A model generated the notes under the pieces. The model was not told the origin of the DNA and searched no databases. It saw only the letters and a program-made list of their open reading frames with translations. A stretch of 64,000 bases of DNA from Craspedostauros australis (taxonomy: Eukaryota): the NCBI GenBank assembly GCA_030167865.1, contig JALAGF010006637.1, positions 1 to 64,000 of the forward strand, in the 5' to 3' direction. Each line of letters opens with the position of its first letter. Positions within the stretch are counted from its first letter, which is position 1. The position numbers were made by a program, and so were the translations under genes. Shown one piece after another: positions 1 to 64,000 of this stretch.

Positions 1-2
1 CA

Positions 3-3000
3 CCGGAGTCGGATGGCATCTTCTGCAAGCTCCGTGGCAGGGATGCCGAAAATCACGGGCGCTTGAACCTCCGCATCGACGGTCTGGACATGGATTGGGT
101 GAACGAGAACCAGGACGCTTTGTCTCCGGCTCTCGGCCATCATGGGCTGTTCTACACGGGCGCCGTCATCAACGACGAAGGTCTCCTGTTGGAGCTTCCG
201 GAGGAGACGACCATCGATGACATGGAGATTCACACCATCTTCGTGCAGGACGCCATCAACATTCCACCCAACGAAGACGGAGTCTCGTCTTCCATTCCGT
301 CGATGGCCGAGACTACCAATTCGGTGCTGATCGTTCGTCCCATCTTCCAGGATGGTGAAATTCAGGAGGATTTCGTCCGTGCCAGCGTCTTCGACCAGAC
401 TCCCACATTCTTGGAACAGCACAATGCCATTTCGTTTGATCGCGTCGAACTCATCACCAAACCAGCGCCAGGCGTGGTCAATGGGGTGTACGAGCACACC
501 TTCAGCGAATCTATCGCAGGCAGGAACGTTTTCGACATCGAGAATATCGTCGAGGACCACCTCGTGCAGGTCGGGCTCTTTGATGAATTTGATCACTTCC
601 TCCTCGTCTTTCCGAGTGGAACCGAGTACTTTGGATCCACGACTTGGTATGGTAAGTTGGAAACAGGGAGCGCTCCGGCGATGAAAATGCTGCAATTGCC
701 ACCGCTGATGCCATGCACATCATCCCAAAGTTTCGTTCAATTTGCACCGGCAGCAATAGGGTTTGCCCGTGTCAACCTGCAGATTGCTGCGAAACTTGCA
801 GTTGGAGAAAAACTCACTCACCTGCACCTCCTTCATCTATCTTTGTGCCTCCCTCACGATCGGACCCCGTTAATATCTTCAGCGTATGCGTACGTGGGAC
901 CTTCTCAAAAGATCTCCGTATACAACACCAACTTTCTCGACCCTCAACGCCATGCCATCGACGATGTTGCCACCATTCTCCATGAGATCGGCCACAACTA
1001 CGGCTTGCAACATTCCAGCGAAGGAGTGTCTGAGTACGGAGATGAAAGGTAAAGCACCCACCAGCGCCGCATGCAGGATGCACCGCAGTTTTTGGCCTGC
1101 GCCTGTGCCATCGTGCCAAGTTCTCTCTCTCTCTCTGTCGCTTCGCTTCGTTTCGCTCAGTTTGGTTCCAAATGCCACCATACCACCCCTCACCACTTCC
1201 TTTGGTCCTTTTTGCCTCCGCCTGGTGCACCTACGAACCCCAAATCAACCAACCAATGGTACCAACACCTCCGACTGCCTTCCAATCCTCAGCTGTCTGA
1301 TGGGAGATTCCGATAATCCTCGAAGCGCATTCAATGGTAAGAACAAGCTCGGAGTGGAAATCACAAACGCACTGTCCGACAGCAACGAGGATATCCATTG
1401 CAATGTGCTTCTACGATACTGCGACACAAGCGCACTTGCTCACCCATTTCTTCTTCTTTACTTCATGCACGCTTCATCTACGCTTCATCTACGCTTCATC
1501 CACATTTCATGCGCACGTGTTGTGTCCTATCAAATCCGATTTTCAACACCACCACGATGAACCGACAGCGCCAAAAAACTGGCAGCTTGGATGGTACGAC
1601 AATCAAGCCCTTCAGATTGCGCCGACCCAGATGCTTTCCGACAGAATCTGCGGCGTCGTCGACTACGATACCGACGGCGACACCTCGAAGTACTCTGTTG
1701 TCGTCAAGATCGACATGCCGGGCACCGAGGACGATTACTACGTCGGCTACAACAATCTTGTTGGATTCAACAGCCAAAACTCCGGTACCAATGCCGTCTA
1801 CATCACGCGGGTTCCGTTCGGCACCGTCTTCACTCAGAAGTCCTTCGTCGAGAGCAGACTGATCGCAGCAGGCGATAACTTCGTCATCAAGCGAGGCAGC
1901 TCCCCCGACGTCAACGTCCAGCTCCGAGAGAAGGACCCATCGAGCGAGGATGTGCGCTGCGCATTTGTCGATATCTATCCAGCCATCGGAGGAGCTGAAC
2001 CATCTGCGGCGTGCGCCACTTGGCTGTACAAGTCCGCCAACAGAGTTGTCGACGACCACGAAATCATTTCCTTCCATTTTGATATCCAAATCACCAACAG
2101 CACTTATATCAGCGCGATCGATCTTGAGCTTCTGTCCATGGACAGCGAAGCAATCGCGGTGTACACGAAGCCCAGCTCCCACACGGATACGTCCATCTCT
2201 TGGACTCTCATCCAACAAACCACAATCCAAGCCGAGGGACCTAACAAATTGACACAACTCCCCCCATTCCAAACTCCGATCAAGGCTGTCAGCGGCAGCA
2301 CCATCTCCGTCCGCGTCGACGTCATGAACGGCGTGCCCGAGAATGGCGAGACAAGTAGCTCCCTCCCATCGTCACACCCACCAACAGCATATTCGTGCCC
2401 AGACTGTCCATTCGAGGTGCTTCTCGGAAGAGGATACACCAGCATGGCCTTCAATGGCAACCAGCTCATGAATGGAGCCTGGCTTGATGATCAATACCCC
2501 TTCCTCGGCAAGATCCACTTCTGTGATAGCGTCACCACCGTCGACCCATCTGGAGACACCAGGGTGCCAATTCAAGACTTTGGGGGCTCTCCTCCGAGCG
2601 AGCGATTTCCTCTTCCACTATGCGCGGGTGATTGCGACAGCGACTCCGACTGCGCACCAGGCCTCGTCTGCTTTCAGCGAGATTCTGGCGACGAAATTCC
2701 AGGCTGCGTTGGAAACTTGGGTGCGAGGACAGATTTCTGCGTTTCCAAGACTGCAACGCTTCACCCCACCAACGCCCCCTCTCCCGCCCCAACAGTCCAT
2801 CCAACAGCCCAGCCCACATTCCGGCCAACCAGTGCACCGACCTCGCAACCGACAGGAACTCTGGTCCTCCCTCAGCCGTTAGTTTCCTACTCAGGCAACC
2901 CAGATCCTTCACTGCTGCCTCTTGGACTTTGTGAAGGAGACTGCGACAGTGATGAGCAATGTCAACTTGGTTTGGTCTGCTGGCAGCGAGATGAAGGCGA

Positions 3001-5749
3001 CAGTGTTCCAGGATGCATTGGAAGTCTCGGTTCTCGGACCGACTACTGCATCCTCGCATCCTTGTTGACTGAAGCACCGACGACTGCGCCAACACCCGGA
3101 CCCGGCTCATACCCGACCGCACCTCCGACAGCGTCTCCAACTGTGTCGCTAACCGCTCCTCCGACCAAATTTAGAAGCGCGGCACCAACTGGGTCTATCT
3201 CGCCATCACACATGCCAAGCAATGCCCCGACCGCAGGACCAACCTCTGAGCCCACTTCCGAGCCAACCTCAGCCTCCACGAAGCTGGGAAGTGGAACGCC
3301 AACTGGATCCACTGCGCCATCCTGGTCTCCGACAGGTGTCCCAACGGCAGGGCCAACCGCAGTGCCAACATCAGGACCAACTTCCGGACCGACATCTGGA
3401 CCGACACCTGGACCAACGACAGAGCCAACATCAGCACCAACCATACAACCAACCTCGGAACCAACCCCTACCCCCACCAAGGTGGGAAGTGCAGCACCAA
3501 CTGGATCCGCTGCGCCTTCCTGGTCTCCGACAGGCGTCCCAACTGCAGGACCGACATCGGGACCAACTGCGGGACCAACATCAGGACCAACCTCCGGACC
3601 AACTTCGGCCCCCACGAAGCTGAGAAGTGGAACGCCAACTGGATCCGCTGCGCCATCCTGGTCCCCGACGGGCACCCCAACTGCAGGGCCAACCGCAGTG
3701 CCAACAGCAGGGCCAACGACAGGGCCAACATCAGGACCAACCGCACAGCCAACCTCGGAACCAACGTCGGCCCCCACGAAGCTGAGAAGTGCAGCACCAA
3801 CTGGATCCTCGGTGCCGTCCTGGTCTCCAACAGGCGCCCCTACTGCAGGACCGACATCGGGACCAACCGCGGGACCAACATCTGGACCAACAGCAGGACC
3901 AACGACAGAGCCAACATCAGGACCAACCACACAGCCAACCTCGGAACCAACCTCAGCCCCCACGAATCTGAGAAGTGCAGCACCAACTGGATCCTCGGTG
4001 CCGTCCTGGTCTCCAACAGGCGCCCTTACTGCAGGACCGACATCGAGACCAACCGCGGGACCAACATCGGGCCCAACTGCTGGACCAACATCAGGACCAA
4101 CCTCCGGGCCAACTTCGGCCCCCACGAAGCTGAGCAGTGCAGCACCGACTGGATCCGCTGCGCCATCCTGGTCCCCGACGGGCATTCCAACCGCAGGACC
4201 AACCGCAGGACCAACTTCCGGACCGACATCTGGACCAACATCAGGACCAACCGCACAACCAACCTCGGAACCAACCTCAGCCCCCACGAAGCTGGGAAGT
4301 GGAACGCCGACTGGATCTGCTGCGCCATCCTGGTCCCCGACGGGCATTCCAACCGCAGGACCGACATCAGGACCAACATCAGGGCCAACTTCGGCACCGA
4401 CTGCATCTCCCACTAAATTCGGAAGCGAAAGGCCAACTGGATCTGCTGCGCCATCCTGGTCCCCGACGGGCATTCCAACCGCAGGACCGACATCAGAACC
4501 AACATCAGGGCCAACTTCGGCACCGACTGCATCTCCCACTAAATTCGGAAGCGAAAGGCCAACTGGGTCCTCCGTGCCATCCTGGTCTCCGACAGGCGCC
4601 CCCACTGCAGCACCGACATCAGGATCAACCTCGGCACCATCCACACAGCCATCATCAGGACCAACTTCGGCACCGACTACAGCTCCCACCAAGTTGGGCA
4701 GCGAAAGGCCAACTGGATCAAGCGTGCCATCGCAGTCTCCAACAGCAACCCCAACAGCTGGGCCGACAGCAGGACCAACCTCACGACCTACTTCGTCGCC
4801 AACCTCGTTGCCAACTTCATCGCCGACCAGCCCCGAACCTGTCTTGCTCCCTCTCATCTCCTTTGGTGGATCTCCAGATCCCATCCATTTCCCTCTCCAA
4901 CGATGCGAGGGTGATTGCGATTCTGATGCAGACTGCGAGGATGGTTTGATCTGCTTCCAGCGCGACGAGGGTGAAAGCGTTCCAGGATGCACCGGCCTCG
5001 ATCTCTCGCGAACTGACTTCTGCGTGTTCAGACCACCTGTCACCGCACAGCCAACCTCGACGCCAACAACTCTGCCAACCAACTCGCCGACTTCTATCCC
5101 GACGATGTCGCCAACTGGAAAGCCACTCGCTTCCTCGGCCCCATCAGCATCAGTTGCACCGACGCAGACCTTGAGCGATCCTCCCAGCGGCCAAACCTCA
5201 GTGCCAACGTCGCCACCGACTTCGAAACCAACTCCCTTGGAATCAATTCATCCATCCATTATGGCAAGCACGGATCCAACCTCAGCACCTACACCAATGC
5301 CTACGATGGAACAAAGTGAAAGCCCATCAGCGACCATCGTCTTGCCGATCAAGGACTTTGGCGGAACACCAGACGCCATTCACCGCCCGCTCGGACGGTG
5401 CGAGGGTGATTGCGATGCTGATGCGGACTGCGAAGATGGATTGGTGTGCTTCCAGCGCGACATGGGCGACACGGTGCCTGGATGCGATGGTGAGCTGGGA
5501 AGCAGGACCGACTTCTGTGTGCCGGAAGAATTGATCAACGGATTTCCAACCGAGATCGAGGACACCACTGGTGCGAGGAAGATGTCCGGCATTCGAGGAA
5601 GGAAGAAGAAAAGCCATCTCGCCACAACTGGGACTGAGGGCCCAACATCAACCAACAAGGATGCCGGTGACCGTGCAGCTGCGTCCACCCCAGGAATGAG
5701 GGGAGCAAAGGTTACAGGCGTAATGCCACACCTGATTCGTCGCTGGTAG
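3..5749 (+). CDS. Gametolysin-like peptidase M11 (metzincin) fused to four frustulin ACR domains and a Pro/Thr/Ser-rich repeat region; 5'-partial, 4 exons visible
   Basis: The frame is open from the window start. Inferred exons are <3-651, 883-1048, 1293-1336 and 1569-5749, all with GT..AG introns. Splicing restores WYAYAYVG..HEIGHNYGLQH (HExxHxxGxxH zinc motif)..EYGDESCLMG (Met-turn)..FNAPKNWQLGWY, the motif order of M11 peptidases. Four PLxxC(A/E)GDCDxDxxCxxGL(V/I)C(F/W)QRD..PGC..D(F/Y)C domains follow at about 2567-2743, 2876-3053, 4850-5030 and 5345-5522. Confidence 0.88.
3090..4830 (+). repeat. Coding tandem repeat array (mucin-like PTS region)
   Basis: Eleven copies of PTK(L/F/V)(G/R/S)SxxPTGSxxPS(W)SPT separated by variable numbers of PT(S/A)(G/E) tetrapeptides. 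Near-identical nucleotide blocks are visible, e.g. 4340-4460 vs 4460-4580. Confidence 0.95.
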
Positions 5750-6477
5750 ACGAGTCATAGCGTGCCAATACGAACGTTCAAGACACGCTCGCCAGCTTCA
5801 GCCACATCCCTCGCCTCGTTTGATCAAATGATGCGAAGTTCGCCGTGGATCACACAAAATATGGCCGCACATTACAATTCCAACAGGATTTTGAGCATTG
5901 TGTGTCACCTTGTCTCAATCAAGCACAGTTAACGTATCGCAGCGGTAAATGTAGCATCCATGTATCGAAGTACATCACGATTTTTGTGCTCTGATCGAGT
6001 GGACATCGAAGTTGGTATGCCTACGTATGCACGAATCAACGTTCACGCAGACACCACCCCACTTACGTCTGCAATGCTGCTGATGCTGACGCTTTTGTTG
6101 TTGACAGTGTTGATGCCCACGATGTCATTGGTGGATTGAAGTGATATCTGTAGGCACGCACGATCACATGATCGCATGATCGTGCTTGGAAGCAAGGTGA
6201 GGACACCAGCATCGCGCGGCTTGTCATGACGCATTTTATTGTCACGATGGGGAGAGACGCGGCAGTGGCAACGGGAACAGCAATTCCAACGATAATGTCC
6301 GCAACCGCAGCGCATTAGGGAGATTCGTCGACGCAGATTCAATTGGAGGATTCTGACTCGTCTGCCGCAATGGCAATTCCTGATGGTAGAGGACTTGAAG
6401 TCTCAATTGAGTACGGTCCGAATATACCATACAATTTGTAGTTTAGAACGTGCGGGTGCATGTATTCCATGTTGCAG

Positions 6478-6735
6478 TTACTTGTTCAGGGAACAGGCCG
6501 CCTTATTGGGGCCGACACACTCGCCGACATCATCGATGGTGTACTTCGCTGTGTCGCCTCCAACGCACAGTTCTTGCTGTGCAAAGAGCTGGCATTGCCC
6601 AGCCTTGCAGATGCTCTCCTTGATGACAATACTGTCTGTTGGATCTCCGGCGTTGGCAAGATCACTGCAGGCATTTGTCTTTTGCAAGCATTCTTCTCGA
6701 TGAACAAACTTCCTTCGACTTTCTCTCGAATCCAT
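6478..6735 (-). pseudogene. Truncated, frameshifted 3' relic of a paralogue of the adjacent Cys-rich repeat gene
   Basis: The minus strand reads VEGSLFIEKNACK-(frameshift near 6680)-TNACSDLANAGDPTDSIVIKESICKAGQCQLFAQQELCVGGDTAKYTIDDVGECVGPNKAACSLNK*. This aligns with the C-terminus of the 7533-10235 protein (GRMTIEAGACFGRGVCERVG..IIIRPGVC..KCTLCARGPLC..YVIDNAAADCPGPSLSACEFL*). Confidence 0.75.
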
Positions 6736-7408
6736 CATACGCATGCCCGCAGGATGGATGCCTTCACCTTGCGTTGTGATGTGTGGAGCGTTGCCCCCAT
6801 GGCATTGCTGCTGTTTCGCCCGATCAAAATGACAATGGCTTACTTCAGCCCGTGCCCTTGTCTGTTCCTTCGCTCTTGTCTTTGCTCTCACGCTCGCTTT
6901 CGATCTTGGTCTTGTTCTGTGAATGCTGGGGTGTCGTCAGAGAGACGCTTCATTTCACATTGCATCGGAGCCTGGGCATATCTTTCCATCAATCAGACTG
7001 GAATAGGCATCATGCGCTGCAATTGTGCAGATATCAGCTGCAGGTTGTGGGAGGTGAGCACGAAGGATCGATGGAGAGATGGAGCAACCTCTGCATGGAG
7101 CACTCGTACGCATGATTGATACGTTCGCACATTGCGTCGATCGTGTCTGGAATTGCCATTGAGTTCGTGTGGTTCTGCTGGCACAAGTACCAGTAGAATG
7201 ACTGGTGCCAACCCTGGAGAGTATCCTGTTGTGTTTCTTCGCTCTTGACCTTGCTTTCGGCCTTGATCGTGTTCTGTGAGGGTCTCGCAGCATCACGAGA
7301 GAGAGGCCCTTCACTTCACATCGCAGCGCAGCGGAGAGGAGTTCATGTTGCTGATTGTGGGCACCTGATTTGATTTGTTGGTGGTTGAGACGATGTTTCC
7401 GAAACGAA
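6736..7408 (+). repeat. ~0.67 kb non-coding repeat, copy 1 (direct repeat with 10758-11464)
   Basis: Colinear similarity over the whole length, with shared blocks such as gatcaaaatgaca..ggcttacttcag, tgtctgttccttcgctcttgtctttgctctca, gagatggagcaacctctgcatggag and gttctgtgagggtctcgcagcatcacgagagagaggc. Boundaries are approximate. Confidence 0.9.
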
Positions 7409-7532
7409 ACGATTGTGTCCGAAGGAGAACGGAGTTGTGGCAATCGCATAGGCACCATAACCAAGCCAGCAAAGATAGGAAAATTATGGTAGAGTACGAG
7501 CCGGAGCATGTCTATTGTTGTGCGTGTGATGA

Positions 7533-10235
7533 TTAGAGAAACTCGCAGGCAGACAGGGATGGTCCAGGGCAATCCGCGGCTGCGTTGTCGATTACGTACG
7601 TCTCGTTGGCTGACGTACACAGTGGTCCCCTGGCGCATAAGGTACATTTGGGGCCTGTTAAATTAGTACAGACTCCTGGTCTGATGATGATGTCATTGGT
7701 TGAAAAAAAGCTGCTGCCAACCCTTTCGCACACACCCCTTCCAAAGCAGGCACCGGCTTCGATGGTCATTCTTCCTGCAAATTTGATGTCTTGAGTCCTC
7801 CCCCTAGTATGCATCCTGGCGCAAGCGGAAGCCCCCTGGCACGCATTCTTTCCGATGAAGACACTTGCCACGATCGGTGTCGTGGTTGTAGACCCTTGGT
7901 TGGTGCGCTGCGCAATGGCAGTGCATGCATCCCTTGTATCGCATGCTCCTTCTTCTATTCGTATATCGCCAAAGGTATTAAGTCCAATACCGTTGCAACT
8001 CGCGCCCGCGAGGCAAGCTCTTGGTCCAATCACTCTGAATCCGACTTCGGCACCGGCAGCTGGCTGATCTTCTAAGAAATTGCCCAACCGAAAGCAAGAA
8101 GTTTCTCCTCTGCAACTGTCTAGTGTGATGACGTCGCGACGTGCGTAGGCGCAAGCGGAACGCCCGATACATGACCCTGAGCTCACCGTGATGACACCCT
8201 CATCGATAGGATCAGTGAAGCAACTGAACGCACCATTGCAGCATCTGCCATTGCACGCATTCTTCACCACAGTCCCACTTCCAGTGAATAGTTCCATGGT
8301 TGCCACCGTCTCCAGCAATGCCTTGGTCACACTTTCGTCATTCTTGATCTTATCAAAGCGTTCCTGCGCCACCTCCAACGTCACGGGCTGTGGAGGGTCT
8401 TCATCATTGCATCCAAAGATGCTCTTGATCATCTTGCTCTTCCCCTCATCAGTCAGAGCATTAACCATGGAGGCGAAGCCCGTGCATGTGCCTGTTGCAC
8501 CATCGCACAATACATCACCAGTGATGAGATTGAACGTTGATGTGCCGTTACCTGGTATTGAGAGACATCCAACGGTCAAGGATGCCGATGTGGGAGCTGA
8601 TGTCGGAGCCGATGTGGGAACAGATGTGGGTTCAACCGACACGGTAGGAAATGGGGTGNNNNNNNNNNNNNNNNNNNNNNNNNNNNNNNNNNNNNNNNNN
8701 NNNNNNNNGGGTTCAACCGACACGGTAGGAAATGGGGTGGGAAAGAACGTCGGACACTCCGTTGGCAATGTGTCCTTGCCAACGCAATACTCCTCCACCT
8801 TGTCACCTGTTGGAAGGAAGTTTGTGTCCCTGCCTCCCTTGGGACAAGCTTCCTCTGCATCACTGATGAGATATACCTCATCAAAGTTGCACTCTGTCTT
8901 CGTCATGCATGCCCAGCAGCTCTGAACACCGCCGCAACCGCCAGGAGGGACGATGATATCTGTTCTCATCCTGTCATTCAAGCCAAGCTTCTCGCATGAG
9001 CCTTCATCAGCACAGCCACCATCACCGATGGTCAGGCTTCCTGCAATCTTGCCACCTGGAAAACGACTCACGGTGGAATGAGCATCCTTGCAGGCATTGC
9101 TGCCAATGCACGCATTCGCCCCAATGTCGATATGGCTGCGGAAGCGAAATGATGGTGCCTTCTGCACAACTCGGCGTCCAGTGGAATTGCATGCCTCTGG
9201 CCCAATGCATGCACCGGCCTGGATGGTGACATCACCATGAGAACGACGCCCCACTCCCTCACAAGATTGAGGGGTGGTGCATGCCATCTCACCAACGAAG
9301 GTGACTCCCATGATGAAGGAATTGATCTCATTCTCATTCATCAACTCGCATGCACTCGCGCCAGTGCAGGAGGCATCGAGAATGAGAGGGTTCGGTCCCA
9401 TGTCCTTGCAGGCACTGTCACCGGTGCATGCGGTGATGGCGATAGTCATGAATGGAGCAGAGTTGGAGGCGGATCCGGTGACTGAGGTGCATCCCGCTGA
9501 CCCTTGGCAGCATGGATTGGCGACAGATGGAGATTGGGCCATTCCGATGGACATACAGGCTGCCTCCATTGCATCAGGTCGCTCGGTGACGAGAATCGGG
9601 TTCGTGGCAGCGATCAGGGCCAATTGGCCAGCAAGCATGTCGTCCGATGCGTACATGTTGAAGAGCTTGCGAGCGGCTCCTTCTCCAAGGTTCCCTGCGC
9701 ATCCGAAGAAGTTCTGAAGTTCCTTGGATTCCTTGACGGCAGCTACAGCCTCACGGCATGATGGCTTGGCAGAGTTGCAGATGATGGTCTTGGGCCTGGC
9801 TTCATCTGGTGTGAGGATGGTGGCACCATCGGGCTTGCAGACAACAGCGATGGTGGAATCGAAGTCCATCGGAGGAGCTGATGGAGCTGGAGCTGGCGGC
9901 ATGGTCGGCGATGAGGTCGGAGAGCGTGTGGGATCGATCGTTGGATGAGCGCTTGGAATCCATGTGGGCATGATGGTCGGACCTGCAGCGTCCTTGGATG
10001 TTGAAGGCATTGAAGATGGCGGATTGGAGGGATCCAAGACGTCGTTTTTGTTTGTTTTGGCACCCTTGTTGTTGCCAACGCCGACAGCAGCCTTGATTGC
10101 TCGAGTGGCTTGCAATGCCAGGTGCATTTCATCCACACCGCTCGTGGCCTCTTCTCCGTTTAGGCGCGCTTCAGCCACCACCATGAAGGCAACAAGGAGA
10201 GTGGTGACGATGATTGTCTTGGTGTGGATTATCAT
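7533..10235 (-). CDS. Secreted Cys-rich protein with two tandem C-x5-C repeat modules and Pro/Thr/Ser linkers, function unknown
   Basis: The ATG at 10235 is followed by a signal peptide (MIIHTKTIIVTTLLVAFMVVAEA-RL). Two homologous modules each have (F/I)FGC, CCxGxxxC and seven repeats of about IxxxACxGxxAC. The ORF crosses the 50-N gap inside a PTPFPTVSVE repeat, so the linker length is uncertain. Confidence 0.85.
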   Translation of the reverse strand: MIIHTKTIIVTTLLVAFMVVAEARLNGEEATSGVDEMHLALQATRAIKAAVGVGNNKGAKTNKNDVLDPSNPPSSMPSTSKDAAGPTIMPTWIPSAHPTIDPTRSPTSSPTMPPAPAPSAPPMDFDSTIAVVCKPDGATILTPDEARPKTIICNSAKPSCREAVAAVKESKELQNFFGCAGNLGEGAARKLFNMYASDDMLAGQLALIAATNPILVTERPDAMEAACMSIGMAQSPSVANPCCQGSAGCTSVTGSASNSAPFMTIAITACTGDSACKDMGPNPLILDASCTGASACELMNENEINSFIMGVTFVGEMACTTPQSCEGVGRRSHGDVTIQAGACIGPEACNSTGRRVVQKAPSFRFRSHIDIGANACIGSNACKDAHSTVSRFPGGKIAGSLTIGDGGCADEGSCEKLGLNDRMRTDIIVPPGGCGGVQSCWACMTKTECNFDEVYLISDAEEACPKGGRDTNFLPTGDKVEEYCVGKDTLPTECPTFFPTPFPTVSVEPXXXXXXXXXXXXXXXXXTPFPTVSVEPTSVPTSAPTSAPTSASLTVGCLSIPGNGTSTFNLITGDVLCDGATGTCTGFASMVNALTDEGKSKMIKSIFGCNDEDPPQPVTLEVAQERFDKIKNDESVTKALLETVATMELFTGSGTVVKNACNGRCCNGAFSCFTDPIDEGVITVSSGSCIGRSACAYARRDVITLDSCRGETSCFRLGNFLEDQPAAGAEVGFRVIGPRACLAGASCNGIGLNTFGDIRIEEGACDTRDACTAIAQRTNQGSTTTTPIVASVFIGKNACQGASACARMHTRGRTQDIKFAGRMTIEAGACFGRGVCERVGSSFFSTNDIIIRPGVCTNLTGPKCTLCARGPLCTSANETYVIDNAAADCPGPSLSACEFL
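8659..8708. other. Assembly gap (50 N) flanked by an identical 31-mer
   Basis: gggttcaaccgacacggtaggaaatggggtg occurs at both 8628-8658 and 8709-8739, consistent with an unresolved 30-nt tandem repeat or a contig-end overlap. Confidence 0.95.
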
Positions 10236-10757
10236 GGTTATCGCGTTGTATGGTATGTTGTGGAGTGATGGAACGATAGGATTCGATGCTGAATTGTTGC
10301 TGTTGCTATTGCTGCTGCTATTGCTGCTGCTATTGCTGTTGCTGTAAGGTTCCAATTCGAATTGGAGCTTGTCGATTTTGTGAGAGGAGAAGTGATGATG
10401 ATGATGACGGTCCATTTGCTTCCTGTTTCTCTTTCAGACAACGCCAAGAGCAAGGAGCTTCAACTGTTGGAGCTGGAGAGCACATTGTTGATGTCGTGAG
10501 TATTGCTGTCCTGTTCATGTCCTTCCGAAAAGTGGAGGTTCCCCTCCTTGCATCGCGTTGTTTCCAATTTCATCCTCCCTCAGAAACGACGTGTGAATGC
10601 GATCGCGAACTCGTCAGAGCATCACACAGAATGAAGCTCATGGCGCAAGAGGGAACCTGTGTACCATACAGCAGAACATCGTAGTCCTATGCCCTTGAAA
10701 TGGGCACTGATGTCGACTGCGGTTGAAGATGAAGTCTCAGAAACCATGTACCGCCTC

Positions 10758-11464
10758 CATACTCGCGTGCAGGATGGATCTGTTCGCATCGCGCTGTGAT
10801 GTTTGGAGCGTTGTCTCCATGGCGTTGCTGTTGCTTTGCCAGATCAAAATGACATTGGCTTACTTCAGGCTGTGCCTTTGTCTGTTCCTTCGCTCTTGTC
10901 TTTGCTCTCACTCTCACGCTCGCTTTCGATCTTGGTATTGCTCTGTGAGTGCCGGAGTGTCATCAGAGAGAAACTTCATTTCACTTCACTTCACATTGCA
11001 CCTCATCGGAGCCTGGGCGCATGTTTCCGTCACTCAGACTGTAATACCATGCACTCCAATCGTGCGGATATCAGCTGCAGTTTGTGGGAGGTTAGCGCGA
11101 AGGATCGATGAAGAGATGGAGCAACCTCTGCATGGAGTGCTCGTACTCATCCTCGCACTCGTATGCAGGATTGATGCGTTCGCACATTGCGTTGATTGTG
11201 CCTGGAATTGCCATTGAGTTCGTGTGGTTTCGCCAGCATACGAGCAGAATGACGAATGCCAACCCCGGAGCGTGGCCTGTTGTGGTTCTTCGCTCTTGAT
11301 CTTGCTTTCGACCTTGATCGTGTTCTGTGAGGGTCTCGCAGCATCACGAGAGAGAGGCACTTCACTTCACATCGCAGCGCAGCGCAGCGGAGAGGAGTGC
11401 ATGTTGCTGATTGTGAGCACCTGATTTGGTTTGTTGGTGGTAATGGTGATGTATCCGAAACGAA
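10758..11464 (+). repeat. ~0.7 kb non-coding repeat, copy 2 (direct repeat with 6736-7408)
   Basis: Same orientation as copy 1. It differs by scattered substitutions and microsatellite slippage (cacttcacttcac, gcagcgcagcgcagcg, ctcactctca). Confidence 0.9.
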
Positions 11465-12236
11465 GCGGTTGCGCGCCGTGCTCGACTCTCCAAACCAACG
11501 AACATCGTAGTCCATCCAGTCGAAGATACTCCTCCCCCTTCCCACCTGTTTCGATGTGGTCGCGCCAGTGCGACCAAAGGTACCGACGCGTGCGGTGGCC
11601 GCTTGGATCATGGGCGTGCACTTGACCGCGATCAATTGAGTATCAACTAAAATATAATAGTATCCATGCCAGACAAGTATTATATTCTACATCCATAGGA
11701 CTCAGCCGTCCCTCTCTGTCATTGTAAGTTTGTGTACGTATTGAGATATAAATCCGTATCCGGATCCGGATGTGCGCCTCTCGCTCTGCCTCGGGCGGCG
11801 CTCGTTCTTCTTCTGCTGTGGTCGGAAGTTCCGATCTTCAGAGGTGTGTGCACCGACATTTCGGGATGGTGTTGCCTCCTATTCTATTAGAATATGATAT
11901 TATACCTATTGTATGTTGCTGCTGCAGCGACAGGATATAGGAGACGGAGGTCGTGGTCAAGGTCAAACAGTGTGACTGGCAACAGTAGCATGTGGTGGTT
12001 TCGTTGGTGTTCTCAACCAAGAATGGGGAACGAGAACAACGAAAGATCCGAGTCATTTCGTGACACAAGATACCAACCACCGCGGAGGCGAAGCCAGCAT
12101 CAACAGCGACCACAGCCAATCCCACAAAACAAAGAAGCGGGCGGACAGCAAACGCAAGATCAACCTGTTGAGCCACACCCATCATTACTATTCTACCAAT
12201 ACCCCACAAAACAAAGAAGTAGTACTGCCAACGAAG

Positions 12237-13172
12237 ATGACCATGTTCCGCAAGACCCTGAGCGCTCTGCTGAGCTGCGCGATGATCAGCCAGGTGCTGA
12301 CCCAGGAGTGCAACCTCTGCGCAGGCATCAGCGACACCCCGGACCTCAACCCAGGACCGTCCCCGTTCGATCCCAAGGGCCAGGTCGACTGCAACACCCT
12401 CAACACGCAGCGCACGAGCTTCACCGAGGCCGACTCGCAGTGCACGGACATCCAGCTCGCGGCATTCCAGGGCGGCTGCTGCAACAGCCCACCGTACGGC
12501 AAGTGCAGCATCTGCGCCACGGGCGACGCCGTGAGCACCAACAAGGTGGAAACCGGCGCCGCATCCCCACCATCCTGCGGTGAGTACTCCAACACCCCGT
12601 TCGCATACTACCCCTCCGACAACGTCGGATCGTGCGCCGAAACGAGGCTGCGTCGCGTCAGCTTCATGTGCGGCTGCCAAGGCGCCGAGCAGGAGTGCGG
12701 CCTCTGCGACGCGAACGGCGGTGTGGCGTTCCCGGACCCCGGCAACCCGTCGTTGCGCGACAACCTGCTGCGCAACGAGTCGTGCCGCAGCATGGTCTTC
12801 ACGACGCTCATCAACCCCGCTGCCACCTGCGACAGCAAGAAGGACATCTACGGTGTGGATTACGCCGGATTCTGCCGCTGTCCCGGCACCACCGAACCCA
12901 CCGATCCGACCTGCTCCATCTGCGAGGATGGGCAGAAGGAACGTGACGGGGACACCATCATCGCATCCGGCGTCAAGGGTCCGGACGGCCAGACCCGCGA
13001 CCTCAAGTGCAGCGAGGCCTACCTGCTTGCCAAGTTCATCACGAACCCCGGCGTTTGCCAGCGCCTCAGCAACAACACGCGCGCGGCGTGCTGCAAAAGC
13101 TCGGCCAGCGCCCTGAAGATGGCTTCGTCCCTCTTCCTCGTGGGATCTGCCGTCGTCGCACTTCTGTTCTAA
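12237..13172 (+). CDS. Probable GPI-anchored cell-surface protein with four six-cysteine repeats
   Basis: Signal peptide MTMFRKTLSALLSCAMISQVLT, then four repeats CxxC..C..C..C(x)C (CNLC..GCC; CSIC..CGC; CGLC..CRC; CSIC..ACC). The C-terminus KSSASALKMASSLFLVGSAVVALLF has small residues followed by a hydrophobic tail with no cytosolic extension. Codons are strongly C/G-ending. Confidence 0.85.
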   Translation: MTMFRKTLSALLSCAMISQVLTQECNLCAGISDTPDLNPGPSPFDPKGQVDCNTLNTQRTSFTEADSQCTDIQLAAFQGGCCNSPPYGKCSICATGDAVSTNKVETGAASPPSCGEYSNTPFAYYPSDNVGSCAETRLRRVSFMCGCQGAEQECGLCDANGGVAFPDPGNPSLRDNLLRNESCRSMVFTTLINPAATCDSKKDIYGVDYAGFCRCPGTTEPTDPTCSICEDGQKERDGDTIIASGVKGPDGQTRDLKCSEAYLLAKFITNPGVCQRLSNNTRAACCKSSASALKMASSLFLVGSAVVALLF

Positions 13173-13681
13173 ATGTTCGAGTCATGCGCAGCCAAGCCAA
13201 CAGTCCACGAGAGATGGTTCAGCAAACAGGAAAACAGATGAGGTGTCCGGAATCGTGTCCGAGACGGCTTTGTCTGTGACTCTTCGCTCGTACTCGTGTG
13301 TATTTGTACGTGGACACTCTGCACGAGTAGGCAGATGCGAGACTTTGCTCGCATCATGCTGATGTTAACAAGGCGATGCTGCCGTAAGTTCGAACGAATA
13401 GAGTCGCAAGTGGCTACTGTCGGCAACGAAGGGTCGTGTCAGTGTCAGGAGTTCTTCATTCCGACATCCATCAACTCAATGGTCTTCCGAGGGTCAAAGT
13501 TTCATGTTATCAATACACTCATGGACAATGAGCTGTCTTTGTGTGTGTTTATCTCTTTAGTTGTTGGTTACAGAATGGCTGGCTGGCAAATTGTTTCAAT
13601 TACATACCTGCAAGAGTCGAAAGAAGAAGAGCAAGCAGAGTTGTTACTGTTCATCTACTGTTCCGTTAGTTGCTCGGTGAT

Positions 13682-15149
13682 TTAAGCCTCGATGACCTCT
13701 CCGGTGGTTGGCTTGAGGATCTCGCACTTGCCTCCGTTGGCCTCGATGGCGGCACGGGCGGTCTTGGTGAAGGCGTGGGCTTGGACGGTGATGTCCTTGG
13801 CGGTGAACTCCTCCTTTCCGACGACGACCTTGTGGATTGGGAGCTTGGACTTGGTCACGGCCTTGGACTCGAAGAGGCTGTCGACTGTTGGTACAGAATG
13901 ATGCGGTGCAATACAATACATGGCGATGTTGGGGCGAGATGTAGAGTGGCAACGTGGAAAGAGGGTGAGTGGTGAACATGGTTTCACGCCCAAGTCAAGT
14001 CAAGTACCGCTCCCTGTCTGATGCCGTGCTCCATTTCAGTCCATTCCACTCCACTCCACTCCAATGCACACGACACAACACGACACGACACGCCAACACG
14101 ACACTTACAGTTGCAGGTGGTTCCGGCGGCAACCTCATTGAGCTGATCCAGCTTGATGATGTTGTAAAGGGTTCGCTTGTGGCCTGGGCCCAATGGCTTT
14201 CCGACGAACTTTGGAAGACGTCTGTAGAGTGGGTTCTGTCCTCCCTCGAAACCAGGGCGGGTTGGTCGACCACTTCGCGACTTCTGTCCTCTCATTCCGA
14301 AACCGCAGGTGGCACCCTGTCCGGCGGCGATACCGCGTCCCTTCCTCTTCTTGCGGTGTCTGGAGCCTGGAGCTGGCTTGAGGTTGTCGAGGGTGAATTC
14401 GAAGTTGTCGAGATCGTTGATGTCGCTCTCATCCGCCTCTCTTCGCTTCCAGTCGGCGATCTTCATGGTGAGTCCGCCGGTGGAGCGCGGGGCGGATGTC
14501 AGCATGCTGTTTCGTGGGATGAAAGCATAGGCATCTGTTTGAGCGATAATAGTAGTGTTTGCATCAGCACCAGCGGTGGAGTTGGCAGATCGAAGACAAG
14601 CAGGAAGGATAAGGAGGAAGAACAAGCGTGAGCTTGGATAAAGTACGAGTGGAGAGGGTCGCTGCCGGCAATCAGGCAGGCTTCATGCCAAGGCCGTGTG
14701 GGGAAGTGAAATGGAAGTCCGCCCCAGCCATCACATCACATCATCACCACCATCACAGACAGACGACATCGGCTTCCTTCGGCACATCGACGTCAGCCTG
14801 TGCTGATACTGCCTCTCTGCGATGATGCAACCACTGCTCCATGCCGCCACTCCCCAACCATTCTCTCCATCCTGCAGCCGCATGGTGGAGCGGGATGAAG
14901 CCGATGGTTGGTAGCACAGTGGCATGGTGATGTTCTTTGCATTCTGCCGCCTCGGAACCGCCCATCAACGTTTTTGCTTCAAGCCATCAACCTCGACGTC
15001 CTTCAAGGGTGATGTTGATGCGTCAGTCAATCAGTGTCCGATGGGATGGCGCGAACTCCATCTGCGCAGCGATGGCATCGCATGGAATGCATACCTGTGG
15101 ATGCGACGAGCGCAGAGGCAAGGAGGAGGCCGGCAAGGAAGGACTTCAT
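13682..15149 (-). CDS. rpl15: Plastid 50S ribosomal protein L15 (uL15c), nucleus-encoded, 3 exons
   Basis: Inferred exons are 15149-15095, 14534-14109 and 13884-13682 (GT..AG, phase-compatible). uL15 motifs: [48 protein letters not shown] and [17 protein letters not shown]. The N-terminus [25 protein letters not shown] is a signal peptide plus an ASAFAP-type motif. Confidence 0.95.
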
Positions 15150-17491
15150 GGTGCTGCTGTTGTTCTCGTCGTCTTCGTTTGTGGTTGATGTGTTTGTTGA
15201 TGTTGGTGGGGCTGAGCGACGCTGCTGTTGGTACTCTGTTGCTGTTGTCTTGCCTGGTCTCGCAGTGCAGGTTGTCGCTGTTGTTGCGGAGCCTATCGTT
15301 CGTTCCTCGTCTGTCTTGCCTTCGCCCACACCCATCAACACAACAGCACAATTTCACGCAGAGTCAGCAGCGCCAGTAAACCGATTTCCCTCCTCACGTC
15401 AATCACCATGTGTTGTATTTGTGCCGTCCTGAAGTGATGGCTGACGCACGACAGATGGAATGGTATCGCCCGACGGATGGTCTGACGGACGGAAATGGTT
15501 GGCACTTCTGAGAAGCAGGCTACGATCGAAGTCAGGGTGTTGCGGGATTCACACACAACACGGGATTCAACTTATCTCCCCACAGTCTCTCGTTCCGTCG
15601 CGTTCATGTGTGTTGCTTTCATTGATCGCAGCGCTCCATTCATCCCTGTGCAGACACATGCGCAACCCACCACAAGTGCAGAGCACGTCAAGATGTCCTG
15701 CTCATACGAACTACCATACCTTTGGGATGGCGGAAGCAGCGAAGAGGCAATGGATGACGTCGACACACACGCTTCGATGAAGCAAGCGTCGCGATGGTAT
15801 TATGCGTACTCTGCGAGTAATGCAATGCTCCAGAGATTTCGCGGATGGCGCTGCAATCTGCTGTTCCATCCGCGCCATGAATCAGATGCTGACAAATGGC
15901 GCCAAGAAAGCAACAGAGGCGATCTCGTCGCAGCAGCACTGCACTGGTTGTGATCAGGAGAGCGATCATCATTGGTCACCGCAGCGAACGGCATCATCTC
16001 TCATGGACTTTATCTTCTCACGAATCTATTCCGTTGCCGGAGGGAGGCAGAGTATCGCTTCCGCCCGCAGCAATCGCAGTCACGATCACCACATGAAGAG
16101 CAGCCGGATTTATGTTCAACTGGTCATCGCCTATCGGGCAGCGACAATTGTGCAAGGGACTTCATTGTCCCTGGACATCAATCGTGTGTGCCTTCCCTTG
16201 CTGGGTTGCAAAGTCGCAAAAGATCGGCCTCGCGTTTCCTCCCTTCTCCTCATGTTCATGCTTTACCTTCATCGGAGGTATGAGCGCGTTCACTATCGCG
16301 GTACGAAGCGGCCAACATCTCTGCCCCCGACACGCCGACGCCTAAAGTGAGCTTTGTGACTCCGTCGCCCATCACCAAAACATCACACACGGGTACAAAT
16401 ACTGTCGCAATCTGTTGATACGCGTGCGCGTGCGGTACTAGTATCCACTTCCGCTTCCCCTTCACTTCGCTTCACTTCCTCCCATCGCGCTTCGACTCGC
16501 TGCATGAAATGTGACATGGGCGCCACGAACCAAGGAAGCATCGACAAATCGACAAGTCAACCCACACACAGAGAGGGAAACAGCAACAACACCACCAACG
16601 TTGGCGGATTGTTCAGCGACTGTCTCTCGAGAAAACGACACCCCGTTCATTCCCTAATTCAACCTAACGTTCACTATCCGTTGCATACGATAGAATAAAC
16701 AATCAGACATCATTTGCATAACATACGCTATCAGGCTTATATTTAGGAATGTCACATCAAGACGTCGTACGACTCAGCGATAGTGACTGAGGAACTCCAC
16801 ATAACCAACAAATCTCAAAGCGACATGTCACTCCTCACATTTCTCTTCGTTCGTCATCCTCCGTGCACGCGAGGAATTCGTTGTGATGCGCTTGCGGACG
16901 CCATCGAGGGGAACACGCTGCGATCTTGGGGCAGAACAAGAGAAGCAAGTATGACATGCAACATCGACTCGGGAGGCGCTCGCAAGGAAGGGTCCACATG
17001 ATCGCATGTTGACGCAGCGAAACAGATACCGTGCACTCCGACTCGTCTCCACACAACACCCAGGCTCCGCCACACCAAGAGGGAATACCGCGTGAGTGGC
17101 CATACAGCGTGATCATCCGAGGGAGGCGACACCCAGAGCAAAGAGATTACTCGAGAGGCACTTCGCTGCGGTCACAATCTCGGAATTCATTCATCCGTCG
17201 ATCCGTTTTCTCTCTCTCTGCCTTCGCGCAGGAACGCCAAGGAAAAAGCACAGAGCTTTCGTCTCTTGGGAAGTGTGCGATCGAGACCAGTACCAACCCA
17301 AGCACTGCTACCAACAGCAACAAGAACGCCCGAAGAATCTCTCAGAGGGCACCGCTATCGCTTGGCTTGATCGCAGCCTCCACTCCTGCTCATACAATTC
17401 GCATCTCCAACAACACCAACAGAACAGCAGCAACCATAGCAGTCATCTCCAAACCACAGCATAGTGCCAATACTCGTACCATACGTGCACC

Positions 17492-20443
17492 ATGAACAAG
17501 GAGGCATTCCACCAATCGGCAAGCTCCGGCTTCGAGAGTCCCCAGGACTCCGTGATTCCTGTGGATGCGATTGGACGCCGTGGTTCTGACCCCATCCCAA
17601 CATCGAAGGTCATGTCCACCATCCAGCGCTTTTCCTTCAACAATCAATCCTCCAAAGATGGGGAGGGATCCGTAGGATGCAAGTCAAAAGGGTCATCCAA
17701 CTCCCCGTTGCCATTCTCAAAGGCGGCTCACAAGGGGTTTCACCGTCCCGATGGGTTCATTGGATCACCACAGGGACGACCGCAGAGAGGATGGAAGGCA
17801 AAACGCGTCATCGACTCCGAAAGCGACTCCGACGAGAGGCCGAGGATCGGGCAGCGGCTCTCAGCTCCACCATTGCTGGACGCACCAACAGAACAGCAGC
17901 AGCAGCAGAACCAAGCGGAACACGACATGGTGACTAGTGCACATGAGCAAGCCGGAAATTCACCACGATCCACACCAGCCCCCAGGACGAAAACCAGATC
18001 GAGTTGGAAGCAGAAATCCACCACAGGTGCTGGTGCTGCCTCTCACAAAGAGACTTCAGACCAAGCAGCATTTGCGTCGCCCGGCAAGAAAGGCCCAAAC
18101 GCGAACCTACGCAGGCTGCAACAGAAGCCCACATCCCCGCAGGTTCCCATCGCGGCAACCTCCGAGGGCATCAAAAGCCCGATGAAAGCCTTCATCGAGA
18201 AGGCGCAATCACCATCTGACCCGACAACACCATCAACCGATGAACTGTCCTCCATCAATTCGCCACGATCGTCAACTTCATCGACTCGCATGCAACGAGC
18301 GGCGAACGCATCATCTTCGTCGCTGTCCATCTCTCCGCCACCCTTGTCAGGAGGGACGTCTCCGGCGCAAGTCACCCCGTCGAAGAAACGATGGACGCCG
18401 GCCAAGGTGGGCGACTTGAGCGGTACAATGATCCCACCAGCATTCCGTGCCAGCTTCTCCAAGACGGTCGGACGGCCTCCTCTCACACCCAAGTCGAAAG
18501 ACGCGGTGGCGGTCGAACCTACCAAGAGTCCTGAGCCGCTCAGGAGGAAGAAGTCCACACGTCGGCCCCCAACTAAGCTGAAGAGTACCTGGCCTCCCAC
18601 GACAGCGAAGGCGAACGTCTCCGCCGTCATGACGAAGCGGCGCATCAAGGAGATCATCAAGCCGCAGAAACCGGTCAAGCTCATCACAACCACGATCGAA
18701 AAGGAGATCAAGCAGCAGGTGGTCCACAAGACGTCTGATGACCCTGCTTTGGGGGACAACGATGGTGACCACGATGCTGCAGCATCCTCGTCTATCAAGA
18801 AGACGACCAGTCGCCCCCCGAAGCACCAAAGGGCATCCCTGTCCAAGAAAACCGCGACAGCTGATGCTCCTGGTGTTGCTTCTGCCAAGAAAGTGAGCAA
18901 GAGAAACAGTGCGAGCTCGAGTGCGACCAGCCCTCTCACCCATCTGCGAAGAACGCCAGGAACGCAGAAGGCCACGCTTGATGCCGACGCGGACGGGTTT
19001 TGCGAGTTCAAGCTGCCGTCGGGCAAGACGTTGCGACGCCGCGCATCGAAGCTCGTGCGTCACGCCAGTCTTCAGATTCGGTACGGCGGCCCCACGCTCT
19101 TGCCAATCGATGAGCTCTACGACAGACACGTGGATCCCGGTGACTTCGATCCCGACCAGCTAGATTCTCGATTCTTGACAGACAGCAAACTTCACGACAA
19201 GCCGCCCACGCGACCAATGCGCCTGCAGAACGGTGAATGGTCCGAGTGCGACGAAGAAGAGAATGACCAACAGCTCAACGAAGAAGACGCGCCAAAGGAG
19301 GCTGCGCAACATGAAGATGAGCACGGCGAAGTGTACTTTGAGAACTTACCGGGCGGTCTCAGCAAGCCCAAGACCCAAGCCAAGAACAGTCGCAAGGCTG
19401 TCCGCAGCAGCACCGCTGGCAAATCCAAAGATCTCAAGGATGATCTCACAAGTACCCAACCTGATCGCCCTCATCTCGCGCCCGGTGCGACTCGAACGGC
19501 TGGAGCAGCTGCCGGCAATGGCCACAACGACGACGATGAAGCTTCACACAATGAACTCGAGCTCGACCGTCCTGACATTTGGGTGACACCATTGAAGGGC
19601 TCGGATCCATCGAATCGTGTGTGGCGCGTCAAGCGCGTGTGGGGCATCCCAGAGCTGGACTGCCTCGAGCCAGAGCACGAAGTTGATGACGCTGACCTCT
19701 TCGACGAAATCAGAGCGTTGCTCGGTGTTCCACTTGATGGCACGAGTGCGCCAGCGATGGGCGCTGACCGGAACTGGCACGTCAAGAAGGTGTATGACGT
19801 CGATGGCATCATCGATGACAGCGTGGAGGAAGCGTCCATGGCCGACGAAGATCTCCTGGTTGGCTTCCAGATTCTGTCCGAGGAGGCCAGCATCGCGGAG
19901 TGGGAGGATTCGATGAACAGCATCCAGCTCACCGACGACGTGCTCGCCGACATTGTCGACCGTTTCCCCGATTCATTTGGACAAGCGGATTCCGATTCCC
20001 GCAGCGCCTCATTCACGTCCACCCACGGCCACCGCGCCTACTGCAGACCGGATGACTGGGTCTCACCCCAGGAGGGCAGGAAGCAGAAGAAGTCCAACAG
20101 TCGAACGTGGAAGGTGAAGAAGGTCTGGGACGTTCCGTCACCAAGCGACGAGGATGCGAGCCCTGGCGACGACAGCGCACGCAAGTCTGCGTCGCTCAAC
20201 CCCGAAAGCCCATCGCCAAATGACGCCGATGACCAGGACGATCGATCCATCGGAGTCGACGATCTTTGTGCCAAGGATGAAGGCAATGCCGACCTCACGG
20301 ATTCCATCGCAACAGCCTCCACCCAGACACTGAGCGCTGGTTCCAAGAGCAAGAAGAAGAGGAAGAGCAAGAGTGGCATGCAGATTTCAGATCTCTTGTC
20401 GCCCCCTCCGGTCTTTGAGATGAGTTTCACTGATAGCACATGA
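17492..20443 (+). CDS. Hypothetical 983-aa largely disordered protein with a repeated RxW(K/R/H)(V/A)K(K/R)V motif
   Basis: Long single ORF with a Ser/Pro/Lys-rich N-terminal half and an acidic C-terminal half. No known domain recognised. Confidence 0.8.
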   Translation: MNKEAFHQSASSGFESPQDSVIPVDAIGRRGSDPIPTSKVMSTIQRFSFNNQSSKDGEGSVGCKSKGSSNSPLPFSKAAHKGFHRPDGFIGSPQGRPQRGWKAKRVIDSESDSDERPRIGQRLSAPPLLDAPTEQQQQQNQAEHDMVTSAHEQAGNSPRSTPAPRTKTRSSWKQKSTTGAGAASHKETSDQAAFASPGKKGPNANLRRLQQKPTSPQVPIAATSEGIKSPMKAFIEKAQSPSDPTTPSTDELSSINSPRSSTSSTRMQRAANASSSSLSISPPPLSGGTSPAQVTPSKKRWTPAKVGDLSGTMIPPAFRASFSKTVGRPPLTPKSKDAVAVEPTKSPEPLRRKKSTRRPPTKLKSTWPPTTAKANVSAVMTKRRIKEIIKPQKPVKLITTTIEKEIKQQVVHKTSDDPALGDNDGDHDAAASSSIKKTTSRPPKHQRASLSKKTATADAPGVASAKKVSKRNSASSSATSPLTHLRRTPGTQKATLDADADGFCEFKLPSGKTLRRRASKLVRHASLQIRYGGPTLLPIDELYDRHVDPGDFDPDQLDSRFLTDSKLHDKPPTRPMRLQNGEWSECDEEENDQQLNEEDAPKEAAQHEDEHGEVYFENLPGGLSKPKTQAKNSRKAVRSSTAGKSKDLKDDLTSTQPDRPHLAPGATRTAGAAAGNGHNDDDEASHNELELDRPDIWVTPLKGSDPSNRVWRVKRVWGIPELDCLEPEHEVDDADLFDEIRALLGVPLDGTSAPAMGADRNWHVKKVYDVDGIIDDSVEEASMADEDLLVGFQILSEEASIAEWEDSMNSIQLTDDVLADIVDRFPDSFGQADSDSRSASFTSTHGHRAYCRPDDWVSPQEGRKQKKSNSRTWKVKKVWDVPSPSDEDASPGDDSARKSASLNPESPSPNDADDQDDRSIGVDDLCAKDEGNADLTDSIATASTQTLSAGSKSKKKRKSKSGMQISDLLSPPPVFEMSFTDST

Positions 20444-23400
20444 ATCGGTCACGATGAGAAGAAGAAAGAAAAGCATTAGATTAAGACTCATACGTACATA
20501 AATAAATGAATGAATGCATACAGTATCGTACTTACACGGGTGAGTGCATGCGCTAGGCATGCGAGTGGCCGTATGGATGGGCAGAATTGGCGAGGCAAGA
20601 ACAAACGATGTCACGAAATGTAAGGTGCACGAATCATGCTGCAGATGCGGGCTGCTCATTCGTACATCTGTACCACGCACTCACGCATGCGCGCTGGAAC
20701 GCAGTAGCGGTCGTCTTGGATGTGTGTGGTACATCCAGCACCTGACACACACTGGCGTGAAGTATGAAAGTTAGGGCCTGTGGGAACACACACCGAGACA
20801 TACTCACCAAGTCTTCACCCCATTTTGAAGTTGGGCATGTACCGGGGCGTAACATCCCAACCTTCTGTGCCCCCATGCTTGGAGAAGGCAATCGTGCCTT
20901 GTTCGACCTGTCCTGGAGCCGCAGTGATGTTGCTCTTGATGGTTCCGATTATCGATTTACCGTTGATGCTGATTCTCACCCTCACTCTTGCGCATACAGC
21001 TCACCAGCTTCGAGAAGTGGCAGTAGCTGCGCACTCTGCTTTGCTTTCTTCTCTTCACTTCACGCGGCTCGCTTGGTGTATTGCTCCCGCGTGTGGTCTC
21101 CAGGACTCCCAACATGCTCGCATGCTGTGACGGGACGGGCTCATCCTCATTGCGCGTAGGCTGGGAGTCGTTGACGTCGTGGATTGTTCGGGAGCCCGTG
21201 GAACGCAGCTTGACCATCTTGCGTGTCCTTGGCATCATTCGTGTCGATGGCGGAGCCTCTCCAAACTGGTGATCGTACGAGTAAGCATACCGTACGACTA
21301 CTATTTCGCAGTTCGACAAATGAGGTGGCACGGGTTTCGTGCAAATTGTGAATGCACCGCATTCCGTTTTCCTTGGGAATGGACCATCCGAAGCAGCTGT
21401 TTCCCACCATCGGTGCTGTTCATGTTCATCCTTTCCGCGTCCTTGAAAATCGAGTCTCTCCTCTTGCTTCCATGGCTCAAGCTGCTACTGCGAGGTAGTG
21501 CCCCGTTGCGTTCAGCTTTGTGCTCTCCTGAGAAAGCGCAGATGGTCTGTGTCGCGGTTGCGAGCTGATGAAGCCATGGGATCTTGCTTTCTCCTCCTAC
21601 TCCTTTTTCCAACCCCTTCTTGTAAATATAATAGGACCGTTGTGGTGTACGGTACTCCAGGAGAGGTCAGACTTTGGATGATTTACAAGCATGTACCTAC
21701 CTACGCCATGTTCAGCGATGCAACCCGAGGAGGATTCGACTGCTCGTACGCAGTTGAAGGGTGTAGAAATGGAAAGCATGTTCACATGAATGCGATAATG
21801 CTGGATGTGGCGATCTTGAGGAACCTCCAACTTCTGAGTGGCGTCGAGAGGCCAGTAACCGACGTTGAACATGGAACATCGGCTCGCCGCGGAACGTTCA
21901 CCATCAAAGACTGGTCGCGGCTCCTCGATCGTACGTATCAATCAGCACCGCATGACCCAATCCCTGCCTCGTGGTTGACTGGCAAGGAGGCAACATCCAC
22001 ATCATCGGATGCGCAGAGACACCACACCACACCACACGTCTGGAACAAGTCAGAACCAAGAGAGAGGAACGAACACCAGTTTCGTTGCTCCACACCATTT
22101 ACGCATTCGGTCCGCACAAGGTTGCTACTCCAACCACTACCCTGGCACACTCTGCATCACTCCAGCTGACGACTTCAACCTTTGTTCTTGTTGCCTTCCC
22201 CTGATGAACTACTCTGCTCTTGTTCGTGTTCGTGTGAAGTTCCCTCTTGGAACACAAAGCTCGTATAATACAATAGATCACAAGGTGAACATGTCGGAAG
22301 AGTAGGTGCATCACTTATCCTTCGTGCAGTCCCTTCGCCACGCCCTCTCCGCTCCATCAACACCACCGAAGCCACCGCCGAACCTTTGGCGCTTTGTGTG
22401 CCAACGTGGTGCCACCACGATCATGTGAGAGGAGGCGGCGCGACTTTGGAGTAGAGCGCGGATACCATTCTCGTGCCGATAAAAAAAGTGAGTGTCCGCA
22501 GTGCGTTGTGCGTGTTCCTGCGCCACCATCCAAGTCAAGACAGAAAATTCAATCTTCAGGCTTCGGTTTCGCTGTGTGATGTCTTGCTTATCCCTAGCAT
22601 TTTGTTCCAAGTGAATAAGGCATTTATTGTGACGTATTGGTGAGTATTGATGGGGATGTATGCAAGATAAGCCAACAGCACCGGAATGGTTTGTACTCAC
22701 AAGATCGAGTACCCTTTCGCTGTCGTGCAAAAATTATGAGAGGCGATAACCGCCAATCGTGTCCTCTCCGCGCTCCTTCGCTTCTGTATTGAAACACATA
22801 TGCTTGACTGCCGAGATGGCGATTCCGATTTTTCTTTCTGTGTGCGACTGTCCAAGGAGAATGGGGCGCAACGCACCGGTAAGTAAGTAAGAGCATGTGC
22901 CAACACAAACAGGGCGCCGTGAGAAGGTTCGTGGCTGTGTTGTGATGCGCTGTGATGCGTTGTGATGCGTTCTTTGACTGCTCTGGACGAACCTGCCTAT
23001 CTTGGTGGCTGATCACACCAAACCATCCTCTTCTCCACCCCAATCGCTGCATAACGATTCAAACTTCATCACGCCACATCACCCGAAATCGAGGCGCACA
23101 TCATCGCACGCTCTGCCAACGTTTGCATCACCGTCATCAGCAGGGCATAGCAAAGGGAAACGAAGGCTGACCGGAAATGCAGCAGTGCCTACACCATACA
23201 ACTCTCACAACAACCGACACTGAGAAAGCGCCACAAGATCAACATCGCGAATGACAACAACGACAAGAACTTCAACGTGACAGCACCACCTTCAACAAAC
23301 GTATCAAATTGCGCGAAGCATTTCTGCCCAGCACGAGACGCTGCGATCGCGATTGCAAGGTGCAAGCCAAAAGGGGAAGAAGCACACAAAACTCAAAACG

Positions 23401-23733
23401 GGCCTGGAACCCTGCGTTTCTCACATCCATCAAACGCCGTACTCGCACGTAGTACCGCGCACTATTCATTCTTGTTGTCGAGCACCAACGACGCGAACAG
23501 CAAGACCCCAGCCAGGACAAAGCCTGCACTCAACACATGCGCAAGCACCAGGAACCAACAACAACAGCAACAACAAGAACCAGAACACAGACCTCATTAA
23601 TCACGTAGAGCAGCATCCGCACCGGCAACACCAGCAACACACCAGCAACACCAACAGTAGCAAGTGGCAGCAACACTAGCACCAACGCCAACATCACCAT
23701 CAGCAAGCAGCAACGGCACGCAGAGCAAACGCC

Positions 23734-24795
23734 ATGAGCGAGGCATTGGAACAATACTTCTCGACCTTACTCGACGATAGAAGGAAACGCAGAGAACATG
23801 CGACAGCAATCAGAGTCAATACCAACTACGATGACGAAGATGACAGCGCCACTATCCCAACCATCAATACCAACGCCAACGCCAAAAACTCTCTCATAAC
23901 CAGCGCAGTAGACGAGGCAGAAAATGATGAGACGTGGAAGAAGCCACACGAGACAGCTCCAATCAACGTCGACGATGCCAGCCATGCGAAAAGCCTGGAC
24001 GGCCTCAAAGGCGCACGGCGACAGCTGGGCAGGCGTTCCAAGAAATCGCGTGCCAGACGAAGGCTCGATAGCAGCATCGCCATCATCGTCGACAACGCTC
24101 ATATCCCGCTGCCCTTCGCACGATACAGCAGATGCAACGAGTCCGAAAAGGAATTCATGAGCCGTTCTCTCTCATCCTTGAACTCCATGTCTTATCCACC
24201 TCCTTTCCTAAGACCTCTTCTTTCATCGTCATCATCGTCGTTGTCCCACACGACTTTGTCCACAGACGACGAAACTCGGTGGGACTCATCGTCATCCACA
24301 TTGACCGATTTCTCTCTCAACGTGCCATCGCGAACGCGTGACGTCTACGACCGTCCATTGACATGCGTACACCGGCGTCCATCGATCTCACATGATGGTA
24401 GCCCGAACTCTACCGAACGAATGCTCCGAGCTTTGCCACTCGAGAGCTTGGCATTGGAAACGGACATCTTGAAGGCAACTAGGACACCGCAGGCGCTATC
24501 GCTACCAATCTCATTGCCAAAGGAATTCAACGTCATGGCGATGGACAGCGACCAGGACGACAATGCCTTGGACATCCTCATCGATTCCAGCCAAGACGAG
24601 GACTACTTCGAGGACTTGTTCGAAGACGACAGCGTCGATGAGATCGAAGGCATGCCAAAACTGAAAGGCTACAGCCGCTACGAAAAGGCGAACCTCGAAG
24701 GCCATCCAGGCGTCGTAGCCAAGCTACAAGTGTTGGATGGTGATCAATGCGAACTCTTCACAAGCGCAGGCGTTCATCCCAAGCACATACCATAG
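23734..24795 (+). CDS. Hypothetical 353-aa Ser/Asp-rich protein
   Basis: Single ORF preceded by a C/A-rich leader. Short motifs IIVDNAHIP, TRWDS and RRPS resemble low-complexity proteins common in diatoms. No known domain recognised. Confidence 0.7.
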   Translation: MSEALEQYFSTLLDDRRKRREHATAIRVNTNYDDEDDSATIPTINTNANAKNSLITSAVDEAENDETWKKPHETAPINVDDASHAKSLDGLKGARRQLGRRSKKSRARRRLDSSIAIIVDNAHIPLPFARYSRCNESEKEFMSRSLSSLNSMSYPPPFLRPLLSSSSSSLSHTTLSTDDETRWDSSSSTLTDFSLNVPSRTRDVYDRPLTCVHRRPSISHDGSPNSTERMLRALPLESLALETDILKATRTPQALSLPISLPKEFNVMAMDSDQDDNALDILIDSSQDEDYFEDLFEDDSVDEIEGMPKLKGYSRYEKANLEGHPGVVAKLQVLDGDQCELFTSAGVHPKHIP

Positions 24796-25401
24796 TCGTA
24801 CCATTGAGGACAGACACTCACCCAATCCGCCACTCCATCCTCATTGAAAGGCAAAATTTTGGAAGCCCTTCTCCCAGTGAGCAGAAGCATTGGATCACAT
24901 CCAAACGGGAAGGCACAGAAGCGATGGGAGCGCAACAACTCCATCTCGTGGAAGGACCTGAAGTCATCAGCCATCACCTACCCGGGCTCAAAGTGATGGC
25001 AGAGGACGATCGTGGTTCCTCTTTGAGAATGCACAGGCCCATAGACTCACTTGGCTTGTTCATATTGTACTATTGACACATTAACGTAAAACATAGATTC
25101 ATCATACAGTAGAATCCAAAGCACTCTAGCTTGAGGGGCGCCGCTCTGCGCAAACCAAATCACCGCCGCAGCATCCAACATCTGGCATCCCATCAAATGG
25201 CGAAGCTGTTGTTGCTCTCCGAGTGCTTGCACACGGCTGCTGCGGTTGGTGTTGCCTTGCAAATACTGGGGCTGCCACCCTCTCGTTTTGGACTGGATTG
25301 GAAATGTCCAGAACCGACCAAGCTTCTTTCAATTGATCCTTCACGCGCTCACTTCAGAAGCAGCTCTGTCTTGGCTTCCATCATCTTGGATGGTCTCATC
25401 A

Positions 25402-28400
25402 TTACCTACCATCCTCGTCGTCGTTCTCATCGTCGCCTTCATCCTCCTTGGTTCCAAGCCCGAACATGCTCAGATCTTCATCGCTGTCCTCATCCTCTGG
25501 CATCTTCCTCATCCATCGTGCGATGAGGGTTTGGCGACGTTGTTCCTCAGCGGTTGAAACTCCGACTTCGGAATCTGCGATCTCGTTGACGGATTCCACA
25601 TCCGACGCTACAGTTTCCTTGTCGTCCTCCTGCGGCTTGCGCACCCATCGATCGAGGTAGCTCTGTCGCCGCTTCTCTGCCATCTTCACTTCCTCCATGT
25701 CTTCTGAATCGGCAGCCAAGATTTCCGAGTCTGTCTGTCGCAGCGGCGCCAAAGACTCAGTCTCCGCGTCTGCACCTGTTGCCGCTTCATCGAGATCTAC
25801 CTCGGTGTTGGCATCATCCGTCGATCCGTCTTCGGAGACTGGTGCGTTTTGGACCCACCGGCTCATCAGAGCCATGCGCTTGCTGGCCAACGCATGCTCG
25901 CGAGTCTCCACGTCTGTCGTGGCGATGGAGACCACCTCGTCGCTATCAGAAGTGCCTGACTGGACAATCGCAGGAGTCGTCCACCGAGAGAGCGCCGCGT
26001 TGCGCTTATCCTTACCCTCCTGTACGGAATCGAAGGTTGCCGCCTCCACCAAGGCAGGAGATTCTTGTGCACCGTCGCTTCTCTCACGTCGTTGCACTGC
26101 TTGCGAACCCCCCTCAGGCCGAGGTGCTTTGCGAGATCCGGTCTTTTTCAGAGATGATCGATTCGCCAGGGCGTTGGCCAGTTCCGGGGAGACATTGGTG
26201 CTGGATGAGGATCCAGCATCGCTGGCCTGGTCGCTCCCAGTGACGCGTTTCAATTTTGCCATCTGCTTCAGGCCATTTCCTTGTAGCTTTTCCTCGGCCT
26301 TTCGGATTTGCTCTGCCTCGTAGATCTTCTTCAATCGATCATCGCTGGTATCGTCGTGGATGACGCCCTTCTTGAAGTCATCAACGGCATCATCGCCGGC
26401 AGTCTTGCACATCTCATAGACCATTAGCACCAAGGACTGCTGGCCGGAGTTCTTTGCGTTGCCAACCATGTCCTCCGGCTTGGGTGGCTTGTTGCTGGGC
26501 ATCCTCAAGCTTCTGGAAACGGAGGCTTGTAGCTTCTTCTTGCGCACAGCCTCCTTTCTCCTGAGGATCTCTTGCCTTTCTTTGTGCTTCTTCAGCGCAG
26601 AATTCAGGTTGCCGGCGAATTCAGCAAGGATCGCGAGCAAGCTGGCGGCCTTGTTCTCACCACCTGGTTCGCAGAAGAATTCGGACAGATTGCGGCAGGC
26701 CTGGACGGCGTTGTCGCGTTCAGACTCAAGCGCACTGTACACCGCATTCGCTTCCTCGAGGAAGTCGTCAATCCTTTTCACACCATCTTCTCTCGTATAC
26801 TCGGCTCTTTCCTCACGCTCGGGATTAAGCTTGGCCTTCATCGATGCTCTGAGGCTGGCACGAGGCGAAATGGCCGGTGCTCCTTCACCCTTTGGCTTGG
26901 TCGCTGATTTGAGCAACTCAGCAACGGTCGACGAGCTGCCCTTGGCCGCCATCTCCTGCTTGCTAGCCTTCATCTTCTCCAGGAACTTGGTGCGCTTTGC
27001 GATGATGCCATTCTTGTTACCGCCGGCTGCCTCGGTCTGATTTCCAGCACGCTTGCGCATCTCTGCTGCGAAGAGCGGTTCGCTGCGGGTCTCCGTGTCT
27101 GGTGCCGGAGGCTTGCCATCGGCAACGAGCGCCTCGCGTTCTCGCTTGCATCGTCGCATCGCGGCTGACATGGATCGGACGTCGCCGAGCAGATCCGAAA
27201 GCTGGATCTTGCTCGCGCTTTGGCAGTCCGGGAAGTCATCGGAGAGCAGCAGAGCATTCTGCTGATTCCTTTCCGCGAAGATCATGACGATGAGATCCAA
27301 CGCGGACGTCTTCTTGTCGGAGCCCTTCGTTTGCGCGAGGCGAGAAAGGAAGTCCAACTTGAATCCGGCGACCTCCTCTCCTCTGCCTTCGTTCATGATG
27401 TTGCCAATCTGTCGCACAACATCGAGGAGGTCGGGCAGCTTGATGCTGCTCATCACCTGGTTGCATACCGTGATCAGGAGTCTGAAGCTCTTGCAGATCT
27501 CGTCGGCTTCGTTCTTGAAGGTTCCCATCGTCTTCAGTACACCGACCTTGGCGTCGGCTCGCTCAACGTGTGCGATCTGCTTGAACCAGAGTTCGGCAGG
27601 CACGAGACGGTCGTCAGCTCCTGAGTATCCCTTCACCATCTTGGCTTCGGCCGGTGCAGGAAGCAAGTCCTTCATGAACTGCACACGTTCATCAACGAGG
27701 CGCTTCTTCGGATCGACGAATTCGATGATCTTCCCGAGCTCTGCACGGGAGAATTCCTTGTACGCCTGCAGACTGATGGCGACGTTGTTCGCGCGGTTCA
27801 GATCGATCAGCTTGGCCATGATCTTTTCTCCGCCTGCTGTGGTCGTCACAGTCTTCTTGGCCGCTTGCGTAATCTGTGTCGGCTTTTGGAACTTCTCCAC
27901 ATGCTTGGAGATGTCCGTGACGCAGCTGATCTCTGAGCAGTCGTCGGGGATGGGAGAGGTTCGCAGCTTGCCCCAGATGCTGTTGGCCAGCTGCTGACCC
28001 GAAGAAAGCGGGTTCCAGTGGAAGCCCGGCTTCAACGCACGTCGTTTCTTCTTTGCAGGCTCCGATGCGCTATTGTCCTTGACCTTGTCACCGAGAACAG
28101 CCGCGATGATCTTCGCTGACACGCCCTCCTTCTGCATGCGGTGTCGGACTCCCTCCTTCGGGATTTTGAGCTTCAGCATCTGTCGGTACGATGTCGCGAT
28201 GGATTCCTCTGCATCGGTCAAAGTCACGCCGGTGGGCTTTCCCGATGAATTGGGCGCTGCCATTGACTTTCCAAGGACCACCTCCATGAGCTCGACCTTG
28301 ACGCCCTCCTTTCTCATCTTGTGCTCAACAGCTTCGGCAGGAATGCACATCTTGAGCATCTTCTTGTAAGAGTCGACCTTCTTCTGATCCTCCGGCGAAA

Positions 28401-31400
28401 GCGCTGCGGGTTTGTTCGCGCCATCGGTGGCCTCCACATCGCTCCCGGATGACGCTCGGTCAAGAACAGCGTCCATGATCTTCGTGCTCATGCCTTCCTT
28501 CCTCATCTTGTGTTCCACCGCTTCAGGAGGAATCCTCATCTTGAGCATCTTCTTGAACTTACCAACGTGCTCCAGGTCTTCCTTCGTGAGATCGTTCTTC
28601 GGCTGTTGGGACGCAGATCCAGCATTCGGTGCTGCCGATCCTTCATTCAAGACCGCCTGGATCACGTTGATGCTCACGTCCTCCTTCGTCATCTTGTGCC
28701 GCACGGCTTCGATGGGAATCCTCATCTTGAGCATCTTGCGGTAGGTTTCCACCTGCTTGGCTTCTCCCTCCGACAACTCAGTCATGGCTGAAACGGCCGA
28801 CATGGTCGGGCTGCTCCCTGCTTCCACCGTCGTGGTTGGGATAGATGTGGAGAGTGGGAACGGCGCAGATCTCCTGTTCTGCATGGCATCCACCAGATCA
28901 GCATGGCTGGCCGGGTGCGACATGCGCCGCTTGCGGTAGGCTTCCAGCACTTCCCGTTCTTCTGCGTTGAGATGTTCGACAACGGTGGGCTTTGGCGAGG
29001 CTGCTGCCGCCGCCGCCGCCGCTTGCGGAAGCGGCTCCGTGGAGCTGGAGAGATCGTGCAGTGCCTTGGAGAACACCAAGTAATCGTGCTTGCTGTCGAA
29101 CAGCAAATCCTTCGCACTGTGCTCATCAGCCAATAGCAGACGCACCCGGAGGGCCACGATGTCGAACGTCATGGAACGGATCGATTCGGGCTTCAGTCGC
29201 CAAATGACTGTTTCGGGTTGACCACCCTGAGACTGCAGCTTCACAAGCTCCGTTTGGTTCACGCGAACTGTTTCAGTAACGTCGGTACCAGCATCACCAG
29301 CATCATCAGCACTCTTCTTGAGAGGCACGGAGACCTCGGACGGTGGTTCCTCCTGGTTGGGCCTGTTGTCGGCTGGAGGGTCGACGGAGGAGGATACCTT
29401 CGTGGCATCGTCTCCGGAGTGGGACGTTCTGATCATAGGTGGGTCGACGGCGACCGCAGCTGCAGAATCCACGCTCGGTCCCACGCTGTCCTTCGTACTA
29501 TCCGATGATTCTGAAGCGACGAGAGATGGAGATAACTTCGCCGGCCCAGTGGCAGAGGATGGGCTGTCCACAGTCTCAACAAGCACAGATGTTGCTGTCT
29601 GTTCGGTGGACGCAGACGCTGGATTCGGTTTGTGCACACCCTGTGTCGGTTTCAGTGCTGCTTTGAAGGTGGAAAAGGCGGCGCCGCTGATACCCTCGCC
29701 TCTCGGAGCGTTGGCTGGTGTCTTTGGTCCAGAAAAATTCATGGGTGTGTACGTCTGCTTGTGCTTGGTTGGCTGAGCGGATGTGGCAGTGGTTGCCGAC
29801 GTTGGAGCTTTCGCGACTGTCGCAGAGTCGTCGATAGTACCAGCGGATGATGCCACCGAGCTCTCCACCTCGATCTTCTCTTCTTGTGGCTTGCCCTTCA
29901 CGTGACGCAGCTTGACCTTGGCCCAAGCAGATGGCACGGACGCATCGGATGATGCCGATCTATCTGGATCGCGCACAGATCGCAGCTTGATGCCAGACCA
30001 TGGGATTGAGACATCGCTGTCAGCGGGTTCGGCGTTCGGGAGTGGACGCTTCCTCGATACCGTCGATTGCTTCGACGATGCCGACCCTTGCTTCGCGCCA
30101 GACCGAGCTGAAGCCGACGTGGACACACCGTTATGTTTGGTGTGCATAGTCGGGATCGCTTTGGAGGTTGCCATGCCCTTCTGCGACGCCTCCATGAAGA
30201 TGGTGTCGCTTGAGGCAGCGACGGAATCCTCAGATCCCTTGTTGGAGAACTGGCTGAAGGAGACTTGGGAATCCATGTTGCCGGATGATGCCGCCGCAAC
30301 GCTTGCCGGTTGCCGCACGGATCCTGTCGAGCCAGCGGAAGATGCGGTCGTTTTCGCTGTATTCTTGGAAGTGTCCACCGAACCGGAAGACTTGAATGGC
30401 CCCGCATGCTGCTGTTGTTGCGGCTGGCTTGCGCTGCTGGGGCTGTCGTTCTTTCGGTGGTGCTGTGCGAGCGTGACTTCGAACTCGTTGCAACAATCCA
30501 CATCATCGATGCTGTCAGTGGACTTGCTCAATGTCACGTTGAAGCCATTGTCGGATTGTTTCGTGCTGTCCTCCTGTGCGGCAGCTTTCTTGGGGACCTT
30601 CTTCAGAATGTGTTGGCCGAAGTCCAGCTTCTCTGTCACCGTTGGCTGGATGAACCTCGAGGCGTTACCTGATGGCGCACTTCGCTTGAAGTTGTGATTG
30701 GTGCCTCCACTGATGGTTTTGCCGTTGCCGTTGCTGTGGCTGTTGGCCGTGAAAGTGTTGTCACGACCGCTTGGGTCGAGCATCTCATGAACGCCATCCC
30801 GCGTCTGCGTTGGGAGAGCCTGTGGTTTGGACGAGTTCATGATGTGTCCATCTGATTGCGCCGCGCCTCTGGCTTGGGTTGAAGCCATGTTGGCTGCTGC
30901 ATTGCTGCTGTCGTGGACGTCACCACGGTTGCTGTTGGATTGCTGGGTGGAGGATTCCTCATCCGAGCGCATTCGTCGCAACGCATCGTCGGTAGCGCTG
31001 GGCTTGCGTGCTGATGGGAGAGTGCTGTTCTTGGGCGAAGGTTTCGATTGCTTGGACCTCGAAGAGGAGGAAGATGATGAGGAGCTTTGCTTGTTTGTTT
31101 TGGAATTCGTTGGAGACTTTTGCTTGCCCTTGCCCTTGGCCTTGCTGAACATGTTGCGTGGCGACAAGCCGCGAGGCGACAGGAGCTTCCTCATGCGGCT
31201 GGAGTGCGGCATCTTGTCCTTGGTCCTCGGATTGGTCGTCTTGCGCACTGCCCTTGCCAGCACCTTGCGCATCATGGCCTTTTCGCTTGGACCAGTACCC
31301 AGACCGCTGCTTCCGTTCGACCGTCCCGAAGAAAACAGGCTCTGCCTGTTGCTGCCCTTGCGAGACCACATACTCTTTCCTTTGCTCTGTTGTTTGGGCT

Positions 31401-32511
31401 GTTCCGATGCGTCGCCGGATGCTGCCCTCGCAGCCTCATCCGCTTGCTTCTTGGCTCTGGATGCGGTGAAGGACAATCGTTTGGAGGAGCTCTTGCTCGA
31501 CTTGAGACTGGTCTTGGCATATGAACTCATCATCTTGCGAAGGAATGCCTTCTGTTCGCTTTCATTCACGGATGATGTCGAAGTCGCTTGCGATGCTGAC
31601 GACTGGCTCGAAGCGGGTGGCTTGGTCGTGTGCTTGCGTTGCGTTCGCTTGAGGTCGTTGGTTCGCTGCGTGCTCAGGATTGGCATTGACTTCCGATCGT
31701 TGCGCTTGTCCGGTTTGGCTCTGACTGGTGCCTTATTGTCATTGCCAAGATCCAGTCGCACAGGTGCTTTGCGTTTGTAGCTGTCCACCTTGCGACGATC
31801 AGCGAAGGAGGCGGACGTGCGTTGCTTGCTTCTATCGATGGAGTCCGTCGATGCCGATGAGACTCCTGATTTAGAATCCCACGTCGCTCCGGTGTCATCG
31901 TACAGTTTCTTCTTCTCTTGCTTCTTCAAGCCCTGACCGTAGAAGTCTCTGTTGGCTGCGATGGCCTGGTTTTCCTCATTTCCTTCGTCCCCATGACCTG
32001 AAGCCGTCGATGCCGTGGATGGCGCCTTCCTGTTCGCCCCGATGCTCGACGAGGCTGATGCTGACGATGCCGAATCGGCCCACGAAGTAGATGGCGCGGT
32101 TGGTGCTGTCCTGGCATACATGTGATGATCCGAATGTACCGGGCTCCATGTGTCATGATCGTCCATGCTGTTCAAGTTGGTGGATGCGACAAGCGGTCGC
32201 GTGCTCTCCTTGGTTGGTGCCGATCGTTTCGATGTGGGTGATAGCTGCCGAGCCGATGGCTGTGGCGCTGTTCTTGTTGGCACTGCTGGTGCTGCAGCCT
32301 TCGTCACCTCCACATGCTTGTAGTTGCCGAGTGGCTTGTTGGCTCGGACCGTGACATTGCTGCTGGGTGGCGGAACCTTCGCGCGATTGCGCTTCTTCTG
32401 CAAGAGTCGCAGCTGTCTCTGATTGAGCTGAATTCCAATCTCCGAATTCGTTGGTTCTTTCGAGATGGTGACGGTCGTCCGTGGGAGGTGTCTTCGCTGT
32501 TCAGTCGCCAT
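25402..32511 (-). CDS. Formin (FH2 domain) with four CCDC53/WASHC3-like repeats and a long disordered N-terminus
   Basis: FH2 motifs at about 28040-26570: FHWNPL..NSIW, LIDLNRANNVAISL, LDVVRQIGNIMNEG..AGFKLDFLSRLAQTKGSDKKTSALDLI, FFCE..LAEFA. Four (Y/F)xxMLK(M/L)xIPxE(A/G)VxH(K/R)MxKE(G/D) repeats lie at about 28097-28744. The first ATG is at 32511. Confidence 0.9.
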   Translation of the reverse strand: MATEQRRHLPRTTVTISKEPTNSEIGIQLNQRQLRLLQKKRNRAKVPPPSSNVTVRANKPLGNYKHVEVTKAAAPAVPTRTAPQPSARQLSPTSKRSAPTKESTRPLVASTNLNSMDDHDTWSPVHSDHHMYARTAPTAPSTSWADSASSASASSSIGANRKAPSTASTASGHGDEGNEENQAIAANRDFYGQGLKKQEKKKLYDDTGATWDSKSGVSSASTDSIDRSKQRTSASFADRRKVDSYKRKAPVRLDLGNDNKAPVRAKPDKRNDRKSMPILSTQRTNDLKRTQRKHTTKPPASSQSSASQATSTSSVNESEQKAFLRKMMSSYAKTSLKSSKSSSKRLSFTASRAKKQADEAARAASGDASEQPKQQSKGKSMWSRKGSNRQSLFSSGRSNGSSGLGTGPSEKAMMRKVLARAVRKTTNPRTKDKMPHSSRMRKLLSPRGLSPRNMFSKAKGKGKQKSPTNSKTNKQSSSSSSSSSRSKQSKPSPKNSTLPSARKPSATDDALRRMRSDEESSTQQSNSNRGDVHDSSNAAANMASTQARGAAQSDGHIMNSSKPQALPTQTRDGVHEMLDPSGRDNTFTANSHSNGNGKTISGGTNHNFKRSAPSGNASRFIQPTVTEKLDFGQHILKKVPKKAAAQEDSTKQSDNGFNVTLSKSTDSIDDVDCCNEFEVTLAQHHRKNDSPSSASQPQQQQHAGPFKSSGSVDTSKNTAKTTASSAGSTGSVRQPASVAAASSGNMDSQVSFSQFSNKGSEDSVAASSDTIFMEASQKGMATSKAIPTMHTKHNGVSTSASARSGAKQGSASSKQSTVSRKRPLPNAEPADSDVSIPWSGIKLRSVRDPDRSASSDASVPSAWAKVKLRHVKGKPQEEKIEVESSVASSAGTIDDSATVAKAPTSATTATSAQPTKHKQTYTPMNFSGPKTPANAPRGEGISGAAFSTFKAALKPTQGVHKPNPASASTEQTATSVLVETVDSPSSATGPAKLSPSLVASESSDSTKDSVGPSVDSAAAVAVDPPMIRTSHSGDDATKVSSSVDPPADNRPNQEEPPSEVSVPLKKSADDAGDAGTDVTETVRVNQTELVKLQSQGGQPETVIWRLKPESIRSMTFDIVALRVRLLLADEHSAKDLLFDSKHDYLVFSKALHDLSSSTEPLPQAAAAAAAASPKPTVVEHLNAEEREVLEAYRKRRMSHPASHADLVDAMQNRRSAPFPLSTSIPTTTVEAGSSPTMSAVSAMTELSEGEAKQVETYRKMLKMRIPIEAVRHKMTKEDVSINVIQAVLNEGSAAPNAGSASQQPKNDLTKEDLEHVGKFKKMLKMRIPPEAVEHKMRKEGMSTKIMDAVLDRASSGSDVEATDGANKPAALSPEDQKKVDSYKKMLKMCIPAEAVEHKMRKEGVKVELMEVVLGKSMAAPNSSGKPTGVTLTDAEESIATSYRQMLKLKIPKEGVRHRMQKEGVSAKIIAAVLGDKVKDNSASEPAKKKRRALKPGFHWNPLSSGQQLANSIWGKLRTSPIPDDCSEISCVTDISKHVEKFQKPTQITQAAKKTVTTTAGGEKIMAKLIDLNRANNVAISLQAYKEFSRAELGKIIEFVDPKKRLVDERVQFMKDLLPAPAEAKMVKGYSGADDRLVPAELWFKQIAHVERADAKVGVLKTMGTFKNEADEICKSFRLLITVCNQVMSSIKLPDLLDVVRQIGNIMNEGRGEEVAGFKLDFLSRLAQTKGSDKKTSALDLIVMIFAERNQQNALLLSDDFPDCQSASKIQLSDLLGDVRSMSAAMRRCKREREALVADGKPPAPDTETRSEPLFAAEMRKRAGNQTEAAGGNKNGIIAKRTKFLEKMKASKQEMAAKGSSSTVAELLKSATKPKGEGAPAISPRASLRASMKAKLNPEREERAEYTREDGVKRIDDFLEEANAVYSALESERDNAVQACRNLSEFFCEPGGENKAASLLAILAEFAGNLNSALKKHKERQEILRRKEAVRKKKLQASVSRSLRMPSNKPPKPEDMVGNAKNSGQQSLVLMVYEMCKTAGDDAVDDFKKGVIHDDTSDDRLKKIYEAEQIRKAEEKLQGNGLKQMAKLKRVTGSDQASDAGSSSSTNVSPELANALANRSSLKKTGSRKAPRPEGGSQAVQRRERSDGAQESPALVEAATFDSVQEGKDKRNAALSRWTTPAIVQSGTSDSDEVVSIATTDVETREHALASKRMALMSRWVQNAPVSEDGSTDDANTEVDLDEAATGADAETESLAPLRQTDSEILAADSEDMEEVKMAEKRRQSYLDRWVRKPQEDDKETVASDVESVNEIADSEVGVSTAEEQRRQTLIARWMRKMPEDEDSDEDLSMFGLGTKEDEGDDENDDEDGR

Positions 32512-32968
32512 GGTGAGGTTCCGTTGCGTTCCACCCAACCAGAGTAGTCGCTGTCGTGCACAATTTCAGATCGTCTTCGACTATTGCATATCACTCGGCT
32601 GTCATCCAATTGATGTGACGTTGTCGCTGCGAATACGCTCAATCCGTTCAATCTGTGCAATCCGTTCGAGCTAGCTTAGCCGTGTGCAAACCGCCAGTTG
32701 CGTGAGTCTGGATGATATTGTGTCAATCCGGTTTGCTCTTCCCGTCGCTGCAGGTGGGTCGCTAACGATGATAGAGGGTGGTTGGTGTAGCCAGTGGTGG
32801 ATGTTTGGAAATGGTTCTTCCTGGATGGTATGTTGTTTGTGCTTTGGTTGCTTGATGTAGGTATGTGGGCGTCTGAGGACGTCTGAGGAAACCGTGTGAA
32901 CAGAAACGAGCAAAACAGTGACAAAAGGAAGATGCAAGCGGTGTCTCGGTAGTCGGTTGATGAATGCA

Positions 32969-33076
32969 TTGGCTTGTGTTGCGTTGGCTTGTGTTGCGTT
33001 GGCTTGCGTGGTTGCTTCTTGGATGGCGTGATCGTTTCCTCCTCCTCCCTTCACTCATACACACACACACACACAC
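32969..33076. repeat. Short tandem repeats: 15-mer ttggcttgtgttgcg x~2.5 and (AC)n
   Basis: Directly visible at about 32969-33007 and 33059-33076, upstream of the formin gene. Confidence 0.85.
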
Positions 33077-33884
33077 GCAGAGAGAAGTAGAGAGGGAGAC
33101 ACCGTCAGATGATTGAACGATGGATGATGGCAGGTGCTGGTGCCCTGACTGACTGCTCTAACCGACAAACGCTCGTTTTTGTTCTGGCCAGGACCGTTTT
33201 GGTTTTGTGAGCAGCGCAGGAGCGCCGGCGTTCCGCCAGGCAGCGTTGATCGGCACAAAACGCGTTGTGTCAAGCCGGACGTTATTCGTCTCATGTCACA
33301 CACATGAACCTACCAACGGTCTCAACAGCCGAGCACCAGGATTCAAATAATCGAGTCGACCGAATCGACTATCTTCATTCGCTCGCGATGACCACAATGA
33401 CCCAATCATCCAAAGATCATCATTTTCGAGAGCAAGTTCCTTCTTGTTCGCAGCGATCGTGTTGTCCCTGTTGTTGTTGTTGCTGTTGCTGTTGTCGTGG
33501 AAGGCTGCAGTCGACAATGACACAAGGGGGCGGAAAGAGAGAGAGGGAGAGCGGCTTTCTCCGCAGCAACAACAGAAAGACACGCAGGGCAAGGAGCCAG
33601 ACTCGATCACCTTGATACCTTCTCCTTCTCGGTTTCACGCACCGCGAAATCATCTGCAACCAAGAGACGGAAACGGAGACAGACCATCAAAGAGGGCTGT
33701 GAGATAGTGCCAAGCGTCACGCCCACGAGAACAGCAAACAGCAGCAATACCAGCAGCAACAGCAGTACCATCGACCAAGAGCAGCACGAGTACTACCGTT
33801 TGGGAGTACTCTATTCGAAGAAACGAACACACGATTGCAACTCCAATTCGCAGACGGACTTCCTCGTCCCATGGTGTGAGCAAC

Positions 33885-35242
33885 ATGGGCGACTTTGACA
33901 GCTTGAAACGAGAGGCCACCAAGTTGGAGAGACACCTGGAAGACAAGGTCGCCAAGTACCAACAGGTGAGATTTGGGTGCAGATTTGCTCCGTGTGTTTC
34001 CACGATGTCCGTAGGCTCTGTTCCGAAGCGTTCATTCCTGCACGGTGGTTTGATTGCGTCGCCGTGAAACCGGAACTTGCGTACCATGCACAAACATGCT
34101 TCACCCCTGGCCTGGATCATCACCTCCGAACAGCTGCATTCGTTGAAGCAGAAGTGCGCGGAACGAGGTTTCGGATTTGCATCAACCTCACAAATACATA
34201 CTCTCGCTTGAACCAAGATTCATTTCAGGCTTCTCGCTGCGATGGCGCGAAAGATAAATCTGATGCTGGGCCGGAATGGTGTGGCATGATGTAGCATGGC
34301 ATGACACTTCGTACAGATCAACAAACTTACCAAATTCTATACCCAACCTCCCCCCGCTCTTGCTCTTGCCATTAACCTCTCCATCTCATATCTTTGGAAT
34401 TTACCTACTTCATGATTATCTACCCCGACTGACTTCTTCAATCGGCATCGCGATTGGCCCCCATTCCACATAACTCCGGGTGATGGATAATATTGGTGCT
34501 CTGCTCAAATCAACATTGGCGCCAACCTCCCTCGCACACTCTCATCCACTCAACCACCCAATGCAATCAACATGCGCAATGCGCACAATAAAACAAACTT
34601 GTTGTCGCCATTGCTGCTCTTTACTCCTAGGTGGTTCAATCCATCGCCGATACCAGCAGCAGCAATAACGATTTGTTTCTCGCAGAGTCTGGCATGCACA
34701 CGACCGAAGACGAGGCAACCCTGCGCCATGACATCCAACGAACCTTGACAACGCTGCAGGACCTCATCAATGGCAAGCTGCAGCCGGCCAGCGAGAAGGT
34801 CGGATCGCAGAATGCGACGCTCCTCGTCAAGCGTTACAGAGAAATTTTGTTTGATCTGTCGGGAGATTTCGAAAAGTCAAGGCAATCTCACATACGGAAA
34901 CAGGAACGGGCCAAGCTCATGGAGGGTGCACGCATGAACGGAACGGGCGATCAGGTGGACCCTGCGATGGAGCATCTGCTGCGAGAACGCAACCACATCA
35001 ACAACTCCATGAACGCGGCCAGCTCGGTCATCGCCCAGGCCAGCGAGGTGCGGTCCGATCTCAGAACGCAGGGACTATCGTTGGGAAGGGCGCAGGCCAG
35101 CATCGGCCGCATCGTCGGCAACATCCCTGGAATCAACACGCTAGTGGAACGAATCAGGCGCAAACGATCGAAGGATGATATGATCGTTGCCGGAGTTATC
35201 GCATCCTGCATCCTCTTCACTCTCTGGTACCTCTTCGGATAG
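33885..35242 (+). CDS. GOS1: Golgi Qb-SNARE Gos1/GOSR1 (GS28), 2 exons
   Basis: Exon 1 (33885-33965) reads MGDFDSLKREATKLERHLEDKVAKYQQ. A GT..AG intron spans 33966-34630. Exon 2 (34631-35242) has RYREILFD, LLRERNHINNS, the SNARE helix, IPGINTLVERIRRKRSKDDMI and the C-terminal TM VAGVIASCILFTLWYLF. Confidence 0.92.
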
Positions 35243-35820
35243 AGCCGGCTCTTCATTGTATTCAGAGAAGAGCATGTAAACTACTCTACTCTACTCGTAC
35301 CAGACAATACAACACAATACAATGCATTCGGTCATACTCAACTCTGCTCTCTGCCGCACTCCATCGCCCAACACATCAATCAAGGAAACATGAACATTAA
35401 CAACAAATACTCTAGTCGGTACATACCAGAGGTCGACAGGTGCGTTGGCGCATTTCATTGCAGCAACACGGTGAGGTACGAGCTATTTTACCATGCAAAG
35501 GCCAGCACACCGCACTGAACTATTGGACAACAAGTACGCCATGTGCCATGTGTTACCGCACTGCATCAAATCGCGACATGACAATCAATGATGCAGGAAT
35601 TGGCCAATGTCGCTGATGTTGTTGTCAGCACTGCGCAACGTGCTGGTGCCCGCCTGTGGTGTTCTCATGAGGTTGTCAACCCCTTGTCGACGGTTCCAGA
35701 TCATTCGTATTCTACGGGTACCAGTATAGGTTGTGCGATACGCAGAGTGACCACAGCGATCGACGGCGCTATAATTATCGGCATGCTAGCTCGTAGGAGT
35801 GTGCAGTCAATCCCATTACC

Positions 35821-38800
35821 TTACAACCCCAACGCCTTCAGGCGCTCCGCATTCCGCGCAACACGCTCGGCACGCATCCGCTCGTACTCGCTCATCTCCA
35901 CATCATCGTCGTCGTCTGAATTCTGCTGCGCATTCGTCGTACTGGCCCGCTTGCGGCGCTGGAGCTCCTTCGAATCCAGCACCTCGAACGGTGGCAATCT
36001 GGAATCACAGTAGTACACGTCGTTCGTCATGATGACACCGGAAGACAACGTCGAATCTGGCGTCATCGGTTCCAACGGCGACAGATGACCGGACTCGATC
36101 AATCCACGCAGCACCCAGCGAATCGCAGGGACGATGAACGGCGTCCGGATCTCCCACAACACATGTTCCTTGGAGTTTGGCGCAATGACGCGGCCCAGAT
36201 ATGGGGGGAAGGAGTTGGCCGAGTACATGCCCCAATCCTTTCCGCTCTCGTTGTTGGCGACGATTGACAATGCATGCATTTGGTAAAGCGCTGCATAGTG
36301 CTTTTCGTGCAATCTTTCGCATTCCAATTCCAGAGAGGTACGATCTCGGATGGGAGCGCCGTTGGTCGATGCTGTTGTTGCTACAGCCGCGTCTGCCGAC
36401 GTGGGCTTGTAGAATTCAACATCACTGGATGAAGACGCATTCTTCGCGGACGAAGACCTCTTTCTCGGTGATCCATACGATGACCGTGAGGACCGACGCA
36501 CATTCGTGCTTTCGTCGAAGTCAGCCGCCTTTTGCAACTCCAAAAGTTCTGCCATTTCTTGCGCTCTCGTTGCCCGGTCAGACTCTCCATTCGTCTCAGC
36601 AGCAGTATCGTTTGCCGCCATTTCCTCCTTGACAGCTGACGTCGATGGTTGGCTGACCACATTGCGACAACTCCATCCCACTGGCATGCAGAAAGTTGCT
36701 GCGTCAGATCGGATCGGCAACGTCGCAAATGGCCCCTTGAGTCCCGTGTTTCGCAACGTCGTTTGCAACCGTATTCCATGCTCGATGGCGCGCGCGGAGT
36801 AGTCATCTTGCTTGAGTCCATTGCGGTTTGGACGCTTGCGTTTGCGTGCACCACGGCTCGATGAAGCATCGTAGTCTTCATCATCCTCGTCCTGCTCGTA
36901 CTCGTACATGTCAACATCAGAATCTTCTTCGAAGTATATGCTTTTCTTTTGCCTTGCACGCCGACCCTGAACGATTCGTTCCGCTGCATGTGTCGCTGTG
37001 TTGATCTTTCTCAGAAGGGATTTCTTCAGCTGCGCTGCCGCCTTGTGGATCCAATCATCCGGAGGATTGAACAGCATTGCGTTGTCGAAGATCAGCTCCA
37101 AGTCATCCTTGAAGTTGCCGTTGAGCATGTGCGCTGTTGGAGTGTTCCCCGTCGACAGGTCTGGCTGCAACGGTGAGTAGTACCCACGTTCCAAATTGGA
37201 CTCCACCGTCGAGACGTCCATGGGATTCTTGACGATGTCGAAATATTGCGGCACACCAAGCGCCACGGGATCGACTGGCTCCAAGAAAGGCGGCACCTTT
37301 GCTTGTTGCTTCAGCCACTCGAGGATGGCCTTGCATTGTTGGAACGCAGGCGACAGGGCATCGTAGTCTGATTGCTCAATCGTGTACCACTTGGACAACG
37401 ACGACGATGTCGCATCCAAAGGTCGGCACGTAAGGACCAACCCATCATCATCTGATTCGACGGTCGCCCAGAAGGCTTCGGTGACTGGCGACGGCTTCTT
37501 CAGGGCCGCGGGCAGGACGAGGATCTGAGTGTCCAGCTTCTTCGAATCCGCGTTCCACACATAGTCGTGGCCTACAACGTGCGCGGTGATCATCGGGCTG
37601 TCGTTGCTCCCGTCTTCTTTGGCGTCTTCGCCAGAACGAAGGGTGATCCGTGTGTGCTCACCGTCAGCAAAGCTGCTTGGAACATCCCTTTCCTTGGCTC
37701 GGTTTCTCGTCTCCACCTCTGCTGCCTGCATTCCAGCTCGGACCTGTCCTTCGGTCAGGAGAACTGTGACGCCATGGTCCACATCGATCTCGGTGAAATT
37801 TCCGCTGCCGTCATCCACCGTGCTGCGCGCACGGAATCGCATGCGACGTTCCACGATGACGACGTCCTCGCCGGCTTCCGCTTCAGCGTCTTCCGCGGTG
37901 GAGACGATGGACTTGGAATAATCCTGGATTTGGAACCACTGACATGGCGAATGCTCGCCGGTGCTTTCCAATTTGATGGGTCGGTAGATGACGGCACCGA
38001 CCAGCTCGTGACCGGATGTGAACCATTCGATGGTCGATTGATCTTCAAAGTCGTCAGCATCCAGAGCTTGGAGGCTGTTGCTGCGTTCGTCGGCAACCGT
38101 GGCGATGATGGCCGGGTGGAGTTTGCCAAGATGTCGCGTGATGAGATCGCGTAGGTACAACTCTGTCTTGTGCAAGGAACGGATGTATGAGATCAAATCG
38201 GATTGCTCCGGCGTCAGCTTGATTTCAGAATCATCCACCTCCGTTCCATCCGGGTTCTTGTCGGGCTTCACGACGATCGCGACGAGAGGTTGTGCAGCTA
38301 TCATCTCGTTGACAGGTCTGTCACTCCATTCGGTTTCGATCGGCTTTCGCTGAACTTGGTTGCGTTGCCAGACGACACGGCCCAGCGCGATGCGGGCTCG
38401 GCGCATTGGATTGGCGGAGTCATCGCCGACCACCGAATGCAGGCTCATGAGCGTGTGGACTTGGTTGGTCTTGACGATGCGCACGATGGCATTCATGAGC
38501 TGCCTCTGCGTGAGCTGCGACTGGCCGCCATAGAATACGCCGTCTGCGGCGCTGGTGCCAGCAGCCCGTCTTGTTTTGCGACGTCGGCTGGGAGTTTCGG
38601 TCTGCTCAAGGGCCCTGGCGAGTTCCATGTCTTGTGCGCTGCTGTCTTTGTCCTTTGCAGCTGCTTCCGCAGATGCAGCATCTGCAGTTGCAGCATCCGC
38701 GGTCTTTGGTTCCAGTTGCACGTTCTCCGCCATCCATTCTCGGACACCGGCTTCCCACTGCGGCCACTTGCAGTGCCCCTCGTGAATGCCTTTGTACCTC

Positions 38801-41049
38801 CAGCGATCCCACGCCTTTTGTTCTTTGTACTCTGCCTCCAGGGCCTGTATCTTTTGTTGGTCGATGGCCAGTTTTGCCTGATCGTACTCGCCAATGATAT
38901 CTAGCGCGAATCTGCACTTGCTGAAGGAGTTGACATCCATGCGCTGCAAATCCGTGAAGCTTTCTCCCGATTTGCACTGCAGAGCGAGCGTGCCGATTGG
39001 ACGATCGGGGATCTCTCGACCCAGGACGACGTCATCAACCGGTTCCAGCTCTGTAGTCTCCACGCCGAAGTCAGACGATCGTTTGCTGTGCCTGACTCTG
39101 ATAACGCATTCGCAGACGACCTTCTTGATGACATCCGGCGTCAATGGCTTTTCTCGGATGATATAATCCAGAAAGGAAGCGACGGATGGCTTGAGGAAGG
39201 GGTTGTTGAAGTAGATGTCGTCTTCATCAATGTCTTCTTCCTCTTCCTCTTCTTCTTCGTCATCTTCGTCCTCCTCTTCTTCGTTTGTGTCTTCGCTACC
39301 TTCCTGTTCCTCACCTTCTGCCTCTGCCTCTGCTTCTGTTTCTACTTCTACTTCTACTTCATCTCCTTCGTCTCCTTCGTCTCCTTCGTCTCCGTCACCT
39401 TCGTCTCCTTCGTCTCCGTCACCTTCTTCATCTGCCTCTGCTTCTTTGGCATCCGTCTCATCATCCATATTTGCATTGTCGACGGTCTGGTTGGTCTCCT
39501 GCTTGGATTCTGCTTCATCGGCTTTACCGTCTTTGCTGTCGGATATAGCATTCTCCTTCTTGTCCCCACCATCTTCGGGCTCATCTGTTGCGGTAGCTTG
39601 CGAACCCCCCTTTGTATCAGTTTCTGTATTTCCCCCCTGCTGCTTGGCATCGTCCGCACTTGTGGTCTGGGTTGCATTCACATCCGTTGCTTCCACCTCC
39701 ATGGCATCTTCATCGGATGACGCCGGCGCATGCATGGAATCGTCCATTTGTTTCAACCACCACATGGCAACACGTCCACCCTTCTTGACAGGAATGGGCG
39801 GGCTGGGTGCGGAGGGAGCGTAGACTGGTTTGACTTGCCGCGATGTGCGGCGCGGAGGAGATTTGTAGCCTTTGGGTGTGACGATCTCTGGTTGCGACTT
39901 GACGAGATAGTCCCACGCGATCTGAGATCCCGTGCGGATGCGCTGCGCCAGACTGAAGGGCGTCATCGCGATGGTCTTGGTGGCACGTTCTTCCACGTCG
40001 AAGGACGGATGGCGCAGGTACGTGGACGGGTTGGCGACATAGTACTGCGGTATGGCTGTGGCATTCTTCTTGGAGGACGCCTTGCCATTCGCCTCCGCGA
40101 TGTCCAGCGATTCTTGATATTGCTGCAAGTGCGACTGCAACGCCTCCTCCAGCGCTGCGATGAGAAAGAGCGACGCGATGACCTTGCTCGACTTGATCTC
40201 CTTCATCACGACCTCGTTGTATCGTTGCTGAATGACATTGAGCAACTCTGTGGAAGGCTGGATGGCTTCTGGCTCATCCTTGGGCAATAGGTCTTCCTCC
40301 ACCCATTCCTCACCCAGGACAGGTGGCAGAGTTTGGCCATTCTCGTCACCCTCGTCACCCTCTTCAACCTGCTGCTGCTGCGGCTGATCATCGACGGTGT
40401 TTGGCCATTCCACTGTCCAACGTTGCGGGAGCCGTCCTGATTGCGGCTTTGAAGATGTGATCGTTCCAACCAATGGAGTCTTCACACCGGAATGCAGCAC
40501 CTTGATGCGTTCCAACATCTTTCCAACGTTCGGATCGCCAGGATCCTGCAGCTCATCTGCTGCATCCTCCTCCACCACCTCATCATCATGATCCATGCTG
40601 ACATCCTGTGCCGCCGCAGCTGCCGCCGCATGCGATGCCGATCGTGTGGCCCTCGTGGCAATGACCGGCACTTGATCATTTTGGGTCGTTTCGACCTCAA
40701 CTTTCGTCTGCTCCTTCTTGACGGGTACCTGCGCGGGACTGCCCTGCTTCGAAGCTGCATCGGGCTTGGCGTCCCCTTCGACTTGCGGCTCACATTTTGG
40801 CTGTGGCTGCGATGCCTCCTTTGGGTCTCCTTGCTTCAATTTTGCATCATTGTGTGGAGTTTTGGTGTCCTGATCCGTGCCACCAGATTTCACGTCCTTC
40901 TTGGAACTGGGTGGTTCGGAACTCGCCTCTGTGGATGCGTTGGCAGGTGCCGCGGATGCAGGTGCGTCGTCGGTGCCCGCCATGCTCACTGCCTCCGATG
41001 CTTTGGGGGTTGCTGCGGCAGATGCCGATTCTTGCTCTGCTTCGCTCAT
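35821..41049 (-). CDS. Bromodomain-containing nuclear protein, 1742 aa
   Basis: Bromodomain at about 37345-37005 (PFLEPVDPVALGVPQYFDIVKNPMDVSTV..FKDDLELIFDNAMLFNPPDDWIHKAA). It also has a long Asp/Glu tract, an NLS-like RKRKRP and the C-terminus SEYERMRAERVARNAERLKALGL. Confidence 0.88.
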   Translation of the reverse strand: MSEAEQESASAAATPKASEAVSMAGTDDAPASAAPANASTEASSEPPSSKKDVKSGGTDQDTKTPHNDAKLKQGDPKEASQPQPKCEPQVEGDAKPDAASKQGSPAQVPVKKEQTKVEVETTQNDQVPVIATRATRSASHAAAAAAAQDVSMDHDDEVVEEDAADELQDPGDPNVGKMLERIKVLHSGVKTPLVGTITSSKPQSGRLPQRWTVEWPNTVDDQPQQQQVEEGDEGDENGQTLPPVLGEEWVEEDLLPKDEPEAIQPSTELLNVIQQRYNEVVMKEIKSSKVIASLFLIAALEEALQSHLQQYQESLDIAEANGKASSKKNATAIPQYYVANPSTYLRHPSFDVEERATKTIAMTPFSLAQRIRTGSQIAWDYLVKSQPEIVTPKGYKSPPRRTSRQVKPVYAPSAPSPPIPVKKGGRVAMWWLKQMDDSMHAPASSDEDAMEVEATDVNATQTTSADDAKQQGGNTETDTKGGSQATATDEPEDGGDKKENAISDSKDGKADEAESKQETNQTVDNANMDDETDAKEAEADEEGDGDEGDEGDGDEGDEGDEGDEVEVEVETEAEAEAEGEEQEGSEDTNEEEEDEDDEEEEEEEEDIDEDDIYFNNPFLKPSVASFLDYIIREKPLTPDVIKKVVCECVIRVRHSKRSSDFGVETTELEPVDDVVLGREIPDRPIGTLALQCKSGESFTDLQRMDVNSFSKCRFALDIIGEYDQAKLAIDQQKIQALEAEYKEQKAWDRWRYKGIHEGHCKWPQWEAGVREWMAENVQLEPKTADAATADAASAEAAAKDKDSSAQDMELARALEQTETPSRRRKTRRAAGTSAADGVFYGGQSQLTQRQLMNAIVRIVKTNQVHTLMSLHSVVGDDSANPMRRARIALGRVVWQRNQVQRKPIETEWSDRPVNEMIAAQPLVAIVVKPDKNPDGTEVDDSEIKLTPEQSDLISYIRSLHKTELYLRDLITRHLGKLHPAIIATVADERSNSLQALDADDFEDQSTIEWFTSGHELVGAVIYRPIKLESTGEHSPCQWFQIQDYSKSIVSTAEDAEAEAGEDVVIVERRMRFRARSTVDDGSGNFTEIDVDHGVTVLLTEGQVRAGMQAAEVETRNRAKERDVPSSFADGEHTRITLRSGEDAKEDGSNDSPMITAHVVGHDYVWNADSKKLDTQILVLPAALKKPSPVTEAFWATVESDDDGLVLTCRPLDATSSSLSKWYTIEQSDYDALSPAFQQCKAILEWLKQQAKVPPFLEPVDPVALGVPQYFDIVKNPMDVSTVESNLERGYYSPLQPDLSTGNTPTAHMLNGNFKDDLELIFDNAMLFNPPDDWIHKAAAQLKKSLLRKINTATHAAERIVQGRRARQKKSIYFEEDSDVDMYEYEQDEDDEDYDASSSRGARKRKRPNRNGLKQDDYSARAIEHGIRLQTTLRNTGLKGPFATLPIRSDAATFCMPVGWSCRNVVSQPSTSAVKEEMAANDTAAETNGESDRATRAQEMAELLELQKAADFDESTNVRRSSRSSYGSPRKRSSSAKNASSSSDVEFYKPTSADAAVATTASTNGAPIRDRTSLELECERLHEKHYAALYQMHALSIVANNESGKDWGMYSANSFPPYLGRVIAPNSKEHVLWEIRTPFIVPAIRWVLRGLIESGHLSPLEPMTPDSTLSSGVIMTNDVYYCDSRLPPFEVLDSKELQRRKRASTTNAQQNSDDDDDVEMSEYERMRAERVARNAERLKALGL

Positions 41050-41707
41050 CGTGCGGGTCTCTGGTTATGCACCGCTCTATCTCTCTTTCTTATTAGTGCA
41101 TCAACCCCTTTCAACGACTTCGGTGCGTCTACTGAGATTAGCTGATAGTCTCGCAGAGTGCAGAGGGTGGATATGTTGCGATGGGAGCAGCCGATGGACA
41201 GGCTGGGATCCTTCGGATGCTTGTGAAGACCTTTGCTGGGATCTTCGCAATCACCGCGAGAGAGCCGTTTCGCGTCTGTTGGCAACGACAACGAGAGAGG
41301 GTGGAAACCAGCAAACCAAACCACCAAACCACCAAACCAACAGACAACCCACATCTCCCGTTCCACACAAAAGCGATGGCTTCAAGACACCGGAAAAAGT
41401 CAATGACTAGCTCGACATCGCGCAGCCAAACCACAGCTAAATTCGGTTTGGGAAGAGAACCTGGGGGGGATGACGGAATTAGACAGACAAGGATACAATT
41501 GGGACTTCAGTAGCGTCAAGTGTTCACAAACTGAGGAACCACGGTCTATACATTTCAGTCTAGATGTAGCCTGACTATTGCTTCAAAATTAGCAGCGCGC
41601 GGAAATTCCACACCCCCTCTCCAACCTGGATAATGCAGTTCATGACAGTCACAGCATCTATAGGAAGATGATATGGAACAACACTCAATTGCATCTGTAG
41701 TAGATCT

Positions 41708-44700
41708 CTAGCTGCCAGTATTGCTGCTGCTGCTGGTGTTTGTGGTGGAGGCAGCGGCGCTGCTCGCCCTGCGGAACACGCCACCGAGGAATCTGGCGAC
41801 GCCCCTTTCCTTCACGTCCGTCGTCACTTCCTTGCCGATTTCCTTGCCGACGCCGACCACTTTGGTTCCGAGCCCAAAGCCCTTACCGAGCGCGGTCTTC
41901 AGTCGGCGTGCGGGCCGGGCCAAGGCGAAGCCCACGGTTTGCGACAGCCCGCCGCGCTGGTGCCTCTGGCTGAATGGCGAGATGCCCGCCAGCGCGTGGA
42001 GGCGCAGCACTCCGTTGGAACAGGCCGCGGCGGCCACCACGGGCCGGTTCAACGAAGGCCCAAAGTCGGCATCGAACGCCTGCGGGATGCCGGTGTCCAG
42101 CTCATCCGTCTCGGTCACGTGCCATTCGTCGATGAATTCCAGCGGCGTGATGGCCGACACGCGGTGGATGGTCACGCCTCGTCCCGAGCAGACCATCACG
42201 GCCGTGCCGTCTGGTGTGCAGCACATGCGGTGCGGCACGCCTCTCCACGTCTCGAGAGGCTTGGATCCGAGAGGCACGCCTTCCAACGAGAACAGCTGCA
42301 GCGTGATGATGCTGCGGTTCATGTGCGGTGACGACGGCGATCGGATACGAGTTTCGCAAACGGCCACCAAGAACCCTTGCACGCTGATTGCGACGGCAGG
42401 GGTGTCGGCGAACACGGTGTCAACCACCAGATCGCCGCCCTGATCTGGAAGATCCAAACCGCTGGTTGGTGGTGCGATGCTGCGAATCATGTTGCCGTTA
42501 CCGACCGAGTGCAGGCAGCATCGACGTGACGACACGGTGGTGGCGATGTGGATCGATGCGCTGAGGCAGACGGCTACCACCTTGCTTCCGCCATGCCCGT
42601 GCAACCGCACGCGGGGGCGCAAGGGCAGGTAATGGCTCGACATGAAGCGCCAAATCGAGGCCGTTCCGTCGCGGCTGCCAACGATGGCGAGCTCTCCACC
42701 GACACCACCATGCCCAGCAGCTGTTCCGATTGGGTCCGTGTGGATGCATGAGATTTGCGCCGAATGAACTCCGTGGATCACTGCCTCGCCTCGAACAGAA
42801 CCCTTCGCTGGGTCGACTAGCTGCATTGCCAGACTACCTCTGCCATCCGCGTCGGACAGCACCAGCAGCACTGACCGTCCAGCAAACAGAGTCTTGGAGA
42901 TCGCCACGGCTGGGAACTCGTCCGATCTGGGAACGTGCGTCAACCTGGGAACTGTGCGGAATCGAGGCAGCTCTCGCTGCGCGACGAAGCATCCGCTGTC
43001 CATGGGGAATGTGGAACCTCGAGCGCCTGCGACAGTCTTGTCCTCAGCCGATTTCCACGCCCATCGGAAGCAATGGAAGACGCCACGGGCATCGACAGCG
43101 AGGCAACGGTCCGTCCCAGCCAGGCGCACGCTGATCAGATGAGCATGCGGTCCCGGTGGCGGCGCATCCAGATGCACCCAGTGAGACAGTGGAGCCGAAA
43201 AGAACGGCAAATACAAAGGCTCACCGAAGACCCGATTCAGCAAGTCTGGCTGGTTGACGTCCACGTCACCTTCGCGACCGGCGCCGCTCGTGTACGCGCT
43301 CAGGATTTGGTAGAACGACAACCGACGGTGGTTCTGCAGCGCGATGCGACGCACGTGGGAACGGTGGAATAGCTGCATGGGACACTGTCCGAAGTGCGCA
43401 ATCTGCAGCTCCGTCGCTTGTCGCAGCCCTTCGTCCTCGATGCTGGCAACGTCCACGCTGCCGTAGTACGTGAGGTAGAAGAAGACGTTGTGGGCCTGGA
43501 TTGCCTCCGGACCTTGCTGCTTCCTGCCGAAGATGAGATCGATCCAATCGGGGAGCATCGCTGAGCAGATGTCGCTTTCCAGTGCGTTGCGCATCACTTC
43601 GATGAACGTCTCCGGTCTCCCCTTGGCCCACGGTGGCAGCTCCACATCACCCAGCACGTCACCATCTTGCGACGTGCCGAGCTTGAATTTGTTGGTATTC
43701 TTGAGGAAGGCCGGGTTGCAGTACCATTCGGGAGTGATCTCCTTCACCTCGGCCGCCGAGGATCCGGTGCACATCTCCCACGTTCGTGGAACGGAGGAGA
43801 ATAAACGGTCAGCGACATCGAAATGACCACTCTGCAGTTGACGGTGCAGGCCGGCGAACGGATGCAATCTCACCAGGAAGTGGAGCACAACGCCAGCACT
43901 CGTGGAGTAGTGGCTACCGTACATGAACGGCGGGATCGAGGGATCCGCGAAGGTACGGAAACGTTCAATGAAGCCCTCCAATCGATCCGGATTCAACGCC
44001 CCCATCGGTTTCGTCAGGTCTCTGTAGTTTGATCGATCGCGGAGATCCGGGATCTCCTCCGAGTCGAAATTGCTCAGCACCCACGGCATCACAGGGTACT
44101 GGCAGATGTCATTGTAGCTGCGTCCTGCCAGCATGTTGAGATGGAGGAGGTAGTCGAAGTTGGTGATGCGACCCTCCACCCAGCCTATCGTCAATCGGCT
44201 CAGCTGTTCGTGCATGAACTGCTGCGATCGATCCGGCCACTGCTTGATGGTCTGCGGAGGCGATCGCTTCATGATTGCGAATGCTGCATCATCGCGGCGT
44301 TTAACGCCATCATGGCCAGGACCAAAATCGATGAACAGAGACGTCGCGGGAGAGTACAACCCGTATCCACCGAACGACGTTCCGCCGGATGGAATGAAGA
44401 ACATCTCCAACGATGAATCACGCAGTCGGTACCGTCGCAGGTACACGTGAGAGAGTTCGGAGAGGTTCCAACGGATCGATCTGGGACGTAGCGCTGCGGT
44501 TTCTCTCTGTCTTGCCTCCAACTCATCCTTGATGCGGTTCTTGTCGCTGTTCTTGTTGTTGCCGCCCGCATCCTCGATCATTCGTTGCCGCTCTGCTTCC
44601 TCCATGACAGCCATCAGCTCACCTTCGTACAGACCGTCCGTTTCTGGATCGTACTCCAAGATCAGATGCGTCGCTGTCAGCAGCATTGAGCACTTGCGCG

Positions 44701-47700
44701 TTCCCTCAGCCTTGATGTGCAAGCAGCTTTCCACATGCTGCTCGATCATCCCGGCTGCTGCTGAATGAATCAGACTCAATGTGGAGGCGGAGTTATCCGG
44801 TGGGCTGGCGAATGCGCTCGATGTGATGTTGAAGTGCGACGACCCGAGTTTGGTTGCTATCGTTGTATCGTCCATGGTGTCATCGTGGCTCAGTGCATCG
44901 GTGATCGGCGTACCATCCATGGATCCGTTCGCAGCATCGTGATCATTGCTGTCGCCTCGCTTCAGCTTGCCTTGGGAGCTACTGCGTTCGGACTCGGTTG
45001 TCGTCGGCGCCTCCATGGGCGTTTCCGCGAAGAGGCCATCATCGTCGAGCATATCCTCGGTTGGCATCGAGATATCAGGCCCTTCATCCTCGGCCATCTC
45101 TTTCTTCGTGATGTCCACGATCTCCACATGGCCTGTTTCCAGCAGTGTCTTTGTGAACCTGTCGATCTCATCGACGTCTGAAGTTTGGAGTGGTCGTGAC
45201 ACTTCCTCTTCTTTACCAACGCTCTTGGGATCACCTGCTCCTGCAGCTGCACCCGCATCTCCACCTGAGGCCTCGGTCTCGGTCGCTTCATCAGCCTCGG
45301 CTTCTCCTGCAGATGGAGCCGCCGCTGCCGAGCTGTCCACGCTGTGGTCCAGGTAACCCGGAATGTAGCGTCTAAATTGGGGAGCGCACGGGATGGACAC
45401 AAGACGACTTCGGATATCTCGGTTGCCATCGGCGATGCCTCTTTCCCAGAGCTCGTCCATGTCGGACCCACCACATCTAGTAATCTCGAGATATCTCGCC
45501 CAGCAAAATCGTTCCGCGTACGCCGTGCAGCTGTTGCGGTGACTTGGCAGGAAGTTCATTCTGACTTCTGCCTGCCGCGTCTTCTCCAGCGCAGCAAACT
45601 CAATGAACGTGCTCATGGAATCGGCCGCAGTCTCTGAACCCAGAATTTGAATGAACTGCACCTCACGAGAGTCCTCCCTGGTGCCGTCTTCGGGATTGGA
45701 CACCAGGGTCAGCTTGTCGTCGAAAAGTGGGACAAGTTCTGCGTCCGCTGCTTCGCGGGCGGCCCACTCATCCCATGAATCCATGTAGTCGGACAGATGC
45801 TTCAGAATGGTCCCAACAGCGGTATCTACGGTTTCCGGGGTCTGTGTCTCATCATTGATGTTTCCTCCTCCGTCAATGATGTCCTTTTGGCATTCTTCAA
45901 GAGCAGCACCGAGGCCCTCGTATCGACTCCATTCCATGCGGGCTTGATTCTCCGCGATGGTCCTTGTGCTTCCGCCAACGTATCCATCGTGGAAGAGCAC
46001 GAAGTCGGGATTATCGACGGCAGCCGATGACCCGGCCTGATTGGCACTGCTGTCGTTATCATTCTCGTTGCCAGCGTTGTCGCCCGTTCCGTGCGTACCT
46101 TCTTCATTGGAATCCCCGGAGCGTGAAGTCGGTATCAGGCCGTCTCCCATGATGAGTTTTTCGACTGCCTGAGCGTTGCTAGCGGCTTCCTCCTTTGCGC
46201 CACGGCCGTCGCCGAAGTCAACGACCTCATCCTCGTACGCATCGATCAACGCGGTTTCTCGCCGTCTGCGTTCTGCTTCGTAGCGCACGTTGATCTCGAT
46301 CACGACGTCGTTGAGCAATGATGAAGCTTTCGATTTGGCGTTGAGATCTCCGATGGAATCGAAGTTGTTCATGGCGAGTCGAAGCGATGCCATCATGCGC
46401 AATGCGGTGTCCCGGGCATTGGGGAATGAAAGGCCTGCGATGGCCGCAACCACAGTGTGCTTCATTTCCTCATACACGTAGTCCAACAGAAGCTTCGTTT
46501 CGATGTGGTCGTCAGTGTTGTTGCTATTGCTGTTGGATGCGTTGCCTTTGCCATCTCCAATGACGATCTTTGAAGGGTCGATGATTTGGATCTTCTTCGA
46601 AGATGGGAATGTGCTGAGCGTGTTGACGATCAGTCTTGTGCAAGGCCGCAGCACAGGGAGCATGAGTTTGGACGCTCCGTGGACACCTTCGTGTTGAGCC
46701 TCCTCGGAATGATCGCCGCCGGTCGCACCGCTTGCGGCATTTTCTGGATCATTCATGTCCTGCGGAGCTGGTGGACTTGGCAGGATTAGCTGGCACCACC
46801 CTGTCAGATCCCTTCCGTACGCCAGAACGTTGAGGATCGCGCACAACAGCAAGATTTGATCCTTGGAGAAATCGGATGCTTCGCCTTCCATGCCGCCATC
46901 CTTTTTCATGGGGCGCTGCAACAGCTCCTTCTCCTCAATCATGAGACACAGACGCGACACGGCAGCTCCAGTTTGCACCGACCATGCCTCGAATCGATCA
47001 TGCCGCCGAAGTATCTTGGTGAGAACCAGGGCAACCATTCTGCTGAGCACATCGGAACCGACACTCCCAGCCTTCAACTGGTTGGCGGAGGACTGTGATT
47101 GTGATTGCGACGGCGATGGCGGTTCAGTTGTTGATGCCTCGGTTCCTTCGGTTTCGCTGGGGGTAGCATTATCCGCACCATCTGCGTCTTTCGTATTTGT
47201 GTTCGTGCTTGCATCTTGGTCATCGGCGGCAGAAGCGGTAGCACTATCAGCTGTCCCAGTTTTTGGAGGGACTGCAACGCTGCTGCGTATGTTACTAATG
47301 TCATCGCCGGTACGTGCATTGTAGGCCGTCGAATCACGGACGGTTGACAGCATGCTTCTCCAAATCGCGGTCGATATTTCGCCCCCGCCGATATCCATGG
47401 CGTCAATCAAGAGCTCTGTCATCATGGACATGATGGACGTTTGGCAGGACACCAATGCGGCGATCATGGTTGGCAAATCGATGACTTCGTCCTCATTGTG
47501 CAGTTGCTTCTTGGACGTGTCGCCGTTCATGGATGTTTCCACAGAGATGTCCATCCACGAATTCTCAACGCTGGACGATGTTATGTGCGTTGTTGCAGAT
47601 GCTTTGATCACCTGGATTTCGTCATCGTTGCCTCCTTGTGTTGTCGAATCATCATTCTTCATCGCAGAGCTGGATCGTCGAAGGAGGATGTGACTTTCCA

Positions 47701-50700
47701 GAATCATCGTAACGATCAGCAATTGCGGCACATAATCACGCGCAGCTTTGATGATCGTGGAGCCAAGGGCAGTGTAGGTTCGCTGCGGTCCTTGCGATCG
47801 CGACGACGAAGATTGGCTGAGACCACTGAAGACTTTGTGCAGGGCGCCGCAGACGGAGTCAAGCAGTGCGGAGATTGTGTTCAACGATTTGGCGGATAAC
47901 AGGGTATCCGGCGTCACGTCCGACGGATGCGATAGAATGGAAACCACGAGGCCGGGCAACAGCGGCATGAGAACATGCAGCCTGTCGGCGAGCAGATCGG
48001 AATAGCTCCATTCGTTCTGCTGGCTCGTGGATGCCAGACTCATCGCCAACGAGGGCGGTGGCAAGAACAGGGTGGTTCCCAACGTCGCATCGGCTGAGTC
48101 CAGTGCACCTTTGAGGGAACCGGCGAGTCCGGAAGCAAGCAGCAGACTTCCAAGAGACTTCGACGCGACCAGTCCATCGGGACCTGCCACCGATGCCACC
48201 CAGGAGAACGTCAGCAGGCATAGCTTCCAATGATCCTGCCACGACAGCTTGCCCACGGACGGTGACGTGCCGTGGGTGTCGTACTTCGTGGAACGTTCAC
48301 TGGAGAAGACGGTTCGTGACAGCAGCATGGGTGCCACAACGTCGTGGAACTGACTGATCAGCAGGTTGCGCGCCAACCGGTTCGCGACCTGCATCTTGTG
48401 CTCATCGTCCAGTCCGGATTGCACAGTCTCGCTGTGGAAGACTTCGGCCCAATGCAGCACGCCCATCATGGCGTTGAAGATGACGTGGCTGCCGACGCTG
48501 CCGAACGAACAGTCGGACAGCGCGCCCATGCATGCCGCGATGTCGTGCTCGCCCTGCGAGATGAATCGGTTGTTGGACAACGATGACAGGAGCATGGCAA
48601 GAAGGATCTTCGAGCACGCGTTGGCCGCTGTTTCCAATCCGGGGCTTCTCGCCCTGTCGCGATCCAGCTGGCACTTGACAATATCCAAAAAGTACTGCAC
48701 CGATATCTGGCTTCGCATGATGTATCCTGCCGTCACGCAGGCGCCACCGTAGCGTGCTGCGATTGTCTCCAGGATGCTCGTGCAGGCTTTGAGATCCCGT
48801 CCCCAGATCTCCAAATCCAAGGCGATCGCGAACAACGATGTGAGGGCGAGGTCGGACGTTCGTTGAATCTGCATGGACGGTGGCAGGTCTTCCAACAGCG
48901 GACACGGTGTTCCGCAGCAGGCATCAAGGAGGTTGCAGCAGGCGTCCACGATGGCCTGCGGGATCTTGGAGGGCGTCGTGGGCAGCCCCGCCATACGGAC
49001 ATCGACGATCGGTTTGTTCTTGCGCGAGGCGAGGAAGTCATCCAGCGTTTTGGAGGTGTACATGGAGAGGGCTTGGGCTCTGACGAGCGATTGTCGCAGC
49101 GTCGAGGCCAGGACGTGGAATGTTCCATTTTGCAGCAGCTGTTCATGCCATCTGCCGCCGCCGCTTCGAATGGAGGCGGTGAGGAGATCGATGATCGCGG
49201 CTGCGCATTTGCCGCCGTCCGAGTACAAGGCAAAGAGCTGACGCAGACTGTCCTGATAGAGGCTTTCCTGCAGCTCCCAGATCTTGCCTGCCGGTGGCAA
49301 CGCCAGGAAGAAGGGGAGGAGGAGGTGGGAGTCGAGCGACTGAGCCTCCATGAGGAGCGAGAAGTGCTTGGTGCAGCTGTACATCTGGGTGTCGACGTTG
49401 GCCACGTTGGGGCTGTGCAGCAGGTAGTCGCTGAGGTTGTGGTGGATGGAGCATGCGCCGCTGATGGCCAACGAGACGGGGAAATCGTTGTCTGTCGAGT
49501 CTGATTGGTATTGGAAGTGCGGATTCGGCGGCGTGGGTTGAATGAGGCCGACCCTTGGCACGCTGTGCGTCGTTCCGAGCTGCGGCGGCATGCGGCAGAT
49601 GATGCGTTGCTTGTGGCCGTAACCCGACGGATGGTTGGCGCCGAGCAACCTCGCTTCGATGGCGGATCCCCACAGCACGCAGGATCCTGCCAGCTGCTGC
49701 ACCTGCAAGGCTTGGCCATGCACGACGATGGGGATCCCCACGTTGGGTCCTTCGAGGCTGGATCCCTTGGACCAATTGGCGACGGGCGGGACGGTGGGAA
49801 GCGCACCGTTGTGCTGCAGCGACATGGCCGGTCCCGCCTGTGCCAACAGCGCCTGGACAGTGCTGGAGAGCGCGTCGTTGCTGAGACAGTAGGATGCCAG
49901 GTGAAGCGAGAGCTTGAGCCGGGTGAGGATCTGCTCCTGCAACTCCGACGCCGTCTTCTTGTGGTCGGGCGTATCGTCTTCGGCCATGACGACCGCACCA
50001 CCTTTGACGATGTTCTCGAAGAGGCTGTTGAACTGCATCACGGGCGTCCTGTCGACGATGGGGTACTGCAGCTCGCCAGTCGCCGTGACCCTTCCGTCGA
50101 CGCACAAAGTCCAGTGAGGACGCTTGAGGTAGGGGAAGACGTGCGTGATCCCGACCATCGCCCATTCATCCTCGATGAGTTCCAAGGGTGCGCAGACATA
50201 CGGAGTGGCCTTCTCGTTGAGCGAGGTGGATAGGTCCGTGTGGGTGGGAATGTGCGGGAGGGAGTAGGCTGTGAGCATGGTCTGCACCATGCGTTTGCCG
50301 TCCCTGGCATTGCCATCCTTGGGCTGCTTGCTCGTCACCCTCCAATCGCCGACGGCCACGGTGACGCCGATTCCGGATGCGTTGTCGTGCGATGTGGAGA
50401 AGCGATACAGCGTCCGCTTGGGCGACTTGGCATTGTCCTCCGCGATGGTCGTCAGCTTCTCCTCTCCCAGCACCGGGCGGATCCAGAGGAGCACGGTGTA
50501 GGCCTTGCGAAAATGCGCGTTCCATTCCAAACTGGGCAGCTCGGTCTTGCAATCGCCGTCCGAGAAGCTGAGGAAGCCATCCACGTCGCCGACGTGGCGG
50601 TGCAGCGACTTGGCCACCTCCAGCTTCTTGGCTGCCGGCTGCGTGCTGGAGAGGACGGAGATGTGCTCGAAGAGGTGACGAGACATGGAGACCTCCCCTT

Positions 50701-50749
50701 CATCTTCGGCGAACCCGCTGCCTCTGTTGTTTGCATTCTTTGCTGACAT
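41708..50749 (-). CDS. BEACH-domain protein (neurobeachin/LRBA/Lvs-like; ConA-like N-terminus, PH-BEACH-WD40), ~3013 aa
   Basis: PH-BEACH motifs: VYLRRYRLRDSSLEMF, WVEGRITNFDYLLHLNMLAGRSYNDICQYPVMPWVL, YRDLTKPMGALN, YGSHYST, FDVADRLFSS, EVKEITPEWY, DVELPPWA, WIDLIFGRKQQG, FGQCPMQLF. WD-like GSRDGTASIW follows. Apparently intronless; the first ATG is at 50749. Confidence 0.95.
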   Translation of the reverse strand: MSAKNANNRGSGFAEDEGEVSMSRHLFEHISVLSSTQPAAKKLEVAKSLHRHVGDVDGFLSFSDGDCKTELPSLEWNAHFRKAYTVLLWIRPVLGEEKLTTIAEDNAKSPKRTLYRFSTSHDNASGIGVTVAVGDWRVTSKQPKDGNARDGKRMVQTMLTAYSLPHIPTHTDLSTSLNEKATPYVCAPLELIEDEWAMVGITHVFPYLKRPHWTLCVDGRVTATGELQYPIVDRTPVMQFNSLFENIVKGGAVVMAEDDTPDHKKTASELQEQILTRLKLSLHLASYCLSNDALSSTVQALLAQAGPAMSLQHNGALPTVPPVANWSKGSSLEGPNVGIPIVVHGQALQVQQLAGSCVLWGSAIEARLLGANHPSGYGHKQRIICRMPPQLGTTHSVPRVGLIQPTPPNPHFQYQSDSTDNDFPVSLAISGACSIHHNLSDYLLHSPNVANVDTQMYSCTKHFSLLMEAQSLDSHLLLPFFLALPPAGKIWELQESLYQDSLRQLFALYSDGGKCAAAIIDLLTASIRSGGGRWHEQLLQNGTFHVLASTLRQSLVRAQALSMYTSKTLDDFLASRKNKPIVDVRMAGLPTTPSKIPQAIVDACCNLLDACCGTPCPLLEDLPPSMQIQRTSDLALTSLFAIALDLEIWGRDLKACTSILETIAARYGGACVTAGYIMRSQISVQYFLDIVKCQLDRDRARSPGLETAANACSKILLAMLLSSLSNNRFISQGEHDIAACMGALSDCSFGSVGSHVIFNAMMGVLHWAEVFHSETVQSGLDDEHKMQVANRLARNLLISQFHDVVAPMLLSRTVFSSERSTKYDTHGTSPSVGKLSWQDHWKLCLLTFSWVASVAGPDGLVASKSLGSLLLASGLAGSLKGALDSADATLGTTLFLPPPSLAMSLASTSQQNEWSYSDLLADRLHVLMPLLPGLVVSILSHPSDVTPDTLLSAKSLNTISALLDSVCGALHKVFSGLSQSSSSRSQGPQRTYTALGSTIIKAARDYVPQLLIVTMILESHILLRRSSSAMKNDDSTTQGGNDDEIQVIKASATTHITSSSVENSWMDISVETSMNGDTSKKQLHNEDEVIDLPTMIAALVSCQTSIMSMMTELLIDAMDIGGGEISTAIWRSMLSTVRDSTAYNARTGDDISNIRSSVAVPPKTGTADSATASAADDQDASTNTNTKDADGADNATPSETEGTEASTTEPPSPSQSQSQSSANQLKAGSVGSDVLSRMVALVLTKILRRHDRFEAWSVQTGAAVSRLCLMIEEKELLQRPMKKDGGMEGEASDFSKDQILLLCAILNVLAYGRDLTGWCQLILPSPPAPQDMNDPENAASGATGGDHSEEAQHEGVHGASKLMLPVLRPCTRLIVNTLSTFPSSKKIQIIDPSKIVIGDGKGNASNSNSNNTDDHIETKLLLDYVYEEMKHTVVAAIAGLSFPNARDTALRMMASLRLAMNNFDSIGDLNAKSKASSLLNDVVIEINVRYEAERRRRETALIDAYEDEVVDFGDGRGAKEEAASNAQAVEKLIMGDGLIPTSRSGDSNEEGTHGTGDNAGNENDNDSSANQAGSSAAVDNPDFVLFHDGYVGGSTRTIAENQARMEWSRYEGLGAALEECQKDIIDGGGNINDETQTPETVDTAVGTILKHLSDYMDSWDEWAAREAADAELVPLFDDKLTLVSNPEDGTREDSREVQFIQILGSETAADSMSTFIEFAALEKTRQAEVRMNFLPSHRNSCTAYAERFCWARYLEITRCGGSDMDELWERGIADGNRDIRSRLVSIPCAPQFRRYIPGYLDHSVDSSAAAAPSAGEAEADEATETEASGGDAGAAAGAGDPKSVGKEEEVSRPLQTSDVDEIDRFTKTLLETGHVEIVDITKKEMAEDEGPDISMPTEDMLDDDGLFAETPMEAPTTTESERSSSQGKLKRGDSNDHDAANGSMDGTPITDALSHDDTMDDTTIATKLGSSHFNITSSAFASPPDNSASTLSLIHSAAAGMIEQHVESCLHIKAEGTRKCSMLLTATHLILEYDPETDGLYEGELMAVMEEAERQRMIEDAGGNNKNSDKNRIKDELEARQRETAALRPRSIRWNLSELSHVYLRRYRLRDSSLEMFFIPSGGTSFGGYGLYSPATSLFIDFGPGHDGVKRRDDAAFAIMKRSPPQTIKQWPDRSQQFMHEQLSRLTIGWVEGRITNFDYLLHLNMLAGRSYNDICQYPVMPWVLSNFDSEEIPDLRDRSNYRDLTKPMGALNPDRLEGFIERFRTFADPSIPPFMYGSHYSTSAGVVLHFLVRLHPFAGLHRQLQSGHFDVADRLFSSVPRTWEMCTGSSAAEVKEITPEWYCNPAFLKNTNKFKLGTSQDGDVLGDVELPPWAKGRPETFIEVMRNALESDICSAMLPDWIDLIFGRKQQGPEAIQAHNVFFYLTYYGSVDVASIEDEGLRQATELQIAHFGQCPMQLFHRSHVRRIALQNHRRLSFYQILSAYTSGAGREGDVDVNQPDLLNRVFGEPLYLPFFSAPLSHWVHLDAPPPGPHAHLISVRLAGTDRCLAVDARGVFHCFRWAWKSAEDKTVAGARGSTFPMDSGCFVAQRELPRFRTVPRLTHVPRSDEFPAVAISKTLFAGRSVLLVLSDADGRGSLAMQLVDPAKGSVRGEAVIHGVHSAQISCIHTDPIGTAAGHGGVGGELAIVGSRDGTASIWRFMSSHYLPLRPRVRLHGHGGSKVVAVCLSASIHIATTVSSRRCCLHSVGNGNMIRSIAPPTSGLDLPDQGGDLVVDTVFADTPAVAISVQGFLVAVCETRIRSPSSPHMNRSIITLQLFSLEGVPLGSKPLETWRGVPHRMCCTPDGTAVMVCSGRGVTIHRVSAITPLEFIDEWHVTETDELDTGIPQAFDADFGPSLNRPVVAAAACSNGVLRLHALAGISPFSQRHQRGGLSQTVGFALARPARRLKTALGKGFGLGTKVVGVGKEIGKEVTTDVKERGVARFLGGVFRRASSAAASTTNTSSSSNTGS

Positions 50750-52429
50750 GGTTGCCCACAATACTAGAGTGCGTTGTCTTGTGTAATGTTAAATTATATG
50801 AAGTTGGGATGGTGGAGCGTTTGCATGCGTGATTCCTCGTATGGCTGACGCTGCCGTCACGCGATGTTGACACCAACTATTGACGAACGTATCAGCTCTC
50901 CGCGCAGAGCAGGGGAAAGTATGGACAATACGTATTGTATTGTACAATATAATGTTTGAGCAGAGCCAAGAGCCGTATCCAATGGAATGGCGAGTGCTGC
51001 AGCGAAGAAGGGATCTTGTCGCTGAATCCGTCGCTGCGCAAGCCGTGTTGTTGGACCAAAGTACGGTGCAGGACGATCTTGTCCAGCGAGTTCCCACCAA
51101 GAGTCGTCGCTCTGCCTCAAACTCGAGTTTCGCAGTAGCAGAATGCGGATGATCGCGTTCCAACACGCTCCGTGGAATCCCTCCGTCCTTTCGGTGCCTT
51201 AAGTGCTGCCTCCAGAGTGTGGCAATGCAAGTTAGAGGAGAGCAACAGTGGAAATGGTTGCAATGGTTGCAATTATGGCTGGATACAGGAGAGCAGACAA
51301 TGATGATCACCTCGCGTTGGAACCTTTCGTCGTGTCACGACTTCGAGCACAGTGCAAACCCACACAGACATGCGAACGCACAAACAACCGTGAGCACGCG
51401 CCCAACACCATCACGCGTGATCGCCACCACCAACTTCGGCAACAAGGGCTCGAAAACAACACAGATCTTGTTCAGCGAATTCTCCCAGAAGAAAAATCTA
51501 GCGCCAAAACCCAACATTCGTGACCAGGACTCAATTTGAAGATGTACTCGATCGAGTCCATGGTGGTGGATTCGTTGGATCAACTTGTTCGAGCAAAGTA
51601 CTTCTTCAGTCCTCTCGTTCGCCAAAGATGGCGATTTCTTTGTTTCCGCGTTTCTTCCCCAACGCAGCGTAACATGAGGACGAAACCGTTTGCGCACTTT
51701 TTGCGTGTCAAAGATGTGAGTCCATAACTCATCGGCTTCCGTACGACTCGAGTGCACGACCCAAACACTGTCGCAAGGACGCTGGCCTGGTCACACAATC
51801 GTCGCCCCGATACCATTTTTTGCGAACGGCGACACGGCTTGGACTGTCGTGCGCTGTGGTGACATGTAAAATGGGCGGCAATGTTATCCGGAAGGTCATT
51901 CCTCTGACTGAAAAGGTCCCGCTTTGTGTGTGTGTGTGTGCGTGTGAGTGCGTGTGAGTGCGTGTGGGTGTGCGTGTGAGTGCGCGATAGCGTGACACAC
52001 AGAGAGAGAGAGAGAGGAAGACAGCATTCGAATCGCACCAAAAGGGCAAGTCGGGTTTGTGATTTGGAATGGATGAGGAAGGGTGCGAGAGCAGAAGAAG
52101 GGCCGGTGAACAAAGAGATACGCGACAAGTGAGCACCCCGCAAGAACAAAAGTGGGAATGGTGATGTGCTGTTTGTTCTGTGTCCAACTGGTTGTGATCT
52201 GCGCTTCACGCACGATGCTTCTCACAACATCCACACAACACTCGCACATCACGCATGTGCGCTGTCCATTCCAATTCGAGCAGAGCACAACGAGCGTGCC
52301 ATAATTCACAGAAAGCAGGTGCACCAAACACCACAGCATTACTTCAGCACCAACCAACATTGAATAGAGTAGACCACTGCTGCCACACATACACAGACAC
52401 AGACATAGACACAGACACAGACACCAACC

Positions 52430-54004
52430 ATGCCAAAGAAGCACCTTCACGTGGATACGGGCGACGCCTGCTCTTCGCGATACGACGGCGATGGCAATGA
52501 CGATGGTCGGACACCCGACAGGAGCCAAAGACGGCGACAACGACGACAAGGGCAGTCCGAAGATGATGACGATGGTATGCAGCCGCCGAGCCCGGCTAAC
52601 ACGGCAGACACAGAAGACTCTTTCGAAGACTATGATGAAGGCTACGAGTATGACGACGAGCACCAGACTGGCAGCTTTCGCGATGACGAGTGCGGTTCCA
52701 ACGATCACAGGCAGAACGACCGTCGCAACAGATCATCGAACCGAAATCATCGTCACGATGAATACGACAGCAACGAACCGCGCCGCAAGGATCCGAACGT
52801 CGTCGTCATTGAGCATCAGCACACAGATGGGAAGTCCTCCAAGAAGGGCGGTGGCGGTGCTGCTGCCGTACGCAATCTCAGCCGTCCCATGAAGATGGTC
52901 ATCGGCCTCATCCTGCTGCTCTCCACAGGAGGCTTCGCGTACTTCTTCCGCGAATGGTTCCGCATCCCGGGTCTCGAGACCCAGATCCAACGTCTCGAGG
53001 CAGAAATTGGCCGTCTCTCAGGTGAAGTGGATCGCCTCTCCTCCGAGCTCGATCGATACGAAGGTCTCAACTCGCAGCTCAACTCCACCATCCTTGAGCT
53101 GGATGCGCAGAACGATCGCCTCAACGCCTCCAACGCACAGTTCCGACAGCTCAATCAGCAATTGAACGCCTCCGTCGTGGAATTGCAGGTTCAGAATGAC
53201 AAGCTGGAGGAGCAGGTGGACGTCTTTGAATACCTCAACGACAATCTCAACATCACCACGATTACGCTCGCCACGGAGGTCCGGCGGTTGGAACGGGCCG
53301 TGGACCGGCTGGAAGAGGAGAACGACGGACTGCGATTCCTTGTGAAGAGCTTGTCCAACGAGACGGATACGCTGTCCAACCTGAACGACGAGCTGAGAGG
53401 GTCACTGGAGCAGTTCGAAGGTCAGGTGGGGAATCTGACAGCGCAGGTGGACCGCCTGGACGAGCTCAACGAGGAGCTATCGACGATAGTATCATTCCTG
53501 AATGAGACCGCTGGGGAATTCGAAAGATCGTTTGATGGGATGAGCAAGTTCTTGACGACGCAGATCACGGCCTACAGAGATATCTTGGTCGATGACACGA
53601 AGAAGTACTACGACAGCCAGGTCGATCATTGGGACTGTCTTTACTACAACGTCTTTGAGCTGGATCCCTTTGGACAAGACCCGACAGCTCCAATTGGATC
53701 GGAAAGATTCGAGGATGTAATGATCTTCGTGGACACCAACGTCCTGTCGAAGCTTTGCCTGTCGAGGCCGGACTTTGAAACGTACTTGCAGAAGGAGGTC
53801 TTGAAGACAGAAGCATTTCCTCCCGTTGGTGCGTCCACAGACGACATCGTCAGCGCGATCAATCTGTACACCCTGTTCGTGATGAACTACTACTTCCCTT
53901 TCGTCGGGAGCATCGGCGACGGGCTTTCCTCAGACGAATGGGCCGAGGCTCGATACGATTGCTCCAATTTATCCGATGACCAGCTCTTCCTGTATTACAC
54001 ATGA
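52430..54004 (+). CDS. Hypothetical type II membrane protein with a long lumenal/extracellular coiled coil, 524 aa
   Basis: Charged disordered N-terminus, one TM (MVIGLILLLSTGGFAYFF), about 200 aa of heptad repeats with several NxS/T sequons, and a C-terminal globular region with three Cys. Confidence 0.85.
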   Translation: MPKKHLHVDTGDACSSRYDGDGNDDGRTPDRSQRRRQRRQGQSEDDDDGMQPPSPANTADTEDSFEDYDEGYEYDDEHQTGSFRDDECGSNDHRQNDRRNRSSNRNHRHDEYDSNEPRRKDPNVVVIEHQHTDGKSSKKGGGGAAAVRNLSRPMKMVIGLILLLSTGGFAYFFREWFRIPGLETQIQRLEAEIGRLSGEVDRLSSELDRYEGLNSQLNSTILELDAQNDRLNASNAQFRQLNQQLNASVVELQVQNDKLEEQVDVFEYLNDNLNITTITLATEVRRLERAVDRLEEENDGLRFLVKSLSNETDTLSNLNDELRGSLEQFEGQVGNLTAQVDRLDELNEELSTIVSFLNETAGEFERSFDGMSKFLTTQITAYRDILVDDTKKYYDSQVDHWDCLYYNVFELDPFGQDPTAPIGSERFEDVMIFVDTNVLSKLCLSRPDFETYLQKEVLKTEAFPPVGASTDDIVSAINLYTLFVMNYYFPFVGSIGDGLSSDEWAEARYDCSNLSDDQLFLYYT

Positions 54005-56874
54005 TGAGTGCGTGGATGGAATGGTGATTTCCAAGGATCTGTGAATTCCTTACTCACGCCTGTACCATCCGTACACTATGCCGTGAACGACACCAAATGT
54101 ACCAAGAAGATACGGAAGCATGGAACGGGGATGGAATTGCATTTCTCCACCTAATGCGTGCTGTGCGACTACTGCGCCATGTCTCTCCTGTTCTACAACA
54201 TGATTTATACTCTAATAGTAACACTATACTCGTGCATTGACACAATTATTCAACTGAACTAGAGTAGACTTCACTGGTACAGTAGAGAGATTGAGTGAAG
54301 AAAAGGATCCGCAGATTGGCAAAGATTTGTTCAGATGGTCTTCCCAGAGTACTTGTACTGGTACCAGTACTTGGTGTGCCTTGGTGCCATTTGAACAGAC
54401 ACGATCGGAAAGCCCATGTGCCATCCTTGATTCAAACCAGCGTGCACACGCTTCAAACAGAATGCTGGCGTGGTTGACACAACAGCATGAAGATTGAAGA
54501 TGCAACGAAAGAGGATGACAAAGGCATGCTCTCAAATCAGAGCGAGCTTCTGGCTGGAGAACGGTATAGCAGTATCTGCTCACGGCCAATCAACCGAATG
54601 GCCGGGGCTGCGTACCAAACTCGTAGGTCGTACTTACCACCTCACAAGTCCATCGAGTGGATCGAACAACGCACTCCCCCGAGTCACATCTGCTCCACAC
54701 ATTCCGTTTCGATGGTCATTGTTGCCACTCGATCTGGACGTGGTCAACGCCATGATTCATTCCTTTCGGATGTTATTGCCAATCGGTGGGGTTCCGCACC
54801 AGTGGTGTGAATGCCACAGAGTGCACGGCGACTCTTGGCACTGTGGTACGAGTAGATCGGATGGATGAGCAGACGGAGCCTGCAGTCGCCCATCCGCAAG
54901 CGCCACAAGTGTCGAAAGTGTGAAGGCCGGGCGCAGACATGTGCTCGCTGAGAGACGGAGCCGTCCGACCTCACATCCTTTGTTTCTGGCTCGGACACCC
55001 ACGAGGCGACTCCAGCAAGCATTGCAAAGCTGTTTTGTCAGTCGATCTTGGTGTCTGATTTCGCGGAATTTGAATGGATGGTTGGAATTGAAGCATCATG
55101 TATCGAAAGTCAAGACAAATGAATACACATGCCACCACAAGAGCAGTGTTTCTCCGAAGACCATCCTCCGCTCTCTCGGCAGGAGGTGAAGGTGATGATG
55201 GGCATCACTGTGCGTCACCAACTCGCCACTTTGCATTGTTTGGTTCGTCGCGGTATCGGTGCACGAAGCGATTTGGCTCGTTTCTCAGGGCGGTAGTCCC
55301 TCTGGATACCAGGCAACAGCGGGTCTGCTTATCCTGACATCATGTTCTTGGGAAGGGACGTTGGTAGGATTCCTTGTGGTTCGGTCCCTGGTTGTTGGCA
55401 CCGCATCGCAGTGCATTGCGACGCGACGCGTTGTGTTGATGGCTGGAGAGAGGGCAGATGGGTGGCTGGCAGGGTGAGCGGAAAGCTGCGTCAAGCATGC
55501 AGTTGGGATGTCACGACGTTGGATGTTGGCCTGTCCACGAGCAGTTGCGATACCGTTCGCATGCATGTCTGCGCTTAACCATGGAGCTGACTCTGGGGTA
55601 CGTACATCAGCCTGGGAGCAGAGGGAGCTAGTGACGCACAACAACGCGCAGCCTCAACTTGTCTGGAAAGTGATCTTCCTCCCTCTCGAGGTCAATCTTG
55701 CACACACAATGGTCAGGAGGAGCAACGGCGTCACATGAAAGAAAGCCAGCTCTTGTCGATTCGTCGTGCTTTCTTGCTTTGGCCGGAACGGTGGAGTCGT
55801 TGCCGATTGTCACGGCTTTCTTCAACCACCCCATGTGGCGATGGTGGCGTCAGCTTCAATAGTAATGTCAACGACGGGCGACAATGCTCCATCCATTTGT
55901 TTGTGAACACGTGGCCTGGCGGGATCAAAAGAACGTCGCGGTTAATCATTGTTTCCGATGCCCCCCGGAAGCTGATCGTTGGCGCTGACGGATGCTTGCC
56001 AACGTTACGGCGCATGAGTCCATGGTGGGGTGCTCCCGTCTGCGTGGTGTTGCTGGTATTCCTGGTGCTGTTGTCACGATTTGTTGCTCCTTCGAGTTGT
56101 GGCAGTAATTTTGTCGCTGTGGTCTTTCCCCGTTTTCACGACTTTATCAACAGTTGCGCTGTTGTGAATTGTGAAGAATCGTAAGGGCTGGAAAATGTGA
56201 GTCTGCGAATAGTTTTGTCGCTTTCTCGCGGCGCCACGCCTGCTGCGTGTGTTGTTAAGTCATTCTTTTCGTAGTGACACTGTGAGGGGCGTATACGGAG
56301 TCCCGAAATGCAGTATCAATTGATCCAGGCACGAAGAAAGGGTGGCTGGCTGAGAGACTCTTCGGCTCTTTCGTGCATTTTCTTCTTACCAGACCAGGCG
56401 CTTTTCTATTTGTGCCTCTTGTCTGGTCTTGGTTTGTGTTTGTGCACGAGAAGCACGCACGGAACGATTTGAGGTACGAGTAACGCGGCAGCAACGACAC
56501 CAGTTTAGCGCTGCAGCAACAAGCAGCAAAAATTCAACGATACAGCCACTCCCACAAGACAACACACAGCATCCTCGCGAACACTCACAATCAACAACGA
56601 AGGCAACAACAGCGCCCAAGTGTGTAAGACCGCAATCCCCGCAGCAATCGCAACTGTCCTCATCACCACCCAAGAGCAAGGCTAAAGGTATTGGAAGGGC
56701 GAGGGAAAGTCCAACGACCAGAAAGGAGCTCAGCCACGCACACAAAGCCTCCGCAAGTGCAACTCTGGAGACCACAAGAGAGAGAGAGAGAAATCGAAAG
56801 TGCGGTACCAGGGACATCAAGACGCGATTGTGCTCATAAAACCAAATCAACACCAGATCTCACACCTGAAGGCA

Positions 56875-56990
56875 ACAACCACAACACAACAAACAACACA
56901 ACACAACACAACACAGACCAACACACAGCAACACACAGCAACACACAGCAACACACAGCAACACACAGCAACACACAACAAACACAGAAT
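56875..56990 (+). repeat. C/A-rich simple repeats including (acacacagca) x~5
   Basis: The decamer tandem repeat is visible at about 56921-56976, immediately upstream of the ATG at 56997. Confidence 0.9.
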
Positions 56991-56996
56991 CACACC

Positions 56997-57566
56997 ATGT
57001 TGGGCACCGAAGAGAACAACAGCATCATCGCCGTCGGCGGACCACTGGAAATGGACTTCCAGTCCATCGAGATCGAGGGCCTCGACATCGTCCGACTCAA
57101 CGACCAGGCCTCAAGGAACAGGGAAGCTCGATCAGCGCTTCTCGAAGAGCCGCACGGTGAACACGACGACACCGAGAGCCTCGGGGGCTGCGAGAGCTCC
57201 GCTGGATTGCTCTCCGATAGCTACGCCGCTGACTCCATCGTCATGGTGAAGGCCACGCGCGTCACAGCCAGACAGAGACAGCGACGCCGGCTCTCCAACG
57301 AGAGCGAGTTTGCCGCGGACTCCGTCGACCTCGTCCGGGGCAGGAATGACGTGGGCCTGGTCTCGACAACGCGCGCGGCGCGACGGGGATCCATGGGATC
57401 GTTGGACTCGTTCTGCCTGGAATGGAAGCAGGTGCTGAAGCTCGGGGATCAGCACTCTTCTGGACAGAACGCCGGTGTCAAGTCTCTCATGATGCCCTCC
57501 GCCGTCGCGGCGGCGCCTGGCATCGACGGGCTGCAGCCCATGCGCATCAGCAACTCTGCTGCCTAA
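56997..57566 (+). CDS. Hypothetical 189-aa protein
   Basis: ATG in a caccATG context after a C/A-rich leader, with coding-like codon usage. It has an internal duplication (YAADSI / FAADSV) and an RRGSMGS motif. No known domain recognised. Confidence 0.65.
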   Translation: MLGTEENNSIIAVGGPLEMDFQSIEIEGLDIVRLNDQASRNREARSALLEEPHGEHDDTESLGGCESSAGLLSDSYAADSIVMVKATRVTARQRQRRRLSNESEFAADSVDLVRGRNDVGLVSTTRAARRGSMGSLDSFCLEWKQVLKLGDQHSSGQNAGVKSLMMPSAVAAAPGIDGLQPMRISNSAA

Positions 57567-58188
57567 ACAGCTCATGTCGTCCGGCAGCAACACAACACAG
57601 CAGCAAGAGAGAGAGAGAGAGAAACGGAATCAGAACGCCACAACCGCAACACCGCCATCCTCCTCCTCCTCATCATCAGCAACAACCATGCATCCTCCAC
57701 ACCCATACCAATGCTCGTCTCCATGTGCACCAAACAGAGGAAAGTACTCTCGCACAACTAACAATAAAGCAATAGAACACACACACAACTTCGCGCACAA
57801 TCGCGCCATCGTCATCGATCGTGGAAACTCCCCATCGTGAGACATGCAGACAGAAGAAACAAGATCAGAACAGCGGAAGAATTCTCGCGAAAAGTTTGTC
57901 GTTGCGCGTTTCCGATGAACCAGTCTAGTGCATGTGAGTCTAGAGAGAACGATTGTCGTTCACCAAACAAGTCCGCGCTAATGAATGACTACCCGGACTG
58001 AGCTGAGTTGGGCGAACTCACGATTCTGCGAAGACGACAATCACCACACAAAACACGCCTCAAAATCCAACGGCACAAACTCACGCACAAACACACTCGC
58101 ACAATTGGCATTCATCGATCGCCTGTTCTTGCCATTCTTCTCCATTGTGTAAGTGCTCAAGTGTTCAAGTGCAATGCCATCATAGAGT

Positions 58189-58191
<3 letters not shown>

Positions 58192-58228
<37 letters not shown>
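58192..58228. repeat. (GA)n microsatellite
   Basis: Uninterrupted GA run about 50 nt upstream of the nardilysin-like ATG. Confidence 0.95.
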
Positions 58229-58229
<1 letters not shown>

Positions 58230-58275
58230 ATACAATATAACTTCGAAAGCAACGATTAGTTGCATTGCATGCAAG

Positions 58276-61200
58276 ATGACCACAGCACCAGCCGCACCAC
58301 CCTGCGTCGTCGGCCCGGACCTCAATCCAACGCGTTCTTCGATGGACAAGAAGCTCTACCGTCAGATCATGCTGCCGAATGGGCTGAGGGCCATGTTGAT
58401 TTCCGACACGGTCGCCATGAATCAGACGTCCGCTGGTCGTTCTTCTGACGATGATGATGACGATGGTGGTGAAGACGATGACGAAGACAAAGATGACAAA
58501 GACGACAACGATGATAACAATGGTGAGGATGACAACGATGATGAACAAGAGGACGACGAAGAGGATGAAGAGGGCGAAGACGAAAAGGATGGCTTGCGCG
58601 ATGCTGCAGCAGCCATGGTGGTGGGGGTTGGCTCCATGTACGATCCGCCGGAAGCACAGGGCCTGGCGCATTTCTTGGAGCACATGCTCTTCATGGGAAC
58701 GAAGAAGTACCCCGGAGACAATGCCTACGACGCCTTCCTGTCCAAGCACGGTGGTGACAACAACGCGTTCACGGAGATGGAGTACACCCTCTACCACCTG
58801 TCCATCCAGCAGGAGCAGCTCTTCCCCGCGCTCGACATGTTCGCCCAGTTCTTCATCTCGCCCTTGATGGTGCAGGACGCCGTGGAGCGAGAGATGAACG
58901 CGGTGGAGTCGGAATTTCAGGGAGTCCGCAACTCCGATCAGTGCAGAATGCAGCAGATCATGATCCACACGTCGGGACGCAAACCGGACGATCATCCATT
59001 CGGAAAATTCGCGTGGGGCAACCTCAAGAGTCTCCGTGACGCGCCCAAGGCACAGGGTGTCGACATCATGAAGGTGCTGCGTTCGTTTTACGACCAATAC
59101 TACCATGCATCCAGCATGGCCCTCGTCGTCATCGGGGCGTATTCGTTGGACAAGCTGCAAGACGAGGTGTGCAAGATGTTCTGCGACATTCCAGCCGCTC
59201 CGCGCGAGAAGCAGGTGTGGCCCGTGGAGTACGACGGCATCAAGACGTGGCAGCAAACGCTCAGGTCTCCCATGGCCGATATTGGGCTGCCGCTGGTGGA
59301 CACAGGCGTCCAGAAGGTCTACCGCATGGCACCAGTGAGAGATCGTCACACCATCTCCATCACGTGGCAGATCCCTGCACAGATCAAGAACTGGCGGTCG
59401 CGGCCATGCGACTACATCTCGCATCTGCTGGGTCATGAAAGCGAAGGCAGCGTCCTGGCGGCGCTCAAGAAGGACTCCTGGGCCACATCGTGCTTCGTTG
59501 GAGTGGGCGAGGGGGGAATGGAGTTCGCCTCGTCCCATGCCTTGTTCACGGCGACGTTCTCCCTGTCGGAGGACGGCATGTCACACTGGAAGGAAGTGGT
59601 CGACGAAATATACGTCTACATCGGCATGCTGCGGCACTACTGCGCAACGAACAACCTCCCGCCTTGGATCTACGATGAACTGCGCCTGACGTACGACATG
59701 GCGTACCGCTTCAGCAACGAGGCCTCACCGGAGAGCTGCGTGGAGCACATCGCGGAACGCATGGCACCCCATTTCCGACTGCCCGCAGAACGTATCCTGG
59801 ACGGGCAGGATCTGCTATTTGAACATGACGATGATGCCGTGAAGGATCTGCTGGACAACTACCTCACTTCCAAGAATGCGCGCATCGATATCCTTTCGTC
59901 CTCGTTCGGGCGGGCGTCCGATTACGATGCGAAGGCCAAGGGGACCGACGATGTCGATGAAGGTGACGAAGATGGTGCAGGTCATGATGATGCGACTGAC
60001 GATGGTGATGCCGAGACCGAGGTCGCAGACGACGATAATGTCAATGACACCGACAAGAACTCGGACTCGGACATGAAGGCGATGATGGAGAAGTTTGGTG
60101 CTCCTACCGTCGAGCCCATCTTCGGAGCATCGTTTTGGGAGGAGACTATCGACGACGATACCATCCAGATGTGGGAGCAGTCAGCGGCTGCCAAGATGCC
60201 AAAGGAGGGGTCATTCATCAAGCTCCCACCAAAGAATCCATTCGTGCCTGAGAATTTCGATCTCAAGCCTCCGCCGCAGGAAGTCACCGACCATCCCATG
60301 CTCAATGCAGCCATCGTGATCTGCCCTGTGACGGAAGGCGACGAGGCTTGGTCGAAAGCAACTGTGTCCAAGTACGACTCGATCGAGAGGTCCTTGCTGT
60401 GCGTCTACGAAGATGCCGACGTCGACCAGAGGTGGTTTGCGATCGATGACGACTTGTCCGAAGCAGCAGCGGCAGCCAAAATTGTGCCCGGATTGGAAGG
60501 GACCTTCAACAAGAAGCTCATCAAATACCGAGTCGTTGCCCTCCGCGACGGTGGCAGGGAATCGGGCGATGCAGTCCAGGCCGATGGCGAAGAAGAACAA
60601 GCCACGAAGGAGGACATTGCGGACAATGCGGACGGTGAGGATGAGGAAGATCCCGAAGCGGAATCTGCGATGCCAGTGATTCCGCCACCGCAACAGCCAT
60701 CACGTCTGCCAAAGCTGATCTACGATGAGGGTTGCATCAAGGTGTGGCACTTGCAGGATCGCGTCTTCAAGAGACCAACGGCAGACCTCCGCACCCGCCT
60801 TATCTGCGGCAACTCCAACAAGACAGTGCTGCATGCTCTGTGTTCCGACCTCTCCGTCAACCTTGTTGCTGATGCGCTGGTGGAGACGTCGTACCTGGCA
60901 AGCGTCAGCGAGCTGGGAAGTTCATTCTCAGGCAGCGAGGTCGGCATCACATTCCGCGTCAACGGATTCAACGACAAGCTGCTGGTCCTGTACAAGACGA
61001 TGCTCGAGACCTTGCTCAGCTTCCGCGGTCGCAAGGGCAGCGATGGACTCCCATCCTGCATCCAGCCAGGCCGATTCGAAGCCGTGGTGGAGGTATTGAG
61101 ACGAAAGTACGCCAACGTGGGCCTCAAGACGGCCAGCCAAACCACGGAAATCCGAGTCCAGTGCCTGCGTCGGGGATGTCCATCGTCAGAAGAAAAAGCT

Positions 61201-62358
61201 GCCGCCCTGGAGACGCTGACCGAAGCCACCTTCGTGGAGACCATGGCAGACATGATGCAAAGCGTCGCAGTAGAGACGCTGTACCACGGAAACATCACGT
61301 TGGCAGACGCCAAGGAGGCCTGCGACTTGATTGTGGACATGATCAACAAGACCGGAGGGGCAGACCTTCCTAAGGCCAACTTCCCGACGGAACATGTTGT
61401 CCGGATTCCTGCCGGGACGACACCACTGTCCATCGTCGCACCATCCAAGGACCCCGCAGCACCCACCACATCCGTCGAGATGTACTTTCAGGTTGGGAAG
61501 GATGAGATCACAAGCCGCGTGATGAGCGATCTCCTCACGCACATCATGTACGAACCCTTCTACAAGCAGCTGAGGACGGATGATCAGTTCGGTTACACGG
61601 TGGGGTGCGATTCCAGGTGGACGGTCGGGGTCGTGGGGATCTACTTCTACGTGGTGTCACCCACCAAGAGCGCGGTACGTTGGGTCTGTGCTTGTTGGCG
61701 TTTGTTTTGCTGCGTCGCATTCCAAATCATGCATTGCCACACGTGTCATCCATCTCACCGTTTGCATTGCACGCCGTCTTCACGATCACAACGCAACTGT
61801 GCACACACTGCAACCATCTGGCGATCGGAATATCGAACAATCGATCTATTGTACTCGTACACATGACACGAACAGAAGCAAATCGTTGAGCGCATCGAAC
61901 GATTCCTGTCGGAGTATCGCAGGGTGCTGGTCGACATGAGCGACGCGACCTTCAAGGACCATCTGGTTGGCATTGTGAAGCAAAAGCTGGACATGTTCAA
62001 TTCGTTGGCCGAGGAGTGCAGCACGTACTGGTCCGAAATCCGCGAATTCCGCTACGACTGGCAGGTGCAACGCAACGAGGCGTTGGCCTTGTGCCGTCTC
62101 ACCAAGACGGACGCGCTCGAATGCTACGACAAGTGGCTGAATCCATACAAGGTGACGACAAGCGACGTAGCACCGGCCGAACCCAACCCGCTGCGCAGAT
62201 CGTTGTTCGTGCAAGTGATCGGCGCCAACGACGAGGGTGACGCCGCGGAGGGACGGCCGGAAGTGCCAGATGGAATCCCTGTTGGTGAACACATCAATGA
62301 GATGGTGCGTGATTTGCGTGCCAAGATCGGAGATCAAACATGGGGGACAATCTACTGA
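58276..62358 (+). CDS. Nardilysin/insulysin-like M16A metalloendopeptidase, 2 exons
   Basis: YRQIMLPNGLRAMLISD, a nardilysin-type acidic insert (about 58447-58590), GLAHFLEHMLFMGTKKYP (inverted HxxEH zinc motif), NAFT, REMNAVESEF and EPFYKQLRTDDQFGYTV. An intron at 61675-61875 (GT..AG, phase 0) joins to KQIVERIERFL..TWGTIY*. Confidence 0.93.
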
Positions 62359-63664
62359 GCGATCTGCCGAGTGGCGCTAAACGTAAACGCAATGTTTCCA
62401 TCTGTCATGACAGCAGTTGATGGCGCCGAAACTATGGACGCACAGTCTTGGTCCTTCACGAATGGGACTTTTGTTGTCTCACTAGTGACCACATTGTGTC
62501 ATGGTGAATGTGCGCAATGCTGACTGATGGTGTTGGTGGCCCACGCTGCTGCTGCTCCTGCTGCCGTCGTTGTGGCTTCCACTGCCAAAGTCTTGTGTTC
62601 ATCGTTCTTGTTCCTGTCTTTCTGTCATTTGGAGATACGGGAAGCACAGCGGCATTTTGTGGAGGGAACAAGGTGTGTGTGGAGAATGCAGAAAATTGGT
62701 GTCTGGGGAATGGACAGAACGCGTTGGTTCACAGTCATCAATAAGAATTTATCAACGACACAATATTCGCTATAATGGGTGAATATAAAGTATGTTCACT
62801 TGTCCTTCACCATGTGAATCACTTATGAAGTACGACATGGGAAAGGGACATCTGGAAGGTTTCAGTCGCGGAAGCGCTCCAGATCCCGAATTTGTCTTCG
62901 GAAACGCGACGACGACATCGCGCGAAGCTCGGTGATGTCTTTGCGCCCATGTTTGGTTTGTCGTGTTGTTGATTGGGTGTGTTGTTGGTGCCAACCACGA
63001 AAGATGGTGCCTCGGCAGTGTTCGGAGCTGTTACTCCACTCCACTCCACCACAGAGGTCTCTGAAGGAGCCAAGCACGCCAAGACGACGCAGGCAAGAAA
63101 GGCAGAAGAAAACCTCGCTTCACTCCACTCCGCTTCGTTGCTCCATTTCGTACATCGCGCCACACGTTTCTCTGCAGGGCATTCGTTGATTTGAGCAAGA
63201 GAGAGAGAGAGAGAGAATTGGATGAAACAACGATCACGGAGTGCTATTATACTGTGCTAATAGTTCCAAGACCATTGACTCAACATACCCGCAGCGACAG
63301 CATCCAAAGAGGCTCCTCGCGAGAAGCCGAACCAAGAAGAATACAGCACAAGAGAGACAGAGAGAGCGCGCGAGCAAGAGAGTTTCTCCATTGGCAAGGT
63401 TCCGGCCGAATCTGATCATCTCTTGTGGAAACGCATCAGCCAGTCACTTGGTCGCAGGCGGCACTCTCGGTCAAGTCTGCTCTGCTCTGGTCTCGTTGGC
63501 TGCTCTTCATTGACACTTGCAGCGAGAGCGACTCCAACCTGAAAGCAGAGGCGTGGACTTGTGGAAGTGCATCCGGAAGAGCACCATTGAGCACCATTCC
63601 ACTCCGGCCGGCCATCCAACGAGACACCATACAACTGACAACCAAGCGGAACACCATTCGCACC

Positions 63665-64000
63665 ATGCCAAAGTCAAAGTCCAAAGACAGAGACCAACGC
63701 AAGCACGGCCATGGGCATCATGAGGATCCAGAACAGCAGCACGTTCATGAGCGCAGATCACGATCGTCTTCGCCCAAGCGCATGCATAGCCGAACATCGA
63801 CGTCGTCATCAGCATCCACACCGATGAAGTTCGTGTCTCCCTTGGTGGCGCCCATCATGAGAGGCGTCCGACGGATCCGAAGCGGCAGTCTGGGACCCAG
63901 CAAGTCGAGAAAGAACAAAGCCAAGCAACGATCGTCGTCCATAGACGAATCGAACCTTGCTTCTTCGGAGCCTGATGGAAGTCCATCACAAGAGACTTCC
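63665..64000 (+). CDS. 5' part of a hypothetical protein running off the window
   Basis: caccATG at 63665 opens a frame (MPKSKSKDRDQRKHGHGHHEDPEQQ..SPSQETS) with no stop before the window end. It is absent from the ORF track because it is unterminated. Confidence 0.6.
   Translation, partial: MPKSKSKDRDQRKHGHGHHEDPEQQHVHERRSRSSSPKRMHSRTSTSSSASTPMKFVSPLVAPIMRGVRRIRSGSLGPSKSRKNKAKQRSSSIDESNLASSEPDGSPSQETS

Follow-up and report, generated by a model that had tools for sequence, protein, structure and literature searches.

Does a single gene at the beginning of the 64-kb window (the whole stretch of DNA analysed) encode a gametolysin-type M11 protease joined to frustulin-type acidic cysteine-rich (ACR) domains and, if so, what could such a protein do? 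In the stop-to-stop list of reading frames, the motif HEIGHNYGLQH lies in a +3 frame open from 3 to 1052, and KNWQLGW and four C(A/E)GDCD motifs lie in a frame of 1482 amino acids (1301-5749). The original prediction had spliced three fragments into one protein through GT..AG introns at the junctions 651/883, 1048/1293 and 1336/1569. Reading of the DNA located donor GTs at 652, 1049 and 1337 and acceptor AGs at 881-882, 1291-1292 and 1567-1568, which define four exons on the plus strand, the last of them extending from 1569 to 5749 (Table 1). When joined by a script, the exons formed a 5040-nucleotide frame of 1679 codons plus a stop, without any internal stop codon; skipping of exon 3 brought 10 stops into frame. 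The gene start and the protein N-terminus lie beyond the 5′ edge of the window.

Table 1. Features of the gene, in nucleotide positions of the window
Feature	Position	Strand	Description
Exon 1	3..651	+	5′ end cut by window; pro-region and N-terminal half of M11 catalytic domain; ends in phase 1
Intron 1	652..882	+	GTAAGT..CAG, 231 nt, in frame, stop-free
Exon 2	883..1048	+	Zinc-binding/catalytic motif HEIGHNYGLQH, nt 981-1013
Intron 2	1049..1292	+	GTAAAG..CAG, 244 nt
Exon 3	1293..1336	+	44-nt mini-exon, Met-turn region (CLMG); aligns to Y.D.S..MG block of homologues
Intron 3	1337..1568	+	GTAAGA..CAG, 232 nt
Exon 4 start	1569..1975	+	C-terminal subdomain of M11 catalytic domain, KNWQLGWY onward
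Divergent beta-sandwich domain	2039..2545	+	Related to the NGNMF..VYTK..PRVWNG domain, of which other diatom-type M11 proteins have repeats behind the protease
ACR module 1	2555..2770	+	CAGDCD ... IPGCVG; six Cys at nt 2621-2740; ACR HMM 69.4 bits
ACR module 2	2864..3079	+	CEGDCD ... VPGCIG; ACR HMM 69.5 bits
Pro/Thr/Ser-rich repeat array	3080..4828	+	583 aa; Pfam PT repeat, TRF, composition
ACR module 3	4838..5053	+	CEGDCD ... VPGCTG; ACR HMM 74.9 bits
Second Pro/Thr/Ser-rich linker	5054..5332	+	Non-repetitive, ACR3 to ACR4
ACR module 4	5333..5548	+	CEGDCD ... VPGCDG; ACR HMM 68.5 bits
C-terminal tail	5549..5749	+	Basic patch RGRKKK, one Trp; TAG stop 5747-5749

Because intron 1, with a length divisible by three, can be read through in frame, the reading frame alone does not prove it. 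We built a family HMM from 14 homologues, leaving the window sequence out of the build. The spliced protein gave a single continuous match of 207.0 bits (residues 100-422) that spanned all three junctions, whereas retention of intron 1 broke the match into 14.6 and 179.0 bits and left 77 residues unmatched; the intron was accepted on this ground. At the intron 1 site the 14 homologues are all free of insertions, and all three junctions sit in conserved, gap-free blocks of the homologue alignment, which for exon 1 reaches the block W.AYAY at the junction. Homology thus supports the three splice junctions of the predicted protein.

Exon 4, without interruption, encodes the C-terminal half of M11 together with ACR1 to ACR4, so that the fusion itself is independent of splicing. 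Long tandem repeats, a common source of assembly errors, do occur in the region, and an artefact could in principle have brought together M11 exons and an ACR/PTS (Pro/Thr/Ser) exon from separate genes, or created a chimera. We consider this extremely improbable, as a single open frame runs over about 1 kb from the KNWQLGWY subdomain to ACR1/ACR2, all of it ahead of the repeats, and the same contiguity occurs in three independent environmental families. The single exon, together with the same order of domains in P0185, P0205/L001 and the P0122 cluster (see below), shows at the level of sequence comparison that this is one gene and not two.

The catalytic domain was identified as M11-type, in agreement with the prediction that its zinc ligands and Met-turn are intact: the zinc/catalytic residues H-E-H-H, the motif glycine and the Met-turn are all present. 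Exon 2 matched Pfam Peptidase_M11 (PF05548) with 30.1 bits against a cut-off of 21, over profile positions 126-162 of 303; among singly scanned exons, none outside this zinc-site exon, exon 1 included, gave a Pfam M11 match, the domain being too divergent. Searched with phmmer, 1.84 billion representatives yielded 211 matches at E ≤ 1e-3, most of which align to query residues 1-120. PF05548 is present in 19 of the 28 scanned relatives of the exon-4 start, and the cluster of one relative includes XP_002297485.1 of Thalassiosira pseudonana, a ‘Peptidase M11 gametolysin domain-containing protein’. The search revealed no close orthologue (best match 32% identical, none at E ≤ 1e-30), and in a quick tree the branch of the window M11 domain was long, at 1.19 changes per column, with a best identity of 40%. 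Both cysteines conserved in the 14 aligned homologues, one before HExxH and one in CFN, are missing from the window protein, so that its activity or stability could differ from that of the homologues.

Between the protease and ACR1 lies a domain of about 170 residues that the original prediction had not included. Query residues 159-297 match residues 244-387 of P0039, among others (phmmer), and further alignments agree. An AlphaFold model of this beta-sandwich domain had a mean pLDDT of 68.6, being confident at residues 11-100 and below 50 in the C-terminal third. A PDB structure search with the model returned nothing at E ≤ 1e-3, the top match being a PHR domain (E 4.5e-3, TM 0.46). Comparison of the domain with the Atlas gave leads only.

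Its divergence and poorly modelled C-terminal third, the long branch and low identity of the M11 domain and the loss of the two cysteines are features that might be seen if the gene were a pseudo-enzyme or a young pseudogene, a paralogue within the expanded M11 family of diatoms that is decaying or no longer catalytic. Such decay is very unlikely in view of the 5040-nucleotide open frame with consistent splice sites, the retention of the catalytic residues, motif glycine and Met-turn, and the cysteines of the four ACR modules, 24 of 24 of which are intact.

To identify ACR modules, we used a profile made from 163 modules of other proteins, none of them from the window. The profile gave exactly four matches, of 68.5-74.9 bits each, and no further match in six-frame open reading frames of the 64-kb window. 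The four modules are not due to chance, since an independent profile matches those four places alone. Their motifs start at nt 2621, 2930, 4904 and 5399, which reproduces the predicted arrangement of two modules, the array and two modules. The literature gives the hexapeptides CxGDCD and xPGCxG for ACR domains (PMC4712521) and describes them as Ca-binding units of about 50 residues (PMC4712521, PMC4557024); each of the four modules has both hexapeptides. Against the ACR modules arrayed in tandem in P0002 of Cylindrotheca fusiformis, ACR1 showed 47-54% identity over the best five segments (BLASTP; best E 7e-16). An AlphaFold model of ACR3, based on a 29-row alignment, had a pLDDT of 85.7 and represents a small three-disulfide unit, the sole structural look-alikes of which were knottin-type peptides at non-significant E-values of at least 0.4.

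The array between the ACR pairs is mucin-like, as had been predicted. It matched the Pfam PT repeat with 194.1 bits in 14 stretches, is tandemly repeated (21 TRF rows, periods of 12-186 nt) and contains 62% Pro, Thr and Ser over its 583 residues and no cysteine. Ten repeats start with PT(K/N)(L/F/V)(G/R/S)S and one more with STKLGS, and there are 11 PSWSP-like motifs; repeat assembly errors may affect this copy number and the length of the array. An antisense open reading frame of 734 amino acids (3043-5247) mirrors the repeat. The C-terminal tail has no hydrophobic stretch, and a C-terminal membrane anchor is therefore absent. The GC content drops from 0.58 to 0.51 past about 5500.

The gene is genuine and nuclear and belongs to a diatom-type alga. 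Its product, as read from the sequence, is laid out as a pro-region, M11, the beta-sandwich, two ACRs, a Pro/Thr/Ser spacer of about 580 residues, two ACRs and a short basic tail. We think it probable that this is a modular extracellular zinc endopeptidase, held in the wall coat, that cleaves wall or matrix glycoproteins locally. By analogy with family members the enzyme would be secreted; its ACRs would keep it in the organic, calcium-dependent coat of the silica wall, a role also ascribed to those of frustulins, and the spacer, if hydroxylated or glycosylated, would form an extended stalk. The protease might then cut wall or extracellular-matrix glycoproteins locally, for example in cell separation, sexual stages or coat turnover; the original prediction had proposed possible roles in valve separation, gamete release or adhesive trails. 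Wall tethering and wall remodelling are plausible as candidate roles only, and we infer the anchoring by ACRs from frustulins.

ACR modules accompany other enzyme and binding domains: Trypsin_2 (P0015, 61.9 bits), PhoX (P0013, 26.8 bits), carbonic anhydrase (P0231 of Nitzschia inconspicua, 53.7 bits, and four more by precomputed Pfam) and ricin lectin (P0023 and P0027, by precomputed Pfam only). This variety fits a generic structural or stabilising extracellular module equally well. The small three-disulfide ACR model, with its non-significant likeness to knottin-type peptides, points the same way. The protein might accordingly be a soluble protease secreted into the medium or mucilage, for instance for nutrient scavenging or defence, with the ACRs and the PTS array serving, much like EGF or knottin-like units, as generic extracellular modules for spacing or stability; we regard this as unlikely. 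Frustulins are EDTA-extractable, and external carbonic anhydrase and alkaline phosphatase are enzyme types working at the cell surface. Since several ACR partners are of such types, retention is favoured over free diffusion.

Gametolysin is stored in an inactive precursor form. The window protein could likewise be a precursor or polyprotein, the M11 head of which cleaves itself off, or is cleaved off, to free a frustulin-like structural wall protein, or a zymogen store kept latent by the ACR-PTS tail up to its removal. Its C-terminal ~1070 residues, with ACRs and proline-rich joins, are composed like a proline-rich-linker frustulin (PMC4712521), and precursor processing, with RXL motifs, is common among diatom wall proteins (PMC4557024). 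There is, however, no RXL at the repeat ends and only one R.L triplet (RPL, residue 1559) in the 1679 residues, and neither the tail nor the rest of the window protein has a polyglycine or Trp-rich domain. Moreover, other M11-ACR genes have 1-3 ACRs and no long array, so that as a rule the tail is no frustulin in its own right. These observations make the precursor a rather improbable alternative to the wall-held endopeptidase.

The original prediction had also presented the architecture as novel. No published description of an M11-ACR fusion, and no characterised protein with one, was found in the literature searched, so that this part of the claim stands; the implied uniqueness does not. The M11 C-half is followed by ACR in three of the 150 listed representatives; the same order is found in P0185 (three ACRs), P0205/L001 (two ACRs) and the 16-member P0122 cluster, and the metagenome contig L001 encodes a complete M11 gene, upstream zinc-site exons included, that ends in two ACRs, the other two families consisting of fragments. 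These environmental genes, which are eukaryotic since L001 has introns, resemble the window protein in placing ACR module(s) after the M11 catalytic domain; they are 33-35% identical to it in the M11 C-half, carry 1-3 ACRs and have neither the beta-sandwich domain nor the long PTS array. In the quick tree, the sequences with ACRs are spread over at least three separate positions, and for this reason the fusions may be of independent origin. Expanded M11 families are reported for Pseudo-nitzschia (17-50 genes) and Chaetoceros tenuissimus in PMC11499653 and PMC8613185, respectively. Given the fusion in other sequences, the ACRs on other exoenzymes and this expansion, novelty was overstated: the architecture, as judged from the sequences compared, is rare but not unique.

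Green-algal M11 enzymes, to our knowledge, have no beta-sandwich domain, ACRs or PTS array, all of which are present in the window protein. The gametolysin/VMP family (MEROPS M11, PF05548; Chlamydomonas, Volvox) has the HEXXHXXGXXH zinc site and the Met-turn in common with it, but is very distant in sequence beyond the active site; the wall that the window protein would act on is a diatom organic casing and not one of hydroxyproline-rich glycoprotein. PMC11499653 and PMC8769554 cite the family members as extracellular wall- or matrix-degrading metalloproteases, and the latter source reports an ‘autolysin’ gene of P. multistriata up-regulated 1 h into mating. Diatom M11 proteins (XP_002297485.1, i.e. 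P0213, and the Pseudo-nitzschia and Chaetoceros families) belong to the same catalytic-domain subfamily as the window protein, sharing the blocks W.AYAY, HE.GHN, Y.D.S..MG and CFN..K.WQLGWY; behind the catalytic domain come PT-rich linkers and the beta-sandwich domain NGNMF..VYTK..PRVWNG. They carry several beta-sandwich copies and no ACR (P0213 has no CxGDCD motif), whereas the window protein has one divergent copy and a frustulin-type tail, and lacks their two conserved cysteines. Two of the four testable frustulin features are found in the window protein. Frustulins (alpha- and epsilon-; Cylindrotheca, Navicula) share with it the ~50-residue ACRs with CxGDCD and VPGCxG and the proline-rich joins (PMC4712521, PMC4557024). 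They are non-enzymatic and carry a presequence, to which some types add polyglycine and Trp-rich domains, whereas the ACR portion of the window protein forms the C-terminal tail of a protease. The carbonic anhydrase P0231, the trypsin-like P0015 and the PhoX-like P0013 combine, as the window protein does, an enzyme domain with 4-5 ACRs and PT-rich linkers, though with different catalytic domains and, in the carbonic anhydrases, with the ACRs upstream of the enzyme domain. The window protein thus appears to be one instance of a wider pattern, in which ACRs are appended to enzymes acting at the cell surface.

We assembled the coding sequence of this gene from a stop-to-stop ORF list. The 5' end of the gene, and with it the N-terminus of the protein, lies upstream of the window. 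The +3 frame is open from base 3 to 1052, with the C-terminal end ...HEIGHNYGLQHSSEGVSEYGDER, and a 1482-codon frame from 1301 to 5749 contains a KNWQLGW motif and four C(A/E)GDCD motifs. Removal of three introns with GT..AG borders joins exons 3–651, 883–1048, 1293–1336 and 1569–5749 into 5040 nt, which correspond to 1679 codons and a stop without any internal stop (see the table). The junctions were tested by homology: the N-terminal 620 residues of the spliced protein were aligned with 14 M11 homologues, and all three junctions fell within gap-free conserved blocks. In addition, a family HMM was built from the 14 homologues with the window row left out. The spliced model matched it in a single continuous stretch of 207.0 bits (profile 85–415 against residues 100–422). 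Retention of intron 1 is conceivable because this intron is in frame and open, but it broke the match into parts of 14.6 and 179.0 bits around 77 unmatched residues. Skipping of the 44-nt exon 3 brought 10 stops into the frame. Because the junction blocks are gap-free, the HMM match is continuous and these alternatives failed, the gene model is well supported by homology. The C-terminal part of the M11 catalytic domain (KNWQLGWY onward; hereafter the M11 C-half) and all four acidic cysteine-rich (ACR) modules of the frustulin type share one uninterrupted exon, and the protease-ACR fusion is thus independent of any splice. That the fusion is an artefact of gene modelling is, against these results, extremely improbable. 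The ORF list, the DNA itself and a scripted join of the exons confirmed the motif positions, the Pro/Thr/Ser-rich (PTS) array and the spliced frame, and the original prediction of an M11 protease with ACR modules arranged as 2 + PTS array + 2 is therefore correct in its coordinates, junctions and motifs.

Coordinates of the features of the M11-ACR gene, its neighbours and a related metagenomic gene (window positions unless stated otherwise)
Feature	Position (nt)	Strand	Remarks
Intron 1	652–882	+	231 nt; GT at 652, AG ending 882
Intron 2	1049–1292	+	244 nt; GT at 1049, AG ending 1292
Intron 3	1337–1568	+	232 nt; GT at 1337, AG ending 1568
Junction 1			conserved block W.AYAY, 14-homologue alignment
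Junction 2			conserved block Y.D.S..MG, 14-homologue alignment
Junction 3			conserved block CFN..K.WQLGWY, 14-homologue alignment
Cysteine-to-alanine sites and insertion	940–985 and 1320–1336	+	spliced residues about 240–286; 14-homologue alignment
Zinc-binding and catalytic motif	981–1013	+	HEIGHNYGLQH
Met-turn	exon 3 (44 nt)	+	CLMG; opposite the ..MG block in the 14-homologue alignment
Divergent beta-sandwich domain	about 2039–2545	+	NGNMF..VYTK..LTPLP..PRVWNG-type copy
CxGDCD-type motifs (starts)	2621, 2930, 4904, 5399	+	ACR1, ACR2, ACR3, ACR4
Stop codon	5747–5749	+	TAG
Cysteine-rich ORF	7533–10433	-	PT-rich linkers; run of N inside; no Pfam match
Cysteine-rich ORF	11976–13172	+	PT-rich linkers; no Pfam match
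Formin FH2 protein	25402–32565	-	no evident link to the M11-ACR gene
BEACH-domain protein	41708–50788	-	no evident link to the M11-ACR gene
Insulinase-type M16 peptidase	58186–61866	+	no evident link to the M11-ACR gene
M11-ACR gene of metagenome contig L001	3–1760 of the contig	+	genomic contig; upstream exons visible

The catalytic motif is intact: it matches HEXXHXXGXXH, the defining motif of family M11 in the MEROPS and Pfam descriptions, and the Met-turn lies downstream of its third histidine. Peptidase_M11 (PF05548) was recognized by Pfam on the zinc-site exon, where exon 2 alone scored 30.1 bits against a gathering cut-off of 21 and covered only profile positions 126–162 of 303. The unspliced frame 3–1052 scored 27.6 bits, and exons 1 and 4, each scanned alone against Pfam, gave no PF05548 match. 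We searched 1.84 billion representatives by phmmer using residues 1–325 of exon 4, with the ACR part left out. The matches numbered 211 at E≤1e-3, five at E≤1e-10 and none at E≤1e-30, the top one having an E-value of 3.2e-14 and 32% identity. PF05548 was found at E≤1e-3 in 19 of the 28 Pfam-scanned matches (18 of these reached the gathering cut-off), and three of the nine matches without it were fragments beginning at the Met-turn. Four features place the protein in family M11: the motif, the Met-turn, a Pfam score above threshold on the active-site exon, and relatives that are themselves M11 proteins. A word-index search for long orthologues (765–2436 aa) with the non-ACR part of exon 4 scored none of 3290 candidates.

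The M11 domain of the window forms a long branch in a quick tree, with a best identity of 40%. Alanine occupies two positions that are cysteine in all 14 aligned homologues, one in the WC ahead of HExxH and the other in the CFN ahead of KNWQLGWY; the two missing cysteines possibly represent the joint loss of a disulfide. The domain also carries an insertion of 5–7 residues ahead of the zinc site. This divergence would fit a decaying or non-catalytic paralogue, but the intact catalytic motif speaks against one, and we consider this reading very unlikely.

To locate ACR modules independently, we constructed a profile using 163 modules taken from other proteins. It matched exactly four places, with 68.5–74.9 bits, and none elsewhere in the 64-kb window, in agreement with the four domains predicted originally. 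All four contain six cysteines together with CxGDCD and (I/V)PGCxG. They thereby fit the published definition of the frustulin ACR domain, given as a module of about 50 residues that has conserved cysteines and contains the hexapeptides C(E/Q)GDCD and VPGCSG (PMC4712521). The first word-index search yielded 34 matches, which were confined to the ACR part and covered 9–28% of the query. All 34 contain one to eight CxGDCD motifs, and the 11 that have named organisms are all from diatoms (Cylindrotheca fusiformis, Skeletonema and Nitzschia). In the best five BLASTP segments, ACR1 showed 47–54% identity to the modules in an array protein from C. fusiformis. None of the matched ACR database proteins bears the source name 'frustulin', so the modules are linked to frustulins through the motif definition in the literature. 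ACR3, modelled on a 29-row alignment, had a pLDDT of 85.7; a structure search with this model returned only non-significant knottin-like matches (E 0.41 or worse), which are leads only.

The PTS array between ACR2 and ACR3 spans 583 residues, 62% of which are P, T or S, and includes 10 repeats starting with PT(K/N)(L/F/V)(G/R/S)S as well as 11 PSWSP-like motifs. It is tandemly repeated in the DNA (21 TRF rows) and matches the Pfam PT repeat with 194.1 bits. The array has the long tandem Pro/Thr/Ser-rich repeats that characterize a mucin-like stalk. A second PTS linker, which is non-repetitive, lies between ACR3 and ACR4. On the opposite strand, a 734-codon ORF (3043–5247, minus strand) rich in G, V, P, D and E mirrors the Pro/Thr codon repeats of the array and was rejected as a gene; in contrast to the plus-strand frame, it is contiguous with no domain. 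The protein could conceivably be a tethered zymogen, or a precursor whose cleavage yields a protease and a frustulin-like wall protein. RXL processing sites at the repeat ends, which would favour such a precursor, were not found in the protein sequence, and we regard this alternative as improbable. The tail after ACR4 consists of 67 residues with a basic patch and one Trp. It has no hydrophobic segment, and therefore neither a transmembrane nor a GPI-type anchor.

Between the catalytic domain and ACR1 lies a divergent copy of a domain, NGNMF..PRVWNG, that trails the catalytic domain, often in several copies, in other diatom-type M11 proteins, including Thalassiosira pseudonana XP_002297485.1. 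Its AlphaFold model, based on an 11-row alignment, had a mean pLDDT of 68.6, with residues 11–100 confidently modelled as a beta-sandwich. Nothing in the PDB matched this model at E≤1e-3. The best matches were PHR domains (E 4.5e-3, TM 0.46), which we take as leads only, and the ESM Atlas gave unnamed eukaryotic clusters together with PHR, DUF4082 and lectin-like leads at 0.90. A binding role for this domain would be a guess. The T. pseudonana protein (P0213 in our database set; 2612 aa) has two M11 catalytic domains with several beta-sandwich repeats behind each, and its record may represent two tandem genes merged in annotation.

We then asked how far the M11-ACR architecture extends. Among the 150 representatives listed by the M11 search, three (database proteins P0070, P0122 and P0125) have a CxGDCD motif behind the M11 C-half. 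Their clusters comprise 2, 16 and 8 members, respectively, and longer cluster members include P0185 with three ACR modules and P0205 with two. When metagenome contigs were scanned with P0205, 80 loci were obtained, 57 of which had an ORF bearing a KNWQLGWY-type motif; ACR motifs occurred in the same ORF in one of the 57, on contig L001. One exon there ends with ...GQMH and is followed by an exon reading EIGHNLNLAH...SGM; a third exon is the ORF from the Met-turn, ending directly after the second ACR module, so that an intron splits the zinc motif between the first H and E. L001 carries a second complete M11-ACR gene, from a eukaryote. The M11 C-halves of the environmental M11-ACR relatives are 33–35% identical to that of the window. 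As to the novelty claimed originally, neither an M11-ACR fusion nor ACR as an enzyme tag was described in the full-text literature searched, which covered few subscription journals, but the fusion itself exists elsewhere in uncharacterised form (L001, P0185 and the P0122 cluster). The protease and ACR parts are known, as is the expansion of M11 in diatoms, and the fusion is present elsewhere, uncharacterised.

A FastTree phylogeny was calculated from 158 M11 C-half sequences, leaving out 11 near-duplicate rows, of which ten came from the P0122 cluster and the other was L001, the same sequence as P0205. The six ACR-bearing rows require 4 changes, and well-supported branches make at least 3 of these unavoidable. 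The pattern hints that M11 proteases acquired ACR modules more than once, a signal that is indicative only, because the tree is a quick one of 163 columns, midpoint-rooted, and many of its 'no ACR' rows are incomplete fragments.

ACR modules are also found on other kinds of proteins. These include a trypsin-like protease with 5 ACR modules (P0015; Trypsin_2, 61.9 bits), the PhoX-like proteins P0013 (26.8 bits; cut-off 24) and P0021 (precomputed Pfam), and the ricin lectins P0023 and P0027 (precomputed Pfam only). An alpha-carbonic anhydrase of Nitzschia inconspicua (P0231; 53.7 bits) and four more of P0231–P0235 (precomputed Pfam) also bear them. A search for longer proteins with an ACR-containing query gave 13 ACR proteins, none of which has the zinc motif. 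Frustulin-type modules on enzymes are a recurring theme in the sequence databases, and ricin B lectin domains have already been noted in some frustulins (PMC4712521). These occurrences suggest that ACR is a portable module for cell-surface enzymes. Several of the partner enzymes are of types active at the cell surface, which mildly supports a retention role of ACR. The protein might instead be a soluble protease whose ACR modules are only spacers, an alternative that we judge to be unlikely.

The remainder of the window contains ordinary eukaryotic nuclear genes, with no sign of an operon-like or functional cluster involving the M11-ACR gene within the 64 kb. The two neighbouring cysteine-rich ORFs may encode further secreted or wall proteins.

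Release of frustulins from the wall is sensitive to EDTA. Frustulins are reported to bind Ca2+ and to be located in the wall matrix (PMC4557024, PMC4712521). We think it probable, although by no means assured, that the gene encodes a secreted M11 endopeptidase that is retained in the wall coat. The zinc endopeptidase would be secreted, and the two ACR pairs would hold it in the organic wall coat, which depends on calcium. Between the pairs lies the long PTS spacer, probably hydroxylated or glycosylated, and the enzyme would cut wall or matrix glycoproteins. M11 families are expanded in Pseudo-nitzschia (17–50 genes; PMC11499653) and in Chaetoceros tenuissimus (PMC8613185), and an autolysin-annotated gene was up-regulated one hour into mating in P. 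multistriata (PMC8769554). A broader proposal, which is possible but doubtful, is that ACR serves as a portable calcium-dependent wall-retention tag on diatom surface enzymes (M11, trypsin-like, PhoX, external carbonic anhydrase and lectins) and was gained several times independently by M11 proteases. The gene would then encode a wall-resident autolysin, held on a long glycosylated stalk with a pair of ACR anchors at either end, that opens or remodels the organic frustule casing in cell separation or sexual stages.

To our knowledge, no enzyme has been identified that opens or remodels the diatom wall's organic coat. As a candidate for a protease resident in that wall, the gene is well defined, and with its four ACR modules it offers a concrete, testable candidate both for a coat-remodelling enzyme and for an ACR function beyond calcium binding. 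A more interesting lead than the protease itself is that ACR apparently serves surface enzymes as a portable tag: its occurrence on a carbonic anhydrase, a PhoX-type phosphatase and a serine protease points to a general mechanism by which diatoms would keep exoenzymes at their surface. Should this be confirmed, ACR modules would also offer a natural display tag for diatom surface engineering; if they are mere spacers, the gene would be one more member of a known expanded protease family.

The window protein differs from its closest counterparts in several respects. Its beta-sandwich domain, 2+2 arrangement of four ACR modules and long repeat array are not found in the other M11-ACR genes, and the tails of other diatom M11 proteins differ from its ACR/PTS tail. 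Membership of the frustulin family requires at least 3 of 5 features according to PMC4712521, one of them a presequence with an ER signal, which would here be encoded upstream of the window. The window protein carries frustulin-type modules yet, on its sequence, is not filed as a frustulin, because it has no polyglycine run and only the single Trp in its 67-residue tail. It thus shares ACR and proline-rich domains with the frustulins, whereas their polyglycine and Trp-rich C-terminal domains are missing from it.
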